Shown: positions 1-64,000 of the stretch, one piece after another
Numbering within the stretch: the first letter of the stretch is position 1
Layout: each line of letters starts with the position of its first letter
DNA from: Eubacteriales bacterium
GTDB taxonomy: Bacteria > Bacillota > Clostridia > Oscillospirales > CAG-272
Assembly (NCBI GenBank): GCA_045655765.1
Contig: JAZOQA010000022.1
Coordinates: 4,573 to 68,572 of the forward strand
Direction: 5' to 3'
Length of the DNA stretch: 64,000 nucleotides
Notes under the pieces: model-generated
What the model was told of the DNA's origin: nothing
The model's database searches: none
Seen by the model: the letters and a program-made list of their open reading frames with translations, nothing else
Translations under genes and position numbers: made by a program

Positions 1-1
1 C

Positions 2-118
2 ACTCTCTCTGGTATCGACCCTGCCACTATGGCAAGTGAACTCAATGATGATGTCGAGGACTACACTCCCGGCGGTGGCGATGACGAAGTGATTGATTAT
101 ACACCCGGTAACAAATAA
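2..118 (+). CDS. 3' end of an upstream ORF (partial)
   Basis: The frame is open from the window edge to TAA at 116-118 (...DYTPGGGDDEVIDYTPGNK*), 5 nt before the next ATG. It is acidic and its function is unknown. Confidence 0.3.
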   Translation, partial: TLSGIDPATMASELNDDVEDYTPGGGDDEVIDYTPGNK

Positions 119-123
119 AAACT

Positions 124-3100
124 ATGCCTATATTTGAGTACAACGGAAAGAAGTACAATGTGAAAGACGAACACATTGACAGCTTTATGAATGATTTCCC
201 CGATGCTTCAACCATTATGGAGCGTGAGGGGAAAAAGTATCGTGTTAGGTCGGCTGATTACAGGACGTTTATGTCGGAGCAACAGGGCAACGAGCCTCAA
301 CAGCCCGAACAGCCTGCGGCAGCACCTACTGTTCCCGAAGTGGAAACACCTGCAACTCCGACAGGCGAAACACCGCTCACAGAACAGGATAAAATACGTT
401 TCAGTGCAGGTATCGAGCAGATGAAACGCCGTACACAGCAGTCTATGGACGATTTCAACGAACGTATGGCAACAATGCGTGAGTACCACGACAACGCTCC
501 TTTGGGCGGTGGACAGACTGCCGAGGGACGTATGATGTTCAACCCACAGAGCGGTAAGTTCGAGAAAACCTATATCACCCCTCTTGGCAACAGATACACA
601 AGCAAGGGACTTGCCGATATGGAAAGTTTCAGATACCGACAGGCGGCTGATATGTCCGTCAGTGGGCAGTTGCGTCGTGCAAGACTGAAACTTGCAGAAT
701 TGCAGGCACAGCGTAACGAAAGAGCCAATGAGGTACACGATGAGGCAACGGAATTCAACAACACCAAACTGACCCCTCTTGGCAGATTGCTTGTTGGTGG
801 AGATATTTACGTTGCACAACAGCAGAGCGACCCCGAAAAGAATGCTTTGAATGTCGCTATCCGTCAGACAGAGGAACTCATCAAAGACCTTGAAGAGCAG
901 CAAGACCGTGAACAGGGTAAAGATGTGGGCTTTTGGCGTGGTTTCGGTCGTATTGTAGGCGATTTCAGAACGTGGGACTTCGGTATGAGCGATTTGAGCG
1001 ATGCAATGACAATGATGCACGCTGACCAACTCACAGATGAGAATGCCACCGAGGGCGAACGTGCTGCCTACAACGAAATGATGGGCGCAATCTACAACAA
1101 GGAGCAGGCAGAACAGGCGTATGGTGGCAATGCAAGTTTTTGGAACAGAGCAGGTGTAATGACAGGCTATATGCCGTCCTTTATGCTTGACTTCGTTATT
1201 ACAGGTGGTGGTTTTGAGGGTATCAGCCTACTTTCAAAGGGTGGTACAAGAGCCGCCACAAAGGTAATTGGTAGCGAGGTCGTTGAGGAAATGGCAGAAC
1301 AGGGCTTCAAGACCTATGTACGAAACAACGGCATCAAAGGTTTCGGACAGTATGCAGGTAATTGGACCATCAAAGCATTGGGTACTATGGGTGATGACTT
1401 GCTCATTCGTGCGCCTCTTATGACCAATACTGTTCAGTTCGGCAAGACAACCTCCGACATCATTGACAGAAAGTTGGGTGATGTTGTCGTAAATGAGGAC
1501 GGAACATACGATTTCAGCAACGATAAGACTTGGGGCAGTGCCATTTGGCAAGGCGAAGCCAATGCTATTATCGAGAACTATTCAGAAATGTTCGGTGCTC
1601 ACCTCGACCCGGTTGTTACCCTCGGCAATATGAGCAAACTTGCTAATGTGGTAGGTGCTAAACGTCTCGGTGCTGTGCTTTCAAAGGCTGATGCAGGTGC
1701 TTTGAGTGGCATTATGGGACAGACACACCAACTGTTCAACAAAATGGGTGTAAGCGACTATTTTGGCGAGGTTACGGAGGAATACTACGGTCAGATGTGG
1801 CGCACAATGCTCAATCTTGACGATGCCTATCAGCAAAACCCGGACGGAACACGCACCAATCTACTTGCAACAGGAAAATTCCACGGCGACATTTGGGGCG
1901 GTATGGCTCTTTCTATGGGCTTGATGGGTGCAGGCAAGCATACCATTTCGGCTACGCAATATACCTCAATGAAGCATAGCGTAAACAAGGCTGATGCACA
2001 CGCAACAGAATTACTTGGCAAAGAGGTATGGGAGCCGTTGAGAACAACGCTTGACCTTACCACTAACGATGATATGGGCGCAATGGCAGAGGCTATTGTT
2101 AATGACCAAAACTTCACCGATGAGGAAAGAGCAGCCGTTCTTACCTATATGGAGCGTTCTATGATGATGAGAGGTTACAACCTCGGCACACTTGCACAAA
2201 GACGTGGTGCAGCACAGGATGAAGACATACAGGCTCTTGATGAAAGTTATATGGACGGCTACGGCATTGAAACATCGCAGGAGATGAACGATGCCAAGAA
2301 TATGCTTGACTACCAACGTCAGCGTGTTTCTGCCATTGTGGACGAGGATTTGCTTGCCTTTATGGATAGCAACCCAATGAACGCATTGGAAGAGGTGCGC
2401 AGTAATGGGGTTTGGAACGATGAAGCACGTGCTACCATCCTTGACTACCTCAACGCAAAGCAGGTGTATGACGGTATGATACAGCGTGTGCGTGATGATA
2501 TTGACGGACGTATCGACCAGAGCAACGCAATGGTAAATGCCCGTACCAACCGCACAACAGGTATGATACAGGGTGCTACAATGAAAGTTGATGACCGCCG
2601 TGTGTATGTTATCAACGGAAACCTTGTGCAGTATGCAGACGGTAGCGGTATTGACATCGAGGCTTCGGACAACAGTATCATTGTTCGTGATGCAGAGACA
2701 GGCGCACTTGAACAGGTGTCGCCCGATGCTATATTGAACATTGATGAGGCGTTAGACCCCATAACTGAAATGCAGACTGCCGCAGATGCTATCCGTCAGC
2801 AGTACGCACAAGAGGCAGCCAACAGGATTGATGGTGTTGTTACATTCAATCCGGGCGACACATACACCATTACAGGCGATGATGCACAGATACAGGTGCA
2901 GATTGTAGCCAATGATGAGGGTATTGTGGATAATGGGGACGGCACTGTAAATGTGTCGGACGGTACAAACGTGTTCCCCTTGGCCAAGGAGACCATACAG
3001 CAACAGGCAGAGGCGGCACAGTTGGCACGTGTGGCGCAGTTCGAGCAACAGAGAGCTGCCGAGAATGCAGCCTATCAGCAGGCTGTTGAGGAAGAGAGCA

Positions 3101-6100
3101 GACCGCAGTATGCCCTCAACGACCTTGTTTCCCTCCGTGATGAGAACGGTAATGCTGTTCGTGGTAACATTACTACCGATGCAGATGCAGACGGCAGATA
3201 TGAGGTTTATACCGAAGCACCTATCAATGGCAAACGTGTAAACCTGTTCACTCGTGATGAACTCGACAGTATGCTGATGGAGCATAACGGAGTGGTATTT
3301 GAACAGCCTGCCGACAATGAGGGTAACAATGGTGGCGAAAATATTCCTGAAAGTGGCAACAATGCCCCTCAAAATATTCCTGCAATGCAGAGAATACCAA
3401 AGGATATGCAGGGCAATCCCCTTTATGAGCAAACCGACAGCGATACCGCTTGGGACGCTATCGTTGAGCAGACAGAGGGCGATGAGGCTATGGCGCAGAC
3501 CGTAGCCGATGGAATGGTTGCCGACAAAGAGGCAGCTTTGAAGAAATTGGAGAAAGCCAAGTCGAAAGGTGGTGCTACCATTGCCGAGAAGATTGCAGCC
3601 GAGAAAGAACGCAAGGCGGCGATTGATGCGGCACAGCAGGAAGTGAACATTTGGAAGAAGATTGCCGGAACTGCTAACCGCAGAAAGATGGATGCAGAAG
3701 CAGAACGTAGGCGAATTGCTGATGAAGCCGCAGCACTCCGCAAGGCAGAGGAAGAGAAGTTGCGTGCTGAACGTGAGGAAGCAGAACGCATCGAGCGTGA
3801 AGCCCTCAACGGTGTTCCCGATATGGTGGACGATACTCCACAGGATGCACGAGCAAGAGGTTACAGACGTGTCAGTGGTCATAAGATTGACCGCCAAGAG
3901 CCTTTACAGGCATTGCAGGGTAAGGAGATTGCCGTTAAGTTCAGCGACAGCACCTTGCCGACAGGTCGTGTTGCCGTGATTGAGGCAGAGCAGTTGCAGC
4001 CGAGCCACGTTCAAGGCGTTCGCAACCCTCTCCACTTCATTGATGAGGCACAGCCAAAGGAGCGCAACGATGAAGCGAGCGTATTGTCTGCACAAAAGAT
4101 AGCAGGTAATATTCGCCCCGAGGAGATTACATCTTCCGTTACTGCCTATACAGGTGCGCCAACCGTGAATGCACGAGGCGAAGCCATACAGGGCAACAAC
4201 CGAAGCGATGCACTCCGTTTGATGTGGGAAAGCCACGAAGACCAGGCAGCGCAGTACAAGCAGTATCTGATTGACCACGCAGAGGAATTTGGCTTGAATG
4301 CCGATGATGTTGCGGCTATGGAACGTCCTGTCCTTGTGAATATGCTTGACGTGGACGATGCAGAGGCTATCACTCTTGGTCAGTTCGTGGCACAGGACAC
4401 CGAAAGCGGAGGAACAGAGCGTATCAAGCCGAAGAATGCTTTGCAGAAAATGGGTAACGATATGCGTTCATTCGCCAACCTGTTGTTGAAGTCCAACGAT
4501 GAGGATACATCATTTGCAGGGCTTGTGGATAACAACGGTGTTGAGGTGTTGAAGTGGATGAGCCAAAGAGGTTACATCACTCCTACACAGTACAAGAGTG
4601 CTTTTGATAGCAAGGGCAACCTTACTGCCGAGGCAAAGAACGATTTGCGAGGTATTATGTATCAGAGCATCTTCAAGGGCGGCAGCACCCGACTTGAAGA
4701 AATGTTCAACGCTATGCCTGCAAAGGCTCAAAAGGCTATCCTTGCAACGGCATTCCGTGATTATGACAGCCCTAATGCAGACCGTATGATTGAGGAGATA
4801 CAGAACTCAATCCGTGCGTTCTATGCCCTATCGCAAAGCGAGGACTTTGTAAACGCCAAGACGTTCAAGGATGCACGTTTGGCAGTAGAGGGTTGGAAAA
4901 TTCAGTACCAAATTGATGATGTAACAGGCGAAAGTTACCTACCTGCCGAGAATTTCAGTAACTTTGCACTGCTTTTGGCAACGATGTATAAGGGCGAGAA
5001 CCAAAGCGTCATTCAAGGTACATTCAACAAACTTTACGACCTTATTCAAGGTACACAAGAACCAAACCTGTTTGAGCAGCCGGACAACACGCCTCGTTCG
5101 CTTGCACAGGCTATTTACGAAACATTAAACATTACCTACGATGGACAACAGCGAAGCAATGTATTGGTTGGCGATAGTTCAGCAAGCCAACGAGGGCAGC
5201 AAGGAAGCACAGGAGATGCTGCAACAGGAGAACGAGTTGAGAACGGAGAGCGGACAGCCGACAGTGCAGGAAGCATTGAAGCAGAAAGCACAACAGGCGG
5301 CGAAACCGTACATCAACCCCAACCCGAACGAAAAGGACTTGAACAAACTTCTGATGTCGGACGGAAAGGAGACAGCACAGGAGTGGCTGATGACGCAACC
5401 CAAGAAGTATTGGGAGCGAGCAACCGAGGCGATATACGAGTGCTTGAAGAGGGGTTGGACACTTCATACAGCGCATATTCAGATGATAGCGAGAGAACTC
5501 GACGCACAGCGGAATCCGAAAGGCTGGTAAGCCTTGCCAAGCAGCACGGCTTATTCATCCCTGCCGAGGTTATCAAGACTTTGACAGGTAAGGTAGCAAA
5601 GCGCACAGGCGAGAGTGTTGTTTACATCGACACAGCAGCAGGCAAGGTAACAAAGGTCAAAGACCCATACGCCAAGGCTGCAATGAAAAGCGGTGTTCAG
5701 CCCGAAGATGCCGCCTTTGAACACCTTGTGCATAATCTCCTGTTCCCCGAAACCGCCTACACATTGGAGGGTATCAGCGAGGAAATGGGCGATGTACGCA
5801 TTGTTCTATCGCAGGACTTCATTCAAAACTACGACCAACCTACAAAGGAACAGATTGCGGAAGCACTTGCCGCACGTGGATTGTTCCCGGAAGATAACTA
5901 CTCTTTCGGTAATGAACTTGTGTCTGTAACCGATGTAGAGGGCGATAACGTGTTGTTGGGTGAAGATGGTACGGTGTACTTCATTGACCCTATTATCCGT
6001 TTCAAAAAGCCGTTGAGAGAGATTTTAGCGGCTCTTGGTGGTGCTGAACAGAAAGCACCTACCATTGGCGAGCAGATACAGGCAGCAGAGGCAGAGGTAA

Positions 6101-9100
6101 ACACCAACCCTACCGAAGCACAGAAAGAGGCAGGCAACTACAAAAAAGGACACGTTCAGATTGGCACATTCAACGTAACCATTGAACAGCCGAAAGGCTC
6201 TGTGCGCAGTGGCGTAGATAAGGGCGGCAAGAAATGGGAGGTTGAAATGCAGAACACCTACGGCTACATTCGTGGCACTGAGGGTGTGGACGGCGACCAT
6301 ATAGATGTGTTCCTGTCTGATGATATTGACGGTTGGGACGGACACAAAGTGTTCGTAGTGGACCAACGTAATGCTGACGGCAGTTTCGATGAGCATAAGG
6401 TTATGCTTGGCTTCAATGACATCAACGATGCCGAGGCAGCCTATATGAGCAACTATGAAGAGGGTTGGCAGGGACTTGGAGCCATTACAGGCGTTTCCAT
6501 TGAGGAGTTCGAGAAGTGGATAGCCTCATCACATCGCAAAACCAAAGCATTTGCGGAGTACAAGAGTGTCAAGACCACCGAGGGACAGAGTGCATCGACA
6601 GACAAGGATTTGCGCCGCAAACTCGCAGACTTCAATGTTGGCGATGTTGTGCGTGATTACTACAATCAGAAGTTGTACCGCATCAAAAAACACTCAACCA
6701 ACGGTGTTTCTACCATTGCAGAACTCGATGCAGAGGGTAACGAGGTGGGTACTACCACAATGAACGCTCACAACAATAGTCGTTACAGCCTTGCCGAAGC
6801 ACCTGTAAAGGCTGAAACAACCTCAACAGATGCTCCGTATAGCATTGCTCCTGCAAAGTACACCACCAAGAAAGGCAAGGTGCTTGATATGCACCTCGTG
6901 AAGTTTGCAGGCACTCTGACAAAAGAACAGCAGAGAGCAGCCAAAGAACTTGCCAAAGCCGACAAGGGTTGGTATGACCGTGAGCAGGGCGGATTTATGA
7001 TGCGTAGCGAGGAAAGTGCAAAGCAGTTGGCGGACACCATTCTGAACAATGACGATGCCGTGAGCGATGCACAGCCTGTATCACTCGCTGACACTCGCAA
7101 GGTTGTGAAGCCTCAACAGGTAAATGTGGAGAGCCTTATCGGTGAACTCAACGAAAAGGGTGAAGCCAAGTTGAGCGACCACGCAGAGCAACCTACCAAT
7201 CCGAGCGGCAACCGTCTTGTTACTGATGAGCGTTACGCAGAACTCCGTGAGCGTATGCGTAAGAAGTTGGGCGGTCAGATGAACATTGGCATTGACCCCG
7301 AAATTCTTGCCATTGGTACTGAAATGGCTGTCTATCATTTAGAGAAAGGCGCACGCAAGTTTACCGAGTATGCAAAGGCTATGATTGCAGACTTGGGCGA
7401 TGCTATACGTCCATACCTCAAAGCGTTCTACAATGGCGCACGAAACCTGCCAGAAGTAGAAAGCAGCGAGATAGCAGACGATATGACCCCTTATGATGAG
7501 GTACAGCAGTTCAATGTTGCCACATTCGACAAGGAGCATAGCGACCCATTCACAACGGCTGAAATTGTTGTCGCTGAACAGGCACATCAAGAGGAAGCCG
7601 AGCAAGCAAAACAGGAAATTATCAACCAACGTAACACCGAAAGGAGAAATGAAGATGAACAAACGTCAGCAAGTACAGAGGCTATTGCAAGCCAAGCAGA
7701 GACTGTTGCAGATAAGGCAGAAAGCGACATCGAAACAGCGACAACAGAAGAACAACTGAATGATGTTGTAGCCACCATTGACAAACAGATTGAGGAGGTA
7801 AACAAGCAACTTGCCCTATTGGGCTACTATGAAGCGGATATTGACGATAGTCAGTTCCACGAAAGTTACGGCTATATGCGTAGTGCAGAGAAGAAAGCCG
7901 TAAAAGATGCTGATACCCTCGCTAAACGTATTGTCAAGGACTTGGGTATTGACCCTGCTTCCATTGTTGATAAGAAAGGCAAGAAACGCAAGGTTATCGC
8001 ACAGGCGAACATCGCCCCGGCAGGAGGAAACGTGTATATACATCTACCTCTTACAGAAGATAGAGAACTGTATATAAGTGTTGATTTGGAGCCGGACTAT
8101 AAAGGTGGCAACAGAGACAATCTGTTTATTGACCATATAATGTTGCGTATAGAGAACCCAACAGGGCAAGGATACCGTTATGTGGGTCGCAATGTATGGG
8201 TACAGTCTGATGCAACCTATACCGATGTGCTTGATGAGATACGTGCCGAGATTATTCAGCACGTACCCGAATTTGATTTACCTACAAGGCAGTCTGTTAG
8301 CGAGACAGAACAAAAGCAGCCAAAAGCGAAGAAGTCCAAGAAAAAAGCAGTAAATTTGCAGCAGTCAGGCGAGTTGGGATTGTTTGACAGCTTATTTGAT
8401 AACGAAACAAACAACGAAGATGGATTACAGAGAAATGATGCAACACGCTCCGAAGGAGTGTCAGCCAACGGTAATCGACACGAACAAGGATTATCAAGAG
8501 GCTCTGAAACAGGTAGCGAAAGCGAACAACAAGGCAGTCGAAGAACTGACAACGGAAGAGAAACAACAGGCGATGCAGTCGATAGGACTGTGCGACCTCG
8601 ACTTTCAGACACCGTAACCGAGCCGAAGAATACCCGGAACAACCATTCAGAGCGAGGCAAAGACCACGCCCCTACTTCGGTAGATGCACGTATAGAAGCC
8701 AACATCAAGGCTATTGAGTTGGCAAAGCAGTTGCTTGAGAGTGGCGAACAGGCTACAGAAAAGCAGATGCAGACACTCCGTAAGTTCAGCGGTTGGGGCG
8801 GACTCGGAAAGGCTTTCAGCGAGGGAACATATTATGCTCCCAACCTTATTGCAAAGCGACTTCGTGAGTTGCTTGGCGAAGCTGCATACCAAGAGGCGGT
8901 GATGAGTGCCAATAGTGCTTATTACACCCCTGCATACGTTGTTGATACCCTTTGGGACATTGCAGAACAAATGGGTTTCAAGGGCGGCAACATTCTTGAA
9001 GGTTCGGCAGGTATCGGTAACATCTTGGGACAGATGCCTACCCATATCAGCGAGCGTAGCAACATTCACGCCATTGAGATTGACGGCACATCGGGCGGCA

Positions 9101-12100
9101 TTCTCTCTCTTCTATATCCCGATGCAAAGGTGGAGATACAGGGCTTCGAGGAAACTCGTATCGCCAATGGTAGCGTGGACTTGGCTATTACCAATGTTCC
9201 GTTTGTTACAGGACTTCGTGTGAACGACACCACAGGCGATAAAGACCTATCCAAGAAATTCCACAACATACACGACTTCTGCATAGCAAAGAATGTGCGC
9301 AAACTGCGTGAGGGCGGTTTGGGCATCTTCATCACGTCCAATGGTACGCTTGATAACAGTAAGAAACTACGTGATTGGATTGTGAATGAGGGCGGCGCAG
9401 ACTTTGTGGGTGCTTTCCGTATGCACAACAAGACTTTCGGCGGCACAGGCGTAACCTCTGACATCATTGTTATCCGCAAGCGTGTGAATGGCAAGAAGTC
9501 AGCCAATGCCATTGACGTAAGCACCGTTACAGGCGAGCGTATGGCTGAGTACGATACAGGCGAAACACGCAAGGTAAAGGGACAGATTGTTCCTGTCGTG
9601 AAGCAGCTTTCAATGGACTACAATCAGTATTTCGTTGAGCACCCCGAGAATATGGCAGGTGAAATGCACTTTGCCTTTGAGAAAGGCGACACGTTCCGTC
9701 CGACAAGTAAAGGCTTGTATCCTAAACAGGATAAGAAGCAGGAACAGATGTTGGCAGAGTTCGTGCAGTCGTTCACTGCTGAGGAGTTTGGCGAAAAGGC
9801 TACTGATGAGATTGAAGTTATTGATGCAATGCCAGGCAAGAAGATTGGCGAGGTGTTTGTCAGTGATGGAAAGTTATACATCAATGCCATCGGTGCTGCT
9901 CAACCTCTTGAAGTCAATGCCAACAAGGTAAAGGGACACACAAAGGTTGAGTGCTTTGAGGCGTACAGCGCAATCAAGGAAGCCCTTGCCGCTGTTCTCG
10001 AATACCAAATCACCCACGAGGATGACAAGGGATTGAAGCCTCTGCTTGCTAAACTCAACAAGGCTTATGATGACTTTGTATCGACCTATGGACATTTCAA
10101 CAAGAATACTGCTATTGCGTTCCTCCGCAACGATGTGGACTATGCAAATGTGTTCGCTCTTGAAAAGTTTGAGGAGTCAGCCGATGCAAAGGGTAACAAG
10201 GTGCAGAAGTTCGGCAAGACCGATGTATTCAGCAAGCGTGTTATTGAAAAGGAGGCGGAGCCAATGCCTACCAATGTCAAGGACGGTATTGTAGCAAGTA
10301 TCTTCAAGTTTGGTCGTGTAGATATTCCATACATCGCAGAACAGCTCGGAAAGAGTGAAGCCGAAGTAAAGGCAGAAATCATCGAGAGCGGTTACGGCTT
10401 TGAAGACCCTGCCACAAGACAGGTGGAAGTGTCGTATCAGTATTTGAGTGGCAATGTGCGTGAGAAACTCCGTCAAGCACAGGAGAACAACGAGAACGGC
10501 GAATTTGACCGCAACATCAAGGCATTGCAGGAAGTTATGCCAATGACAATCCCTGCCCACTTGATAGACTTTACTCTGGGTAGTTCTTGGATAGAGCCTA
10601 AATTGTACGAGGAGTATGTGAAAGAACGTACCGATGTAGGTGTGCAATTTACTGCCGTAGGCGGTACTTGGTTTATGAACGAGCCATATTACACAGCCTA
10701 TGAGAAAAACCGTGCTATGGGTGTAACGAGTGAAATGCTTGGACGTACCGTAATGGGACACACTCTCATTGAGGCGGCTATCCAAAACAAGAGCATCACC
10801 GTTTCCACCGTTAAAAAGAATTGGGACGGCTCTACTGAAACCATTACCGACAAGGAGGCTACACAGGCTTGTAGTGCGAAGATTGACGAGATACGTCAGG
10901 ACTTCAAGGAATGGGCAAGACAGAAGATGCAGAGCGATGCGGAAATGTCGGAACGTATGGAGCGTGTGTATAATGACACATTCAACAACTATGTGCCGAT
11001 GAGTATTCCCGATGAGTTTGTCCCCGAATACTTCGGTGGTGCATCGCACAAGTTCAAGATGCGTTCACACCAAGGCAGAGCGATTGTAAGAGGTACTATG
11101 CAACCGCTGTTGCTTGCTCACGAGGTAGGTACAGGTAAAACCTTTACTCTTATCTCTACTGCAATGGAGATGCGCCGTTTGGGTACTGCACGCAAACCTA
11201 TGATAGTCGTTCAGAACGCAACCGTAGGACAGTTCGTAGCGAGTGCAAAGGAACTCTACCCCAACGCCAAGATACTGACACTTGAAGAGGCAGACCGCAT
11301 TGCAGACGGCAGAAAGAACTTCTATGCCAAAATCAAGTACAACGATTGGGATATGATTGTTGTGCCACAATCAACCTTTGAGTTTATTCCCGACAGCGAG
11401 GAAAGGCAAATGGCATTTGTGCAGGAGAAGATTGAAGAAAAGATGCTTGTCCTTGAACAGATGAAAGAAGCCGACCCCGATGGCAAGAGTATGATTACCC
11501 GACAGGCTGAACGTGAAATCGCCTTGTTGGAGGAAGAACTTGCAGGATTGAGCGGTGAGACAGGCAAGAAACGCACTGCCAACGATGAAAAGAAACGTGC
11601 CGTTGCTTTGCAGAATGCAGAGGTAAAGGCAATGGAAATGCTCGACCGCAGAACTGATGATGTTGAGAACTTCGATGATATGGGTATTGATGCCCTGCTC
11701 ATAGATGAGGCTCACGAATACAAACACCTTGGATTTGCCACCGCTATGCAGCGTGGTGTTAAGGGTGTGGACCCGTCATACAGCAAGAAGTCGCAGGGCG
11801 TATTCTTGAAGACACAGGCAGTGTTGGAGAAGAACAACGGACGAAACGTAATCTTCGCCACAGGTACACCAATCAGCAACACAGCAGCCGAGATATGGAC
11901 GTTTATGCGTTACCTTATGCCTGCTGACACTATGAAAGAGTACGGCATCTACTACTTTGACGACTTTGTGCGCAACTTCGGTAACATTCAACAGATGTTG
12001 GAATTTACCACAAGTGGCAAGTTCAAGGAGAACAACCGCTTTGCCGGGTATGTCAATCTGCCCGAGTTGGTACGTATATGGTCGGGCGTATCAGATACCG

Positions 12101-15100
12101 TCCTTACCAAAGAGGCAGGAGGCGTGAGCGACAAAATCCCCGATATGGAGGGAGGAAAGGCGCAAGACCTCTATTTGCCACAGACACGTGCTTTGCGTAG
12201 CATTATGAAGTATGTCAAGGCTGAACTTGAAAGGTATGACAAGATGAGCGGTAAGGAGAAGAAAGAGAACAGCCATATACCACTCACTATGTACGGCATT
12301 GCCAAAGCAGCAGCCGTTGATGCCCGATTGGTGCAGTCGGATGCAGAGGACGATGCACAGAGCAAGACCAACGAGGCAGTAAGACAGACCTTGCGTTCGC
12401 TCAAAGAGAGTGCAGACTATAAGGGTACTGTTGCCATCTTCGCCGACAACTACCAAAACAAAGAGAGCGGTTTCAACTTGTATGAGGACATTCGTACCAA
12501 ACTTATTGCAGAGGGTGTTCCTGCCGATGAGATTGTAGTAATCAAGTCGGGAATGACAGTCAAGAAGAAACTCGAAATCTTTGAAAAGGTAAATCGTGGC
12601 GAGGTGCGTGTTATCCTCGGTTCTACTTTTACCCTCGGTACAGGTGTGAACATACAGGAGAGATTGTACACATTGATACATCTTGACGCTCCTAACCGCC
12701 CTATGGACTACACCCAGCGTAACGGACGTATCTTGCGACAAGGAAACTTGCACAAGGCAATGGGTAAACCTGTACGTGTGTTGCGTTTCGGTGTTGAGGA
12801 CAGTTTGGACGTTACCGCATATCAGCGACTGAAAACAAAGGGTGCAATTGCCGACAGCATTATGAACGGCAAGCAGATGATGGCAAACAGTATGACCAAC
12901 CGTGTGCTTGAAGAGGAAGAAGATGTATTCGGTGATACCGTTGCTCAACTCTCGGGCAGTGAGTATGCAATGTTGAAGAACAATGCTGAAAAGAATGTCC
13001 GCAAGTATGCAAGCCGTAAGAAGCAGTGGGAGGCAGACCAAACCTATATCCACAATGCGAAACCAAGAGTAAAAGCCTTTATCAAGGATGCAGAAAAGCG
13101 TATCGAAGATAATAGCCGATACTTGGAGGCTGTACGTGCATCGTTCCCCGATGGCAAGTTCAAGGAGATTGTTATCGGCAAACATCGCTTCGCTACCATT
13201 GAAGCAATGGAAGATTTCTTCAAGGAACACAACAAGAGTTTGCTTGCAGAAATGAAGCAGATGAAAGACGGCGATATTGCAGGCGAGCAGAAACGACAAC
13301 TGACCATACAGATAGGTGATTTCTCGTTTGTCGTAACTACCAAACTGACAAGACAGGCGGTAAGAGACGGAGCAACCCTGTTCAATGATGTAGAAAGAAA
13401 AATGACCTACTCTTGTGCCGAACTTGGTATCGAGGACATTCCTGTACGTCAAAATCTTCTCCGCAATGCCATTGAGGATATTACCAATAATGTCATTACA
13501 GGCAGAGACTTTGCCGAGCGTGTGGAAATTGCCGAGCGTGTCAAGAAGCACAACGAGACAGAATTGGAACAACTCTTATCAAGAGAGGGCAAGCCGTTTG
13601 AGTATGAGGCTGAATTGGAACAGGCGCAAACTCAATATGAGGAGTTCTCGGAACTGATGAAGAAAGAGTTGGCAGAAAAGGAAGCCAAGTATGCGGAAAT
13701 GGACGCTACTGTAGAAGCTGCCAACGACCTTGCAACAGCAGAGGAAGCAGACGAACTCGAACGTGAGGGTGACGGTGCATATACGGATGATGAGGTCTCT
13801 TTTGAGAACGACCCTATTTCAAAGGTACTTGGAAAACCGAGATTTACCCGTAAGCAGCGCAGAGAGTTTGCAGAGCGTGAACGTCAGAGAATGGTTGCTC
13901 GTGTGGAAAATCTTGCAAAGAAACTCAATCTTGACAATGTTGAGATTGTGACTGATGCAAGTACATTGGAGGGCAAGAAACAGCGTGCAAAGGGTTTCTA
14001 CACAAAGAGTACAGGCAAGATAACTATTGTTATCCCTAACCATTCAAGCACGTTTGATGTTGAACAGACATTACTCCACGAGGCAGTTGCCCATTATGGA
14101 TTACGTCAGTTGTTCGGAGAGCATTTTGATACGTTCCTCGATAATGTATTCAATAATGCAGATGAGGCTATCCGTCAGCGCATCGTTGCACTTGCGGCAA
14201 AGAACGGTTGGGACTTCCACAAGGCGACCGAGGAATATCTTGCTATGCTTGCAGAGAACACCGAATTTGAGAACACCAATGCAAGTTGGTGGAGACAGAT
14301 TAAGGATTTCTTCTTGAATATGCTTCACAAGATAGGTTTTGAGGATTTCAGAGGAGTTACTCTGACTGATAACGAACTCCGCTATATACTGTGGCGCAGT
14401 TACGAAAACCTTGCGGAGCCGGGCAAATACCGTAGCATCTTGGGCGAAGCTGCTGATGTGGCAAAACAGTACGAGTTGGGTGTTGGTAACTATGCGGTTA
14501 CCAATCCCAATACTCCGCACGCTGCCGAGAGCGATGATGAACTCTATCGTGATGGAGACCCCGAAATTCACGAAAGAGAGTTGGCACGAGACCGTTATGA
14601 AAGACGTGTAAAGACAGGTATGTTCCAATCACAGGAGGCATTGCAGGATAGTATGCTCGGACTGAAAGAAGCAATGCAGGCTATCCTTGGCCAAGGAACA
14701 AACATTGAAGATGTGGACGGCTTCGAGAATGCTTACTTGGGCGAAAACCGTCTGTCAAGTGTGAACAAAGCCGAAGCAGATGCTTTCGCACAGACATTGT
14801 TCAAGCCAATGCTTGATGAGGTTGCCAAACTTGCCCGAAACGAGGCTGAACGTGAGGAACTGACCGACTATATGATGGCTAAACACGGACTTGAACGTAA
14901 TGCGTATATGCGCAATGAGGCTATCAAGAATGGTGCTACTGATGCAGACCAAACCGACTATGCCGGACTGACTGCCCTAACAGGTATGGACGATGTTGCA
15001 GATGCCGAAGCGGAAGCACAACGAATGGTTGATGATTACGAACAGGCACACGAGACTGCCGACCTTTGGGAGAAAGTCAATGCCGTAAGCAAAGCAATCT

Positions 15101-17475
15101 TGCAGAAGTCATACGAATGTGGAATGATGAGCAAGGAAACATTCGATAAAGTATCGGATATGTACGAGTTCTATATCCCATTGCGTGGCTTTGATGAAAA
15201 GACAAGTGCAGAGGCATACGCATACCTGTCGCACAAGCATAGTGCTTTCAATGCTCCTATCAAGAAAGCAGAGGGACGTAGGTCAAAAGCCGATGACCCA
15301 TTTGCCAACCTGCAATCTATGGCAGAGGGTGCGATAATGCAGGGTAACAGAAACAAGTTGGTGAAACAGCGTTTCTTGAACTTTGCCCTTAACCACCCGA
15401 GCGACCTTGTGAGCGTTAGCGACATCTGGGTTGAATATGATGCAGTAACCGATGAATGGAAGCCTGTATTCCCGGACAACATCGAGAGTACAGACACCCC
15501 CGAAGAGGTTGAGCAGAAGATGCAGGACTTTGAGACAAAGATGGAGTCATTAGCACAGCAGCACCCCGACCAATACAAGAGAGGTAAAGATGCAATCGGC
15601 ATTCCTTACCGCATTGTAGAGAGCCGAGATATGAGACAGCACCAAGTTGTTGTGAAGCGTGGCGGTAGAGATTATGTAATCACTATCAACGGCAACCCTC
15701 GTGCGGCGCAGGCATTGAACGGACAGACCAACCCCGACAATGATATGTCGGGTGCTATCGGTGCTATTCTTCGTGCAGGAGAAAAGATAAACCGTCAGTT
15801 GAGTGCGTTCTATACCACACGTAACCCGGACTTCATCGTGTCGAACTTTATGCGTGATATGCTCTACACCAATAGTATGGCGTGGATAAAGGAAAGTCCG
15901 AACTATGCTCTTCGTTTCCACAGAAACTACCTAATGGTAAACCCTGTTACGATGAAACGCTTATTGGCGAAATATCGCAAGGGCACGCTTGATATGAGCA
16001 ACAAGACCGAAGCAATGTTCCATCAGTTTATGATGAACGGAGGCGAAACAGGCTATGCCAATATCCGAGACATCGAGCAGCATAAGAACGACATCCGCAA
16101 GGAACTGAAACGAGCAAACGGCAAACTGAAACTTGCACGTGCTTGGAGCCTGCTTGCAGAGAAGTTCGATGAACTGAACAGAGCTGTTGAGAACTGCGCC
16201 CGATTTGCCGCCTTTGTAACCTCTCGTGAAATGGGCAGAAGCATTGACAGAGCCATTTACGATGCAAAGGAGATAAGCGTAAACTTCAACAAGAAAGGTA
16301 GCGGAGCGAAGTTCTATGACAGCGTAGGACAGACAAAGGCAGGAAACGCAAGTGCGTTGGTATCGGGACTTGGTCGTAGCGGTTACGTCTTTTGGAATGC
16401 CGCCATTCAAGGTACTACCAACTTCGGGCGACAGATGAAACGCCACCCTGCAAAAGCCTTTACAGGTATGGCGGCAATGTTCTTGCTCGGTGCAATCGTG
16501 GCATATTTTGGTGGCGATGATGATGAGGACGACAAGAACGCATACTACAACCTGCCCGAATACGTGAGACGTAGTAACATTTTGTTCCGTGCAGGCGACA
16601 GTTGGATTTCCATACCTCTGCCTATCGAGTACAGAGCATTCTACGGAATGGGCGAACTTATGACCTCTGTATTCAGTGGCAAGGAACACCTTACAGGTGG
16701 CGAAATTGCTGAGGCTGTTTTGGGACAGGCTACACAGATATTGCCTATCGACTTCTTGGAGGGTGGCGGTGGATTGAACGCTTTTGTTCCGAGTGCTGCC
16801 AAACCATTATGGGAAGCCTACGTTGCTGAAAAGAGTTGGACGGGTATGCCACTCTATAAAGACACTCCTTTCAACAAGGATATGCCGGAATGGACGAAAG
16901 CATACAGCAGCACCAATAAACACATCGTGAACTTGGCGGCAACTCTGAACGAGGCGACAGGTGGCGACCCATACACAAAGGGAGCAATCGACATCAACCC
17001 TGCCAAAGTTGAGTATATGCTAAACGGTTACTTCGGTGGTGTGTTCGGTACTATCGACAAACTGACAAAGACTGCTGAAACGATTGTCGGCGACAGAGAG
17101 TATGACCCTCGCAGCATACTCTTGGTAAACCGACTTGTCAAGGCAGGCGATGAACGCACCGAGTACCGTGCCGTGAATAATGAGTATTTCCGTTTGAAAG
17201 AGGAACACGACCGATTGAAAACCCGATTGAGACACTATGAGGAAGATACCGACAACGGCATCTTTGACTATGCTGAAAAGATAGATTTCCTCTACAACTC
17301 GCCCGAATACGAGCGTTACGAAATCTTTGAGGACTACCGCAAGGACATTGACGACCTCTACGATGAAATGCAGGAGGCAGTCGATGATGAAGAGCGCAAG
17401 GACATCGAAGCCGAGTTGAACGAACTCAAAAAGGAGATGATACAGGAAATGAACACAACTCGCAAACGTAAATAG
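124..17475 (+). CDS. Giant polyvalent protein (5,783 aa) with ParB-like, kinase-like, pyrophosphatase-like, N6-adenine DNA methyltransferase, SNF2 helicase and zincin modules
   Basis: A single uninterrupted ORF. Motifs read in order:
- ParB/Srx-like: ...AIQGNNRSDALR (about 3970-4330).
- Kinase/APH-like: DVEGDNVLL...VYFIDP (about 5530-6010).
- PPase-like: IEQPKGS...YGYIRGT..DGDHIDVF (about 6130-6540).
- Methyltransferase motif I EGSAGIGN (8998-9021) and motif IV NVPF (9193-9204).
- Helicase GTGKT (11128-11142), DEAH (11704-11715) and QRNGRILRQGN (12715-12747).
- HEAVAH zincin motif (14077-14094).
- A C-terminal module with one TM helix, AFTGMAAMFLLGAIVAYFGG (about 16456-16515). Confidence 0.85.
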   Translation: MPIFEYNGKKYNVKDEHIDSFMNDFPDASTIMEREGKKYRVRSADYRTFMSEQQGNEPQQPEQPAAAPTVPEVETPATPTGETPLTEQDKIRFSAGIEQMKRRTQQSMDDFNERMATMREYHDNAPLGGGQTAEGRMMFNPQSGKFEKTYITPLGNRYTSKGLADMESFRYRQAADMSVSGQLRRARLKLAELQAQRNERANEVHDEATEFNNTKLTPLGRLLVGGDIYVAQQQSDPEKNALNVAIRQTEELIKDLEEQQDREQGKDVGFWRGFGRIVGDFRTWDFGMSDLSDAMTMMHADQLTDENATEGERAAYNEMMGAIYNKEQAEQAYGGNASFWNRAGVMTGYMPSFMLDFVITGGGFEGISLLSKGGTRAATKVIGSEVVEEMAEQGFKTYVRNNGIKGFGQYAGNWTIKALGTMGDDLLIRAPLMTNTVQFGKTTSDIIDRKLGDVVVNEDGTYDFSNDKTWGSAIWQGEANAIIENYSEMFGAHLDPVVTLGNMSKLANVVGAKRLGAVLSKADAGALSGIMGQTHQLFNKMGVSDYFGEVTEEYYGQMWRTMLNLDDAYQQNPDGTRTNLLATGKFHGDIWGGMALSMGLMGAGKHTISATQYTSMKHSVNKADAHATELLGKEVWEPLRTTLDLTTNDDMGAMAEAIVNDQNFTDEERAAVLTYMERSMMMRGYNLGTLAQRRGAAQDEDIQALDESYMDGYGIETSQEMNDAKNMLDYQRQRVSAIVDEDLLAFMDSNPMNALEEVRSNGVWNDEARATILDYLNAKQVYDGMIQRVRDDIDGRIDQSNAMVNARTNRTTGMIQGATMKVDDRRVYVINGNLVQYADGSGIDIEASDNSIIVRDAETGALEQVSPDAILNIDEALDPITEMQTAADAIRQQYAQEAANRIDGVVTFNPGDTYTITGDDAQIQVQIVANDEGIVDNGDGTVNVSDGTNVFPLAKETIQQQAEAAQLARVAQFEQQRAAENAAYQQAVEEESRPQYALNDLVSLRDENGNAVRGNITTDADADGRYEVYTEAPINGKRVNLFTRDELDSMLMEHNGVVFEQPADNEGNNGGENIPESGNNAPQNIPAMQRIPKDMQGNPLYEQTDSDTAWDAIVEQTEGDEAMAQTVADGMVADKEAALKKLEKAKSKGGATIAEKIAAEKERKAAIDAAQQEVNIWKKIAGTANRRKMDAEAERRRIADEAAALRKAEEEKLRAEREEAERIEREALNGVPDMVDDTPQDARARGYRRVSGHKIDRQEPLQALQGKEIAVKFSDSTLPTGRVAVIEAEQLQPSHVQGVRNPLHFIDEAQPKERNDEASVLSAQKIAGNIRPEEITSSVTAYTGAPTVNARGEAIQGNNRSDALRLMWESHEDQAAQYKQYLIDHAEEFGLNADDVAAMERPVLVNMLDVDDAEAITLGQFVAQDTESGGTERIKPKNALQKMGNDMRSFANLLLKSNDEDTSFAGLVDNNGVEVLKWMSQRGYITPTQYKSAFDSKGNLTAEAKNDLRGIMYQSIFKGGSTRLEEMFNAMPAKAQKAILATAFRDYDSPNADRMIEEIQNSIRAFYALSQSEDFVNAKTFKDARLAVEGWKIQYQIDDVTGESYLPAENFSNFALLLATMYKGENQSVIQGTFNKLYDLIQGTQEPNLFEQPDNTPRSLAQAIYETLNITYDGQQRSNVLVGDSSASQRGQQGSTGDAATGERVENGERTADSAGSIEAESTTGGETVHQPQPERKGLEQTSDVGRKGDSTGVADDATQEVLGASNRGDIRVLEEGLDTSYSAYSDDSERTRRTAESERLVSLAKQHGLFIPAEVIKTLTGKVAKRTGESVVYIDTAAGKVTKVKDPYAKAAMKSGVQPEDAAFEHLVHNLLFPETAYTLEGISEEMGDVRIVLSQDFIQNYDQPTKEQIAEALAARGLFPEDNYSFGNELVSVTDVEGDNVLLGEDGTVYFIDPIIRFKKPLREILAALGGAEQKAPTIGEQIQAAEAEVNTNPTEAQKEAGNYKKGHVQIGTFNVTIEQPKGSVRSGVDKGGKKWEVEMQNTYGYIRGTEGVDGDHIDVFLSDDIDGWDGHKVFVVDQRNADGSFDEHKVMLGFNDINDAEAAYMSNYEEGWQGLGAITGVSIEEFEKWIASSHRKTKAFAEYKSVKTTEGQSASTDKDLRRKLADFNVGDVVRDYYNQKLYRIKKHSTNGVSTIAELDAEGNEVGTTTMNAHNNSRYSLAEAPVKAETTSTDAPYSIAPAKYTTKKGKVLDMHLVKFAGTLTKEQQRAAKELAKADKGWYDREQGGFMMRSEESAKQLADTILNNDDAVSDAQPVSLADTRKVVKPQQVNVESLIGELNEKGEAKLSDHAEQPTNPSGNRLVTDERYAELRERMRKKLGGQMNIGIDPEILAIGTEMAVYHLEKGARKFTEYAKAMIADLGDAIRPYLKAFYNGARNLPEVESSEIADDMTPYDEVQQFNVATFDKEHSDPFTTAEIVVAEQAHQEEAEQAKQEIINQRNTERRNEDEQTSASTEAIASQAETVADKAESDIETATTEEQLNDVVATIDKQIEEVNKQLALLGYYEADIDDSQFHESYGYMRSAEKKAVKDADTLAKRIVKDLGIDPASIVDKKGKKRKVIAQANIAPAGGNVYIHLPLTEDRELYISVDLEPDYKGGNRDNLFIDHIMLRIENPTGQGYRYVGRNVWVQSDATYTDVLDEIRAEIIQHVPEFDLPTRQSVSETEQKQPKAKKSKKKAVNLQQSGELGLFDSLFDNETNNEDGLQRNDATRSEGVSANGNRHEQGLSRGSETGSESEQQGSRRTDNGRETTGDAVDRTVRPRLSDTVTEPKNTRNNHSERGKDHAPTSVDARIEANIKAIELAKQLLESGEQATEKQMQTLRKFSGWGGLGKAFSEGTYYAPNLIAKRLRELLGEAAYQEAVMSANSAYYTPAYVVDTLWDIAEQMGFKGGNILEGSAGIGNILGQMPTHISERSNIHAIEIDGTSGGILSLLYPDAKVEIQGFEETRIANGSVDLAITNVPFVTGLRVNDTTGDKDLSKKFHNIHDFCIAKNVRKLREGGLGIFITSNGTLDNSKKLRDWIVNEGGADFVGAFRMHNKTFGGTGVTSDIIVIRKRVNGKKSANAIDVSTVTGERMAEYDTGETRKVKGQIVPVVKQLSMDYNQYFVEHPENMAGEMHFAFEKGDTFRPTSKGLYPKQDKKQEQMLAEFVQSFTAEEFGEKATDEIEVIDAMPGKKIGEVFVSDGKLYINAIGAAQPLEVNANKVKGHTKVECFEAYSAIKEALAAVLEYQITHEDDKGLKPLLAKLNKAYDDFVSTYGHFNKNTAIAFLRNDVDYANVFALEKFEESADAKGNKVQKFGKTDVFSKRVIEKEAEPMPTNVKDGIVASIFKFGRVDIPYIAEQLGKSEAEVKAEIIESGYGFEDPATRQVEVSYQYLSGNVREKLRQAQENNENGEFDRNIKALQEVMPMTIPAHLIDFTLGSSWIEPKLYEEYVKERTDVGVQFTAVGGTWFMNEPYYTAYEKNRAMGVTSEMLGRTVMGHTLIEAAIQNKSITVSTVKKNWDGSTETITDKEATQACSAKIDEIRQDFKEWARQKMQSDAEMSERMERVYNDTFNNYVPMSIPDEFVPEYFGGASHKFKMRSHQGRAIVRGTMQPLLLAHEVGTGKTFTLISTAMEMRRLGTARKPMIVVQNATVGQFVASAKELYPNAKILTLEEADRIADGRKNFYAKIKYNDWDMIVVPQSTFEFIPDSEERQMAFVQEKIEEKMLVLEQMKEADPDGKSMITRQAEREIALLEEELAGLSGETGKKRTANDEKKRAVALQNAEVKAMEMLDRRTDDVENFDDMGIDALLIDEAHEYKHLGFATAMQRGVKGVDPSYSKKSQGVFLKTQAVLEKNNGRNVIFATGTPISNTAAEIWTFMRYLMPADTMKEYGIYYFDDFVRNFGNIQQMLEFTTSGKFKENNRFAGYVNLPELVRIWSGVSDTVLTKEAGGVSDKIPDMEGGKAQDLYLPQTRALRSIMKYVKAELERYDKMSGKEKKENSHIPLTMYGIAKAAAVDARLVQSDAEDDAQSKTNEAVRQTLRSLKESADYKGTVAIFADNYQNKESGFNLYEDIRTKLIAEGVPADEIVVIKSGMTVKKKLEIFEKVNRGEVRVILGSTFTLGTGVNIQERLYTLIHLDAPNRPMDYTQRNGRILRQGNLHKAMGKPVRVLRFGVEDSLDVTAYQRLKTKGAIADSIMNGKQMMANSMTNRVLEEEEDVFGDTVAQLSGSEYAMLKNNAEKNVRKYASRKKQWEADQTYIHNAKPRVKAFIKDAEKRIEDNSRYLEAVRASFPDGKFKEIVIGKHRFATIEAMEDFFKEHNKSLLAEMKQMKDGDIAGEQKRQLTIQIGDFSFVVTTKLTRQAVRDGATLFNDVERKMTYSCAELGIEDIPVRQNLLRNAIEDITNNVITGRDFAERVEIAERVKKHNETELEQLLSREGKPFEYEAELEQAQTQYEEFSELMKKELAEKEAKYAEMDATVEAANDLATAEEADELEREGDGAYTDDEVSFENDPISKVLGKPRFTRKQRREFAERERQRMVARVENLAKKLNLDNVEIVTDASTLEGKKQRAKGFYTKSTGKITIVIPNHSSTFDVEQTLLHEAVAHYGLRQLFGEHFDTFLDNVFNNADEAIRQRIVALAAKNGWDFHKATEEYLAMLAENTEFENTNASWWRQIKDFFLNMLHKIGFEDFRGVTLTDNELRYILWRSYENLAEPGKYRSILGEAADVAKQYELGVGNYAVTNPNTPHAAESDDELYRDGDPEIHERELARDRYERRVKTGMFQSQEALQDSMLGLKEAMQAILGQGTNIEDVDGFENAYLGENRLSSVNKAEADAFAQTLFKPMLDEVAKLARNEAEREELTDYMMAKHGLERNAYMRNEAIKNGATDADQTDYAGLTALTGMDDVADAEAEAQRMVDDYEQAHETADLWEKVNAVSKAILQKSYECGMMSKETFDKVSDMYEFYIPLRGFDEKTSAEAYAYLSHKHSAFNAPIKKAEGRRSKADDPFANLQSMAEGAIMQGNRNKLVKQRFLNFALNHPSDLVSVSDIWVEYDAVTDEWKPVFPDNIESTDTPEEVEQKMQDFETKMESLAQQHPDQYKRGKDAIGIPYRIVESRDMRQHQVVVKRGGRDYVITINGNPRAAQALNGQTNPDNDMSGAIGAILRAGEKINRQLSAFYTTRNPDFIVSNFMRDMLYTNSMAWIKESPNYALRFHRNYLMVNPVTMKRLLAKYRKGTLDMSNKTEAMFHQFMMNGGETGYANIRDIEQHKNDIRKELKRANGKLKLARAWSLLAEKFDELNRAVENCARFAAFVTSREMGRSIDRAIYDAKEISVNFNKKGSGAKFYDSVGQTKAGNASALVSGLGRSGYVFWNAAIQGTTNFGRQMKRHPAKAFTGMAAMFLLGAIVAYFGGDDDEDDKNAYYNLPEYVRRSNILFRAGDSWISIPLPIEYRAFYGMGELMTSVFSGKEHLTGGEIAEAVLGQATQILPIDFLEGGGGLNAFVPSAAKPLWEAYVAEKSWTGMPLYKDTPFNKDMPEWTKAYSSTNKHIVNLAATLNEATGGDPYTKGAIDINPAKVEYMLNGYFGGVFGTIDKLTKTAETIVGDREYDPRSILLVNRLVKAGDERTEYRAVNNEYFRLKEEHDRLKTRLRHYEEDTDNGIFDYAEKIDFLYNSPEYERYEIFEDYRKDIDDLYDEMQEAVDDEERKDIEAELNELKKEMIQEMNTTRKRK

Positions 17476-17488
17476 TTATACTTGAAAA

Positions 17489-17529
17489 GAATGCTTGGGA
17501 TAGTACCTTTGTGGCTATCCTAAGCATTC
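17489..17529 (+). terminator. Hairpin between the polyvalent gene and the portal gene
   Basis: GAATGCTTGGGATAG-N11-CTATCCTAAGCATTC forms a 15-bp stem with one G-T pair, followed by A/T-rich sequence. It may be an attenuator rather than a full terminator. Confidence 0.4.
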
Positions 17530-17546
17530 TATAATATTCAACGATT

Positions 17547-19520
17547 ATGCATACAGAAAAAGGAAATAAAAGGTTATTGTCTATGAGCCGTATCGCTCCA
17601 AAGCGTGATACGGAAGAGATAGACACCGTAGCGATGTCTTCCCGGCAGTTCGGCGACCGCAGGGCGTTCGATGTGCTGATGGAAGCGCAGCACTATTGGA
17701 ACCAGATGGAGGATTTCCGAAAGGACAGAGAACGCAACAAGCGTTACACCTATGGTTTCCAATGGGACGATAAAATTTGTGTGGACGGCAAGACTATGAC
17801 CGAGGAGGAGTACATCAAGAGTCAAGGCAATGTGCCGTTGAAAAACAACCTTATCCGCAGATTAGTCAAAAGTGTGCTTGGTGTGTACCGCAGTCAGAGC
17901 AAAGAGCCGACCTGTACCGCACGAGACAGAGACGAACAGAAATTGGGCGAAACAATGAGTACCATTCTGCAATGCAATATGCAACTCAACAGAATGACGG
18001 AGGTGTACGCCCGAACAATGGAAGAGTTTCTAATCAGCGGTTTTATAGTACACCGCAAGTCATACGGTTGGCGTAATGGTAAGGAGGATTGTTGGACGGA
18101 CTATGTTCAGCCGAACAATTTCTTTATCGACAACAATATGCGAGATTTCAGAGGTTGGGACGTGTCTGTTCTTGGCGAGATACACGACATTTCATTTGGG
18201 CAGTTGTGTGAGCAGTTCGCCTCATCGCCCGAAGAATATCGCAAACTCCGTGAAATCTACAAGTGGGCTGCAAAAAAGGAATACATTGCCTCGTATGCAG
18301 AGCGTTTCGGATATAGCCGTTTGCAGAATTACGACTTTCTGTTCACGAGCGAGCCGGGACGATGCAGGGTTATCGAGGTGTGGCGCAAGGAACAGAAACC
18401 ACGTTGGCGATGCCACGACTACCAAAATGGCGACATCTTCAAGATTGACGTTGAGGACTACCAAAGGTGTGTTGTAGCCGAGAACGAGGAGCGTATAAGA
18501 ATGGCAAAGGCTGTCGGTATGCCCGAGGACGAAGTGCCATTGATTAAAGCCACTTGGTTTGTCGATGATTATTGGTATTTCTACTATCTGTCCCCATTTG
18601 GCGACATCTTGAAAGAGGGCGAAACACCATACGAACACGACAGCCACCCATACGTATTCAAGGCATATCCGTTCATTGACGGTGAGATACATTCATTTGT
18701 GGCTGACGTAATCGACCAACAGCGATACACCAACCGACTGATTACATTGTACGATTGGATAATGCGTGCAAGTGCTAAAGGTGTGCTGATGATGCCCGAG
18801 GATTGTTTGCCGGATGGTGTCAGCATTGACGATATTGCCGAGAGTTGGACCGAGTTTAACGGTGTCATTGTCTATAAGCCGAGCAAGAGCGGTAAAGTGC
18901 CGGAACAGGTTGCCAACAATTCGACAAACATCGGTATTGCCGAGCTGCTGAATATGCAGTTGAAGTTCTTTGAGGACATTTCGGGTGTAACAGGTGCATT
19001 GCAAGGCAAGCCCGGATTTTCGGGCGAAAGTGCTGCACATTACCAACAGCAGACACAGAACGCCACCACTACATTGCTTGACCTATTGGAGTGCTTCAGC
19101 GGCTTTGTTGTGGACGGAGCGTACAAGGATGTCAAGAATATGCAGCAGTTCTATGACAGCAAGAGAGTATTCAACATTGCAGGCAAGAGCGGCGCACAAA
19201 TCGAGTACGACCCGAAGAAGATACGAGACGTAGAGTTCGATTTGAGCATTACCGAAAGCACAACGACACCTGCGTACAGGCATCTTGCCAACGATATACT
19301 GTTGCAGTTGTGGCAATCGCAGGCAATCAGCGTAGAGCAGTTGCTTGAACACGGAGACTTCCCATTTGCTGATGAATTGTTGCAGAGCATCAAATCTCAG
19401 AAAGAGCAGTTAGAGCAGGGCAAAGTTCCTGACGGTCTTTCTCCCGAACTGATGGCGAAAGCACAGCAGGGAGCCAATATGCAAGCCGTAGGAAGATTGC
19501 ACAGCGCAATGGCAGCATAA
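17547..19520 (+). CDS. Portal protein (probable)
   Basis: A 657-aa ORF convergent with terL. The segment ...GIAELLNMQLKFFEDISGVTGALQGKPGFSGESAAHYQQQ... resembles portal core regions. The call rests mainly on position and size. Confidence 0.55.
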   Translation: MHTEKGNKRLLSMSRIAPKRDTEEIDTVAMSSRQFGDRRAFDVLMEAQHYWNQMEDFRKDRERNKRYTYGFQWDDKICVDGKTMTEEEYIKSQGNVPLKNNLIRRLVKSVLGVYRSQSKEPTCTARDRDEQKLGETMSTILQCNMQLNRMTEVYARTMEEFLISGFIVHRKSYGWRNGKEDCWTDYVQPNNFFIDNNMRDFRGWDVSVLGEIHDISFGQLCEQFASSPEEYRKLREIYKWAAKKEYIASYAERFGYSRLQNYDFLFTSEPGRCRVIEVWRKEQKPRWRCHDYQNGDIFKIDVEDYQRCVVAENEERIRMAKAVGMPEDEVPLIKATWFVDDYWYFYYLSPFGDILKEGETPYEHDSHPYVFKAYPFIDGEIHSFVADVIDQQRYTNRLITLYDWIMRASAKGVLMMPEDCLPDGVSIDDIAESWTEFNGVIVYKPSKSGKVPEQVANNSTNIGIAELLNMQLKFFEDISGVTGALQGKPGFSGESAAHYQQQTQNATTTLLDLLECFSGFVVDGAYKDVKNMQQFYDSKRVFNIAGKSGAQIEYDPKKIRDVEFDLSITESTTTPAYRHLANDILLQLWQSQAISVEQLLEHGDFPFADELLQSIKSQKEQLEQGKVPDGLSPELMAKAQQGANMQAVGRLHSAMAA

Positions 19521-19523
19521 AAC

Positions 19524-19557
19524 AGAGGGCGTATAGATTGGTTTCTATACGCCCTCT
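19524..19557. terminator. Bidirectional intrinsic terminator between convergent operons
   Basis: A perfect 14-bp stem, AGAGGGCGTATAGA-ttggtt-TCTATACGCCCTCT, followed by TTGTTT. It lies between the portal stop (19520) and the minus-strand ORF stop (19562). Confidence 0.6.
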
Positions 19558-19561
19558 TTGT

Positions 19562-19768
19562 TTACTTCTTTGTAGAGTGAGAAATGTCTTCAAGATATTC
19601 TACGACATCATCTAATGTTACAACTTTGTCTTCGTGGCAGACAGGCTCAATATTCTTTGCCATTGCCCAAATGCCATTTTTCTTGCCGATTGTTCCCTTT
19701 GCATTGTCTGTGGCATTGGGGTTGTTGGTTAGCGTTGCTATACCGTCAATGTTTCCGTACCTGCCCAT
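19562..19768 (-). CDS. Hypothetical protein (68 aa)
   Basis: An ORF at the end of the terL operon. It overlaps the upstream ORF by 23 nt. No motif recognised. Confidence 0.3.
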   Translation of the reverse strand: MGRYGNIDGIATLTNNPNATDNAKGTIGKKNGIWAMAKNIEPVCHEDKVVTLDDVVEYLEDISHSTKK

Positions 19769-20099
19769 TCTTCTTTGATTTAGCGATTGCTTCCAACCAA
19801 GAGTAATACTGCTTACGCTTCTTCGCTATAACGGCAGGATGGAGTTCGCCCATTCCGTTGCGGTACGGAGTACAGTAGAAACACTCCACTTCGAGGTCTC
19901 TCACGAATGTATTGTAGTTGATGTAGTGCTTCTGCTTGAGTTTGCGGAAATTGTTTCTATCCATAATGACAAGTTGTCCGCTTGTACCACTTGTAGGCAT
20001 TACGTAGTAACGCTGTCCGTTCTCACTGTGCGCCTTGTCTGCTTTTCTCACTGCCTCACGCAAACGAAGAGAGGCTTTGATTTTCTTAAAAATGTTCAT
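19746..20099 (-). CDS. Hypothetical basic protein (117 aa)
   Basis: An ORF 25 nt downstream of terL on the same strand. Protein-like composition. Confidence 0.45.
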   Translation of the reverse strand: MNIFKKIKASLRLREAVRKADKAHSENGQRYYVMPTSGTSGQLVIMDRNNFRKLKQKHYINYNTFVRDLEVECFYCTPYRNGMGELHPAVIAKKRKQYYSWLEAIAKSKKNGQVRKH

Positions 20100-20123
20100 T
20101 GTACTGTTGTTATTTAGTTAAAC

Positions 20124-22223
20124 TTATATTGTTGCGGCAGATACCGCCTTTCTCTTCTTGGTTATAAACCTACCCACACGAGGAACAAACCTCGGCAATT
20201 CCATTTCAAAGAAACAGATGTGCAGACCTATTGCACGTGTCATCAGCAAGTCATCGTGTTTTCCTGTAATTGCTCCGAATGCTCCGTTCGGTTTCTTCTC
20301 ATAGCACAGGTATTCGTCCAGGCATCGTGCATCACGTTCGGTATAGAGGTTTTCACGAATGACCTTTACGAGTGTGGATATAATCATTGGTTTTGTGGCA
20401 ATGTTGGTGTGGAAGCCATAATTCTTTGGCAAGCCCTCACGTATTGCCTCCTCCGACTGCTTGCGTGCATAGAGGTTGGGATAAATATCCTTAATCTGAT
20501 TGAGGATAAACTGTGATTGGTCGCCGTCCACCTCACGCTCCTTGTCGTGTGTTTCGAGCGTGTTGCTCTCTATCACAAGCAGGGAGTTGTCATAGAACGC
20601 TGCTATCTGTGCCGCTTTCCACGCCAACAAGTCAATATCTATGTGTCCGTACCATTGTGCCACAACGGTAGGTTTCCCACCCTCTGCCATAAACAGACGG
20701 TCGAGAACGAGGATAACAGAGAAGTCGGCTTTGTTGGAACGTCCTCCGACATCGACTATCGTAACGTATCTGTCTGTTACAATCTCTTTATCGTCAATCT
20801 CGGGCATTTCCCAAATGTGCAGCAAGCCCTGTTTATCTTCGGTGAAGCGTAGATTTTTCAAAGCATTCTTGCCCTCATCTTCATCGGCATACACCTCACC
20901 AATGTAGCGAGGTGGGCGACACGATGGGCGCAGCTTCTCAACCTTGTATTTGTCGAACACTCTTGCTCCCGAATGTACGAAAGCCTCAACATCATCAGAC
21001 GGGAACTCTGCCGCCATCAATCCGTGGTCGGTGTACTTCGCACGCTCCTGTATGTACCAATTTATTGCTTCGAGTGTTGCGCCCTGTTCCCATAACCACC
21101 ACAGATATTTTCCGCTCTCCTCACGTACTGACGGAACATTGTCGTTTTCACGGTTGGCATAAAGCATCTGTGCGAATATCTCCACATCGTCAATGGGTAG
21201 AGAATACTGCTCAATGTCGAACCACGAAACGAACATTGCTTCAAACTGTGATTTTCCGCTCTTGGCATCGTCATACTCCTTTTGGAAGAAGTTTCCTGTT
21301 CCATTGGCGGTACTCTCATATACAATCATCGTGTAAGGACGTAGCAATACACCCGAGCAGGCAGAGCGCACAATATCTTCGGGCTTCTTACCCTCTGTCG
21401 CTTTCCATAGTCCGACCTCGGAAAGATGCACGAGGTTGTAATCACCACCACGACAAGAGTCCGGGCGTTCTGCTGTACCAATCTTGATTTTGCAGTTACG
21501 CTGTGGTACACGATGAATACTGCCCGACTTACCCACGCCGACCAATTTAGGCTCATTCTCATTGTATGCCTCGCCCAACTTGTGCAGCATTTCCACAGGA
21601 TAGTTCTTAATCATACGGTCGAACATATCCTTGATTTCGTCAGAGCCTGCACCTTGATGTGCAATGATAAGCGAGTTCAAACCGACCTTGTGAACGAGTT
21701 GCAACCACGCCATATACAACTGCGATGTGGTAGAGCCACCCCATTGTCGAGCCTTCAAGAGAACAATACGAATGGGCTTGTTTGCCTTACGGCGTTTTTC
21801 CAAACGTGCAATAAACCTACGTTGAGGGCGTGTGAGGCGAAACAATACATCTTCGCCACCACCTTTATTCTTGATATATACAAATGTTGCCGCCCAAAAG
21901 GGAAAGTCGTGTTTGTTTCTGATGCGTACAAACTGACTGATAACTTTTAGTCGGTCGCTTTCGTAGTCCTCCTCTTCATTAGCCCCGATTTCCTGCAAGA
22001 ACTTTTCAATGGAGCCGCATTCCGCAAGTTGCCGTACAAGCGGCACTTTCATCATTTCAACAGGCAGGTATTGTGTGCGTATGGGGAAGTCCTCAATAAC
22101 CACCTTTACACGCTCACCGACCGAGCCGAAACCGCTGATTGGGTCGAAACGTGCGTACACCTCCGCATTACGGCGGTTGTTCTCTTCGATTATATTGCGT
22201 ATTGCGGTGTTCATATCAGCCAA
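20124..22223 (-). CDS. terL: Terminase large subunit
   Basis: It has a Walker-A-like KARQWGGSTT (terminase-type RQxGxS/T), a 699-aa length, and a C-terminal nuclease-type acidic segment VDVGGRSNKADFSVILV. It is adjacent to the portal. Confidence 0.8.
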   Translation of the reverse strand: MADMNTAIRNIIEENNRRNAEVYARFDPISGFGSVGERVKVVIEDFPIRTQYLPVEMMKVPLVRQLAECGSIEKFLQEIGANEEEDYESDRLKVISQFVRIRNKHDFPFWAATFVYIKNKGGGEDVLFRLTRPQRRFIARLEKRRKANKPIRIVLLKARQWGGSTTSQLYMAWLQLVHKVGLNSLIIAHQGAGSDEIKDMFDRMIKNYPVEMLHKLGEAYNENEPKLVGVGKSGSIHRVPQRNCKIKIGTAERPDSCRGGDYNLVHLSEVGLWKATEGKKPEDIVRSACSGVLLRPYTMIVYESTANGTGNFFQKEYDDAKSGKSQFEAMFVSWFDIEQYSLPIDDVEIFAQMLYANRENDNVPSVREESGKYLWWLWEQGATLEAINWYIQERAKYTDHGLMAAEFPSDDVEAFVHSGARVFDKYKVEKLRPSCRPPRYIGEVYADEDEGKNALKNLRFTEDKQGLLHIWEMPEIDDKEIVTDRYVTIVDVGGRSNKADFSVILVLDRLFMAEGGKPTVVAQWYGHIDIDLLAWKAAQIAAFYDNSLLVIESNTLETHDKEREVDGDQSQFILNQIKDIYPNLYARKQSEEAIREGLPKNYGFHTNIATKPMIISTLVKVIRENLYTERDARCLDEYLCYEKKPNGAFGAITGKHDDLLMTRAIGLHICFFEMELPRFVPRVGRFITKKRKAVSAATI

Positions 22224-22707
22224 TCTTTACAGGTTTGTTCAACAATGCCACCGCCCCACCTGCCATATAGCAGTACAGGTGTACCAACGCATTGGTGTTG
22301 GGGAAAAGGAAGCCTGCCACAAGATATGCAAGCATCCATAACTGATAATATGCTTTACGCTGTACCTCGAAAGAGATAGAGCCGAAGAGTGCAAACACAA
22401 CGCCCGACAAACCAACGGTAGGAATGCCGGACAGACAAAATGACGGAATGGTTACAGCGATAATATATGAAAGGAAAAACCGCCATAGCGATATGTCGTA
22501 GATGAATATGACAGAGAGCAGACACCACGCATTCAATGTGGCGTGCAATACATTAGCGTGATAAAAAGGATAGAGCATACGACAGCCGAGTCCGCACCCT
22601 GTATAGATGCCGACCGCATACCAATCCGTCATATCCTGTAAAGAGAGACAGAACACGAGGATTGATACTAATAGCGACATAGCCTTAGCTGCTTTCTTCT
22701 TATCCAT
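22216..22707 (-). CDS. Rhomboid-family intramembrane serine protease (minimal, 163 aa)
   Basis: About six hydrophobic helices carry the three rhomboid signatures: HANVLHATLN (HxxxxHxxxN), GLSGVVFALFG (GxSG catalytic Ser) and ALVHLYCYMAGG (catalytic His). It overlaps the terL start by 8 nt. Confidence 0.75.
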   Translation of the reverse strand: MDKKKAAKAMSLLVSILVFCLSLQDMTDWYAVGIYTGCGLGCRMLYPFYHANVLHATLNAWCLLSVIFIYDISLWRFFLSYIIAVTIPSFCLSGIPTVGLSGVVFALFGSISFEVQRKAYYQLWMLAYLVAGFLFPNTNALVHLYCYMAGGAVALLNKPVKIG

Positions 22708-23102
22708 TCTTTCCTCGCTTTACAAACCATAATTTTGGCACTGCCGGGTGTGAGATAGAATTTCGGTGCAGGTTGAATGACTACCATTGCACATAGTTCA
22801 GAGGTAGTTTTATCGGGATGTTTCTCACGCATTATGGCTACACGGCGGTAGATTTCTTCGTACATCTCACGTTTGGAAGCACACATCTTATCCAAACGTG
22901 CCTCTCCTCTCATCATTGCAGAAATGACAAGAGCAGCACGAATGTCACTCACCCAAAAACGGCGTGATGGCATATTGACAATATTGTTGTACACATCCGG
23001 CATACGGATATAGTCGCACGATTGAATATATTCATCGTACGCCCTCATCAAGTCGTCTGAACGCTCTTGTGAGTACTCCATCAATGCTCCTTTATGCTTC
23101 AT
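22668..23102 (-). CDS. Hypothetical protein; positional candidate for the small terminase or a DNA-binding subunit
   Basis: A 144-aa basic, helical ORF that is the first gene of the minus-strand packaging operon. No motif recognised. Confidence 0.4.
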   Translation of the reverse strand: MKHKGALMEYSQERSDDLMRAYDEYIQSCDYIRMPDVYNNIVNMPSRRFWVSDIRAALVISAMMRGEARLDKMCASKREMYEEIYRRVAIMREKHPDKTTSELCAMVVIQPAPKFYLTPGSAKIMVCKARKEWIRRKQLRLCRY

Positions 23103-23188
23103 TTTCTAACTCATTGCCGACCTATTTGTGTTCCAAAGTTACACATTGGAGCGTAAAAAGATAAACATAACAAGCGTTTATTTCGGGT

Positions 23189-23196
23189 TATTTTTG
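23189..23196 (+). promoter_or_regulatory. Candidate -7 promoter box TATTTTTG (TAnnTTTG)
   Basis: Lies in the divergent intergenic region 23103-23234, 39 nt upstream of the scaffold ATG. It matches the Bacteroidota -7 consensus. The -33 element is not clear. Confidence 0.3.
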
Positions 23197-23234
23197 CTTC
23201 ACAGTTTCGTACAACATCTAAATATTTATAGTAT

Positions 23235-24023
23235 ATGTCTAAGAATACGGAAGTTAAAAGCAATCGAGACCGATACACGGAACGATTGAAAGCGAAGTAT
23301 CCCGACAAGGAATTTGCCGATGATGAGGCGTTATTCGGTCAAATCAATGACGATTACGACAGTTACGACAATGAATTATCGGGTTATCGTGAGCGAGAAA
23401 AAGCCCTTTCAGACCTCTTCGCAAGCAATCCACGCAGTGCAGCTTTCCTTACCGATTGGCGAAAGGGTGAAGACCCAATCATCGGAATGGTGCGCAAATT
23501 CGGCGATGATTTCAAGGCAGCACTTGAAGACCCCGAGAAGCAGGAAGCACTTGCCGCAGCCAACAAGGAGTTTGCGGAGCGTATTGCCAAAGAGGAGCAG
23601 TATGAGGGCGAGTACCAAACCAACATCAATGAGACCCTAACCACACTCGAAGCGATGCAACAGGAAGATGGCTTGTCGGATGAGGACATCGACAACGCTA
23701 TGGAGTTCCTTTTGGGTATCGTACGTGACGGCATTATGGGCAAGTTCACACGTGAGAGTGTGCATATGGCACTCAAAGCCATTAAGCACGACAGCGATGT
23801 AGAACAGGCAGACCGTGAGGGCGAAGTGCGAGGACGCAACACCAAGATTGAAGAGAAGTTGCGCAAGGGTGGCAAGAGTGACGGCACAGCCAACCTCGGC
23901 AGCAAGAACGGAGGCGGCAAGGGTGCATCACGAGAAATGCCCGATTTAGGAGCCATTGACCAGAACTACGGCACTCAAAACATTTGGGAACGTGGTGGAG
24001 AGAAACGCAGACCAAACAAGTAA
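23235..24023 (+). CDS. Scaffolding protein (probable)
   Basis: An acidic, helix-rich 262-aa ORF immediately upstream of the capsid gene. Positional call. Confidence 0.5.
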   Translation: MSKNTEVKSNRDRYTERLKAKYPDKEFADDEALFGQINDDYDSYDNELSGYREREKALSDLFASNPRSAAFLTDWRKGEDPIIGMVRKFGDDFKAALEDPEKQEALAAANKEFAERIAKEEQYEGEYQTNINETLTTLEAMQQEDGLSDEDIDNAMEFLLGIVRDGIMGKFTRESVHMALKAIKHDSDVEQADREGEVRGRNTKIEEKLRKGGKSDGTANLGSKNGGGKGASREMPDLGAIDQNYGTQNIWERGGEKRRPNK

Positions 24024-24063
24024 CAGTCAATTTTATTTATTCACCTTTCAAAAATTTACAGCA

Positions 24064-25491
24064 ATGAAGAAAGCAACAAGTTTTCTGTGTCGCATCTTGC
24101 TAATGACATTAGCATTTGTGACGGGCGCATCGGGCGGTGTCTTTATGGCTAACGCCTCCGAACTCCCCGATGCAGGTAAGACAGTAGCCGGTGCTGATGG
24201 CACAGGCGGAACGGACGGTATCGCAACGGAGACCGTAGGTAGAACTGAGGGCGACCCAAATTTTTATTTGAGCGATGTGGACAAACGCATCGTGAAGATA
24301 CGCCCGATGGCAACCCCTATCGACCAAATCAGCCGTTATGCGAAGTCGAGCAGCACGAACTCGTTCGAGGTCAAGTATTACAGCGTAGGCACACGAGAAA
24401 TCAAGTGCAGCACAAGCGCAAAGGTTACTGCTATGGTATCGGGCGCAAGTGTATCACTCCCTGTGGACGACCTCAATATGTTCACTTTGGACGATACTAT
24501 CCGCGTAGTAGGTGTACCTGCCAAGACTAAACCCGATGGAACGGCGTACACTTCCGAAGACAGCCTCATCCCCGACCTTGTATTGTGTGTATGCGGTAAA
24601 GACAGCACAACCAACCTGCCTACCGTCTATGCAGTAAACGGTACGATGGACAGCTCTACCAAGCAGCCTATCCTTGTACCCGAAATTCCACAGGGAACTA
24701 CCCTTGTACGTATGGGTAAGGCTTGCGGTGAGTTGGACGTACAAACAGGACGTTTCAACAACATTCCTATGCCGGAGACACAGTACTGCCAAAACTTTAT
24801 GATACAGGTTGAGCAGTCCACCTTCGACAAGATTGCAGCCAAGGAAGTAAATTGGAATTTCTCTGACATTGAGGAGGACGGCGTATATGATATGCGTCTT
24901 GCTATGGAGAATACCTATCTGTTCGGTGTTAAGAACGTCATCAAGCATATTGCCAAGGACGGTATGAACACTTGGTTTACAGGTGGTATTTGGTGGATGG
25001 CAGGTAAGGACATCGAGGTTGGTGAGTGGGACGACGAAAAGAAGTGTGCCGTTATCACCGATGAGAACCTCGTGGATATTACCAAAGACCTCTTTGTCGG
25101 TACAGGTATCGGTAACAAGCGTAAAATTCTTTTCTGCGGTAGCGATATGCTCTCTGCATTCTCAAAGATTAAGAGTGAGAAGTTCCGTCTGAAAGACACC
25201 GTAGAGGTTTGGAACTTGAAGTTCAAGTCTTGGGATACCGACTTCGGTGAGGTTCTCACTATTCATCACGAGTTGTTTGATGTGAACGGTATGAGCGATT
25301 GCGGTTTTGCAATGGACCCCGAATACTTGTCAAAGAAGACTCATATCTCTTGGGCAAGAAACGTACTCGACTTGCAGAAGGCAGGTATTCGCCGTACAGA
25401 TGCCGTAGTTATTCAGGAGGTAAGTTGCTTGTACTTGCGCTATGCAAAGGCACACGCACGTATGAAACTTGCCAAAGCACCTACCACATAA
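24064..25491 (+). CDS. Major capsid protein (probable)
   Basis: It follows the scaffold gene. The C-terminal half (...DTDFGEVLTIHHELF...GFAMDPEYLSKKTHISWARNVLDLQKAG...VIQEVSCLYLRY) resembles podovirus HK97-fold capsid families. The start is uncertain: 24064, 24103 or 24145. The ORF opens at 23956 but that start overlaps the scaffold gene. Confidence 0.6.
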   Translation: MKKATSFLCRILLMTLAFVTGASGGVFMANASELPDAGKTVAGADGTGGTDGIATETVGRTEGDPNFYLSDVDKRIVKIRPMATPIDQISRYAKSSSTNSFEVKYYSVGTREIKCSTSAKVTAMVSGASVSLPVDDLNMFTLDDTIRVVGVPAKTKPDGTAYTSEDSLIPDLVLCVCGKDSTTNLPTVYAVNGTMDSSTKQPILVPEIPQGTTLVRMGKACGELDVQTGRFNNIPMPETQYCQNFMIQVEQSTFDKIAAKEVNWNFSDIEEDGVYDMRLAMENTYLFGVKNVIKHIAKDGMNTWFTGGIWWMAGKDIEVGEWDDEKKCAVITDENLVDITKDLFVGTGIGNKRKILFCGSDMLSAFSKIKSEKFRLKDTVEVWNLKFKSWDTDFGEVLTIHHELFDVNGMSDCGFAMDPEYLSKKTHISWARNVLDLQKAGIRRTDAVVIQEVSCLYLRYAKAHARMKLAKAPTT

Positions 25492-25522
25492 ACGAGAATA
25501 ACAGAAACTAAAAGTTCAACCG

Positions 25523-25551
25523 AGGGATGGGCGTAGTCCCGTCCCTTTTTT
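25523..25551 (+). terminator. Intrinsic terminator after the capsid gene
   Basis: AGGGATGGG-cgtagt-CCCGTCCCT (one G-T pair) followed by TTTTTT. Confidence 0.5.
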
Positions 25552-25566
25552 AATTTTCCAAAGTAT

Positions 25567-26127
25567 ATGATTAAGACCTACAAAGCGAACACCAACGTCA
25601 GCATCAACGTGGTGCTTCCAAGCAAGAAGAACTTGCACATTTCGTTCGTTCCTCTGTCAAACGGCAGCAGCACATTCACGACCGACAACGAGGAGATTAT
25701 GAACGCCATTGAGTGCCATTACAATTTTGGCAAGTTGTTCCGCCTCCACAGCGTACAGGGCGAAAGCAAAAAGAAAGCGACAAAGGCTGTGGAAATGCCT
25801 GCAAAGAAAGAGGAGAAAGCAGAGGACAAGCCTGCCGACAACCCCAATCCAACCCCAACTCCGGCAGAGGACGCTACTGTTATCGACAACGATAATGAGG
25901 GCGAAGATGCAAACGAGGACGGAGAGGACAACGAGCAGGACGACAATGCCTCAACCGAGGGCGCAGACACCGATACTGAATTGAAGCAGGTAACTGTCAG
26001 CGACCTTGCCGCCGCCAAAGATTACCTTGCAGACAAATTCGGCATCAGCCGTACCACCTTGCGTAGCAAGAAAGCCATTGTCGAGCAGGCAGCCGCTAAT
26101 GGTATCGAGTTCGTTGGATTGTCATAA
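25567..26127 (+). CDS. Hypothetical virion-module protein with an acidic low-complexity centre
   Basis: A 186-aa ORF after the capsid gene with a central E/D/N/K/P-rich tract. The C-terminal helix-extended-helix-like segment is VSDLAAAKDYLADKFGISRTTLRSKKAIV. Confidence 0.5.
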   Translation: MIKTYKANTNVSINVVLPSKKNLHISFVPLSNGSSTFTTDNEEIMNAIECHYNFGKLFRLHSVQGESKKKATKAVEMPAKKEEKAEDKPADNPNPTPTPAEDATVIDNDNEGEDANEDGEDNEQDDNASTEGADTDTELKQVTVSDLAAAKDYLADKFGISRTTLRSKKAIVEQAAANGIEFVGLS

Positions 26128-26140
26128 AGAGTAATGAGGT

Positions 26141-26779
26141 ATGACAGTCTATCCACTTGATAAGATTGCGGAAGATGTTCGCATAGCACTTGACCAAAAT
26201 ATGTCGAGTGATGCGCTGACAGAAATCGGCGATGTGGACACCCTTGCCCTCAATGACATCATCAAGTCGAAGATTGTTGAGGCTGTCAAGCGCATACACA
26301 GCGAAGCACCCCCTCACTTACTTGACGGAGGTCATAATTTCGGCGATGCCGTGTATTGGATGGAACACGAAAGCGGTTGGGTACTCTTGCCGGAGGACTT
26401 TATGCGCTTTGTGGTGTTCGAGATGGACGATTGGGCGAGACCTGTTTTCACCTGTTCCAACACGGACGACCCCGAATATGAGAAGCAACATTCACGCTTC
26501 AAAGGCATACGAGGCACGGCGCAACGCCCTGTCTGTTTCGTTTCGATACGTCCAGAGGGACGTGTGTTGGAGTTCTATTCCTGCAAGAGCGAGGAGGCAA
26601 TGGTAAGCCGTGCCGTATATCTTCCCTATCCAAAAGTGGACGAATACGGTGCTATCGAGATTTGTCAGCGATGTTACGATGCAGTGGTTTACACCACAGC
26701 AGCATTAGTGTTAATCACGTTCGGCGACACGGAGCGAAGCAACGTGTTGAACGAATTGGCTAAATCAACTTTAATATGA
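26141..26779 (+). CDS. Hypothetical structural protein (head-tail adaptor candidate)
   Basis: A 212-aa ORF between the head genes and the fibre gene. Its stop overlaps the fibre ATG (ATGA). Positional call only. Confidence 0.45.
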   Translation: MTVYPLDKIAEDVRIALDQNMSSDALTEIGDVDTLALNDIIKSKIVEAVKRIHSEAPPHLLDGGHNFGDAVYWMEHESGWVLLPEDFMRFVVFEMDDWARPVFTCSNTDDPEYEKQHSRFKGIRGTAQRPVCFVSIRPEGRVLEFYSCKSEEAMVSRAVYLPYPKVDEYGAIEICQRCYDAVVYTTAALVLITFGDTERSNVLNELAKSTLI

Positions 26780-29700
26780 GTTCAATAAAGACGACACAGA
26801 TTGACGGTGATGTTTCCGTTGGTCGCAACGTGGCTGTTGGTGGCAGAGTAACCGTTCAAGGCAGTTCCCAATTCAAGGGAAGTGTAAAGATTGAGGGTTG
26901 GCTTGATGCCAAGAACATCAAAGGAGCGAACAAAGGTATCTTCACTTCGATAGAGAAATTGAAAGCCGCCTATCCATTGCCTCACGATGGTTGGTGGGCT
27001 ATTGTCGGAAAAACTCTCCCCGGGCCCATTTATGTGGGTGATGGTGGCGAATGGGTAGCCACAGGCGAAGAGGGAGGAAATCCGACCGTTGATAGCGAGC
27101 AGTACAACGAAGCCGTAGCCGAGTTGCAGGGAGACATTGCCCTGTTGGAGCAAGATGTGAAAGACATCGAAGCCAAAGACAAGGCGCAGGATACTCAACT
27201 GACGACTATCGGCGGACAGGTAAACAACCTGCAAACTAAATTAGATACCGTAGAGAGCACAGCCAATGAAGCCAAGACAAAGGCAAATTCGGTGGGTGCT
27301 GACCTTGCATCATTCAAAGCGACAAAGGGAGCGGCAAACGGACTTGCCCCATTGGGCGATGATGCCAAAATCCCTGCAACCTATTTGCCCGGTTTTGTCG
27401 ATGATGTGATTGAGTTTGCAGAGGCAGTAGAAAAAATTGTAGTGCAACAAACCGAACTTGGCTCTGTTTCGGAATATACACGTGTTGTTTATAACAAGGA
27501 CAGCAACGTGTTCGTAATTGCTCGCATCGTTGAAATAGAAAATGAGAGTGGAGAAATAGAGAACGAGATTTACTATTATCCAAAGTGGGAAGATAGTGAA
27601 ATTTGGGGACTACAATCCTATAATGGCGTTATTCCACAGGCAGGTAAGGTTTATGTTGATAAGTCGAGAAACATCACTTATCGTTGGAGCGGCAGCACCC
27701 TTGTTGCCATTGGCTCAGACCTTGCTTTGGGCTATACCGATAGTACGGCATTTCCCGGTAGTGACGGTAAGAAGTTGCAGGACGATATGCAGACTGCACA
27801 GACGAACATCAGTACTCTCAACAAAAACCTTACAGGCGCAACCGCACACATAATTGCCCGAAGCGTAGTTAATGTAAACCAACTGTTCGGTTTGACAGGC
27901 AGAGAAATCACGTTTGCCGTAGCCCTTGACCGCATCGCCAACTATGAGGCAGCAGCCACCATTCAGATACCGGGCGTTGTACTTACGTTCCTTACAGAAA
28001 ATGGTTGGCAGTCGAAGCAGTGGACAAATACCGCTGATTGGACTACTGAAAGCAATTGGACTGACTTCGGTGCAAACGGAGAGAGCATTGGCAACACAAT
28101 CAACGTGAATGCCCTTTGTGATAACATCGAGTATTCGTTGAGTACCGCCATTCAAGCCGTGCAGGACTTGGAGAAAGAAAGCGGACTATCCTACTTCAAG
28201 AGCGGTGTTGTGCTGACATTCAAGACCGCAGACACCGACCTCAACGGCGCACCTGTATGGCTTGCCTATCAGTTCACACGAGAGGTAGCCGACATAAACC
28301 CTGCCGATGAAAAGCCTTGGGTTGCTTTCGGTGGCGGAGGTAGCGGCAATGTGGAAACCGCAGATGTACCCGAGAAAGCCGGCAAGCAAGCCCTTTCAAC
28401 AGGCGGTGCATACGAAATGCAGGAGAAAGCCATCGGCGGTTTTGACGAAGAGAGCGATGAGGACTACATCTATTACAAGGCTGTAAACCTCAACGGCGCA
28501 CAACTTCCCGATGTGCAAATCAAGATACCGAAGAATACAGGAGGTGGCGGTTCGAGCGAGGACAGCACCCTGTCTATCTACTTTGAAGAAGCTGCACCTA
28601 CCGTAGCATACGGCTCTGACATCATCGTAAATGTTGCCTTGCGTAGCGTAAGTTACCCGGACGGCAACGAGGTATTGGGCGTTATCCGTAGCCTCGCTAT
28701 CGTTGATGCAAGTACAGGTTTGACACTGTTCAGCGAGAGTATGAACGAGGTCGGTTCGGCAAGTGCCACCGATTACAAGTTCGCCCTTGACTTCACAGAG
28801 TATTTCAGCAGTGCTGCATCAAAGAGTTTCTTTGTACAGGCAACCGATGCGGACGGAAACAGCAAGAAGAAAGCCATTACCATTGTGGCGGTCGATGTTA
28901 CCGTTGAGCAGCCTATGGCATTGAACTACACAAGTAGCACGGCATTGACCGTAGGCGGCTCTGCAAAGAGTATCGGTCAGTTCTATAAGTTCCCTAACAA
29001 CTCATCGTCTATCCTTGCCGTTGTGGAAATGCTCTATAACGGAGAATGGAAGAAGTTGGGCGAGGCGACCGTAAGCGACAGTTACACCAAGAGTATTTCG
29101 GTAAATCCGAGCAATGTGTTTGGCGGTGGCGAACGTCTCTTGCACGGTGCATACCCTGTGCGCATTTATGGTATTGAAACCAAGTCGAGAGTAAGGGGTA
29201 ACACCATCTATTCGGCTATTATGTGCGTTGATGCAGACAACACGACACCGATTGTTGCTATCCGCTTCAACGACACCAATAACGGCTCGTTGCGCCTGTA
29301 TGACAACTTGACCGTTGAGGTTGCCGCATACACTTCAGGCAAGACCGAGACACCTATTAGGGTGTATTATGGCGATGAACTTGTAACCTCCGTTGAGGCT
29401 ATGATTGCCGAGACTATCAAGGTAAACAAGCAGATACAGGGCTACCGTACTGACGGAACACAGCAAATCATCGTACACGCAGAGAGTGGTCTTTCAATAA
29501 CCAATCCAATAGAGGTAACTGTATCGGGCAGTGCCATTGGTGCCGTAATCAAAGACGGTGCTTTGTTCGGCTTCGACTTTGCAAGCCGTAGCAACAGCGA
29601 GAGCGACCATACCATTAAGAACAATGGCGTGGAAATGGTTGTGAAAGGCTCGAACTATTCAAGCAACGGTTTCGTGGACTACCTCGGTGAGCGTTGTTTG

Positions 29701-32700
29701 CGTATTGCAGAGAATGTAACGGCAGAGATTGTCGGCTATAACCCATACGGCAATTCAGCCACAGAACGCACGACAGGTAATGCCATTCAGTTTGCCTTTG
29801 CCACAAAGAACATCAAGGAGGCAAGTGCCAAACTCATTGAGTGCTACGACCCCGATAGCGGTGTAGGCTTCTATTTGTGCGGTAATAAGGCTGCTATCTA
29901 CTGCAAGACAGGACAGCCTACATTGGTAGAGCGTTCGTTCAAGTGTGCCGAGAAACACACAATGGCGGTAGTCGTTGAGCCGTCCACCATCTATGTAACA
30001 CGTGGTGGCAGCAACTACTCGTGCATCAAACTGTACTTGGACGGTGAGGAGGTGGGCTGTATCGGTTACATCAGCAATAGCGGTGCTATCCTCAACAGCA
30101 AGACAATCACATTCAATGGAACTGAGGGCGATTTGTATCTGTACTATTTCCTTGCCTACGACAGCCATTATGAGTGGGCACAGGCATTTCAGAACTACTT
30201 GTGCAAATTGACCGATACCCCTGCTATGATTGCGGAGTACGAGAAAGAGGATGTGCTTGACACGCAGAACCGCCCGACACTTGAAAAACTGAAAGAGAAA
30301 GGTATCCCGTACTATGTCGTAGTACAGGAGCAATCCACCTTTGACACGTTTGACGGCGATATTGACACAAGCAAGAAGTTTGAGTGTACGCTGTACTACT
30401 ACCACCCGACAATGCCTTGGCGCAGCTTTAAGGCAGTAAAAGTTCAGTGGCGCAGACAGGGTACGACTTCGGCAAAACGTCCTATCAAGAATGACCGCTT
30501 CTACTTGCGCAAGAATGAGGGCTGGGAAGTAACACCTATCTACCCGGACTACACCAACGAGGATGCGTTGATTTCATACGAGTTGATGAAACTCGGCTAT
30601 GTGCGTGTAGGCGAAAACTCCATTCCTGTAAGCATCATCACCGTAAAGGTGGACTATTCGGACAGCTCGGGTGTAAACGACTGCGGTGTTTGTGACTTGA
30701 TGAACGCTACTTATCGTGCGCTCGGCAGCAACTATCTGACCCCTGCACAGCGAGCCTTTGACGGCACTTGGGAGAAGAAAGGAGTAAGGCTGACAGGCTT
30801 ACAGATGAACCACTCAACCGCCAACCACCCGATTGCGGCATTCCGTTCGACAATGGAGAGCCTTACCGATGCTTGGTTTCACGCAAAGGGCAATTGGAAA
30901 GAGGATAAGAACGAACAGTTGGCACTTGGTTTCCTTGATACACCCGGCTACAACTTAGGCTGTGTGAACTATGGCGATTTCATTGAGTATTTCGGTAAGG
31001 AGGGCGAAACACTTGACCAAATCGAAATGCGCTTCAAGAATGACAGCACCACCGACAAGAGCCAACTTTACCTGTTGTCGCTCTACTGTGGCGAGAACTA
31101 CCGCTTTATGGCATACGAGAGCGGAGCGTGGACGGCACAGAAAGGCGAAATGAAGCAGGTAAACGGCAAGTGGCAGATAACAGGTAAGGTGCTCAACCCT
31201 GTGAGCGGTTACGAGTTGTTGAGTTATGACGGCTTGAATTGGTGGCAGGGAGTTGGCAGCATTGCCGATATGATGGAGCCGACCACCGCCGAAGCATCTT
31301 GGGTTACCAAACTGAAACTCGGACAGCCTACATACCCGATGTGGACACGCTACTTCGAGTGTATGATTGACGATGACCAACTGCAAGAGGACTTGGCAAT
31401 GGGTCGCAAAGTTCCATACGACCTGTATCAGATGTTGGTGTTCTGTAATAGTTGCGACTATTCAAAGGCTGAACTTGCCGACACTTGGCAGAACATTTGG
31501 AAAACGCAGATGTGGAAGTATGCCAATCCGTACTCGCTTGTGGCGTACTACCTCTTTACTGACTACCTCGCAGCCGTTGACCAACAGGCGAAGAATATGC
31601 AGCCTATGTGGTTCTTGGAGGACGGATGTAGTGTGAAAGACGGCGTATATAGCGGTGCGAACGGTATGAACGCACGCCGTATGTACTGTAACAAGGTGTA
31701 TGACTGTGATACCTGTAACGGAAAGGACAATGACGGTGGACAGACCATTGACCCCGAAGTTGACCCGGGCGACTTGACAAGCAGCGCATACGCAGGACGT
31801 GGCTCTGTGCTTTGGAACAACATCAGAGGACAGCAGACAATGGAGGTTGACCAAAACGGCAACACCATTACCCTGTTGGCTATCGCTGACACTATGCGTT
31901 CATTGCCGGACACACTCGGCATTGGTGCAGGACCATTCTCGCCAAAGGGCGCATTGCACTACTTTGTTGATGAGCGTCTGAAGAAGTGGCCAAAGGTTGT
32001 TTCAAGTTTTGACGGAGAGCGTAAGTACATCAAGTACACAGGTTATAGCGACATCTATTTCTACGCTCTGCAAGGTCTTGGATTGACCTCTCTTCCTGCG
32101 TTCATTGAACAGCGTTGGCGCATCAGAGACGGTTACTACCGTTGTGGCGACTTCAAGGCTGAAAGCGGTTATATCGGCGGTCGTATTGGTGCAAAGGACG
32201 GTGCAGTTATCCGTTTCAAAGCAGCCAAGACAGGTTATTTCGGTATCGGTAACGATAGCGGTAACATTACCGAGGGTATCTACCTGCAAGCAGGCGAAGA
32301 GGGCGTGTTCAGCAACTTCCAACACGGTGAGAACATTATGCTCTACATATACCAGGCAGACCGTATGAGTATGCTTGACTTGAGCGAAGTGAGCATCGAC
32401 CCACAGTTCGGTAACACCTTGTCGAAAATGGCACTCTTGCAGGAGTTGTATTTGGGTAGCGAGACACACGGAGATTGGACAATGTCGCCCGGTAACACAG
32501 GCTATATGACCAATCTTGATTTGGGCGATATGCCGTTCTTGCGTATTCTTGATGTGCGCAATACCGAGGTGCAGACGATGAACGCATCGAAGTGTCCTCG
32601 CTTGGTATCGGTATATGCAGAAAGCACCTCGCTTTCTACCATTACCCTTGCCGAGACATCGCCTATCAAGGAACTGACACTGCCCAACACGATGACCGAA

Positions 32701-34707
32701 ATTGTGTTGAACAACCTGCCAAGCCTTACCTATCCGGGCGGTTTGAAGATTGCAGGTATGGGCAAGGTTGCAAAGGTATTTGTGAACAACTGTTCTCACG
32801 TTGATACAATGAGCCTGTTGGAACAGATTACCACCGCAAGTGCGTTGAAAACCGTTCGTATTCCTAACGTGAACGTGTCGGCAAGCGTTGATATGCTCCG
32901 TGCTGTCAAGGATAGCGGTGCAATCGGTCTTGATGCCAACGGCAATGCCTACGATGAGAGCGGACAGTGTAGCGGTATCACAGGACGATGGATATTGACC
33001 GAACTTATTGAGGAAAGCGAAGTAGCAGCTTTGCAGGACTACTTCAAGGAGTTGAGCATCTACAACGCCCAATTCTCGCAGGTTATCTTTAATGACGAGG
33101 AAGAGGATTGCTACAACATCACGAATGTGGATAACAAGACAGGTTACCTGTATGGCAACAAGTACGAGAAGAGCGGACACTTTGCACGTATAGAGGCAGA
33201 GAGCCACGCCTACCGTGCCATCTATGATGCAAGTGCAGGAGCGATGAAATGCCGTCAGTTGAGCGATGCCGACTACAATTATTTTGCAGACGGTACGCAA
33301 CTTGACTTGAGCGATACATCGGGCGAAGGTTTTGATATTATGAAGCGTTTGAAGCCTTATTGGTATAAGGGTGTGAACGACTACAAAAATCAGCAGAAGC
33401 ACTTCTTTGCCTCATCGCAAGAGAATGAGCCTATGAGTACCGCCAACAAGATAACCCGAAAGAAACTGAGCGAAATTCTGTTGCAGGAACTATCCTCTGT
33501 GTTCGTGTCGGGCAACAGTGTGGGCAGTCCGTTGGTGATTACCGAGAACGCCAACCACAACACCTATTCGATGGATGTTGAGGGTATGAAGCAGGTACGC
33601 TTCCCCGGTGTCAATTCGAGTGCGGTCGGTGGTGCTTTCGTGGATGAAAACGACAATGTGGTATCGTTGTTCAATATGTACGTTACACATTCTCTGTTTG
33701 ACTTCACACCGGGTGAATACATCTTCTGTGATGTTCCGCAGGGTGCTAAACGCTTTGTGTTCTCTTCACAGACAGGATTGGACGATATTGAGACAATCGC
33801 CGTAGATAGCAATGCCATTGAAGCTATTGAGCCTGATTGGGTGCATACTCCCGACCGTCTCATCGGTGTATATGGTGCATCTGTGGACGGACTTATGCGC
33901 TTGCGCTCTATCAGCGGTGTAAAATCGCAGGTAGGTACAGGAGCCGCCACAAATACCGAATGGACTTACGATGAGAACGGAAAGGTAACCAATGTTACTG
34001 CGCCCAATGTAAAGGGCTTTTCTTGCAAGGACTTTATGAACCTTGCTATGTTCCGCAGGAACGGCTATCAAGCCATTGACTACGAAATGAGCAAGGACGT
34101 TGCCAACCTTGTTATGGCATTGATTGGTACACGTGATATTCAAGCATACGCAGGCTATGGTTGCAGTGCAGGTTATACGACAGGTGCGAACTCGCTGAAC
34201 ACCTATGGTAATCAGACACGTAAGTATTCGGGTAGCAATATCGGTAACTTGATATTCGGTATTCAGAACTTCGTAGGCTGTAACTATGAGTGGACTGACA
34301 ATGTAGCGGTGAACGTGGTATCGTTCAAGTCGTTCTTGAAGAACAAAGGTGTTGCCATTACTGCCGATGTGGTTGATAGAGTTGTACATATCTATGACCC
34401 TGCAACCGATACTGAGCGTACAGTTAAAATGTGCGATGGTACAGGTTATTGCATCGGGCGTGTCCGCTTTGGTCGTTACTGTGGCTATTTTGCATCAAGA
34501 CTTACAAATGACAATTCCGCTTGGAATAAGTGGTACACTGACGCACAATACTATACCGCAGATAAAGCCCGTGTGGTTGGTCGTGGCGGTAACAATGCGG
34601 TTGCGGTCGTCGGTCTCGTCTGTTCGGTCGCGAATAACGCGTCTTCGCACTCGAACACGAACTACGGCTCTCGGCTCGCCTTCATCGGAAAAATCGAAAT
34701 TGAGTAA
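26776..34707 (+). CDS. Giant tail fibre / receptor-binding protein (2,643 aa); DGR target 1
   Basis: It has the fibre-type motif GAANGLAPLGDDAKIPATYLP (about 27330-27400), an N-terminal coiled coil, leucine-rich repeats (about 32370-32880), and a C-terminal C-type-lectin-like variable segment VVGRGGNNAVAVVGLVCSVANNASSHSNTNYGSRLAF that contains VR1. Confidence 0.85.
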   Translation: MSSIKTTQIDGDVSVGRNVAVGGRVTVQGSSQFKGSVKIEGWLDAKNIKGANKGIFTSIEKLKAAYPLPHDGWWAIVGKTLPGPIYVGDGGEWVATGEEGGNPTVDSEQYNEAVAELQGDIALLEQDVKDIEAKDKAQDTQLTTIGGQVNNLQTKLDTVESTANEAKTKANSVGADLASFKATKGAANGLAPLGDDAKIPATYLPGFVDDVIEFAEAVEKIVVQQTELGSVSEYTRVVYNKDSNVFVIARIVEIENESGEIENEIYYYPKWEDSEIWGLQSYNGVIPQAGKVYVDKSRNITYRWSGSTLVAIGSDLALGYTDSTAFPGSDGKKLQDDMQTAQTNISTLNKNLTGATAHIIARSVVNVNQLFGLTGREITFAVALDRIANYEAAATIQIPGVVLTFLTENGWQSKQWTNTADWTTESNWTDFGANGESIGNTINVNALCDNIEYSLSTAIQAVQDLEKESGLSYFKSGVVLTFKTADTDLNGAPVWLAYQFTREVADINPADEKPWVAFGGGGSGNVETADVPEKAGKQALSTGGAYEMQEKAIGGFDEESDEDYIYYKAVNLNGAQLPDVQIKIPKNTGGGGSSEDSTLSIYFEEAAPTVAYGSDIIVNVALRSVSYPDGNEVLGVIRSLAIVDASTGLTLFSESMNEVGSASATDYKFALDFTEYFSSAASKSFFVQATDADGNSKKKAITIVAVDVTVEQPMALNYTSSTALTVGGSAKSIGQFYKFPNNSSSILAVVEMLYNGEWKKLGEATVSDSYTKSISVNPSNVFGGGERLLHGAYPVRIYGIETKSRVRGNTIYSAIMCVDADNTTPIVAIRFNDTNNGSLRLYDNLTVEVAAYTSGKTETPIRVYYGDELVTSVEAMIAETIKVNKQIQGYRTDGTQQIIVHAESGLSITNPIEVTVSGSAIGAVIKDGALFGFDFASRSNSESDHTIKNNGVEMVVKGSNYSSNGFVDYLGERCLRIAENVTAEIVGYNPYGNSATERTTGNAIQFAFATKNIKEASAKLIECYDPDSGVGFYLCGNKAAIYCKTGQPTLVERSFKCAEKHTMAVVVEPSTIYVTRGGSNYSCIKLYLDGEEVGCIGYISNSGAILNSKTITFNGTEGDLYLYYFLAYDSHYEWAQAFQNYLCKLTDTPAMIAEYEKEDVLDTQNRPTLEKLKEKGIPYYVVVQEQSTFDTFDGDIDTSKKFECTLYYYHPTMPWRSFKAVKVQWRRQGTTSAKRPIKNDRFYLRKNEGWEVTPIYPDYTNEDALISYELMKLGYVRVGENSIPVSIITVKVDYSDSSGVNDCGVCDLMNATYRALGSNYLTPAQRAFDGTWEKKGVRLTGLQMNHSTANHPIAAFRSTMESLTDAWFHAKGNWKEDKNEQLALGFLDTPGYNLGCVNYGDFIEYFGKEGETLDQIEMRFKNDSTTDKSQLYLLSLYCGENYRFMAYESGAWTAQKGEMKQVNGKWQITGKVLNPVSGYELLSYDGLNWWQGVGSIADMMEPTTAEASWVTKLKLGQPTYPMWTRYFECMIDDDQLQEDLAMGRKVPYDLYQMLVFCNSCDYSKAELADTWQNIWKTQMWKYANPYSLVAYYLFTDYLAAVDQQAKNMQPMWFLEDGCSVKDGVYSGANGMNARRMYCNKVYDCDTCNGKDNDGGQTIDPEVDPGDLTSSAYAGRGSVLWNNIRGQQTMEVDQNGNTITLLAIADTMRSLPDTLGIGAGPFSPKGALHYFVDERLKKWPKVVSSFDGERKYIKYTGYSDIYFYALQGLGLTSLPAFIEQRWRIRDGYYRCGDFKAESGYIGGRIGAKDGAVIRFKAAKTGYFGIGNDSGNITEGIYLQAGEEGVFSNFQHGENIMLYIYQADRMSMLDLSEVSIDPQFGNTLSKMALLQELYLGSETHGDWTMSPGNTGYMTNLDLGDMPFLRILDVRNTEVQTMNASKCPRLVSVYAESTSLSTITLAETSPIKELTLPNTMTEIVLNNLPSLTYPGGLKIAGMGKVAKVFVNNCSHVDTMSLLEQITTASALKTVRIPNVNVSASVDMLRAVKDSGAIGLDANGNAYDESGQCSGITGRWILTELIEESEVAALQDYFKELSIYNAQFSQVIFNDEEEDCYNITNVDNKTGYLYGNKYEKSGHFARIEAESHAYRAIYDASAGAMKCRQLSDADYNYFADGTQLDLSDTSGEGFDIMKRLKPYWYKGVNDYKNQQKHFFASSQENEPMSTANKITRKKLSEILLQELSSVFVSGNSVGSPLVITENANHNTYSMDVEGMKQVRFPGVNSSAVGGAFVDENDNVVSLFNMYVTHSLFDFTPGEYIFCDVPQGAKRFVFSSQTGLDDIETIAVDSNAIEAIEPDWVHTPDRLIGVYGASVDGLMRLRSISGVKSQVGTGAATNTEWTYDENGKVTNVTAPNVKGFSCKDFMNLAMFRRNGYQAIDYEMSKDVANLVMALIGTRDIQAYAGYGCSAGYTTGANSLNTYGNQTRKYSGSNIGNLIFGIQNFVGCNYEWTDNVAVNVVSFKSFLKNKGVAITADVVDRVVHIYDPATDTERTVKMCDGTGYCIGRVRFGRYCGYFASRLTNDNSAWNKWYTDAQYYTADKARVVGRGGNNAVAVVGLVCSVANNASSHSNTNYGSRLAFIGKIEIE
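34569..34677 (+). repeat. DGR variable repeat VR1
   Basis: A 109-bp gap-free alignment to the TR. There are 12 mismatches, all at TR adenines. Confidence 0.9.
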
Positions 34708-34739
34708 AGCGATGGAAGCGAAAAGAACGAAACACGTCA

Positions 34740-34773
34740 GAGTGAGAGACCCTGTTTAGGGGTCTGCTCACTC
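34740..34773 (+). terminator. Stem-loop after the fibre stop codon (terminator or DGR-associated structure)
   Basis: GAGTGAGAGACCC-tgtttag-GGGTCTgCTCACTC forms a 13-bp stem with one bulge. The trailing T-tract is weak. Two further small hairpins follow: CCGCCC/GGGCGG at 34784-34801 and GCAGTC-GCAA-GACTGC at 34827-34842. Confidence 0.4.
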
Positions 34774-34866
34774 TTGCCTGTTACCGCCCGACAAAGGGCG
34801 GCGAGAAAAGAAATGAAAGTTTAACGGCAGTCGCAAGACTGCAAAAAAGGTAGAGTGTCTCCATAG

Positions 34867-34975
34867 CCGTGTGGTTGGTCGTGGCGGTAACAATGCGAAT
34901 GCGAACAACGGTCTCGTCTATTCGAACGCGAATAACGCATCTTCGAACTCGAACACGAACAACGGCTCTCGGCTC
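34867..34975 (+). repeat. DGR template repeat (TR)
   Basis: An AAC/AAT-rich 109-bp non-coding copy of VR1 and VR2 with 27 adenines, located 170 nt upstream of the RT gene. It may extend to 34985. Confidence 0.9.
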
Positions 34976-35145
34976 ACAATCAAAGCAAATAAACGTGGGT
35001 GTTGTTCACCACGCTTATATATAATCGTTCTAACTGCACGGCTACGTGTAGCCACCGCAGGGAGCGAGAGACACGAGCCTCGGCAACCCTCTCCGCAAGG
35101 AAGAAAGCCGGAACATAACTGAGTGCCTTGAAGGCATAGAACAAT

Positions 35146-36498
35146 ATGGAAAAGACAATATTTCCCCTCAACAATCTGATGAGCGAGATTGCTACGAGGG
35201 AGAATGTAGAAGAAGCCTTTGACTACGTTGTCAGCCACCTTGAATGTAAGGAACAGCGTGAGAAATACTACCCTCAACGAGAGAAGATGTGTAGCAGGCT
35301 GCTGAAAGACTTGGCAAACGGGACATTCCGTATTACCGAGTTCAACGAAATGGAGGTCAAAGATGGTCCGAAAGTAAGGCGAGTGCAAGCCCCACGAGTG
35401 TATGGGCGTGTCGGTTGCCACGCCATTATGGTAATTGTTGAGAAATACACTTACCCTACGCTCATCAAGAACACGGCGGCAAGTATTCCCGGACGTGGTA
35501 TGCATTGGCTACATCACATTGTTGAAGCCGATGTAAAGAGCGTGCCGGAACTGACACCGTTCTACTATCAGTGCGATATACACCACTACTACGATAGTAT
35601 TGAGCAGTGGAGAATGAAAGCATTGATAAGAGAATACATCAGCGACCCTGTGCTGTTGCCGATACTTGACAACTTTATCGAACTATTGCCCGAGGGTTTA
35701 TCAAAGGGACTACGTTCCTCGCAATGCTTCGCCAACCTGTTCCTGTCGAGGTTAGACCACCTTATGATAACGGAGGTGGCATCATACGAGTTGGAGCAGA
35801 AAGACGGCTCTTTTGAGGTGCGCTATCTGTATTACCGCTATTGCGATGACATTGTAATGTTGGCAAGCAGTAAAAAGGAACTATGGCGATTGAGGGACAT
35901 TCTTGTAGCCCACGTTGAAAGCATCGGATTGAGAGTGAAGCCCAACGAGGCTGTGCGCCCTCTTGAAGAATGCGGACTTGACTACCTCGGCTATGTGGAC
36001 TATCGCACACATTCGCTGATACGAAAGCGAACGAAACAGAAAGCAGCCCGACACTTGGCCAAGGTGAAATCGAGAAAGCGCAGGCAATCCATTATCGGCT
36101 CATTCAAAGGAATGGCGTGCCACGCTGATTGCAAACATTTGTATTATAAACTAACAGGAAAGAAAATGAAAAAGTTTGGAGAATTGGGTGTAACCTACAC
36201 CCCGAAAGACGGAAAGAAAAGATTTCCGGGTAACACTGTAAGACTTGCAGCGATACAGAACATACCCATAGAGATACACGACTATCAGACGGATATGAAA
36301 ACACCCCACGGCGATGGTCGCTATCTTGTTTCGTTCAAAGACAAGCAGACCGAACAATGGGGCAAGTTCTTTACCGCCTCGGAGGAAATGAAGAATATCC
36401 TTGACCAGATAAGCGACATTGAGGACGGTTTCCCATTTGAGACCAAAATCACGAGTGAGCGTTTTGACGGTAACAAAGTGAAGTACAGTTTCACATAG
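35146..36498 (+). CDS. DGR reverse transcriptase with a C-terminal extension
   Basis: A 450-aa ORF with RT motifs, including the DGR-typical ...GLRSSQCFANLFL... and YRYCDDIVML (CDD at 35842-35850). About 105-110 aa extend beyond the thumb region. Confidence 0.9.
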   Translation: MEKTIFPLNNLMSEIATRENVEEAFDYVVSHLECKEQREKYYPQREKMCSRLLKDLANGTFRITEFNEMEVKDGPKVRRVQAPRVYGRVGCHAIMVIVEKYTYPTLIKNTAASIPGRGMHWLHHIVEADVKSVPELTPFYYQCDIHHYYDSIEQWRMKALIREYISDPVLLPILDNFIELLPEGLSKGLRSSQCFANLFLSRLDHLMITEVASYELEQKDGSFEVRYLYYRYCDDIVMLASSKKELWRLRDILVAHVESIGLRVKPNEAVRPLEECGLDYLGYVDYRTHSLIRKRTKQKAARHLAKVKSRKRRQSIIGSFKGMACHADCKHLYYKLTGKKMKKFGELGVTYTPKDGKKRFPGNTVRLAAIQNIPIEIHDYQTDMKTPHGDGRYLVSFKDKQTEQWGKFFTASEEMKNILDQISDIEDGFPFETKITSERFDGNKVKYSFT

Positions 36499-36541
36499 CG
36501 GAAGCGTAACAAGATAAACAACTGAAAAAAGGCGGAGCAAG

Positions 36542-36549
36542 TATTTTTG
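36542..36549 (+). promoter_or_regulatory. Candidate -7 promoter box TATTTTTG
   Basis: The same octamer as at 23189, 24 nt upstream of the ATG at 36573 (start of the lysis-proximal operon). Confidence 0.3.
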
Positions 36550-36572
36550 TAGAAACTAATTAGTGCATCGCA

Positions 36573-37049
36573 ATGGAAAAAAGATACGGAGCCACCGAGA
36601 GGCACGACCGCCTAATGAAAATCGGTCGCAATAAATGGGAACTGATATACGGTTACGGCACAGATGGCGTGTCGGGTTGGACTTATAGGGAGCGTTTCAC
36701 ACGTAAGCCTACACAGGATGAGATAAAGGAGATTATCATCGCCCAAATCAACCGCAATGTGGAGGAAAAGATATTGTGCGGCTTGGTGTGGAAAGATATG
36801 CCTATATGGCTATCCACAGAAAACCAATTTAATTACAAGGCAGCTTATGACTTGGCTGTGCAGACAGGCGGACAATCGTTGCCTGTGAAGTTCAAGTTCG
36901 GCACAGACGAGCAGCCTGTTTACCACACATTCACTACGCTTGATGATTTGCAGGAGTTCTATATGACATCGTTGGCGTTCGTTCAGCAGGTGCTTGATGA
37001 GGGTTGGCAGGAAAAGGACAACCTCGATTTGAGTGTATTTAACCAATAA
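36573..37049 (+). CDS. Hypothetical protein (DUF4376-like; weak)
   Basis: A 158-aa ORF after the RT gene. It is W/Y-rich with a mixed-fold look (...KILCGLVWKDMPIWLSTENQFNYKAAYDLA...). It does not look like a helical Avd. Confidence 0.45.
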   Translation: MEKRYGATERHDRLMKIGRNKWELIYGYGTDGVSGWTYRERFTRKPTQDEIKEIIIAQINRNVEEKILCGLVWKDMPIWLSTENQFNYKAAYDLAVQTGGQSLPVKFKFGTDEQPVYHTFTTLDDLQEFYMTSLAFVQQVLDEGWQEKDNLDLSVFNQ

Positions 37050-37061
37050 CAGATACATTTT

Positions 37062-37295
37062 ATGAAGAAACTTATTGAATGGCTGAAAACGAGCAGCAGA
37101 TGGAAACACCTTTTAGGAGGTATGTGTATCGGCATAGGTGCTAACAGTTGGTATTGTGCCGGGTATGCAGGTTTAATTGCCGCAGGTGCTTTGGAGTACA
37201 AAGACAAGGCGCACGGCGGTGAATGGGATTGGATAGACTTTGGACTGACAGCAGTCGGAGCATTTATAGGACACACTATAAGGGCAGTGCTATGA
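37062..37295 (+). CDS. Small membrane protein, holin candidate
   Basis: A 77-aa ORF with two hydrophobic helices (LLGGMCIGIGANSWYCAGYAGLIAAGAL and WIDFGLTAVGAFIGHTI), two genes upstream of the amidase. Confidence 0.45.
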   Translation: MKKLIEWLKTSSRWKHLLGGMCIGIGANSWYCAGYAGLIAAGALEYKDKAHGGEWDWIDFGLTAVGAFIGHTIRAVL

Positions 37296-37894
37296 ACGAG
37301 GTACAAGGTGTAACACAGATTGCCGAGGGTATCAGTAACTTCGGTGTAATGGTGGTTATATGCTCCGCATTCATCGTATTGTCTCTGTTGATGTGGGTTG
37401 CTCTATTCAAATGGTTCAAGAGTATCATTGACAGCACGATGACCAACAATGCCAAGATGATGAGCGAACTCTTGGAGACCACCAACAAGCAGAATGAGCT
37501 GCTGAACGACATTGCGGACGGGATGCGCCCTGCCACGCTGTTGCAGATAAAGAACATATCAAACACGTGTTTTGATTTGGCTGTGGAGCGTGTGTGCCGC
37601 ATCATCAAAAAGGTGCGTGAGGAGAACAACATCGTCAACAAGGAAGCGACCAAAGCGAAGATACGCACGTTGCTCTGCAACTTGCACGAGGACAGAAACA
37701 GCCGCTTCGACAACCACCGATACAGGGGTAAAACCTTGACGCAGTACACCACACCCGAATGGATTGATTGGGTGGCAGGCGTTGTTGAGAGTGAGGTATA
37801 TGCCGAGACACAGAACAATGCACGTGCGTTCACGAATGTTGAGGCTGTCTATTCTAAAATCAGACTTGATTTCTATCACAAACTTACCGATTAG
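37292..37894 (+). CDS. N-terminally membrane-anchored protein (lysis-associated candidate)
   Basis: The ATG overlaps the previous stop (ATGA). It has a TM anchor FGVMVVICSAFIVLSLLMWVALF and a helical C-terminal part. The ORF-track start at 37223 is rejected in favour of 37292. Confidence 0.5.
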   Translation: MNEVQGVTQIAEGISNFGVMVVICSAFIVLSLLMWVALFKWFKSIIDSTMTNNAKMMSELLETTNKQNELLNDIADGMRPATLLQIKNISNTCFDLAVERVCRIIKKVREENNIVNKEATKAKIRTLLCNLHEDRNSRFDNHRYRGKTLTQYTTPEWIDWVAGVVESEVYAETQNNARAFTNVEAVYSKIRLDFYHKLTD

Positions 37895-37897
37895 GAT

Positions 37898-38497
37898 ATG
37901 AAGATACTTATTGACAACGGACACGGCGAGAATACACCAGGCAAGAGAAGCCCGGACGGAAAGTTTAGGGAGTATCTCTATGCACGTGAGGTAGCAACCT
38001 CTATCGAGAGACGACTACTGATGCAGGGCTACGATGTAGAACTCATCACAAGAGAAACGATTGACGTTCCTTTGGAAGAGCGTGCAAGGCGTGTGAACGA
38101 AATTTGCGGACGTGTGGGCGCAGGAAACGTGGTGCTTGTTTCCATTCACTGCAACGCATCGAAAAACGGCGAATGGGGCAAGGCTCGTGGGTGGAGTGCC
38201 TACACAAGCAAGGGTAAGACCAAGAGCGATGAACTTGCCACTATGCTGTATGTGGAGGCGGCAAAGAACTTTACCGGGCAGACCATACGCAAGGAGTTTT
38301 CGGACGGCGACCCCGATTGGGAGGAGGGTTTCTATATCTTGCGCAAGACGAAATGCCCTGCTGTGCTTACGGAAAACTTCTTTATGGATAATGAGCAAGA
38401 CCTTGCGTACATCTTATCAAAGGATGGATATGAGGCAGTGGTAACGACACACGTTGATGCCATCAAGAAATATGTTGAGGAGTATGGAAAGGCTTAA
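37898..38497 (+). CDS. N-acetylmuramoyl-L-alanine amidase (endolysin)
   Basis: Amidase_3-type motifs: IDNGHGENTPGK, VLVSIHCNAS and AVLTENFFMDNEQD. Confidence 0.85.
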   Translation: MKILIDNGHGENTPGKRSPDGKFREYLYAREVATSIERRLLMQGYDVELITRETIDVPLEERARRVNEICGRVGAGNVVLVSIHCNASKNGEWGKARGWSAYTSKGKTKSDELATMLYVEAAKNFTGQTIRKEFSDGDPDWEEGFYILRKTKCPAVLTENFFMDNEQDLAYILSKDGYEAVVTTHVDAIKKYVEEYGKA

Positions 38498-39089
38498 AAA
38501 CATTGCACTGCTGCTGTTCTTGGTTGTGTTCGTGGCTTCGCTATGCCTCAATGTGCATCATTACACAGGAGGAACGACAGAGCCATATAGGGACACCATC
38601 AAAACCACGTTTGTAGATACCATTCCGTACTACAAGCCTGTGCCGAAAGAGGAAAAGCCATTGGGAAACATTACTGCAAAATTGCCTGTAAGTGTTCCCA
38701 AATTGCCCGAAAGCGTGCAAAAATTTCCCGAAAGCGATAAAAAATTGCAGGATAGTGTACAAAATTTCGGCAAAAGCGTTCCCGAGAACCATTTCGAGGA
38801 TATGGACGAAAAGGTTACTCCCGACAGTGCCGAAGTTATCGTCCCCATTACGCAGACCGTGTATGAGGACAGCACTTATACAGCATACGTCAGCGGTTAC
38901 CGTGCGAGCCTTGATAGTTTGATATTCCGAATGCCACGAGAGGTAACAACAATAACGAACACCCATTACCAAAAGCCGAAGCGTTGGAGCGTTGGCATAC
39001 AGGTGGGATATGGAATGACATTGAAAGGTACACCGCAGTTTGCCCCATACGTGGGTATAGGTGTGTCGTATAACCTATTTAGTTTTTGA
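38484..39089 (+). CDS. Membrane-anchored lysis-accessory candidate (spanin-like position)
   Basis: The ATG at 38484 overlaps the amidase stop. It has an N-terminal TM (IALLLFLVVFVASLCL), a heptad-repeat linker, and a beta-rich C-terminal end WSVGIQVGYGMTLKGTPQFAPYVGIGVSYNLFSF. Confidence 0.4.
   Translation: MERLKNIALLLFLVVFVASLCLNVHHYTGGTTEPYRDTIKTTFVDTIPYYKPVPKEEKPLGNITAKLPVSVPKLPESVQKFPESDKKLQDSVQNFGKSVPENHFEDMDEKVTPDSAEVIVPITQTVYEDSTYTAYVSGYRASLDSLIFRMPREVTTITNTHYQKPKRWSVGIQVGYGMTLKGTPQFAPYVGIGVSYNLFSF
38679..38783 (+). repeat. Five imperfect 21-nt (7-aa) tandem repeats
   Basis: KLPVSVP / KLPESVQ / KFPESDK / KLQDSVQ / NFGKSVP, in frame within the 38484-39089 ORF. Confidence 0.6.
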
Positions 39090-39544
39090 TTATGGAAGTA
39101 ACATTGACAATCAGCAAAGAGTCTGTGTATGACGAAGTGGCGAAGACCACCGAATACACAGGTGCAAAGATGGACGATGAACACGCATACGAAGTAATCT
39201 CCACCACCGAGGAGGATAAGACGATGCTTGAACGCTTTTGGAACGAGTGCAAGAATATGGTTTGCAACTCGCTGAAAAAGGTGCTTGTATCGGAAAATGA
39301 GACCGAGGAGGGAGCGTATGAACTTACATTGGGGCTTTCATCGGCATTTGACGAGAGCCTAACAGAGAGTATGCAACGCAGTCTGTTCTCGTTCTTTGTG
39401 ATGAACATCACGGCGAAGTGGTACACGTTTGCCAACAAGAGTGAAGCAACAGGTTATGCCACCGAAGCCGCCACCTACATTGAGGACATTATGCGCAAGG
39501 CTTTCTATAAGAAACGCCCTACACGCCCCACATACGATGACTAA
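39086..39544 (+). CDS. Hypothetical protein, paralog 1 of 3
   Basis: 152 aa. It shares its architecture with the next two ORFs (...YELTLGLSSAFDESLTESMQRSLFSFFVMNITAKWY...) and ends ...FYKKRPTRPTYDD. Confidence 0.55.
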   Translation: MIMEVTLTISKESVYDEVAKTTEYTGAKMDDEHAYEVISTTEEDKTMLERFWNECKNMVCNSLKKVLVSENETEEGAYELTLGLSSAFDESLTESMQRSLFSFFVMNITAKWYTFANKSEATGYATEAATYIEDIMRKAFYKKRPTRPTYDD

Positions 39545-39570
39545 TTTATTCACTTAATTATTTAACTGAT

Positions 39571-40086
39571 ATGGCAGAGAACAAAAAAACACTGACCGTA
39601 ACCCAGAGGGTTAAGGAACTTATCTTCGACATTCAGAACAAAGCCTATCTAACAGGACAGGCACGTGAGGCAGAAGGTAAAAAGAGTTATGAGGCTGCTT
39701 CCAATATGCAGGCGAGTGATGACGTAGAGAACAGTTACCAAATCCGCCGCTCGTTGGCTAACGCTTTTGCAATGCTTAAAAGCCTGCTCGGAGAGTATCT
39801 GTCGGAAGACAAGACCACGAGCGACAACCTCATCAACAATGAGATTGACAATGACGGCACACTGACTTTGTCGTTTGAGTTGCCAAGCAATTACAACAAT
39901 GCTTCGGCTGACAGCCTCGGCAACAGTATTCACGCTTACTTGGTGGATATGGCATTGGGCGATTGGTTTGCTATCACCAACAAGGAGGATGCAGACACCT
40001 ACATTTCGCACTCGGCTGTAAGTTTGGAGAACGTGAAGCGTGCTCTTTACAAGCGTAGTCGCCCGGAACGCCCCACATACGCCTAA
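39571..40086 (+). CDS. Hypothetical protein, paralog 2 of 3
   Basis: 171 aa (...TLTLSFELPSNYNNASADSLGNSIHAYLVDMALGDWF...). It ends ...LYKRSRPERPTYA. Confidence 0.55.
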   Translation: MAENKKTLTVTQRVKELIFDIQNKAYLTGQAREAEGKKSYEAASNMQASDDVENSYQIRRSLANAFAMLKSLLGEYLSEDKTTSDNLINNEIDNDGTLTLSFELPSNYNNASADSLGNSIHAYLVDMALGDWFAITNKEDADTYISHSAVSLENVKRALYKRSRPERPTYA

Positions 40087-40619
40087 TGTATCCGTGCTGT
40101 GATAGTCGGCAGCAGCAGTCAAAGGCTGTTACGCTGACATTCAAACGTACGGAGTTGCTGTATGATGCCGAGAACTATTCGTTTGTTGAGGGCGACATAA
40201 TGAAAGCAGACGATGAACACGCAAGGCATCAGGTGTTCGACATTGCAGCAAAGGGCAACATTGACCGTGTAACGAGAGTGCTCAACCTTGCGCACGCCGA
40301 ATGTGTGGAAATGTTGTTCCCATACTCCAAAGAAGAGATACCCGAGGGACAGGAGGCGATGACTGACGTAATGACTGCCCCCGAGGAGTACCACATCGTG
40401 CTGAACTTGCCCGATGGATTTTCGCTGACCACTCTAAAACTGCTCACGCATTTGGTACACGAGTACCTTGTATGCAGGGTGCTTGCCGATTGGATGAGCA
40501 TTACCAACCCGGGCAGTCAAGCAAATTGGGAAGAGAAGTTCAGAGAACTGAAAACGAAGATACAGACATCGCTTGTGTCGAGGACAGGAAAGATAAGGCG
40601 CAAATGCAAGCCGTTTTAA
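40086..40619 (+). CDS. Hypothetical protein, paralog 3 of 3
   Basis: 177 aa (...YHIVLNLPDGFSLTTLKLLTHLVHEYLVCRVLADWM...). Its start overlaps the previous stop (TAATG). Confidence 0.5.
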   Translation: MYPCCDSRQQQSKAVTLTFKRTELLYDAENYSFVEGDIMKADDEHARHQVFDIAAKGNIDRVTRVLNLAHAECVEMLFPYSKEEIPEGQEAMTDVMTAPEEYHIVLNLPDGFSLTTLKLLTHLVHEYLVCRVLADWMSITNPGSQANWEEKFRELKTKIQTSLVSRTGKIRRKCKPF

Positions 40620-40625
40620 GAAACA

Positions 40626-40656
40626 AGAGCCGAGGTGCATCACGCATCCCGGCTCT
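40626..40656. terminator. Hairpin between convergent plus and minus operons
   Basis: AGAGCCG...CGGCTCT forms a 7-bp core stem plus extra pairs, followed by CTTCTT. It lies between the stops at 40619 and 40692. Confidence 0.4.
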
Positions 40657-40691
40657 CTTCTTAACCATAAATCTATTACTATGAAAAAAAA

Positions 40692-43550
40692 CTAACGTAC
40701 TTGGTTTGTCATACGTGGCTCGTACACTACGGTGCATCCGTAGAGGCTTTCGGCTTTATCGAACTTGCAGACAAGAGCAAGACGGAACGCCTTGTATGGT
40801 GTGCCTCTGAAACCTCGCATAATCTTATCTACGCTGCTCCATACGGTATGCCAATGTATGAGGTCGTTGGAGCCATACAGCACCTGCTGAACGTGCGTAG
40901 AACGGAACATACCACGCTGAATAATGGTGTTGATGGTCTTGAACGTATTTGGGTCGTCAATCTTAAACGGTCGTGTGATGATGAGTGCTGTGATGTTCTC
41001 TGCCACAGGCTTTGAGAAATCCACGAGTTTTGCACCGTCAGCCATTGCAAGGGCTTCGGGATAGGAATTGACGTTATCCACGATATCGGACCGCATCATA
41101 CCCCACGTTTGAGACTTCAACGAATAGACGTAGGCATATCGGACCGCAGGGTTATATACGATGAGGTGCTGATTGGTGTAGTCGTACACCATCCGGCAAC
41201 CTTGCAGGAACTCATTAAACGGCAACAGGCTGATGTCGTCAAGCGTTATCTGTTCGCTTTCATCGGCTTTGCCATTGAAGATGTTGATTAGTTTGTCGCA
41301 CTTCGGCAGGTCGGCAATACTGAACATTTCCTCTGTGTTGAGGCGGTCGGAGATACACTGTACTGTTGAGCCGCTGATGTGCATAATGCCCCTGTCTGTG
41401 GCAAACAGCACGGCACTATCTATCTGTGTGATGCTATCGGGATTGATAACTACATCACGTGTGATAGGTTGCTTTGCGGAGTACGTTCCTGTATTGGAAA
41501 CCTCCAACGCCCAAACTCCTTCCGTAGTGAATGCATAGAGTGGGAACTGTCCGAACTGACCCTCTGACAATGCTTTTGCGGCAGCACAAATGCCGAGAAT
41601 GTTTCCTGTTCCTACGGTGTTGATACCGAGTACCGGGAAATAGAACGGATTGTTTACCTCGGAAGTGTAGATTTTGTTTGATATTTCGATTGGGAAGTTG
41701 CTCGCTTCCTCTGTCGAATACATCGGGTATGATATAGTTGGTAACGATGTGAAGTTCTTTTCTCTCACCAACTCATAATCAAGTATAGCATATGCCCCAT
41801 TCAAAAACTCGTGTGGTTTCAAATCAACCGCATAGCAAGCAGACGAATAGTTGTATATAACCATTTTGTAGGCATTAGGATTTGGATAAAACATATAGCA
41901 CCCCCACGAATGTTTACTCATAGATGTACTTCCATCACCGTGAGTCAATTCACCACTATTAAATAGGGCAAGATAACACATATCGTAATAATCCGTACTA
42001 CACTCTACTCGATAATCCGTACCATTCTCTTTGATATATACCGCAATGGAATAACTATCTGATGAGAACGGTGATACTGTTACGCCTAATGTCGTTCCGC
42101 TTAATTGCCAACTATAACGTCCGTTGCAATATGCGAACATTGATTGGGCAAGAAACCCGATAAATGGTTTTCTCCTCAATCCTGCCAAGTTTATACGACC
42201 ATTGTAAACAAATGAATAGTCTGCATATAATTGGTCGCGCGACAAATAATCGTCCGTCATTACCTCACGAGTAACTAATGATTGCAGGTATTCGTTCTCT
42301 ACAACAATATCCTTGCGTGTATTGTCAGCAAGAGCATCGGAAATTTCAATAGAACACAACTTATAGAATGTGGACGTATTCTGTAGTGTTTCGTTAACCT
42401 TTCCTTCTGTAAACTCTGGCAGATGGAATGTTGTGGACGGATATGTTCTATCCGATGAATAATACATCGCATAGATGCGTGAATACTCCCACTCGCAATA
42501 ATAGTTGAGGAACTCCTTTGAAGTAAAATTACCGAGCAATTTATCTTCCGCTTTTGAAGATGTTGTAGTAGTCGGGTTGTCTGCATAAAGGCGACCGATA
42601 AACTTTGTTGTGTAGTTATCAGTGTCGGCAAATGATGTAATCTTTCCGTTTTGGTCGTAAGTGTATATCGGCTTCGACACAAAGACCTCGATACTCTTTA
42701 CAATGTCTGCCCAATCTTCAAGGTAGTAAGAGTCTGTATTGCGTATTATGCGATAATCCAAAGAGGAAGCGACCAACATAATATCGCATTCAGCAGACGA
42801 ATAACTGCCCTTGCCGGATGCACGTTTCCAAAACACAATAGGCGCAGCCTTTGTGCTTGGGTTCATAAGAATAGGCGCAGAGTGATATATTAGCGACCCA
42901 TCATATAATTTCAACGCATAACGAACAAAGAAAGGGAAGCAGAAACGCCCTCTATTCACAGTCTCCTGTGCAACGAATTTGTTTACCTTGGCCATTATTT
43001 GGTTGGTAATTGTTGTTTTGTTATCTTCCGACAACTCATTAAACAATGCACCCTCCGAAATTCCGTTAAAAGATATGGTAAAGGTGCTTTTGCTACTATC
43101 AGAAAGAGAAAACAAACGAGGACGACCAACAAGACCAAAAGAAACTTCTACATCAGGGATATGATTACCCAATTCGTAATACTTGTCATCTTTCCAAAGG
43201 AAATAGTATATACCATTCTTGGTAAATGCGAGCAACGTGTTTCCTATCGCATTGAAATGCGATGTCTCATACAGAGAACCAATGGTTATTCTACTCTTTG
43301 TTTTGCTGTCAATTGAATAAGCCTTTCGGGTGTTGTCCGAATATACGATATAATGCTCGAAAGAAGCCGTTTTGTGAATAAACTCGACACTCTCTCCGCT
43401 TTCGAGTTGCAGAACTAATGACGGTGGCAGTACAGGTTTCATTGTTCCGTCCTCCTGTATCAACCCCATTGTGGTAGCCAAATCGCCATCGGCACATTCA
43501 TAGTCCGAGGGGTTGGCTGAATATCCATTGTATTTAATCTCCTTAATCAT
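40692..43550 (-). CDS. Large hypothetical protein (952 aa), possibly a virion or tail component
   Basis: A long ORF with beta-rich, Y/N/S/T-rich composition. It is the last gene of the minus-strand operon. No motif recognised. The composition changes within the gene (see findings). Confidence 0.6.
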   Translation of the reverse strand: MIKEIKYNGYSANPSDYECADGDLATTMGLIQEDGTMKPVLPPSLVLQLESGESVEFIHKTASFEHYIVYSDNTRKAYSIDSKTKSRITIGSLYETSHFNAIGNTLLAFTKNGIYYFLWKDDKYYELGNHIPDVEVSFGLVGRPRLFSLSDSSKSTFTISFNGISEGALFNELSEDNKTTITNQIMAKVNKFVAQETVNRGRFCFPFFVRYALKLYDGSLIYHSAPILMNPSTKAAPIVFWKRASGKGSYSSAECDIMLVASSLDYRIIRNTDSYYLEDWADIVKSIEVFVSKPIYTYDQNGKITSFADTDNYTTKFIGRLYADNPTTTTSSKAEDKLLGNFTSKEFLNYYCEWEYSRIYAMYYSSDRTYPSTTFHLPEFTEGKVNETLQNTSTFYKLCSIEISDALADNTRKDIVVENEYLQSLVTREVMTDDYLSRDQLYADYSFVYNGRINLAGLRRKPFIGFLAQSMFAYCNGRYSWQLSGTTLGVTVSPFSSDSYSIAVYIKENGTDYRVECSTDYYDMCYLALFNSGELTHGDGSTSMSKHSWGCYMFYPNPNAYKMVIYNYSSACYAVDLKPHEFLNGAYAILDYELVREKNFTSLPTISYPMYSTEEASNFPIEISNKIYTSEVNNPFYFPVLGINTVGTGNILGICAAAKALSEGQFGQFPLYAFTTEGVWALEVSNTGTYSAKQPITRDVVINPDSITQIDSAVLFATDRGIMHISGSTVQCISDRLNTEEMFSIADLPKCDKLINIFNGKADESEQITLDDISLLPFNEFLQGCRMVYDYTNQHLIVYNPAVRYAYVYSLKSQTWGMMRSDIVDNVNSYPEALAMADGAKLVDFSKPVAENITALIITRPFKIDDPNTFKTINTIIQRGMFRSTHVQQVLYGSNDLIHWHTVWSSVDKIMRGFRGTPYKAFRLALVCKFDKAESLYGCTVVYEPRMTNQVR

Positions 43551-43915
43551 AATATATACTTAATGATGATTGGTAATGCTGTTCCGTAGTGCTGTAACTC
43601 GACAGGAGTACCGCAGCACAAACGCACCTTGTCGCCACCTCCACAGCGAGACATAATGTAGCGGCAGAGCGTGATTGATGAGGCTACGCAATGGTGTCCG
43701 TTCTTGTTGGAGCGGAATACCATTCCCTCGTGTTTGCCGACAACAGGCGCACGATGCTTGACGTACAAATATGTTTCGCCTGTCCCCTCCATTATATCAA
43801 CAACATCGCCGTGTGCCAAGCCAAGCGACTTTGACACACGAGCGGATATGTTGATACGTCCCCCACGATGAAAGGTTATATCAGCCTTTCGTGTATTTCC
43901 TAATATGCTTTGCAT
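43547..43915 (-). CDS. Hypothetical protein with an AbrB/SpoVT-like motif (weak)
   Basis: GRINISARVSKSLGLAHGDVVDI resembles the swapped-hairpin DNA-binding motif. The ORF opens at 43996, but Met28 (43915) reduces the overlap with the upstream ORF. Confidence 0.4.
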   Translation of the reverse strand: MQSILGNTRKADITFHRGGRINISARVSKSLGLAHGDVVDIMEGTGETYLYVKHRAPVVGKHEGMVFRSNKNGHHCVASSITLCRYIMSRCGGGDKVRLCCGTPVELQHYGTALPIIIKYIL

Positions 43916-44300
43916 CGGGTCGGTCGAATTGATAATATAACTTACCTTGTGTTGTCCGGCAGACAGAGACTGACAATTTGACACGCTGTGTGGCATTCAG
44001 TCCGTAGTTATAGAGAATATGACCGACAGACGGACAGAGTGTTTCAAATCCGATGCAGCGGTATTTGTCGTTATACTGAATATCGCACATCTGTGTTGGC
44101 TGCTCTATACCGGGATTGGTCATAAATCCATAACTATGTTCTACCTTGAACACGAATACACGAGCCTCATCGCCCTCGTGGGCGTTGTCCTTGGTGTGGT
44201 TGAACAACGCCTTTGAGAGTGTAACAGAGTTATCGGCAGGGTCGGCAATGACGTAGTACCGAAGCGACTGCCACCATTTTTTTACTTTCTTGAATATCAT
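43881..44300 (-). CDS. Hypothetical protein (139 aa)
   Basis: An ORF in the same operon with protein-like composition. Confidence 0.45.
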   Translation of the reverse strand: MIFKKVKKWWQSLRYYVIADPADNSVTLSKALFNHTKDNAHEGDEARVFVFKVEHSYGFMTNPGIEQPTQMCDIQYNDKYRCIGFETLCPSVGHILYNYGLNATQRVKLSVSVCRTTQGKLYYQFDRPDAKHIRKYTKG

Positions 44301-44336
44301 AGTCCAAAAATAACGTAAGGTTGTGTTCTGTATGGT

Positions 44337-44573
44337 TTAACTTCTTACCGTTGCATCAAGAAATATTTTGCGAGAGCGGAACGATACCGTTTCAACGAAG
44401 CGGAACGACATTGTTGTTTCAATCTCCATACGGTGTTTCTCGGCAGCTTCACGAGTGGCGAAGATGTACGAGCAAATTTCCTGTTTGGCTACGCCTTTGG
44501 TGGCGATGATGTTGGCGTAATACTTACGTCCGAGAAGAAATGCAATGATTTCTGTCAATACTGTTGAGTGCAT
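44337..44573 (-). CDS. Hypothetical protein (78 aa)
   Basis: An ORF in the operon. No motif recognised. Confidence 0.4.
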   Translation of the reverse strand: MHSTVLTEIIAFLLGRKYYANIIATKGVAKQEICSYIFATREAAEKHRMEIETTMSFRFVETVSFRSRKIFLDATVRS

Positions 44574-44584
44574 AATGTAATTAT

Positions 44585-44779
44585 TTAATCGTTAAACAAA
44601 TTGGTCTGTTTGGGAGGTTGAGGTGTGCCGATGATTTTATTCACACGCTCAATCTCATTATCAATTTCGGTTTCAAGAGCCTTGCTGTTACGCAGGGCGG
44701 TTTGGTTGCGAGTTTTGAAATACTCCTTTTGAGCCTTACGCATAAGGGCAACCTTTTGGAAGAATGTTTTTGCGTCCAT
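44585..44779 (-). CDS. Hypothetical helical protein (64 aa)
   Basis: The ATG at 44779 follows the methyltransferase stop (44781-44783) by 1 nt. Sequence: MDAKTFFQKVALMRKAQKEYFKTRNQ... Confidence 0.45.
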   Translation of the reverse strand: MDAKTFFQKVALMRKAQKEYFKTRNQTALRNSKALETEIDNEIERVNKIIGTPQPPKQTNLFND

Positions 44780-44780
44780 A

Positions 44781-46385
44781 TCAAGCAGCGTTCTTAAAGT
44801 GTTCTTTGAGTTTGGCGCATAGAGCCTCACACCAACGGCGAGCGATTGTAACCTCTACGGCATTGCCGATGTACTTCTTCTGCTCAGCCTGTGTGCCTAC
44901 CAATACATAGTCATCGGGGAAACCCATAATCTTTTTGAGTTCGGGAACTTTGAGCATACGCATCTTAATATCTACGATGCCGTATAGAGCCATAAATTCC
45001 TTGATTTTAGCCGTCATTGGGCTGTCGGTAGTATAAACCTCTATCGCAGCCTCTCCGCTCTCCGTAGCGACCAAATAAGGCGGCATTTTATCCATTCTCG
45101 CAATGAGTGTGAAGCAAGGTTTATCGACCGAGCCTCCGGGCGACTTGTATTGAGGGTTGAGAAGATAATGTCTCTTTACTGATACAAGGTTGAACTTTGG
45201 ATTTGTCGTTACTGTATTGGCAGGCTCTTCCAATGATGCAGGAGTACCGTTGCCGTACTGCATATCAATAAACCGTTCTGTCTGTATGATAGAAAGGCGG
45301 TCTTTTGTTGTCAGCGTTGGCGATGCTCCATCAATGGAATGATTATGCCCATTGCCGTAATATGCCGAAATAAATGCGTGGTGGTCTTTGCAGGTGATTG
45401 CTCCGGCAGGTGCTTCGACCGACACGTTTTTGCTCATTGGGTCGCCACTGAACTGCTTGGAAAGAAACGATACCTTTGCCAATCCGAGGCGGTTTTGCGT
45501 GGCAACAGTGGGGCAAGGCTCATCAATGGACGGCGGTATGTGTTTTCCTGTTCGCTTATTGACTGAATTGTACTTTACAAGGAACGCATCTTTGCCACCT
45601 GCTACAAACTTTATCAGCCCTGCATAGATACGCTCCAATGTAGCCTCAACAAGCGGTTTCTTACGTCCGAAGATGCTGTCGCCCTCATCATCGAAGTCCA
45701 GGCACTCACGCACAGGTCTCCATTTCTCCAAAGTTCCAAAGAGTGATGCAGAACCCTCTTTGCTGTGTGTGGCTTCGGGGAACGTGATAGGCAAACCTTT
45801 CTTGGCAAAGATACCGAAGAAGCGTTTGCGTGAGGTGTACGCACCGTAATCGGCAGCATTGAGTATGCGGAAATCAAAGTTATAGCCGTACTTCTTGACG
45901 TTGCGTACCCAACGTGTGTAACTCTTGCCCTTATCCATTGATACAGGCTTTCCGTTTTCGTCCACATCGCCCCACGACATAAATTCCTCTACGTTCTCAA
46001 TCTGAATGTAGTCGGGGTTGATTGCTTCGATGTAACGGAACAGGTGTTCAGCGAGTGTGCGGCTATCTGCATCACGAGGCATACCGCCTTTTGCTTTGCT
46101 GAAATTGGTACACTCCAACGATGCCCACAGCACTACCAACGCATCGGGGTACTGACGGCGGCAGCTTTGCAGATGCGTGAGCAATGGCGAGAGTTCCAAT
46201 GTTCGTATATCCTCGGTGAAGTGCATTGCCTCCGGGTGATTGGCTGCGTGTGAGGCAATGGCGTTCTTGTCGTGATTGACACAGGCTACAACCTGCGCAC
46301 ACTGTTTGTCATCGAGACGTGCGGAGTTTACGCCGGAGGAAGTTCCCCCGGCTCCGCAAAAGAGGTCTATGTATAGTAGTTTCAT
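44781..46385 (-). CDS. DNA cytosine-5 methyltransferase
   Basis: Motif I DLFCGAGGTSSG, a catalytic Cys motif SLECTNFS, ENV motif QIENVEEF, RKRFFGIF, and C-terminal GNAVEV. Confidence 0.8.
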   Translation of the reverse strand: MKLLYIDLFCGAGGTSSGVNSARLDDKQCAQVVACVNHDKNAIASHAANHPEAMHFTEDIRTLELSPLLTHLQSCRRQYPDALVVLWASLECTNFSKAKGGMPRDADSRTLAEHLFRYIEAINPDYIQIENVEEFMSWGDVDENGKPVSMDKGKSYTRWVRNVKKYGYNFDFRILNAADYGAYTSRKRFFGIFAKKGLPITFPEATHSKEGSASLFGTLEKWRPVRECLDFDDEGDSIFGRKKPLVEATLERIYAGLIKFVAGGKDAFLVKYNSVNKRTGKHIPPSIDEPCPTVATQNRLGLAKVSFLSKQFSGDPMSKNVSVEAPAGAITCKDHHAFISAYYGNGHNHSIDGASPTLTTKDRLSIIQTERFIDMQYGNGTPASLEEPANTVTTNPKFNLVSVKRHYLLNPQYKSPGGSVDKPCFTLIARMDKMPPYLVATESGEAAIEVYTTDSPMTAKIKEFMALYGIVDIKMRMLKVPELKKIMGFPDDYVLVGTQAEQKKYIGNAVEVTIARRWCEALCAKLKEHFKNAA

Positions 46386-46543
46386 AACTCGGGATATGTT
46401 GCTAATTGATAATCTTCTTTTTCCTTATCTGTTAGGCTATTGTAGCAATCTTCGCATAATACAGGGTATCCGTGTTCTTCCTCGAAATATACTCCGCATA
46501 ATTGGCAACAAAAGCCGTCTATCATATCTTGTGCGATGCTCAT
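46382..46543 (-). CDS. Small zinc-ribbon protein (53 aa; below the ORF-track cutoff)
   Basis: MSIAQDMIDGFCCQLCGVYFEEEHGYPVLCEDCYNSL... has two CxxC pairs. Its stop overlaps the methyltransferase ATG (ATGA). Its start lies 1 nt after the upstream stop. Confidence 0.5.
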   Translation of the reverse strand: MSIAQDMIDGFCCQLCGVYFEEEHGYPVLCEDCYNSLTDKEKEDYQLATYPEL

Positions 46544-46544
46544 A

Positions 46545-47012
46545 TCAGTATCTTAAATCAGTGAAATGAATTATACCTCCCTTGAATACTTTATCCTCCT
46601 TTGGGTCTTTGCCGAAAAACCATTCTTTGAAATCCTGAACAGAAAGTCCGTCATTCTTGGCAAGGGTGTAGCAATCTGCATCGAGCCATTCACGACCATC
46701 AATCTTTGCTGTTATGGTGTCGTTGTCGGCGTGGTAGTAGAGTTCCACAGGTTGAACACCGATTGGGTTGTGTCGCTGTGCTATCTCCACCTGTGGCGAG
46801 TTGTAAGGTCTGCCGGACCACTGACGTATGGAGAGATAGAATTTCCCTCGTTCCATTTTCTCTGCATTGACGTTCCACAGGTCGTAGTTACTGCGGATTG
46901 TGTGCTTCTTCTCTCCCGAAGCGAGTTTGTTTGCAAAGCCTGTCGGCTCACCTCGGCGGCTGTGTGTTACCGGGAACACACGTGATAGGGTTATGATGAT
47001 TTTCTTTTTCAT
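46545..47012 (-). CDS. Hypothetical protein (ASCH/PUA-like; weak)
   Basis: 155 aa. The GEKKHTIRSNYDLW motif resembles ASCH-type beta-barrels. Confidence 0.45.
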   Translation of the reverse strand: MKKKIIITLSRVFPVTHSRRGEPTGFANKLASGEKKHTIRSNYDLWNVNAEKMERGKFYLSIRQWSGRPYNSPQVEIAQRHNPIGVQPVELYYHADNDTITAKIDGREWLDADCYTLAKNDGLSVQDFKEWFFGKDPKEDKVFKGGIIHFTDLRY

Positions 47013-47269
47013 AAGCGAAATCTTAAATTTCTTGGGTTACCGCTTGCAGATGTACCTTGGCGACCGAGTCTGCTTTTTGGATATTGTTCCTTCAAAACTT
47101 TCAATGCCTTTCCAAATTGGTTTCTGCTATATACCGCAGTATGTGGTCTTAACCTACAAATGTGTTTGCCGCATACATCTACCAATGTGTAGTAGAAGAA
47201 GCAATCAAAATCTGTTAAGAAAGAAAGGTAAATTCTCTTAGCAATCTTTTTGGCAATACGTTTCTTCAT
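47009..47269 (-). CDS. Hypothetical basic protein (86 aa)
   Basis: An ORF with a 4-nt overlap with the next gene. AT-rich segment. Confidence 0.4.
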   Translation of the reverse strand: MKKRIAKKIAKRIYLSFLTDFDCFFYYTLVDVCGKHICRLRPHTAVYSRNQFGKALKVLKEQYPKSRLGRQGTSASGNPRNLRFRL

Positions 47270-47272
47270 ACA

Positions 47273-47575
47273 TCATTCTTTAAGGTTATCCTTATCTCCA
47301 AGTTCTTTCAACGCCATATCACACTCTTTGAGCGTATTTAACGCATAGTCTCGGCGTACATTGATTAAGTCCCTGTCTGTATAATCTGTGAAGAACTGCT
47401 TGTACACTTCCGATTTATAAAACCGCTCTGCTCTTTTACAGAAGTTCATACAGAATATGTATTCGGGATTATGAGGGTGTATCATAAGGAACTCGTAATA
47501 ATGAACTTCGCCATTTAATACTCTTATTAGTTCCTGTCCCGGTTTCAGTTGCTGAATATCTGCTACCTGTTTCAT
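47273..47575 (-). CDS. Hypothetical protein (100 aa)
   Basis: Met47 of the ORF that opens at 47713 is preferred, because it starts 10 nt after the upstream stop. Confidence 0.4.
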   Translation of the reverse strand: MKQVADIQQLKPGQELIRVLNGEVHYYEFLMIHPHNPEYIFCMNFCKRAERFYKSEVYKQFFTDYTDRDLINVRRDYALNTLKECDMALKELGDKDNLKE

Positions 47576-47585
47576 ATTTCTAAAA

Positions 47586-48008
47586 TTATTGATAATACTT
47601 TTTGTACGCCTCTCGCCACGATGGGCAATTAGCAAATGTTTGCGGCTCATTATCGTGGACGTACTTTGCATTGAGCCTTTGGCAAAGTTCCGTTGCTTCC
47701 TTTGGGGATGCACAGGTTATTGGTTGGTGGAGTTGGTGCGTTCCGCTTATGGTACTGACGACAACATCACCGAAGAAACGGTACAACTCAACACCTTTCG
47801 TAATGATGTAGCGATTGAGCGGATACCCCCAAAATGTAAGTCGAGTATCGAAGATGATATAAATGCTGTCCGGGTGTTCCTCACGCCATTTACAGAACTC
47901 TTGATACATCTTGGTTAAGTCATTATTCCCCATAACAGAAACCATATTGTTAGTATAGTACAGGACAGAATGGAAATACGAAGTCGTCTTTTCGCTATTC
48001 TGTAACAC
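47586..48008 (-). CDS. Hypothetical protein (start uncertain)
   Basis: A 140-aa ORF. Internal Mets at 47945, 47933 and 47909 are possible starts. The upstream part overlaps ORF 47915-48169. Confidence 0.4.
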   Translation of the reverse strand: MLQNSEKTTSYFHSVLYYTNNMVSVMGNNDLTKMYQEFCKWREEHPDSIYIIFDTRLTFWGYPLNRYIITKGVELYRFFGDVVVSTISGTHQLHQPITCASPKEATELCQRLNAKYVHDNEPQTFANCPSWREAYKKYYQ

Positions 48009-48169
48009 ATCCTGTAATACCGCATATACTTTTCATCCCGCATACTGCTCGATTTCTTGTAATCATTCTTGAATGATATATAATAGTCATACTTAACCAT
48101 TGCATTAGCATTGCAGTATAGCAGAATTAAAAAAGAGAAAATTATTAAAGGGAAAAGAATATAAAACAT
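47915..48169 (-). CDS. Small hydrophobic protein (questionable)
   Basis: An 84-aa ORF with an N-terminal TM (FYILFPLIIFSFLILLY). Its start overlaps the upstream stop. Its C-terminal third may be out-of-frame read-through of the next gene. Confidence 0.3.
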   Translation of the reverse strand: MFYILFPLIIFSFLILLYCNANAMVKYDYYISFKNDYKKSSSMRDEKYMRYYRMCYRIAKRRLRISILSCTILTIWFLLWGIMT

Positions 48170-48396
48170 TATTCACCTCCTTTCTGAAGTAATTGAGCAA
48201 GTTCCTCACTTGGTATATCCGCTTCGGTCTCATATCCTTTTTCAACAGCGTATGAAACGACACGCCTTACTTCGGCATCAGTCATATCACGACCATCGAC
48301 CGAGAAATAACCTCTTAAATTTTTGCGTGGGTGAGCATCCATCCATTTCTTAAATCCACGCATACAGGTTTTTATTTTGAAAGTCTTTGTTCCCAT
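48169..48396 (-). CDS. Hypothetical protein (75 aa)
   Basis: An ORF in the operon. No motif recognised. Confidence 0.45.
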   Translation of the reverse strand: MGTKTFKIKTCMRGFKKWMDAHPRKNLRGYFSVDGRDMTDAEVRRVVSYAVEKGYETEADIPSEELAQLLQKGGE

Positions 48397-48412
48397 AATT
48401 TTAGTACAATTC

Positions 48413-48820
48413 TTATTTTAACAATTCGGGGTTATCGTAAACATTCCCAATGACCTTTTTCGAGCCTGTCCAACGGCTATCATCAAGACCGCATACACCT
48501 ACAAAATCGTTTTCAATATCGCCATTGAGAGCTGCCATAAACCGACCTTGCTTTTCATTATAGAATATCAAGTGCTTGATGTTGGGATTATGGCAACCTA
48601 TGACATCGCCCTCGTAAATATCGTTGCCGTTTTTATCAGAAAGTCCTGTAAACTCGCCTATTGTGTTAGGGTCTATCTTACACCTCGTTCCAACGTCTGT
48701 ATGGATATGGGGAAAAGCACTTCTGATATGTAGGTCACCAAATACCCATTCTCCGATATTGTGCCCCTCAACACTCTTTGCTCTGAATTTAATCGTTCTC
48801 ATCGTTACCTCCTTTCTCAT
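48413..48820 (-). CDS. YopX-family protein
   Basis: IKFRAKSVEGHNIGEWVFGDL...GEFTGLSDKNGNDIYEGDVI... is the typical YopX N-terminal pattern. Confidence 0.6.
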   Translation of the reverse strand: MRKEVTMRTIKFRAKSVEGHNIGEWVFGDLHIRSAFPHIHTDVGTRCKIDPNTIGEFTGLSDKNGNDIYEGDVIGCHNPNIKHLIFYNEKQGRFMAALNGDIENDFVGVCGLDDSRWTGSKKVIGNVYDNPELLK

Positions 48821-49334
48821 TTAACCTTTTCGCTTCTTCCTCGTATGGGCAATCCTGTACGCACTCATCGCACATTGAACAGCATACGATATGTTTTCCA
48901 CAAGACGGGCATTTCTGCACGCTTAATTGTGCTTTCAATACGACTTCATTATCACAATGTGGACACATTTCAAAAGTGACCTCATCATTATCCTCGTGAA
49001 CATTACCTATTACTTCGTAATCCTCGCTCACCAACAATCCTTGAAAACCGCTATAATCAACACAGAAGTGTACATCTTTATATTTTACAGGCGCACGTTT
49101 GGTGTACTTGGATTTCACGATGTCTCCCTCATATATCTCCTTGCCATTCTTGTCAAGTCGTCCGGTAAATTGTCCAACCGTTTCAAGTTTGACAGCACAC
49201 TCGCCATAACAAATTTTGCCGTTATGTTCGTAAGCATACACAATGCTTGGCATATAACCTATTCGCTGAATGAGGTCTCCATATATCCACTCGCCTGTTT
49301 CTATATCCTTACCTCTAAACTTAATCTTTCTCAT
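48789..49334 (-). CDS. YopX-family protein fused to a C-terminal zinc ribbon
   Basis: MRKIKFRGKDIETGEWIYGDL...GQFTGRLDKNGKEIYEGDIV, followed by CPHCDNE...CPSCGKHIVCCSMCDECVQDC. Confidence 0.6.
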   Translation of the reverse strand: MRKIKFRGKDIETGEWIYGDLIQRIGYMPSIVYAYEHNGKICYGECAVKLETVGQFTGRLDKNGKEIYEGDIVKSKYTKRAPVKYKDVHFCVDYSGFQGLLVSEDYEVIGNVHEDNDEVTFEMCPHCDNEVVLKAQLSVQKCPSCGKHIVCCSMCDECVQDCPYEEEAKRLNEKGGNDEND

Positions 49335-49353
49335 TGCTTACAGTTTGTTTGTT

Positions 49354-49393
49354 AGAAAAATGGCAGTGCGGAGGCAGCAGCCCCCACACTGCC
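49354..49393 (-). terminator. Intrinsic terminator after DGR target 2
   Basis: On the minus strand, GGCAGTGTGGGGG-ctgctg-CCTCCGCACTGCC forms a 13-bp stem with two G-T pairs, followed by ATTTTTC. Confidence 0.55.
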
Positions 49394-49399
49394 CCTGCA

Positions 49400-50041
49400 T
49401 TATCCCTGCTTTCCTACTTCCTTTGGTTTGAAACAGAAGTCGGCATAAATCTCGGCGAACTGCCTACCTGCGTAGGCTGCGAGTTTTTCGCTTTTGAAGG
49501 CGAGCCGAGCGCCGTAGCTCGTGTGCGGGTACGAAGATGCGTAATACGCGTGCGAATAGACGAGACCGCTGTACGCATACGCATAGTTACCGCCACGACC
49601 AACCACACGGCTTTTATCCTCAGCAGATAGTTTGTCGTACTGCTCTTTGGTGATTAGGTCGTACCAAAAATACCAACGGCGTTCGCCCTTTGTGAATTGA
49701 GGTTCCCAACCCTCGTTGAGAGCTGCGGTGATGATGCGGAGTTGGAGGTATGCCACCAAATCATAGTCGTTCATATCGTGTTGGTGGATATGCGACACAT
49801 AGCCGTCATAGGCTTTTACGAATGGGTGGTCAGAGCCGAGTTCACGACAAGCATCGGCAAATGTCTTGATGCGCTCTGTTACGTCCTGTGGCTTCTCATC
49901 TACGAGGGTGAGTACACCATCAACCCATTTTGCAACTTTCCCTACGGGGATTTCGATTTCTACTTTCTTGGTCTTGTTTTCCATACTGTTGTTTGTTTTA
50001 ATTGGTTTGAAAATCCTTTTGATAATGATTAAAGTGTTCAT
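49400..50041 (-). CDS. DGR target 2: small protein with a C-type-lectin-like variable C-terminus
   Basis: 213 aa, ending ...SRVVGRGGNYAYAYSGLVYSHAYYASSYPHTSYGARLAFKSEK... and containing VR2. The ATG at 50041 overlaps the stop of the upstream 55-aa ORF (ATGA). Confidence 0.8.
   Translation of the reverse strand: MNTLIIIKRIFKPIKTNNSMENKTKKVEIEIPVGKVAKWVDGVLTLVDEKPQDVTERIKTFADACRELGSDHPFVKAYDGYVSHIHQHDMNDYDLVAYLQLRIITAALNEGWEPQFTKGERRWYFWYDLITKEQYDKLSAEDKSRVVGRGGNYAYAYSGLVYSHAYYASSYPHTSYGARLAFKSEKLAAYAGRQFAEIYADFCFKPKEVGKQG
49502..49610 (-). repeat. DGR variable repeat VR2 (remote, opposite strand)
   Basis: The reverse complement aligns gap-free to TR 34867-34975. There are 13 mismatches: 11 at TR adenines and 2 at TR thymines. 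Confidence 0.85.
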
Positions 50042-50205
50042 TGTTTGTTGGTTTTATGTTCAAAGTGAGGACACGACTTTAATTTCTCCTTGTATGCAGG
50101 AGGTATCCACCATAATGGTTCATCGGGTGGGTCGGGCAGATAGCGTCTGCACTCCTGGCGAATTGGGCAAGTAACGCCCGAACAGTAACTGTAATCTTTG
50201 TTCAT
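50038..50205 (-). CDS. Small Cys-rich protein (55 aa; below the ORF-track cutoff)
   Basis: MNKDYSYCSGVTCPIRQECRRYLPDPPDEPLWWIPPAYKEKLKSCPHFEHK... It fills the gap between the DnaC-like gene and target 2 exactly. Confidence 0.45.
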   Translation of the reverse strand: MNKDYSYCSGVTCPIRQECRRYLPDPPDEPLWWIPPAYKEKLKSCPHFEHKTNKQ

Positions 50206-50208
50206 AAA

Positions 50209-50940
50209 TCACTTGTTTATAGGTTTGCGAAATGATTGCTCCGTGCCGAAGTTGATGATGTGCATCATTTCTCGGAAGCGGTCGGCAATACGTTCATCGT
50301 AGTAAGTTGCTATTTCTGCTGCTGTAAGGTTGGACGATGCCAACGTGCAGAACTGCTCCTCATATCGGAAAGAGATAATATCCATAGCCGCCGTAACGAA
50401 GTCGCCGTAGTGTATGCTTTCCTTTGGCTCTTGACCGAGGTCGTCAATGGCAAGTATCTCAATGGTGCGTAGCCTCTTGAACTTGTACACATCGCTTTCA
50501 TTCTCACGTGTGGGATTGTTGTATGCCTTTGCAAGCAATACGAGTTCCTTTGCCGTGATGAACGTGTAGCCACGTACCGGGTAATCGTCCTGTCGGCTAC
50601 TCCAACCCTCATCGGAGCGGAGCAAGTTCGTGAGGTTTTGCAAGGCACGGAGAATGGTTGTCTTTCCATTGCCTGCACCGCCACAGAGGAACAGCCCGAA
50701 TGTAGAGTCTTGCGAGGTCAGCCACTTGGCAATGTCCCACAGGTGCTGTTTATACTCTTGCGTTTCGATAAATACACGATGACGGCTCACGACCTCGGCT
50801 TTGCACGCAGCATAGAGCATTGCATATACCTGTTGAGGCGTGTATGGCAATCTAAAACGTGTCGCCGTACGTTTTCGGCTCATCAGGTGAGAGAACATTT
50901 CCTCTACGTTGATTTCGTCCTTTGGATTTAGCGTTATCAT
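50209..50940 (-). CDS. DnaC/IstB-like AAA+ helicase loader
   Basis: Walker A LCGGAGNGKTT and Walker B ILAIDDLGQE. The start may be internal (50898 or 50883), because the ORF overlaps the upstream gene. Confidence 0.7.
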   Translation of the reverse strand: MITLNPKDEINVEEMFSHLMSRKRTATRFRLPYTPQQVYAMLYAACKAEVVSRHRVFIETQEYKQHLWDIAKWLTSQDSTFGLFLCGGAGNGKTTILRALQNLTNLLRSDEGWSSRQDDYPVRGYTFITAKELVLLAKAYNNPTRENESDVYKFKRLRTIEILAIDDLGQEPKESIHYGDFVTAAMDIISFRYEEQFCTLASSNLTAAEIATYYDERIADRFREMMHIINFGTEQSFRKPINK

Positions 50941-51649
50941 CTTCTTTCTTTTTGTTTCTATTCACTATGCGTAACCACGAATTGAAATGCTGTTTTGCAT
51001 CAGCCAATGATTGGTGTCCTCGTTCTTTGCCGTCTGCCACACATTGCACACGAAAATCATCGAGGCTGTTACGTAGCAGTTCTATGTTCATCGAGTGGAG
51101 GACTTGCAAACCATCGAGCCAAACTTCATCTGCTTTCAGTTTCTCAATCTCTTGGTCGAGTGTTAGCGAATAAGGTTCGTAACGTGGTGGTGTGTCTTGT
51201 TTATCAGTCTCTTTCTTCGGTTGATTGTTTGCCTGCCTATGATTACGTGGTTGTCTTGGTGCTTGCGGTGCAAGCAGACTGTAATCTGTGATTTTGCACA
51301 CCCGGCGGCATTGAATACATATACGACTGTATCTCTCTTGAATACCCTTTGATGTAAGCACTCCCTCCGCATCGAACAGTTCCTTTGAAAACAACCCGAG
51401 TGACAGGCAGGTCTTTATAACCTCCAATACATACGCCTCGTCAAAGCCCGTTAGTTCCGAGCAGATGAAAGGCAACTCTTCGTCCCACTCGATGTAATAC
51501 CCATTCTTGTAGATGTTACAGAGCAGCAGAGCATATATCGAAATGGCTTTACCACCTTGATACTTGATTAGTTTTCTTATCTTTATGTCGCTGAAAATAT
51601 CTATATCCATCGGAAAGTATTCCAGCCCTATTTTTGAAGTTCGTGCCAT
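50852..51649 (-). CDS. Replication initiator / organiser (DUF4373-like N-terminal domain)
   Basis: N-terminal GLEYFPMDIDIFSDIKIRKLIKYQGGKAISIYALLLCNIY... is typical of the Lin1244/DnaD-related phage replication proteins. It lies upstream of the DnaC-like loader. Confidence 0.55.
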   Translation of the reverse strand: MARTSKIGLEYFPMDIDIFSDIKIRKLIKYQGGKAISIYALLLCNIYKNGYYIEWDEELPFICSELTGFDEAYVLEVIKTCLSLGLFSKELFDAEGVLTSKGIQERYSRICIQCRRVCKITDYSLLAPQAPRQPRNHRQANNQPKKETDKQDTPPRYEPYSLTLDQEIEKLKADEVWLDGLQVLHSMNIELLRNSLDDFRVQCVADGKERGHQSLADAKQHFNSWLRIVNRNKKKEDDNAKSKGRNQRRGNVLSPDEPKTYGDTF

Positions 51650-51655
51650 AGAGAG

Positions 51656-52069
51656 TTATTCGTTTTTCAAATAGTCGTCCACCTCACGTTTGAAATCGTC
51701 AAAGGAACGACACACCACATATTTGTACTCGCTGTCAGCACAGACGATGTTCTGCCAAGCCTTTTGGCTGTCTCGCTGTCTGCCTTTGAGTGTTTTCATT
51801 TCAATGAGCAAAGCACCATAATCACGGTTGCTTTTCAAGAGGATGAGGTCTGCCACTCCTGCCACAACTCCCTCGGCTTTCAGTTTTGCCGCCGTAGTCG
51901 CATCACGTCTGCCGCCATTTGGAACAGCGAACAGTCTGCCGTGAAGTCGTGGATATTGGAGGGAGAACCACCGCGCACACTCACATTGTATGCGGTGTTC
52001 CTCTTCCGTAGGTCGTTTGCGAGTCTTAACAGCTTTCTTATGTGCTGCCATCAACTCATCAAATGTCAT
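51656..52069 (-). CDS. VRR-NUC domain nuclease
   Basis: FAVPNGG...GVVAGVADLILL...ALLIEMKTLKGRQRDSQKAW is a PD-(D/E)xK pattern. The start at 52069 (Met19) is preferred, since it lies 1 nt after the upstream stop. Confidence 0.7.
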   Translation of the reverse strand: MTFDELMAAHKKAVKTRKRPTEEEHRIQCECARWFSLQYPRLHGRLFAVPNGGRRDATTAAKLKAEGVVAGVADLILLKSNRDYGALLIEMKTLKGRQRDSQKAWQNIVCADSEYKYVVCRSFDDFKREVDDYLKNE

Positions 52070-52070
52070 T

Positions 52071-52517
52071 TTACTTTTCGTCATACTTTGCAGGGTAATA
52101 ATCCAATATCTGTGTCTCGACAATGGAAACTATTTCGTAATCTGCCATTGTTCCTTTCATACCCTCAATGAAGCGGTCGTATGCGTTCTTGAAGTCCGAA
52201 GCCTGTACGAGAATGAAACTGTTGGTCTTTTTCTCGGCTCCGCTCTTTTCATCAAGGGTGATGAACGAAACCTTTACCTTGTAGTAGCGGTCTGCCGACA
52301 CATCTTCGGAGAGCATCAGTTCAGAAATACGAGGCTTAACGATTTGGGGAATGCTAAATTCGCCACTGATGTAGGGTTTCAGTTCCTCGATAGTTCTTGC
52401 CTCTGCCTCTGTGAACGAGAGCGCATCAAAAAGATACTGTTCGCTTACTGTCTTGTTGAGTCCGTTTTCCATTGTCTTTTCGTAGCGGACTGTCGAAAGG
52501 AAATAGTTTACCATCAT
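52071..52517 (-). CDS. DUF4494-like protein
   Basis: ...VRYEKTMENGLNKTVSEQYLFDALSFTEAEARTIEEL...KVKVSFITLDEKSGAEKKT..ILVQASDF... resembles the Bacteroidota DUF4494 family. The start overlaps the HU stop. Confidence 0.5.
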   Translation of the reverse strand: MMVNYFLSTVRYEKTMENGLNKTVSEQYLFDALSFTEAEARTIEELKPYISGEFSIPQIVKPRISELMLSEDVSADRYYKVKVSFITLDEKSGAEKKTNSFILVQASDFKNAYDRFIEGMKGTMADYEIVSIVETQILDYYPAKYDEK

Positions 52518-52795
52518 TCTTTCAAGTTCATACGGTTTTTCAATTCTTTGCTTAACACGAGTTTGGCGGTGTTCTGTGCCGGAATGCTGACAACAGTACC
52601 CTTGCTGATGTTGCGAGCCTTTTTAGGGGCTGTGGTAACTGCCTTGATTGTTGCAAAGCCACGAATGAACACACTCTCACCCTTTGCGAGTGAACTGCTG
52701 ATAGCCTCTACCACGCTTTCGGTGGCGGCGATTGCCTGTGAACGACTTAAAGTCGTGTTGTTGATTACGTAATCAACGATGTCATTTTTCTTCAT
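52514..52795 (-). CDS. HU/IHF-family DNA-binding protein
   Basis: 93 aa. MKKNDIVDYV...SVFIRGFATIKAVTTAPKKARNISKGTVVSIPAQNTAKL matches the HU fold pattern. Confidence 0.8.
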   Translation of the reverse strand: MKKNDIVDYVINNTTLSRSQAIAATESVVEAISSSLAKGESVFIRGFATIKAVTTAPKKARNISKGTVVSIPAQNTAKLVLSKELKNRMNLKE

Positions 52796-52961
52796 TTTGA
52801 ATTGAATTAAAGGTGAATAATTTCTTTTCTAACTTCTTTATCATTTGTCGTATAACCCACGCACGGCAGTTGTTGCGTTGTCCGGGCAGGGTGTCATATA
52901 CTTTGGCAGCATCATCGAAATACTTGATAATCTTCTGCACGTCTGTCTTGCATATATCCAT
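52782..52961 (-). CDS. Small hypothetical protein (59 aa; below the ORF-track cutoff)
   Basis: MDICKTDVQKIIKYFDDAAKVYDTLPGQRNNCRAWVIRQMIKKLEKK... Its ATG overlaps the SNF2 stop (TAATG) and its 3' end overlaps the HU start. Confidence 0.35.
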   Translation of the reverse strand: MDICKTDVQKIIKYFDDAAKVYDTLPGQRNNCRAWVIRQMIKKLEKKLFTFNSIQNEEK

Positions 52962-54397
52962 TATCCCGATGTGTTGAGGAAGAGATTAACCAACTCATCG
53001 AAGTACATTTCATCGGTTGGTATATCATCGTCCGAGTTCATTATTTCACTCGCAATGGACTTCTTGCGGTGTATGAGGTTGTAGATGGTGTGGTCGATTG
53101 TGCCACGCCCGAGCAGGTAGTAACAGGTTACGTTGTCTTTCTGACCTATGCGGTGCGCTCTGTCCTCACATTGGCAGCAGTCGGCATACGTCCAAGCCAA
53201 TTCAATGAATGCCACGTTTGATGAGGCTGTAAGTGTCAGTCCAACTCCGGCAGCTTTGATTGAACAGATGATGAGGTTTACATCGGGGTTGTTCTGGAAC
53301 GCATCGACAGAAGCCTGTTTGTTTACCATACTATCACGTCCTGTAACCGTTACCGCACGAGGGAACACCTTTTGCAGTTCGTCCACAATCTCGTGGAGCG
53401 AGCAGAACACAATGAGTTTCTTTCCGCTATCGAGGAATGTTCGGATAAAATCGACCGCCTGTGCTATCTTGCCTTTGGTGGCCAAGGAACGCAACGTCAT
53501 AAAGCGCACAAGGGCTTCCATACGCATTTTGCGGCGTATCTCCCAATCGGTACACTCGGTGTACTCCTGCAAGTATGCGGCGAGGTCGGCGGCAGCAAGG
53601 TTGTATTCCTTGTCATTGGAAATCTCCACATACAAGTCCACTCGTGTTTTGTCGGGCAACTGCGGCAGCACCTTTGCTTTCTCTCGGCGTATCATACAGG
53701 TATCGTACAACTGCTTTGAAAGAACAAACAGAGGAACGGCAGGAACGGCGGTCTTATCTTTGGGGTCGGTGCAGTAGTCCGCCATAAACTTGGCACGTCC
53801 TCCGAACTCGCCTATGCGGTCCAATATGGAAAGTTGGGCGATTAAATCCTCGGGGCGATTGACAACAGGCGTACCCGAAAGGAGTATGCGATATTCCTTG
53901 CCAACGGACAAACCTTTGGTGAAGATTGTCTGCTGTGCGGAGGGGTCTTTCACACGGTGGCTCTCATCTATGATGATTGATTTGAACTGCTGCATCTGCG
54001 GACAGAACACTACGTCTTTCAGTCGGAACTGCTTGCCGCCCTTGATGTCCCACACGAAGTATTTGCGCAGGCTCTCATAATTGACGATGGCGACCTGATG
54101 CACGCCCATTGAGAGAAGATAACCCCACGTGGTGCGGACGTTATTGTCAAGCACAAGTGCGCTCTTATCGGTAAATTTCTCAAACTCACGTTGCCAATTG
54201 ATTTTGAGTGATGACGGACAGATAACGAGGCAGGGGTATGCTCTTGCTGTATCGACTATGCCAATGCTCTGCAATGTCTTGCCCAATCCCGGCTCATCGC
54301 CGATGATAATGCGCTTATGCTCCAATCCGAAGCAGATGCCCTCACGTTGGTATTCGTAAGGCTCGACACGCAGATTATGTTTCAGTATATTGCTCAT
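52961..54397 (-). CDS. SNF2-family helicase
   Basis: DEPGLGKTLQ (motif I), IIDESHRVKD (motif II), LSGTPVVNRPEDL (motif III) and CEDRAHRIGQ (motif VI). Confidence 0.8.
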   Translation of the reverse strand: MSNILKHNLRVEPYEYQREGICFGLEHKRIIIGDEPGLGKTLQSIGIVDTARAYPCLVICPSSLKINWQREFEKFTDKSALVLDNNVRTTWGYLLSMGVHQVAIVNYESLRKYFVWDIKGGKQFRLKDVVFCPQMQQFKSIIIDESHRVKDPSAQQTIFTKGLSVGKEYRILLSGTPVVNRPEDLIAQLSILDRIGEFGGRAKFMADYCTDPKDKTAVPAVPLFVLSKQLYDTCMIRREKAKVLPQLPDKTRVDLYVEISNDKEYNLAAADLAAYLQEYTECTDWEIRRKMRMEALVRFMTLRSLATKGKIAQAVDFIRTFLDSGKKLIVFCSLHEIVDELQKVFPRAVTVTGRDSMVNKQASVDAFQNNPDVNLIICSIKAAGVGLTLTASSNVAFIELAWTYADCCQCEDRAHRIGQKDNVTCYYLLGRGTIDHTIYNLIHRKKSIASEIMNSDDDIPTDEMYFDELVNLFLNTSG

Positions 54398-54831
54398 TTG
54401 AAATTCTCTATCTCTGTGATTAAATCTTCTTTATCTATCCCTTTGAGGTACTTGTATAGCACAAGGTCGATGCACTGATTGTAGAAGCGTTCAAACTCGT
54501 GTTGTTCCATTGCCGAGAATGATATGCTTTGGTATTCTATCTCCTTTTCGCCTCGTTCGTTGAGGCTTGTTTTGAAGTAGCCCAAGTCTCGCTTGAAGCG
54601 GCGCAGCATATCTTCCTCGTTGTGGACTTTGAAATATTCTGCAAGGTTGGACGGCAGGTTATCAAACGTGAGGCGTACCAATGCAAAGAACTTCTTGTGA
54701 TGTTCGTAGTTGCGAGGGTTGCTAACCTTGCACTTGACAACAGAGCCGACACGAAGCCGTTTCTTCAAGTCGTAGTCGCTATCATAGAGCGGCACAAGAC
54801 CGTGAGCCGTTACCTTGCAGAATATATCCAT
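54394..54831 (-). CDS. Hypothetical phage protein (DUF1367-like; weak)
   Basis: ...KVSNPRNYEHHKKFFALVRLTF... Met13 (54831) is preferred, since it lies just after the upstream stop at 54836. Confidence 0.45.
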   Translation of the reverse strand: MDIFCKVTAHGLVPLYDSDYDLKKRLRVGSVVKCKVSNPRNYEHHKKFFALVRLTFDNLPSNLAEYFKVHNEEDMLRRFKRDLGYFKTSLNERGEKEIEYQSISFSAMEQHEFERFYNQCIDLVLYKYLKGIDKEDLITEIENFK

Positions 54832-54835
54832 AGGG

Positions 54836-55057
54836 CTATTCAAAATCTTTCGATGAAGCGACAGCAAGGGCTATGATTGCGATTTGCACCTGCGTTTTAT
54901 CTGCGCCAAACTTGTTAAAGTCCATAGGGATAGTTTCTTTTGTCAATTTCTCCCAACGTTCATCAGTCAATTTCTCGCCCATCAACATAAATGTTCCGGC
55001 TACCTCGTCTCTGTCAAACTCGACTTCGAGTTTCATTTTCTTGTTTTCTTCTGCCAT
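54836..55057 (-). CDS. Small acidic hypothetical protein (73 aa)
   Basis: An ORF in the operon. No motif recognised. Confidence 0.4.
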   Translation of the reverse strand: MAEENKKMKLEVEFDRDEVAGTFMLMGEKLTDERWEKLTKETIPMDFNKFGADKTQVQIAIIALAVASSKDFE

Positions 55058-55067
55058 AAATCTTTGA

Positions 55068-55733
55068 TTATAAATTGTTGTTTGTTACAGGTGGGCATAA
55101 GCACCAATACTGAAATGCCAATTCTTCGTATTTCTCACGACCACGATTATAGACCTCATCGCCACGTGTGATGAACTTCTTAAATATGCGGCAGTTCTTT
55201 TTGCTGATGGCGTAGATGAAATCACGGTTGCTGTTTGCGATGTCCATATACCAGGCACGGCTTCTGTCCCAATCGAAGAAATCAACGGCTTCCTCGAACT
55301 GTTGCTGTGTGGCAGCGAATGTTGTTTTGAGGTCGCCACCGAAAGCACCGAGCCACCAATCCCATTTGCAACGGGTATCGAGTGTGAACGGAAATTCGCA
55401 GTATGTGAACTGCTGTGCCTTATTGACCATAAAGCGTTGCGTTTCGGCACATTCAAGCACTTTTGCAAGGAACGCATCTTTGCGTGCTTCCATACGGAGA
55501 GCCTTTTGCATTTCCTGTGCGTGTCGGAACTCATCTTCTGTGTATGGCACATCGTCCACTGTTAGGCGGTAGTAGTCCACCTTTGACGGCTCTGTGATGA
55601 TGGCATCGACCAACGAGCCGAAGCGGAAAGCAGCTTCCTTATCGCCAAACTGCATACGTGGGTGCAAGATGTTTTTCAGTTCGGTGAGGTCAGAGTTACT
55701 GACCTCACTTCTGCTGTAATAGTTATCGCTCAT
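55068..55733 (-). CDS. PD-(D/E)xK exonuclease (YqaJ/Cas4-like), partner of RecT
   Basis: ...FGSLVDAIITE... and ...GGDLKTT... are D...(D/E)xK-type motifs. It sits in the recombination module. The start is at 55733 or 55742 and overlaps the upstream stop. Confidence 0.55.
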   Translation of the reverse strand: MSDNYYSRSEVSNSDLTELKNILHPRMQFGDKEAAFRFGSLVDAIITEPSKVDYYRLTVDDVPYTEDEFRHAQEMQKALRMEARKDAFLAKVLECAETQRFMVNKAQQFTYCEFPFTLDTRCKWDWWLGAFGGDLKTTFAATQQQFEEAVDFFDWDRSRAWYMDIANSNRDFIYAISKKNCRIFKKFITRGDEVYNRGREKYEELAFQYWCLCPPVTNNNL

Positions 55734-56046
55734 AGTAATCATCGTAATCGGGTTCGTAATCTTCTTCGTACTCAACCTCGCCGACACCATCACACACTTC
55801 GCAGGTCTCCTTTTCGCCTTGTATGTAGTGTTGTCGCTTGGCTTCTGCTTCTTCCTCTGTCTTGGGGAGACACAACCACGTTTCTTCTGTACATTCGGTC
55901 TCTTCGTTTGTCTCGAAGTTGTAGGCGTGCCAATGGCAACCTTTACCGTTACAGGCTTCGCATTTTACATAGTGAGGCTCTTTCTCGTTCCACGGCGCAC
56001 GTGGGTCGTGTTCTGCTCCGGGTGGGTAGTATCCGCTTTCGTACAT
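55723..56046 (-). CDS. Acidic zinc-finger protein (107 aa)
   Basis: It has CEACNGKGC and CEVCDGVG motifs and a very acidic tail. Confidence 0.5.
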   Translation of the reverse strand: MYESGYYPPGAEHDPRAPWNEKEPHYVKCEACNGKGCHWHAYNFETNEETECTEETWLCLPKTEEEAEAKRQHYIQGEKETCEVCDGVGEVEYEEDYEPDYDDYYER

Positions 56047-56048
56047 AG

Positions 56049-57245
56049 TTACTTTGCTTTTACGTCCTCGACATATTCTACACTTTCGTCTTTGAGGTAT
56101 ATGCCCTCCTTGGCGAGTTTCTCACAGAATGTAATCTGCTTCTTGAACATCTTGGTAAGTTCCTCTACGGTGAGGGTACAACCCTCTTTGCTCCACCACA
56201 TAGAGAGAATTGGCATAATGCCCTCGGGATTGAGCAGGTTGATTTTCTGTGCAACCTTAACCTTTGGTTGGTAGCCGGAAGAAACAATGGATTGCTGACC
56301 GAACAGGCTTTCCATTTCGGACTGCTGACGTGCCATTTCTGCCTTCTGCTTTTCTTCCTCCTCCTTGCGGCGGCGTTCTGCCTCCTGTTCCTCGGCTTCC
56401 TTGCGCTGACGTGCTTCCATTTCAGCCTTGATACGTGCAGCTTCTTCGGCTGATGCCTGTGCCATACGTTCGAGGTTGGTTTTCTTGGACGGCAGACGGT
56501 CGATGATGTACTGCTTTGTGCTGTCAATCTCGAACTCGTATTGCTCCTTGAACTGCTTGGCAAGGCGTTCCTTTGTCTCAATCTCTGCCTTGCGTATCTC
56601 ATCTACTGTTATTCCGGCAGGAATGCGAATAAGGGTGTGCAGATTGTAGAGGAAGTCGGCAGGCAGTTCGGTTGAATAGCCCTTGACCTGTGCGAATGAT
56701 GCTTCGTAGTTGTCGAGGGTAACGGCACTGTCAATGGCTGACAAAGCGTTGCAGTCTCTGTTCACGAGGGATTGGAACTGCTGCTTGAAATCGTCCTCAA
56801 TGTCCTGTTTCATACGTGAACGAGCCTGTTCTATTTGTTGGCGTTCGTACTCCTTGCGGCGGCGTTCCTCTTCCTCAGCACGCTTCTTGGCGGCGTACTG
56901 ATTGCGGAACTGCTGTAACTTGTATGGGATTGTATCGGCTTTGGTGGGGTCGATAGCATTTTCCATTACTGTAAACTCCTTGCGGATGTCATCAAATAGT
57001 TTGGTTACAGGTGAACGGCGTTCGTTCATCTTCTTCACGGTCTTACGTGCTTTCTCGATGTACTGTGCCGCCTGTTGGTCGAGTTCGTCCGTCATTCCTC
57101 CCTGTGCTTGAATGGCTTCAAGGATTGCTTGCCCGGCTTCGATACATTTCTCACGAGAGAGTTTGTTGTCTTGATATGACTGAGGAGTGGCAGACACTAT
57201 GGTCTGAATGTTCTCCTGTCTAACGATTACTAATTCCTGTGACAT
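56049..57245 (-). CDS. Coiled-coil phage protein (DUF1351-like; weak)
   Basis: 398 aa with long K/E/R-rich helices (AAKKRAEEEERRRKEYERQ, EAERRRKEEEEKQKAE). It lies next to recT. Confidence 0.5.
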   Translation of the reverse strand: MSQELVIVRQENIQTIVSATPQSYQDNKLSREKCIEAGQAILEAIQAQGGMTDELDQQAAQYIEKARKTVKKMNERRSPVTKLFDDIRKEFTVMENAIDPTKADTIPYKLQQFRNQYAAKKRAEEEERRRKEYERQQIEQARSRMKQDIEDDFKQQFQSLVNRDCNALSAIDSAVTLDNYEASFAQVKGYSTELPADFLYNLHTLIRIPAGITVDEIRKAEIETKERLAKQFKEQYEFEIDSTKQYIIDRLPSKKTNLERMAQASAEEAARIKAEMEARQRKEAEEQEAERRRKEEEEKQKAEMARQQSEMESLFGQQSIVSSGYQPKVKVAQKINLLNPEGIMPILSMWWSKEGCTLTVEELTKMFKKQITFCEKLAKEGIYLKDESVEYVEDVKAK

Positions 57246-57257
57246 AGTGGTATGGTG

Positions 57258-58208
57258 TTAGAAAGTGTCGTCTGCGTTGTTTGATTGCTGTGCAGGGTCG
57301 ATTGTTACACCTGCGGACATATCGGGTGCAGGTGCGAAATGTTGTTCCTGCTGTTGAGGCTGTTCGGCTCCAACACCGCCGTATGGGTCGATGTCTGTTG
57401 GCTGTTGCTGCTCGATGATTTCTGTTTCGAGAGAAGAACCACGACCGATATTCAGTTTCGGATAGGTCTTGAATGCGTGCTTCACGCACTTCGCCATAAG
57501 GAAGCCTGTGTCTATCTGACCGTTCTTGTTGTAGAGTTCGTTAGAGTTGGTTACCCATTGGTTAGTCTTGCGGTCAAAGTATGAGTTCTGTTTATCGCTG
57601 TAACCTTTGAGGCGCATCCAATCCTGTTCTGTCATTACAGAATAGTCTATCGTACCATCGGCACGTGTAATCTTCAAGAAACAGGCGATAATCTTGTTGG
57701 ACTTTCGAGGGAAAGCGGACATATAGTTCACTATCTTTTGTCCGTTCTGTTCGCCGTATTGGAATGTGTCGCCCTCGTACACGATAACAGGGTTGTCGGC
57801 GTGGCGTATCTGTCCGGCATTCTTACGGAGTACCAATTCGCCATATCCCGAAATGGTAAGGTTACATACTTTCTCCCAAATGTCGTTGCCCTGTTGGTTT
57901 GTGCCTACCTTGACATTGCGAGGAATGAGGTAACAGAGAGCCTGTGCGCCCGGTGCAAGGGTAAGACCTTTTACAGCGAGGTCGATAAAGGCGTAGAAGA
58001 TTGATGTACCAGAGCACTCACGGAGGTTTGCCTTGTCTCTCAACTGTGAGTTGAAATAGATTGCTTCACGCTCGTACACCTGTTCGCCGCCCTCTTTCCA
58101 AATGGAGTTATAGACGTTGATGAATTGACTACGGACACGCTCATTGCGTATCACATCGGTTGCTTTTGTCTGTTGCAACTCTTGGGCTAATGATAATGCA
58201 TTGCTCAT
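57258..58208 (-). CDS. recT: RecT-family single-strand annealing protein
   Basis: ...SIFYAFIDLAVKGLTLAPGAQALCYLIPR...ISGYGELVL...VIVYEGDTFQY...MAKCVKHAFKTYP matches the RecT pattern. The start is moved to Met29 (58208) so that the ORF does not run over the tRNA-like element. Confidence 0.6.
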   Translation of the reverse strand: MSNALSLAQELQQTKATDVIRNERVRSQFINVYNSIWKEGGEQVYEREAIYFNSQLRDKANLRECSGTSIFYAFIDLAVKGLTLAPGAQALCYLIPRNVKVGTNQQGNDIWEKVCNLTISGYGELVLRKNAGQIRHADNPVIVYEGDTFQYGEQNGQKIVNYMSAFPRKSNKIIACFLKITRADGTIDYSVMTEQDWMRLKGYSDKQNSYFDRKTNQWVTNSNELYNKNGQIDTGFLMAKCVKHAFKTYPKLNIGRGSSLETEIIEQQQPTDIDPYGGVGAEQPQQQEQHFAPAPDMSAGVTIDPAQQSNNADDTF

Positions 58209-58249
58209 AATGTTGAAAATTAAAGTTATTGAAATACAGTTGTCTGTTG

Positions 58250-58329
58250 TGGCTGCAAGCGGACTCGAACCGCTAACCCTCCATTGTGGCATACGACCCG
58301 GAGTGTAGTTCCCATTACTCTATACAGCC
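58250..58329 (-). ncRNA. tRNA-like element with a non-canonical anticodon region
   Basis: The minus-strand sequence is GGCTGTA-TA-GAGTAATGGGAACTAC-A-CTCCG[GGTCGTATGCCACAA]TGGAG-GGTT-AGCGGTTCGAGTCCGCT-TGCAGCC-A.
- It has a 7-bp acceptor stem and a perfect T arm with a TTCGAGT loop.
- U8, A14, G18G19 and A21 are in place.
- The D stem is weak and the anticodon loop is 15 nt. Confidence 0.45.
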
Positions 58330-58335
58330 TTGTTG

Positions 58336-58608
58336 TTATATCTTGAAATAGTCCTGTTTTACGTTCTGTAATGCTCTCAACTCTGCCGTGCGGTACTCGA
58401 CTTTGCCGGGTCGTTTGCAAGGCTCTATCTTGCCCTCTCTGCGCCACCTATCGACATTGCCACGTCCGAACATCGTGTATGCCTGTCGTTGGCTGATGGT
58501 CTCGGGGTCGTTGCGCACTTCGGAGAGCATACGCACTACCGAAGCTGCAACATCGTGGATGAATGTGTCATAGGTGACTGTCTTATCTGAAAAATTGAGT
58601 GTGAGCAT
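58336..58608 (-). CDS. Helix-turn-helix protein (excisionase/MerR-like; weak)
   Basis: 90 aa. ...ISQRQAYTMFGRGNVDRWRREGKI... resembles excisionase-family HTH proteins. Confidence 0.45.
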   Translation of the reverse strand: MLTLNFSDKTVTYDTFIHDVAASVVRMLSEVRNDPETISQRQAYTMFGRGNVDRWRREGKIEPCKRPGKVEYRTAELRALQNVKQDYFKI

Positions 58609-58612
58609 TGTA

Positions 58613-58753
58613 TTACTTCTTATTGGTTTGACCTTGACACGCAGGTGTCTTGTCGTACTCTACATTTCTTTTGAGCAGGGTGCAGTAACGACCATTCAAC
58701 TGCTCATAGGCTTTTGCACACTTGGCGCAAATAGGATTGGTATGTGATGCCAT
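58613..58753 (-). CDS. Small Cys-rich protein (46 aa)
   Basis: MASHTNPICAKCAKAYEQLNGRYCTLL...ACQG. The ATG lies 2 nt after the upstream stop. It is the internal part of ORF 58613-58918. Confidence 0.35.
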   Translation of the reverse strand: MASHTNPICAKCAKAYEQLNGRYCTLLKRNVEYDKTPACQGQTNKK

Positions 58754-58755
58754 AG

Positions 58756-58983
58756 TTAGAATATGCTTAATTGATGACCACGTTTCTTTACTGTGCGTTC
58801 GTAACGCTTGCATTCTTCTCTGAAAGGACAGTTGCCGGACTTGGCTTGCTGAAAGGCGGAATGAAAGGTGTCCCAATCCGCACCACGAAGAAAACCCATC
58901 AAGTCCATACAAAACCAACCCTTATCCATTGCTTTGTTCTCGCCTGTAATCTCGACAAGTCCGTTGCCTTTTGGTGTTCCCAT
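58756..58983 (-). CDS. Hypothetical protein (75 aa)
   Basis: An ORF in the early operon. Confidence 0.4.
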   Translation of the reverse strand: MGTPKGNGLVEITGENKAMDKGWFCMDLMGFLRGADWDTFHSAFQQAKSGNCPFREECKRYERTVKKRGHQLSIF

Positions 58984-58989
58984 TATTTT

Positions 58990-59274
58990 TCAACATAGTT
59001 TTTTAAGAAAATCATTGAACTCCACACGAGTAAGTGAGGCATAAGGCTCTCTTAAAACGACCCCACATTTACCGTCTTTTGTTGAAGATAAGGCAAGGAT
59101 GCCTAAATCTCTCAAATCCATAATGAGAGGGTGCTGGAATGGCAGTTTTAGTTCATCGAACGAAACGGCAGGAATATCCAAGCAACCTTCGTTGTCCCTT
59201 TTTTCACGAGTTCTCACATAGACCCTTTGTGCTACCTCTTTCAATCCTCTGTTATTTATTGGGGGTGTTCTCAT
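58990..59274 (-). CDS. Hypothetical protein (94 aa)
   Basis: An ORF in the early operon. Its start overlaps the upstream stop. Confidence 0.4.
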   Translation of the reverse strand: MRTPPINNRGLKEVAQRVYVRTREKRDNEGCLDIPAVSFDELKLPFQHPLIMDLRDLGILALSSTKDGKCGVVLREPYASLTRVEFNDFLKKLC

Positions 59275-59792
59275 TACAATAATTCTCTTTTATATTGTTC
59301 TACTTTATCTGCTAATCTCTGTTCCGCTTCTGCTACATTCTGTTTTGCTCGTTCAACTTTTGCAAGTATCTTCTGCAACATTGCGTCATTCTCTTTATCG
59401 AAGAATAGTTCTCCTTGCTTCGAGGCGAGATATTTGGCGACATTCCTTTCTTGCAGGGTTATTTTACCTTTGAGTGCTACGAGTTGCTTTAAGTCTGCTG
59501 TGAAGCCCCAATCCTTTCCCTCTTGCAGGTAGTAGGTGCTGAATGTGTCGTAAACACGACCACGAGGATATTTGCATATCAGTTTTGCTCTGCGCCATTG
59601 AATAACCCAACCCCAACGGTCGATGAAATGCTTTGGAATTTCATATCGGAATATCTCGATACTTTCTCCGCTTTCAGTCCTGCGATAGAAGACAATGCGT
59701 ACATACTCCTCTAATTTCAATTCTTTCTCGGCTTTCGCTATTGCTTTGGCAAACTCCAACGCATCTGCACCAATTCCTACCTCCTGCGCCAT
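59274..59792 (-). CDS. Hypothetical protein (172 aa) with a C-terminal coiled coil
   Basis: An ORF in the early operon. No motif recognised. Confidence 0.45.
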   Translation of the reverse strand: MAQEVGIGADALEFAKAIAKAEKELKLEEYVRIVFYRRTESGESIEIFRYEIPKHFIDRWGWVIQWRRAKLICKYPRGRVYDTFSTYYLQEGKDWGFTADLKQLVALKGKITLQERNVAKYLASKQGELFFDKENDAMLQKILAKVERAKQNVAEAEQRLADKVEQYKRELL

Positions 59793-59795
59793 TGC

Positions 59796-60020
59796 TTACT
59801 TGTTTTTCTCTTCTTGGTACTCACGATAACTCTCACGAACGAGTATCCACATCAGATAGACGAACAGGAGAACGACACAAAAGCCGAATAATCCGATTGT
59901 TCCTTTGATGAGGTGGGCAATTCCCCACACGATTGTGCCAATTAGCATAAAGATTGACATTCCAAGTTGGCTGAGGCTCATAAACTTATCCATAGTGATT
60001 TTCAATTTATTTATGTTCAT
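59796..60020 (-). CDS. Small two-TM membrane protein (74 aa)
   Basis: MNINKLKITMDKFMSLSQLGMSIFMLIGTIVWGIAHLIKGTIGLFGFCVVLLFVYLMWILV... It is the internal start of ORF 59796-60173. Confidence 0.4.
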   Translation of the reverse strand: MNINKLKITMDKFMSLSQLGMSIFMLIGTIVWGIAHLIKGTIGLFGFCVVLLFVYLMWILVRESYREYQEEKNK

Positions 60021-60204
60021 AAGTGCTTGTTTCTTTGACCAAAGACTTAGCGACTTCTTGGCATTTATCTGCAACTTCAAGCAAGTAGTCCACTTCTTTA
60101 CGGTCTTCCTCTCTTGCGATAGATACATATCCGAGAGTTGATGTAATACTATGATGGTAGCGACCATCTTCAAACTTTGATTCTAATTCAATTGTTAGTT
60201 TCAT
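60007..60204 (-). CDS. Hypothetical protein (65 aa)
   Basis: An ORF in the early operon. Confidence 0.35.
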   Translation of the reverse strand: MKLTIELESKFEDGRYHHSITSTLGYVSIAREEDRKEVDYLLEVADKCQEVAKSLVKETSTYEHK

Positions 60205-60208
60205 ATTC

Positions 60209-60517
60209 TTATTCGTTTAATAATGCTATTTTCAATCTTGTCGCATCAGAATTGATGCTAACATTACAGAATTGAAACAGACCTCTCATAAAGTGCATTG
60301 CTACATCTTCGTATGAAATGAACCTTTCAGAAAGCAATGACATTGCTAACTCGTTATCGTATGTGCTGATGAGGCGAAGTATCTCGATTTTCTTCAAGTA
60401 CTCTCCATTCAGTTTTGCACGACTGCCTGTAAACTCGAAGTAGTATTGCTTATAATCGCCCAAAAATTGTGGAGACTTGAATTTCAAATCAAATGCTTTC
60501 TTATTAAGTCCTTTCAT
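60209..60517 (-). CDS. Hypothetical protein (102 aa)
   Basis: An ORF in the early operon. Confidence 0.4.
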   Translation of the reverse strand: MKGLNKKAFDLKFKSPQFLGDYKQYYFEFTGSRAKLNGEYLKKIEILRLISTYDNELAMSLLSERFISYEDVAMHFMRGLFQFCNVSINSDATRLKIALLNE

Positions 60518-60705
60518 TACGCTGTTCTGGTTACTATTACGACACGTCTTTCACGGTCTGTCTCGGTCTTGTATGTTCTGTTCCATTTGAAACCGAGCAT
60601 ACTCGCCATACTTCTTGCAGTAGTGCATAGTGATGCAGGGAACTCCTTGCTATCGCCAATCTTCATAGGCTCTAATTCGCCTGTAATCGTCTTTTTCTTT
60701 GCCAT
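60517..60705 (-). CDS. First early-operon gene (Cro-position small basic protein)
   Basis: A 62-aa ORF transcribed divergently from the repressor. Positional call only. Confidence 0.4.
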   Translation of the reverse strand: MAKKKTITGELEPMKIGDSKEFPASLCTTARSMASMLGFKWNRTYKTETDRERRVVIVTRTA

Positions 60706-60734
60706 TTTTTCGGTGATTTGAAGTTTAATGTTTA

Positions 60735-60810
60735 ACTTTACGGTGCAAAGTAAAGAAAAACTTTACTAACAAGCAAGAAAAAGTGGACTTATTTTCAAGA
60801 AAAAATTTAC
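60735..60810. promoter_or_regulatory. Divergent immunity-switch region with repeated A(C/A)TTTAC half-sites
   Basis: ACTTTAC at 60735-60741, an inverted GTAAAG at 60750-60755 (CTTTAC-N8-GTAAAG), ACTTTAC at 60760-60766 and AATTTAC at 60804-60810. All lie between the divergent starts at 60705 and 60815. Confidence 0.4.
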
Positions 60811-60814
60811 TATT

Positions 60815-61210
60815 ATGTGCATAGGGTTGAAAATCAAAGAGTTAATGAGTAAAGAAAAAATGGACGCTCCTACGCTTGCTCGGGAATTAGGCAAAACCAA
60901 ACAAGCTGTCTATGATATGTTGGAGAAAGAGGATGTAAATACAGCCATCCTAAGACAACTTTCCAACATATTCAAAGTACCTGTAACTTTTTTCTTGACT
61001 GAAGAACAAGAAAACGGCAATCAAGAAGAACTTGACTTGTTGAGGCGTGAAGTGGTAGCCCTAAAAGAAGAAATACAAAGGCTAAAAGAATTGAAATTGC
61101 CTAATCGTAATGACAAACTTTACGACTTGTGGATGCAGTTTATGAGAAATCAAGCACAGCATCAAGAGATAATGAAAGAGATGGCAGCTATTTATGGAGG
61201 GACTGAGTGA
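60815..61210 (+). CDS. Xre/cI-type HTH repressor
   Basis: ...MDAPTLARELGKTKQAVYDMLEKEDVNTAILRQLSNIFKVPVTFF... is an HTH_3-like pattern, followed by a C-terminal coiled coil. It is divergent from the early operon. Confidence 0.7.
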   Translation: MCIGLKIKELMSKEKMDAPTLARELGKTKQAVYDMLEKEDVNTAILRQLSNIFKVPVTFFLTEEQENGNQEELDLLRREVVALKEEIQRLKELKLPNRNDKLYDLWMQFMRNQAQHQEIMKEMAAIYGGTE

Positions 61211-61767
61211 TGAAATTGTTTTTATACAATGAAAAATCATTCTTAAACAATAGCATCGTTAGGATATTAAATTATATCATACTTGGTATTGTTTTGGTAG
61301 GTGGCATCACTAATGCGTCTTCATTATCCCTTTCATTTGGAATAATCATCATAATATCTTTTTCTGTATCAATATTAAGTTCTGTAATAACATATAAGGT
61401 CATCTCTGACACAGAGTTCTATGAATGGGATTACACAGAAAGAAAAAAGAAATTCCGTTTCACTATTAAGTATATGCTACTTTGCGTATTTATTAGTTCA
61501 TTATTTACATTTAGCATTGTTATAGCATATTTGGCTATATCAGAGAATAATATGTCGTTATTAGGTGAGGCTATATTCATATTCCCAATTGTATTCTTTG
61601 CATTCAATATGTGCAATATTATAAGTCTATATCATCCTGTTTTTGAGAGTGATTTAACATTGGGTTATAAAATTCAAAAGAAACCAGATAATTGGCAAGA
61701 TAGAGGGCGAGAGATAAAGAATGAAGATGAAATAAAAGAAATAATGCATCGTGATTTTGGAATTTAG
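61210..61767 (+). CDS. Four-TM membrane protein coupled to the repressor
   Basis: The ATG overlaps the repressor stop (TGATG). The gene is very AT-rich and encodes four hydrophobic helices. No motif recognised. Confidence 0.55.
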   Translation: MKLFLYNEKSFLNNSIVRILNYIILGIVLVGGITNASSLSLSFGIIIIISFSVSILSSVITYKVISDTEFYEWDYTERKKKFRFTIKYMLLCVFISSLFTFSIVIAYLAISENNMSLLGEAIFIFPIVFFAFNMCNIISLYHPVFESDLTLGYKIQKKPDNWQDRGREIKNEDEIKEIMHRDFGI

Positions 61768-61772
61768 AGATT

Positions 61773-61991
61773 ATGAGAAAGGTTGTTTATTACATAGCAT
61801 TGGTCGCACTATTTATCGTGTGTATGCTTGGAGTGACATTCATAATGACACTTATTGAAGAATGGTTTGATGTTAAGTTAGGGCAATTACTAATGAATTT
61901 CGGCTTCTTGGTAGGTATAGGTTTGTTCTTATCTCTAAAACCCCTAATACAAATATGGTTGAAAGATAAATCCGAAAATGAGCAAAAATAG
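61773..61991 (+). CDS. Two-TM small membrane protein
   Basis: 72 aa and AT-rich, starting 6 nt after the previous stop. Confidence 0.5.
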   Translation: MRKVVYYIALVALFIVCMLGVTFIMTLIEEWFDVKLGQLLMNFGFLVGIGLFLSLKPLIQIWLKDKSENEQK

Positions 61992-62108
61992 CCCTGCTGA
62001 CAAACTGTTGTACGACATTTCACAACTCGCTGAAAAGCAAGCCTAATTAACAGCGGCTCAGGCTGCTGTTGAGGAATAATCAACAGATTGTAAATCAATA
62101 TGATAATG

Positions 62109-62136
62109 AAGGAGGTTCGCTTTTGCGGACCTCCTT
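62109..62136. terminator. Hairpin terminator at the end of the immunity operon
   Basis: AAGGAGGTTCG-cttttg-CGGACCTCCTT forms an 11-bp stem with one G-T pair, followed by TGCTTTCT. A second hairpin, AACAGC...GCTGTT, lies about 50 nt upstream. Confidence 0.5.
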
Positions 62137-62187
62137 TGCTTTCTATCATATAGTTATCTTTATGTTGTACTAAATTTGCAAGTGCAT

Positions 62188-62760
62188 TTAGTGCCCTACC
62201 GCATTCATACCATCTATCAAATCTTGGTAAGTTGCTACTTTGTGGTACTTCACATTGGCTGTGGAAATGGTGTTGAACAATTTTTCGGCACAATCAATCT
62301 TGGCTCGCTCGATGGCAGACAAGTCCATTGAGGACTTTGAACCTTTGGTTTCGGCTACGAAGAAGATGTGCTTCACGTCATTCTTTTTCATTGCGATAGC
62401 CTAGTCTAGGGCGTAATTGCCCACGCTGCAAGGCTTGTTTACTTCGTGTACATCTTCACCCAATAGTTCGGCATCCATTCTAGTACCATACTTATCTACA
62501 CAGATTCGCGAACTACGACCTACCTTTTGGCGCTTGGCGGTGGTGGAATTGCTATGCCGTAGCGTACAGATTTGGAACACAATTCAGATTGTCCCAACCT
62601 TCACGCAAGGCAGAGTGGGAGAATATGAAGCGTGTAGGCTCTTCGAAACTCAATAAACGTTCTTTGTTCTTCTACAGGCATAACGAGATGTGTATATAAC
62701 ACATTAACGGGGCATCTACCGTTACTTTGTTCTTGACTACGACTGAAATTTTCTCAGGAT
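62188..62760 (-). pseudogene. Decayed 3' remnant of a type III restriction Res / DEAD-helicase-type gene
   Basis: Three minus-strand frames carry consecutive pieces: ...[15 protein letters not shown] / [49 protein letters not shown]...* / MKKNDVKHIFFVAETKGSKSSMDLSAIERAKIDCAEKLF... There is at least one frameshift and two premature stops, and the 5' part is missing. Confidence 0.55.
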
Positions 62761-63138
62761 TTCAAGATGTCAACAGCAAAGCGTTGTATAAACGCCTTAA
62801 ATTATGTCATCGCTTTTGGCTTCGATATATTTGGCAGACGTAAAGCAATAATGCAAAAATAGCACGTTATTTCGATACTTGAAAGTTATGCGGAGAAAAA
62901 CTTGGTAGCGTCATATAGGTTGTGTAAACGTCTTTAATGTAGGATGTATAAAAACTTTCTGAGGTTTAAATTCGTTTTCGATGTAGGGGGACGAATTGAC
63001 GGTTCGTGCCAAAATGGCTGCAAATATTCTATTTTTTGAAAGTGCATCTGTTAAAGTCTGTCATTTTGACTTTTAATGTGCGGTGGTACATAACTTGTTT
63101 CTCTATTTGTGAATGTTTAATTAAAATAACGGCTAATT

Positions 63139-64000
63139 ATGAATTTCAACAACTTTACGATTAAGGCACAGGAGGCTGTGCAAGAAGCTGTTAATTTTGT
63201 GAATCAAAACGGACAGCAAGTGATTGAACCAGCACATTTGATGGCTGGAGTGCTGAAGGTTGGTGAAAATGTAACCAACTTCATTTTTCAGAAACTTGGA
63301 CTTAATGCCCAACTCATGAATAATATGGTTATGAGCGAAGCTGTTTCTAAACCTAAAGTGAGTGGGGGAGAACCCTATCTGAGCAGGGAAACAAATGAGG
63401 TGTTGCAGAAGGCGGTTGGTTTGTCGAAATCTATGGGTGACGAATACGTGTCGCTCGAACCTATCATGCTCGCATTGTTGCTCGTTGATAGCAGTGTGTC
63501 GAAGATGATGAAGGAGATGGGATTTACAGAGGATGGACTGAGAAAGGCTATTCAAGAACTCAGGAACGGTGAGAAGGTTACGAGTCAGTCGAGTGAAGAT
63601 ACATATCAAGCTCTTGAGAAATATGCTACAAACTTGATAGAACAGGCAAGGACTGGTAAACTTGATCCAGTGATTGGTCGTGATGATGAAATAAGGCGTG
63701 TTCTTCAGATTCTGAGTCGACGAACTAAGAACAATCCGGTTCTTATTGGTGAACCTGGAACAGGAAAGACTGCGATAGTTGAGGGTCTTGCTCACCGTAT
63801 TTTAAGAGGTGATGTGCCTGATAATCTTAAGGATAAGAGTCTTTATTCGCTCGATATGGGTGCGCTTATAGCTGGTGCTAAGTATAAGGGAGAGTTTGAG
63901 GAGAGATTGAAAAGTGTTGTAAATGAGGTGACTAAGAGTGATGGAAACATTATTCTTTTCATCGACGAGATTCACACTCTTGTGGGTGCCGGTAAGAGTG
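63139..64000 (+). CDS. clpB: ClpB chaperone (5' part; runs off the window)
   Basis: [18 protein letters not shown]...[47 protein letters not shown]...[15 protein letters not shown] shows the Clp N domain, NBD1 Walker A and Walker B. It is absent from the ORF track because it has no stop in the window. Confidence 0.9.

Follow-up and report, generated by a model that had tools for sequence, protein, structure and literature searches.

The window, the whole stretch of 64,000 nt analyzed here, carries with high probability (about 93%) a functional Hankyphage-type DGR in a temperate Bacteroidales phage of ~64 kb that is related to BS-TP4 and BKO1-TP3. According to the proposed mechanism, a non-coding RNA that includes a template repeat (TR, 34867-34975) and the RT-3 RNA (35023-35136) would be reverse-transcribed by the reverse transcriptase (RT) encoded directly downstream, which would misincorporate opposite template adenines. 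The resulting cDNA would replace the homologous 109-nt variable repeat (VR) at two sites, VR1 in the lectin tip of a 2,643-aa protein and VR2 in a 194-aa protein, and the directionality of the transfer would come from a VR-specific 3' flank (GGCTC/GCCTTCA) that is absent from the TR. This DGR family has already been described in Hankyphage, BS-TP4, and LoVEphage.

The first pair of repeats comprised the following features.
34569..34677, plus strand: variable repeat VR1, different from the TR at 12 positions, each of them a TR adenine
34867..34975, plus strand: TR, non-coding template repeat with 27 adenines and 12 AAC/AAT codons, homologous to the TRs of BS-TP4 and Hankyphage

Both repeats were aligned by direct sequence comparison over 109 nt without a gap, and the recount of the differences yielded 12 mismatches, 12/12 at TR adenines and none at any other base, which agrees with the initial annotation in the length of the alignment, the number of mismatches (12 of 27 adenines), and the identity of all non-A sites. 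For a TR composed of A27 C30 G29 T23, 12 random mismatches would all coincide with the 27 adenines with a probability of C(27,12)/C(109,12) = 5.5e-9. The codon changes from TR to VR1 were also exactly those listed before: AAT to GTT, AAC to GTC (three times), TAT to TGT, GCA to GCG, AAC to CAC, and AAC to TAC. VR1 accounts for the final ~45 codons of the 2,643-aa ORF at 26776-34707. The TR, when read in the VR frame, contains 12 Asn codons, possesses no credible ORF (the sole frame found was a GTG-initiated copy of the VR), and has its end 170 nt short of the RT start at 35146, as expected from its earlier description as a non-coding, AAC/AAT-built repeat at about this distance. A repeat search of the window revealed the TR/VR1 pair as the sole long direct repeat across 24-40 kb. 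The similarity continues for ~14 nt beyond 34677 and 34975 with five further A-site differences; because VR2 and all relatives have these in identical form, they represent fixed differences of the flank rather than diversification.

A second site matching the TR was located ~15 kb from the cassette on the opposite strand; A-tolerant scans of both strands of the window found no third VR.
49502..49610, minus strand: VR2, second and distal variable repeat with 13 mismatches to the TR, 11 of them at adenines
49400..49984, minus strand: target gene 2 in the early/replication module, encoding a 194-aa protein (phrog_11581, E = 1e-49); the longest ORF reaches 50041

The 11/13 VR2 mismatches at TR adenines correspond to P = 1.9e-6, and the two remaining ones are a T>C and a T>G change. 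In the relatives, VR2 follows its cognate TR outside the adenines and is variable at them, and these copies, with 0 to 2 non-A mismatches, are still tracking their own TR. Most database homologues of target 2 also have a length of 194 aa, and in 120 metagenomic homologues of the VR2 protein, an entropy of ~3 bits was reached at the A-templated codons and at no others. Over the C-terminal 70 aa, target 2 and the tip of target 1 share 48% identity, and the LoVEphage homologue of target 2 also bears a VR. A sequence search of the PDB with the VR2 protein remained empty. The product of target gene 2 is probably intracellular, and no signal peptide was seen in it. The gene belongs to the early module, and a DNA methyltransferase gene is nearby.

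Evaluation of the turnover of these repeats used related loci as a population proxy. When the complete window TR was used as an exact pattern with A replaced by N, IMG/VR gave no match, and a TR-pattern scan of metagenomes returned two contigs; since the TRs of the relatives differ from the window TR at 3 to 5 sites, which the exact pattern does not tolerate, the related loci were retrieved via the RT. In 17 related TR/VR1 pairs, 225/226 mismatches were at TR adenines. Close relatives contained eight distinct VR1 variants, each differing from its own TR at A alone, and non-A substitutions in the TR (idx 18, 51, and 55) reappeared in the VR1 and VR2 belonging to that TR. On one metagenome contig (L158), with DNA 97.9% identical over 11.3 kb, the TR was identical at 109/109 positions and VR1 was different, which indicates that turnover of VR1 was more recent than any TR substitution. 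Taken as sequence evidence, these data support an ongoing TR-to-VR transfer, that is, VR turnover on a constant TR, and the relatives suggest that the DGR may be currently active in this genome, too.

The region downstream of the TR contains the components that may perform this transfer.
35023..35136, plus strand: RT-3 RNA (Rfam RF03068, 61.5 bits), structured spacer between TR and RT
35146..36498, plus strand: DGR reverse transcriptase of 450 aa, RT core at about residues 1-335 plus a C-terminal domain, assigned by bRT homology and motifs
36166..36495, plus strand: SSB-like OB-fold domain at the RT C-terminus (M341-T450), with an invariant Met as its first residue; matches phrog_19665

The Rfam covariance model scored the RT-3 RNA with 61.5 bits at a gathering score of 40.5 (E = 4e-14), and folding of the 438-nt intergenic RNA gave z = -4.6. 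The RT-3 RNA ends 9 nt upstream of the RT start codon and was found at the same position in 15/17 related loci, including that of Hankyphage (146.6 bits). It probably makes up the 3' portion of the template RNA of the DGR, and RNA priming may occur within it. Within the set of papers searched, none paired "RT-3" with DGR.

In a phmmer comparison, the RT proved homologous to the Bordetella bRT (PDB 8ub7, E = 3e-14), with the residues KGLRSSQCFAN aligned to IGSLTSQLFAN of bRT and YCDD aligned to YMDD. It matched phrog_1423 with an E value of 2e-85 and Pfam RVT_1 with 26.4 bits, below the cut-off of 29.6, and was 51% identical to the RT of BS-TP4, 43% to that of Hankyphage, and 32% to that of LoVEphage. 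The assignment as a DGR-type RT with an SQ..AN motif was confirmed by the alignment with bRT. Non-functionality of the CDD active site had been named in the initial annotation as an observation that would speak against a DGR; the motifs GxxxSQ..AN and YCDD were nearly invariant across 31 homologues, which answers this objection. The C-terminal domain matched phrog_19665 (E = 3e-19), and its AF2 model (pLDDT 86) had the layout b1-b2-b3-helix-b4-b5. Significant structural matches came from the library of predicted viral structures (BFVD) only, namely, RTs of viruses (E = 7e-6, TM 0.71) and ssDNA-binding proteins of phages, and a Foldseek search of the PDB returned nothing below E = 0.1, with OB folds matching weakly. 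The domain was fused to the RT in 108/142 related loci. Stand-alone homologues of ~103 to 109 aa begin at the invariant Met of the RT, and in one distant relative (L149), the domain is a separate gene for 98 aa. Its modeled fold suggests that this SSB-like domain may bind nucleic acids.

The protein that carries VR1 at its end is encoded upstream of the TR.
26776..34707, plus strand: target gene 1, ORF for a 2,643-aa putative virion (tail-fibre-like) protein that ends in a C-type-lectin domain of the DGR type

Target 1 matched phrog_14959 over the full length with 3,130 bits and gp14 of BKO1-TP3 and BS-TP4, also over the full length, with 69% to 70% identity; its residues 842-2640 were 27% identical to the DGR target of Hankyphage. 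With an AF2 model of the C-terminal 334 aa (pLDDT 79), Foldseek returned TaqVP (5vf4, E = 1e-6, probability 1.0) as the best PDB match, then Mtd (1yu0-1yu4, E = 1e-2), with FGE and snake CLecs as further matches. According to this model, the VR1 domain is a C-type-lectin fold like those of TaqVP and Mtd, in line with the C-type-lectin-like variable end proposed before. Other parts of the previous description of target 1 have to be revised. The protein had been called LRR-containing, and a search of residues 1601-2100 and of seven overlapping 500-aa segments revealed no Pfam LRR even at E <= 1; the best phmmer match of residues 1840-2080 to the PDB had an E value of just 0.74. An LRR-like solenoid is conceivable for residues ~1890-2030. 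It had also been called unusually large, yet its size is normal for the family, as judged from the full-length homologues in BS-TP4 and BKO1-TP3 and the 2,245-aa target of Hankyphage, and DGR targets of ~2,000 aa have been reported (PMC12694917). The designation as a fibre is weaker as well: homology and context suggest a putative fibre, and target 1 may have a receptor-binding role. No Pfam tail-fibre domain was found in target 1. By eye, an L..L.L-like periodicity can be seen at residues ~1890-2030.

Two features are located around the end of target gene 1.
34665..34684, plus strand: VR1 3' boundary, IMH-like target mark with the G+C-rich end CGGCTCTCGGCTC followed by GCCTTCA, where the TR has ACAATCA
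34731..34782, plus strand: strong hairpin just 3' of the stop codon of target gene 1, candidate terminator and/or cruciform-like element

The sequence GGCTC-GCCTTCA is common to VR1 and VR2, whereas the TR reads GGCTC-ACAATCA, and the bases distinguishing VR from TR at this boundary were fixed in all relatives compared. BS-TP4 and Hankyphage display a like contrast between VR and TR at the 3' boundary. By analogy with BPP-1, the 3' flank of the VRs may act as an IMH. In BPP-1, hairpins adjoin the end of the VR, but here they are 55 to 110 nt away from the VR ends, and the hairpin at 34731..34782 may serve to terminate transcription and/or form a cruciform-like structure.

The accessory protein Avd is frequent in DGRs but not universal. 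Neither 47 small or medium-sized ORFs of the window nor further proteins scanned had a match to Avd (PF05635) in Pfam at E <= 0.01, and there is no ORF between VR1 and the TR. The gene downstream of the RT encodes another protein.
36573..37049, plus strand: DUF4376 gene, cassette-linked, probable tail-fibre chaperone (Pfam DUF4376, phrog_19239)

Its product scored 24.8 bits with Pfam DUF4376 at a cut-off of 25, matched phrog_19239 with E = 9e-54, and gave no result in a PDB sequence search. A DUF4376 homologue was encoded in 127/142 RT loci, each with a flank of <= 3 kb, and was directly downstream of the RT in every locus inspected. The protein is 47% identical to that of Hankyphage, which carries the label "Avd" in GenBank (PV107405). 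DUF4376 is a domain of tail-fibre chaperones (PMC7289586, PMC10579305), and from its sequence, the product is probably such a chaperone. Tentatively, and with considerable doubt, this DGR family might work without Avd: the SSB-like OB-fold, which is fused to the RT or encoded by a separate RT-adjacent gene for ~100 aa in distant relatives, would take over the nucleic-acid role of Avd, and the "Avd" of Hankyphage would be a fibre chaperone.

A nucleotide search against phage records yielded one 110-nt match only, and relatives were found at the protein level. The closest cultured relatives are BS-TP4 (PQ571277) and BKO1-TP3 (PQ571269), temperate phages with reported DGRs, that of BS-TP4 predicted by myDGR (PMC12694917). 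Both are collinear with the window and share the giant polyvalent gene, with identities of 87% to 90% for the major head protein, 69% to 70% for the target, and 51% for the RT; their RT and TR are clearly diverged from those of the window. BS-TP4 possesses a single VR with nine A-mismatches and lacks the VR2 of the window, and a RelE/XRE pair is inserted between its target gene and the TR. A crAss-like phage, suggested by the 5,783-aa ORF, was rejected, as this ORF encodes a polyvalent protein in a genome collinear with BS-TP4.

The activity of the Hankyphage DGR was shown experimentally (PMC12135933). Hankyphage (Bacteroides phage p00, BK010646) has the same order of a long target with a C-terminal VR, TR, RT-3, an RT of ~434 to 450 aa including the C-domain, and DUF4376. 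The TRs can be aligned, the 3' boundary has the same contrast of GCCTTC to an A-rich sequence, the targets are homologous over ~1,800 aa, and the RTs are 43% identical. However, Hankyphage is a Mu-like transposable phage of 43 kb and the window represents a BS-TP4-like phage of ~64 kb with a 5,783-aa polyvalent protein. Moreover, one VR is annotated in the stretch of the Hankyphage record examined (L002, 32761-42831) compared to two in the window, and a 64-aa ORF between its VR and TR is without a counterpart here. In LoVEphage and other Bacteroidota prophages, distal second VRs have been described and linked to counter-defence neighbourhoods (Nature 2025, PMC12629997). Like the window, LoVEphage combines a single TR with a pair of VRs. 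The first is located terminally in a tail protein encoded beside the RT, and the second is found ~15 kb off on the opposite strand, where early and methyltransferase genes surround the gene for a homologous 194-aa protein. The target 1 of LoVEphage is different, being a tail protein of 439 aa; its genome is siphovirus-like and includes a tape-measure gene, and its RT is just 32% identical. BPP-1 (bRT/Avd/TR-Sp RNA/Mtd) shares a homologous RT, a CLec target, adenine mutagenesis, and a structured RNA downstream of the TR, in the place occupied by Sp. Its order is VR-avd-TR-RT instead of VR-TR-RT without a detected Avd homologue in the window, which in addition has an extra SSB-like domain on the RT and two targets.

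The adenine-only mismatches, the motifs of the RT, the lectin fold of the tip, and the TR-to-VR transfer in the relatives together uphold the mutagenic retrohoming claimed in the initial annotation. Points that speak against a functional DGR are the undetected Avd, the Pfam RVT_1 score below its cut-off, the two non-A mismatches of VR2, and the distance of the hairpins from the VR ends. If a coding segment had simply been duplicated and its copies had then become different through normal mutation or gene conversion, without reverse transcription, this would explain the existence of a direct repeat and nothing else; with mismatches solely at A in the window pair (P as given above), 225/226 in the related pairs, and a DGR-type RT plus an RT-3 RNA adjoining the repeats, this origin has a negligible probability. 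More weight, although still little, can be given to a genuine DGR that is frozen in this genome, with ancestral VR patterns that are no longer turning over. The two non-A mismatches of VR2 might have arisen by drift after the most recent homing event, and Avd was not detected; but neither the RT ORF, which retains all motifs, nor RT-3 is disrupted, VR1 is free of non-A mismatches, L158 combines an identical TR with a different VR1, and VR2 copies in the relatives with a similar number of non-A mismatches still follow their own TR. This makes a frozen DGR very unlikely compared to a functional one.

A further alternative leaves the mechanism unchanged and concerns the use of its products. The 2,643-aa protein may not be primarily a host-receptor fibre, with its lectin tip binding, for instance, mucus glycans; adherence to mucus was proposed for Hankyphage by Benler 2018 (PMC6199706). 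The missing Pfam tail-fibre domain would agree with this possibility, as would VR2 in an early module near a DNA methyltransferase, given the connection of distal VRs to counter-defence (PMC12629997), and a VR2 protein without a visible signal peptide. On the other hand, the downstream DUF4376 gene is of the tail-fibre chaperone type, the homologue in Hankyphage is treated as a tail fibre, and target gene 1 comes after the head genes, so that a primary function other than receptor binding appears rather unlikely.

The probably functional Hankyphage-type DGR of the window leaves the current picture of DGR biology unchanged and adds a well-resolved member to an abundant family of DGRs in Bacteroidales phages. 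It provides clean comparative evidence that one TR feeds both the tip of a putative virion fibre and a small protein of the early module. The under-described accessory set of the RT-3 RNA, the SSB-like domain of the RT, and the DUF4376 gene could guide mechanistic work on DGRs that lack Avd.

The template repeat (TR) and the variable repeat VR1 aligned without gaps over 109 nt, with 12 mismatches, all 12 on adenines of the TR. For a TR composed of 27 A, 30 C, 29 G, and 23 T, 12 mismatches placed at random would all land on adenines with a probability of 5.5e-9. This direct re-alignment reproduced the match as described in the initial annotation, and the codon changes between TR and VR1 listed there were identical. 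In a repeat search, TR and VR1 were the sole long direct repeat within 24-40 kb. The features concerned are the following.

Features of the diversity-generating retroelement (DGR) and its targets
34569-34677 (+): VR1, the final ~45 codons of the 2643-aa ORF 26776-34707 (target 1)
34678-34684: 3' flank of VR1 (flanks in alignment A1, columns ~128-134)
34731-34782 (+): G+C-rich hairpin just past the stop codon of target 1
34867-34975: TR
34976-34982: 3' flank of the TR
35023-35136 (+): RT-3 RNA (Rfam RF03068), 61.5 bits versus a gathering score of 40.5
35146-36498 (+): reverse transcriptase (RT), 450-aa ORF, aligning to Bordetella bRT
36166-36495 (+): C-terminal domain of the RT, ~110 aa, phrog_19665
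36573-37049 (+): DUF4376 gene downstream of the RT, counterpart at L160 3784-4269
49362-49393: G+C-rich hairpin just past the stop codon of target 2
49400-50041 (-): small ORF bearing VR2 (target 2)
49495-49501: 3' flank of VR2
49502-49610 (-): VR2

Read in the frame of VR1, the TR gives RVVGRGGNNANANNGLVYSNANNASSNSNTNNGSRL, whose 27 adenines all lie in 12 Asn codons and in TAT, GCA, and ACG. An ORF scan found no credible ORF within the TR, and 170 nt separate its end from the RT start codon at 35146, in agreement with the non-coding TR proposed before. The TR is open to gene mis-calling: an 83-aa ORF with a GTG start spans it (34871-35122, +), and the database "protein" P0281 (...NNNANAYGGLVYANANNAGSNSNTNNGVRLTLKV) is evidently the translated TR of a relative.

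The RT matched Bordetella bRT (PDB 8ub7) with an E value of 3e-14, its KGLRSSQCFAN aligning over IGSLTSQLFAN and its YCDD over YMDD, which bears out the DGR-type SQ..AN motif; Pfam RVT_1 was sub-threshold by itself. Both motifs were near-invariant among 31 homologues, so that a defective active site, named at the outset as a possible refutation, does not apply. The spacer between TR and RT contains the RT-3 RNA; 15 of 17 related loci have it at the same position, among them those of Hankyphage (146.6 bits) and BS-TP4. By its position, this RNA may correspond to the Sp region of the DGR RNA of the Bordetella phage BPP-1.

An A-tolerant search for further copies of the TR, run over the entire window on both strands, yielded one, VR2, which differs from the TR at 13 positions; 11 of these are adenines (P = 1.9e-6). 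Target 2 has 194 aa (49400-49984, -) if begun at an internal Met, as in most database homologues, and no signal peptide was seen in it. It sits in the early/replication module, with a replication initiator and a DNA methyltransferase among its neighbours.

Comparison of relatives indicates that these repeats turn over in the lineage. In 17 TR/VR1 pairs from IMG/VR, GTDB, and metagenome relatives, 225 of 226 mismatches were on TR adenines. The metagenome locus L158 shares the window TR in full (109/109) and yet has another VR1, with 14 A-only differences; its surrounding DNA is 97.9% identical over 11.3 kb. The TRs of close relatives (RT 96-99% identical) differ from the window TR at the non-A positions 18, 51, and 55, and their own VR1 and VR2 bear these same changes, which indicates an information flow from TR to VR. 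For target 2, 120 database homologues with 75-93% identity, mostly singleton 90% clusters, showed an entropy of ~3 bits (11-13 residue types) limited to 13 positions (152, 153, 155, 157, 158, 162, 164, 166, 167, 171, 173, 175, and 176), all of them A-templated codons, while the remainder was near-invariant. At the level of sequences, this comparison of relatives, as opposed to reads of the window genome, is the population-level equivalent of the read pile-up proposed in the initial annotation. The DGR interpretation of TR, VR1, and RT was correct, judged by the A-only mismatches, the RT homology, the lectin fold described below, and the variants among relatives.

Directly 3' of the common GGCTC, VR1 and VR2 continue with GCCTTCA and the TR with ACAATCA. 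This contrast resembles the distinction between IMH and IMH*, the 3' marks setting the homing direction in BPP-1, and an IMH role may be assigned to it by analogy. Past this homing boundary, all differences between TR and VR are again on TR adenines, and BS-TP4 and Hankyphage show the same contrast, likewise on TR adenines. The GCCTTCA bases are fixed in all VR copies and encode the Ala-Phe of RLAF. The A-only differences in the flank may reflect chance, a built-in means of keeping the TR from serving as a target, or selection after mutagenesis. The two hairpins lie 55 nt (VR1) and ~110 nt (VR2) from the VR ends and could be terminators or cruciform-like DGR elements.

The final 334 aa of target 1 were modeled with AF2 (pLDDT 79). 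The best PDB match of the model was the DGR variable protein TaqVP (5vf4, E 1e-6, probability 1.0), followed by BPP-1 Mtd, formylglycine-generating enzyme, and snake C-type lectins, which supports the claimed C-type-lectin-like end. The claimed LRR content was not confirmed, since Pfam gave no LRR match in target 1 even at E<=1. Target 1 matched phrog_14959 end to end. Its identity was 69-70% with the homologues of the relatives BKO1-TP3 and BS-TP4, and 27% with the Hankyphage target across ~1800 aa. The designation "fibre" is inferred from the position of the gene after portal and head genes, from the tail-fibre status given to its Hankyphage homologue, and from the DUF4376 of the downstream gene, which in Alteromonas phages is a domain of tail-fibre chaperones (PMC7289586, PMC10579305).

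The window DGR belongs to a published family, of which it is a further member, and its interest is therefore modest. A 2018 study described the Hankyphage DGR (PMC6199706), and experiments demonstrated its activity in 2025 (PMC12135933). The DGR of the Bacteroides phage BS-TP4, whose genome is collinear with the window, was predicted with myDGR (PMC12694917). In contrast to the window, BS-TP4 has only one VR, and a RelE/XRE toxin-antitoxin pair inserted between target gene and TR (L001 10968-11628) increases its VR-TR spacing to 1012 nt, compared to 298 nt in the window. Distal second VRs near methyltransferase genes have been reported from four Bacteroidota prophage species (PMC12629997), and the LoVEphage sequence, when checked, had the two-target layout of the window with a homologous 194-aa target. 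A single 5783-aa ORF (124-17475, +), ~27% of the window, encodes a polyvalent protein with ParB-like, kinase, inorganic pyrophosphatase, SNF2/helicase, and LPD38 domains, the counterpart of BS-TP4 gp3 (1511-17686). The closest matches in genome collections (L095, L096, and L158) were MAGs binned as Rikenellaceae (10-kb contig) and Candidatus Limimorpha (228-kb contig) and a 217-kb metagenome contig, which suggests that Bacteroidales outside Bacteroides carry the phage as a prophage.

No accessory protein Avd was found by Pfam among 47 small and medium ORFs scanned in the window. The C-terminal domain of the RT begins at an invariant Met, and its AF2 model (pLDDT 86) had an OB-fold topology. 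In BFVD, the model matched further viral RTs (E 7e-6, TM 0.71) as well as ssDNA-binding proteins of phages, and in the PDB it gave only weak OB-fold matches, consistent with an SSB-like OB fold. Homologues of this domain are either fused, in proteins of ~430-500 aa, or stand-alone with ~103-109 aa; in the Bacteroidales locus L149, a 331-aa RT is followed by a DUF4376-like gene and then by a separate 98-aa homologue. The domain could be an accessory factor replacing Avd. A DUF4376 homologue was present in 127 of 142 RT loci, each with up to 3 kb of flank, and was just downstream of the RT in every locus inspected. The Hankyphage GenBank record PV107405 carries the note "Avd" on this gene, which conflicts with the chaperone annotation of the domain, and no sequence similarity links the gene to the Avd family. 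The least-explored aspect is the combination of an apparently missing Avd, an SSB-like domain on the RT, and a conserved DUF4376 gene.

Follow-up and report, generated by a model that had tools for sequence, protein, structure and literature searches.

The question raised by this locus is whether a small gene lying among the early genes of a phage is a working target of that phage's DGR. Almost every phage DGR that is understood diversifies a receptor-binding tail protein. In BPP-1 (Mtd/TR/Brt/Avd), adenine-specific mutagenesis proceeds from TR to VR at the 3′ end of the target ORF, the VR carries a VR-specific 3′ element (IMH) that differs from the TR, and a GC-rich hairpin lies downstream of the VR. 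In the 64,000-nt stretch of DNA analysed here (the window), a sequence-only reading had proposed a second, remote DGR target, on the opposite strand within an early/replication operon. The repeat copies, the ORF, and the neighbouring genes all bore this out. The comparisons described below indicate that the remote repeat, VR2, is very probably a working trans target of the phage's single DGR. The window phage is a Bacteroides-type gut phage in which one DGR serves both a giant tail-region protein and a small early-gene protein.

DGR components in the window

The features of the locus are listed in Table 1. The closest sequenced phages were the Bacteroides phages BS-TP4 and BKO1-TP3, with genomes of approximately 64–65 kb and approximately 73% nucleotide identity to the window; the giant protein is syntenic with gp14 of the former and gp44 of the latter. 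The TR lies 298 nt downstream of VR1 and 171 nt upstream of the RT gene, which encodes a reverse transcriptase of the DGR clade. The RT-3 RNA motif is placed exactly in the interval from the TR to the RT start codon, and it is probably a structured spacer that forms part of the DGR RNA. In BS-TP4 (gp15–gp16; L001, 9081–9741) the giant target gene and the RT gene are separated by an inserted RelE toxin/XRE antitoxin pair; the matching position in the window holds the TR region alone.

Table 1. Features of the DGR and of the small target gene (coordinates are window positions)
Feature	Position	Strand	Remarks
Primary DGR target, tail-region giant protein	26776–34707	+	2643 aa; C-terminus phrog_14959-like
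VR1, cis variable repeat	34569–34677	+	C-terminus of the giant protein; 12 mismatches to TR, all at adenines
TR	34867–34975	+	27 adenines: 12 AAY codons plus TAT, GCA, and ACG
RT-3 RNA motif (Rfam RF03068)	35023–35136	+	61.5 bits (gathering score 40.5), E 5.5e-12
DGR reverse transcriptase (RT)	35146–36498	+	450 aa; KGLRSSQ motif ([I/L]GxxxSQ type) and YCDD box; phrog_1423, E 1.8e-85
DUF4376 ORF (phrog_19239)	36573–37049	+	Immediately 3′ of RT; RT-adjacent in related phages too
Intrinsic terminator hairpin	49352–49393	−	14-bp stem, 4-nt loop, T-run
Small DGR target gene	49400–50041	−	213 aa; alternative ATG at 49984 gives 194 aa; phrog_11581 member
VR-specific 3′ boundary, IMH-like	49495–49501	−	GCCTTCA, common to VR1 and VR2; TR has ACAATCA
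VR2, remote variable repeat	49502–49610	−	Codons R145–L180 of the 213-aa ORF; 13 mismatches to TR, 11 at adenines
Four-Cys ORF	50038–50205	−	55 aa; overlaps by its stop codon the first ATG of the target gene

No Avd-like match was recognised. The DUF4376 ORF directly follows the RT gene in BS-TP4, BKO1-TP3, and BT-TP2, as it does in the window; it is a possible candidate for a DGR accessory protein in the place of Avd.

Repeat copies and their 3′ boundary

When the 25-nt 5′ end of the repeat was used as a query, exactly three copies were found in the window, at 34569 (+), 34867 (+), and 49610 (−), against 0.00 matches expected in shuffled sequence. Repeat detection paired 34865–34984 with 49493–49612 at 87% complementarity. 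The reverse complement of 49502–49610 had been claimed as a third copy of the 109-nt DGR repeat, and direct comparison confirmed that it is one, 14.5 kb from the TR and on the other strand. Position-by-position comparison also reproduced the counts given earlier. VR2 differs from the TR overwhelmingly at adenines (11 of 13 mismatches), and its remaining two mismatches fall on thymines: T34949 is replaced by C (plus-strand position 49528) and T34967 by G (plus-strand position 49510). VR1 is identical to the TR at both of these thymines, and 12/12 of its own mismatches are at adenines. A second TR as the source of the non-adenine sites in VR2 was ruled out, the window having three copies of the repeat only.

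Beyond the sequence CGGCTC the VRs and the TR part (Table 1), and the boundary was invariant in every VR1 and VR2 copy retrieved. Boundary pairs of the same kind were found in two other phages: GCCTTCA (VR) vs. GCAAACA (TR) in BT-TP2, and TTGC (VR1 and VR2) vs. ATAC (TR) in LoVEphage. By analogy with the IMH of BPP-1, GCCTTCA is likely to be the element by which the VRs act as recipients and the TR as donor. VR2 thus has the sequence signature of a DGR target, in that it occupies residues 145–180 of 213, near the 3′ end of its ORF, and is followed by a VR-specific element.

In terms of established DGR biology, the TR, the RT-3 RNA, and the RT gene would be co-transcribed. The RT would copy the TR into cDNA, misincorporating opposite adenines, and this cDNA would replace VR1, 298 nt upstream of the TR, and VR2, 14.5 kb off on the other strand. 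The difference between the VR and TR 3′ boundaries is of the kind that would make the transfer one-way.

Variation of VR2 among relatives

The sequence-only reading had called for a comparison of VR2 across related phages, and had suggested that the repeat might be drifting in a rarely homed target. A search with the target protein gave 4584 database matches, the best 120 of which were 75–93% identical to it and came mostly from singleton clusters. The 112-aa "members" of the 90% cluster proved to be an unrelated protein and were set aside. An exact look-up of the window's own small target gene matched no contig. The scan of genome contigs for relatives yielded two loci, and the IMG/VR scans yielded few independent strains, many of the contigs being the same strain.

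At the protein level, variation in 121 homologues was concentrated at the 14 TR codons in which a change of adenine alters the residue (152, 153, 155, 157, 158, 162, 164, 166, 167, 171, and 173–176). Column entropy at these positions was 1.3–3.25 bits, with up to 13 residue types; in the GCA codon (residue 168) a change of adenine is silent. Elsewhere in the conserved core, most columns were below approximately 0.5 bit, with a few lineage polymorphisms of approximately 1 bit located mainly near both ends. The 121 homologues carried 116 distinct VR strings. One relative, P0404, was identical to the window protein in its scaffold outside the VR and differed from it at 15 VR residues. In nucleotides this pair (the P0404 gene is that of relative L029) had five differences in approximately 660 nt outside the VR, all synonymous, and 24 in the 109-nt VR.

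The nucleotide sequences of 11 distinct VR2 copies from related contigs gave the same picture: all 27 of the 27 adenine sites varied, vs. 8 of the 82 non-adenine sites. VR2 is therefore hypervariable, not invariant, across relatives. Of the eight non-adenine positions that varied, three (34885, 34918, and 34922) are lineage polymorphisms. Two TR types occur in the relatives, GTCTATTCG and GTTTATGCG, and each VR2 copy carries one or the other; the VR2 variants at 34918 and 34922 match these two types. In the one contig for which all three repeats were available (L009 plus L015), TR, VR1, and VR2 were all of type B. Because VR2 carries the TR-type variants and agrees with the resident TR, non-adenine information of the TR must have been copied into VR2. 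At the level of the population, these sequences point to ongoing mutagenic retrohoming into VR2.

Homologous recombination or gene conversion between paralogous modules, instead of retrohoming, might also keep VR2, VR1, and TR similar. The three copies share long identical stretches able to support recombination, and the gene resides in a modular cassette whose homology breaks just past the terminator. Gene conversion, however, would not confine the differences to TR adenines (27/27 vs. 8/82), would not keep all of the adenines in the TR while both VRs vary, and would not leave the 3′ boundary systematically different between the VRs and the TR. We therefore regard this explanation as extremely improbable.

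Among the relatives, one VR2 allele (P0018; contigs L025, L026, and L027) was identical on at least 24 contigs, including chromosomal contigs of more than 200 kb. Diversification would therefore be episodic and a lysogen can be stable; in other words, VR2 can stay fixed in one lysogen lineage across samples.

This fixed allele is one of two observations that would suit an inactive relic, that is, an old duplicate of a VR-bearing module that is no longer homed and is drifting. The other is the pair of non-adenine mismatches, which are located near the 3′ end of VR2 and which any homing event would overwrite. The variation across relatives is nevertheless both hypervariable and restricted to adenines, and it includes a pair with identical scaffolds and 15 VR differences. 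VR2 follows the TR types of its relatives and matches the resident TR where all three repeats can be read, its IMH-like boundary is intact, and both non-adenine changes are singletons (see below). Disruption of the ORF in close relatives had been named as an outcome that would speak against a functional target; the ORF is intact, and its substitutions outside the VR relative to L029 are all synonymous. We consider a relic very unlikely. The suggestion of drift is not supported, in view of the 116 distinct VR strings among the 121 homologues, the 15 VR changes of P0404, and the tracking of lineage TRs, and a working trans target is the reading that we retain.

The two non-adenine mismatches

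The two thymine-site mismatches had been put forward as a notable signal. Both change the first codon position, converting Ser172 to Pro and Ser178 to Ala. Pro172 and Ala178 each occurred once in the 121 homologues and are private to the window genome. Rare replacements were more frequent at the non-adenine codons of the VR than in the scaffold (2.18 vs. 1.08 per column; Mann-Whitney p 9e-5). At least one rare non-adenine VR change was present in 19/121 homologues, and at least two in 9/121. Because comparable rare changes are carried by 19 of the 121 homologues, the two changes in the window are unremarkable. On this comparison they are private point changes and provide no evidence of a decaying target. 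Possible sources are mutation after homing, a rare RT error, or a consensus error in a mixed population.

Start, terminator, and operon of the small target gene

The target gene had been described as start-coupled to the 55-aa Cys ORF. The ATG of the target gene does overlap the TGA of this ORF (ATGA), and the overlap was kept in eight related loci. Most homologues, however, were called by gene callers from Met20 (49984), giving a protein of 194 aa, and in the 19-codon leader that precedes Met20 the changes between lineages were non-synonymous only. From these sequences the Met20 start and the 213-aa start are equally possible. If Met20 is the start, the coupling to the 55-aa ORF matters less.

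At the other end of the gene, the claim of a strong terminator closing the transcription unit was upheld: a stem-loop at 49393–49362 is followed by a T-run, with a ΔG of −32.8 kcal/mol and a z of −4.4. Homology with the relative L029 stops just past this terminator, at approximately 49335. Downstream of the VR2 gene the window contains YopX genes and a C5 methylase. The YopX-domain genes are two in tandem (48413–49334, minus strand), directly downstream of the terminator, and at their position L029 and a second relative, L030, have an 82-aa ORF and a methyltransferase. Because of this exchange, the boundary of the cassette appears to be a recombination hot spot.

Upstream of the target gene, on the minus strand, the window has a DnaC-like loader and a replication initiator, and then the 55-aa ORF; our scan of the upstream operon genes in the window covered the initiator and the loader. 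In a syntenic relative (L025), the operon of the target gene comprises RecT, SNF2 helicase, HU, VRR-NUC, replication initiator, and DnaC-like loader genes. The small target gene is absent from BS-TP4 and BKO1-TP3. The gene occupies a cargo slot that in BS-TP4, after the loader and the small Cys ORF, is filled by a DNA methyltransferase. Because the 55-aa Cys ORF is present there (gp44) without the target gene, it belongs to the replication module. The minus-strand operon in the window ends in a 952-aa ORF (40692–43550, minus strand) with a full-length match to phrog_32516; it also matched a virion structural family weakly, and the "early" operon may therefore not be purely non-structural.

Family, fold, and composition of the small protein

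The only full-length match of the small protein was phrog_11581, a family of unknown function (E 1e-49 over residues 48–211). The family is very large, with 1330 clusters at 50% identity for E ≤ 1e-3 and 574 for E ≤ 1e-10, and most of its members are stand-alone proteins of 160–260 aa. Homology between the small and giant proteins spans the VR and approximately 30 residues upstream of it, at the C-terminus of the giant protein.

The small protein had been expected to have a lectin fold. No Pfam family, including any lectin family, matched the small protein or 96 family members, and NCBIfam and PADLOC gave no match for the small protein. A family-profile search of the PDB returned nothing relevant, and Foldseek found no analogue in the PDB (best E-value 4.1). 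Against BFVD, Foldseek matched uncharacterised phage proteins only, including crAss-like ones. An AlphaFold (AF2) model built on 48 close homologues had a pLDDT of 60.6, the alignment being too shallow, and was superseded by a model built on a diverse alignment (pLDDT 79.8, pTM 0.70). The latter predicts a β-hairpin (residues 35–48), helices (61–108), and a C-terminal helix pair (185–203), with no Ig domain; its confidence is low exactly in the VR (residues 147–178). Because the Pfam, PDB, Foldseek, NCBIfam, and PADLOC searches gave no match, the lectin fold is not confirmed here. The RVVGRGG...GSRLAF motif presumably resembles the VRs of C-lec domains. A signal peptide or lipobox, which had been suggested as a thing to look for, was sought in the sequence and neither was found; Cys first occurs at residue 65, and the N-terminus lacks any long hydrophobic stretch.

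About 14 TR-templated codons are hypervariable and rich in Tyr, and the remaining scaffold is conserved. Tyr made up 27% of residues at AAY codons overall in the 121 homologues and occupied 7 of the 12 in the window. At these codons A-to-T changes were frequent at position 1 and A was kept at position 2; nucleotide usage at the two positions was strongly asymmetric. Relative to independence, the VR2 repertoire was depleted in Asp and enriched in Gly. A repertoire of this kind suggests selection on the product, for a binding surface. The 12 AAY codons together with TAT and ACG would allow approximately 2 × 10^15 protein variants.

Function of the small protein

Small target genes of this type were found in early, non-structural modules of three phage backbones. 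One possibility is a place in the virion for the small protein, for example as an accessory adhesin or a receptor-binding subunit whose gene lies apart from the structural module, with diversification alongside the giant tail protein serving to alter host range. Receptor binding is the role of characterised phage DGR targets (PMC10743442), VR2 and the approximately 30 residues upstream of it share homology with the giant tail-region protein at its C-terminus, the minus-strand operon that includes the gene ends in the 952-aa protein with its weak virion match, and a virion protein would not need a signal peptide. This reading is opposed by the early or regulatory setting of the gene in all three backbones, next to a DnaC-like loader in the window, methyltransferase and PAPS-reductase genes in LoVEphage, and a Cro-like HTH gene in BT-TP2. 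The two closest cultured relatives, BS-TP4 and BKO1-TP3, also produce virions without the gene, and the gene ends at its own terminator. We think a virion role unlikely.

Judging from gene context, we tentatively favor a diversifiable intracellular binder, made early in infection, that might act in phage-host conflict, host takeover, or counter-defence, and we hold this with less than even confidence. A more specific version, which we consider rather doubtful, is that phrog_11581 proteins are early-expressed, antibody-like intracellular binders, diversified by DGRs, whose Tyr-rich surface the phage could retarget at polymorphic host (defence) proteins so as to neutralise or hijack them. The scaffold of such a binder would be one without a solved structural analogue, and some phages have two paralogues; a reading of this kind was outlined by Benler et al. 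(2021). A second, early, non-structural target points to an additional, intracellular use of targeted hypermutation by phages, possibly in countering host defences. The family concerned comprises hundreds of clusters at 50% identity and has no recognisable fold.

In one related contig (L008; IMGVR_UViG_3300012983_000556) two paralogous small VR genes, at 5329–5970 and 9099–9653, lie approximately 3.8 kb apart. The same hairpin follows each, and one VR has the signature of the type-A TR and the other that of type B. By sequence, this is either a three-target DGR or a DGR in which one copy is a relic or recombinant.

Comparison with known systems

The window DGR is like that of BPP-1 in its adenine-specific mutagenesis, its VR-specific 3′ element, and the presence of a hairpin 3′ of the VR. 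The hairpin was not adopted as a BPP-1-like cruciform recognition element; it is 108 nt from the VR and resembles an ordinary terminator. BPP-1 has Avd and a single target adjoining the RT, a tail-fibre tip protein whose structure has been solved as a C-type lectin fold. The window phage, in contrast, has a remote, non-structural target in addition to its primary one, and no Avd could be recognised.

Tentaclins are second DGR targets in some gut phages; their VR is in an N-terminal C-lec domain, and Ig-like domains come after it (PMC10743442). The small protein is likewise encoded by the second target gene of a phage DGR. Membership in the Tentaclins was rejected, since the VR of the small protein is C-terminal and its AF2 model has a helical N-terminal part and no Ig domain.

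Homologues of the small protein were found in seven phage records, all of them LoVEphage-type or BT-TP2-type, and at least five of the seven were among the matches to the TR/RT region. In BT-TP2 (45 kb; PQ571279) a 52%-identical homologue directly follows a Cro-like HTH gene, and its VR matches the TR of that phage. We located this gene at 8838–9225 of L021 plus 1–450 of L031; it carries no annotation, since the linear GenBank record has terminally redundant ends and the gene runs across them. Only targets of roughly 2000 aa were given in the paper on BS-TP4 and BT-TP2.

LoVEphage (MW660583) encodes a 194-aa homologue (QVQ57199.1; 36% identity over residues 57–202), whose gene has methyltransferase, PAPS-reductase, and radical-SAM genes as neighbours; 15.3 kb separate its inverted VR2 from the TR and RT. 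Thus the window phage, LoVEphage, and BT-TP2 each have a VR in agreement with the resident TR and a small target gene placed outside the structural module. Together with its full-length homology to the family, this places the small protein with phrog_11581 and the Quimbyvirus-type small targets. We took Quimbyvirus as the LoVEphage lineage, because a later paper (PMC12629997) cites Benler et al. for LoVEphage.

The second DGR target of Quimbyvirus was described as distal to the structural module, on the opposite strand, and near methyltransferases, a nuclease, and a tRNA ligase; Benler et al. (2021) proposed a role for it in phage-host conflict and reported a C-lec domain in the LoVEphage homologue by HHpred (Microbiome; PMC8008677). 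A 2025 paper in Nature reported four prophage species in which a second VR is distal to the RT and close to counter-defence genes; it gave no function (PMC12629997). The earlier description of the window's target as unusual was therefore overstated: a homologous gene is the published second target of Quimbyvirus/LoVEphage, and four more prophage species have been added since.

The likeness to Quimbyvirus/LoVEphage (ORF 80/84) extends to a homologous protein of approximately 194 aa with a VR matching the resident TR, a non-structural location on the opposite strand, approximately 15 kb away from the RT cassette (in LoVEphage within a module with methyltransferases), a 3′ boundary common to VR1 and VR2 and absent from the TR, and a hairpin after the gene. 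The two differ in backbone (approximately 64 kb and BS-TP4-like in the window, 71 kb in Quimbyvirus/LoVEphage) and in neighbours, replication genes and YopX lying beside the target gene in the window. The RT of the window phage is a single ORF, whereas that of Quimbyvirus was described as three frameshifted ORFs, and the primary target is a 2643-aa protein in the one and a "tail collar fiber" protein in the other. The window thus adds a third backbone for the small target family, as well as population evidence of VR2 homing from the resident TR. Although the backbone is different, the arrangement was already published in 2021 and 2025, and its remaining value therefore lies in the function of the small protein.
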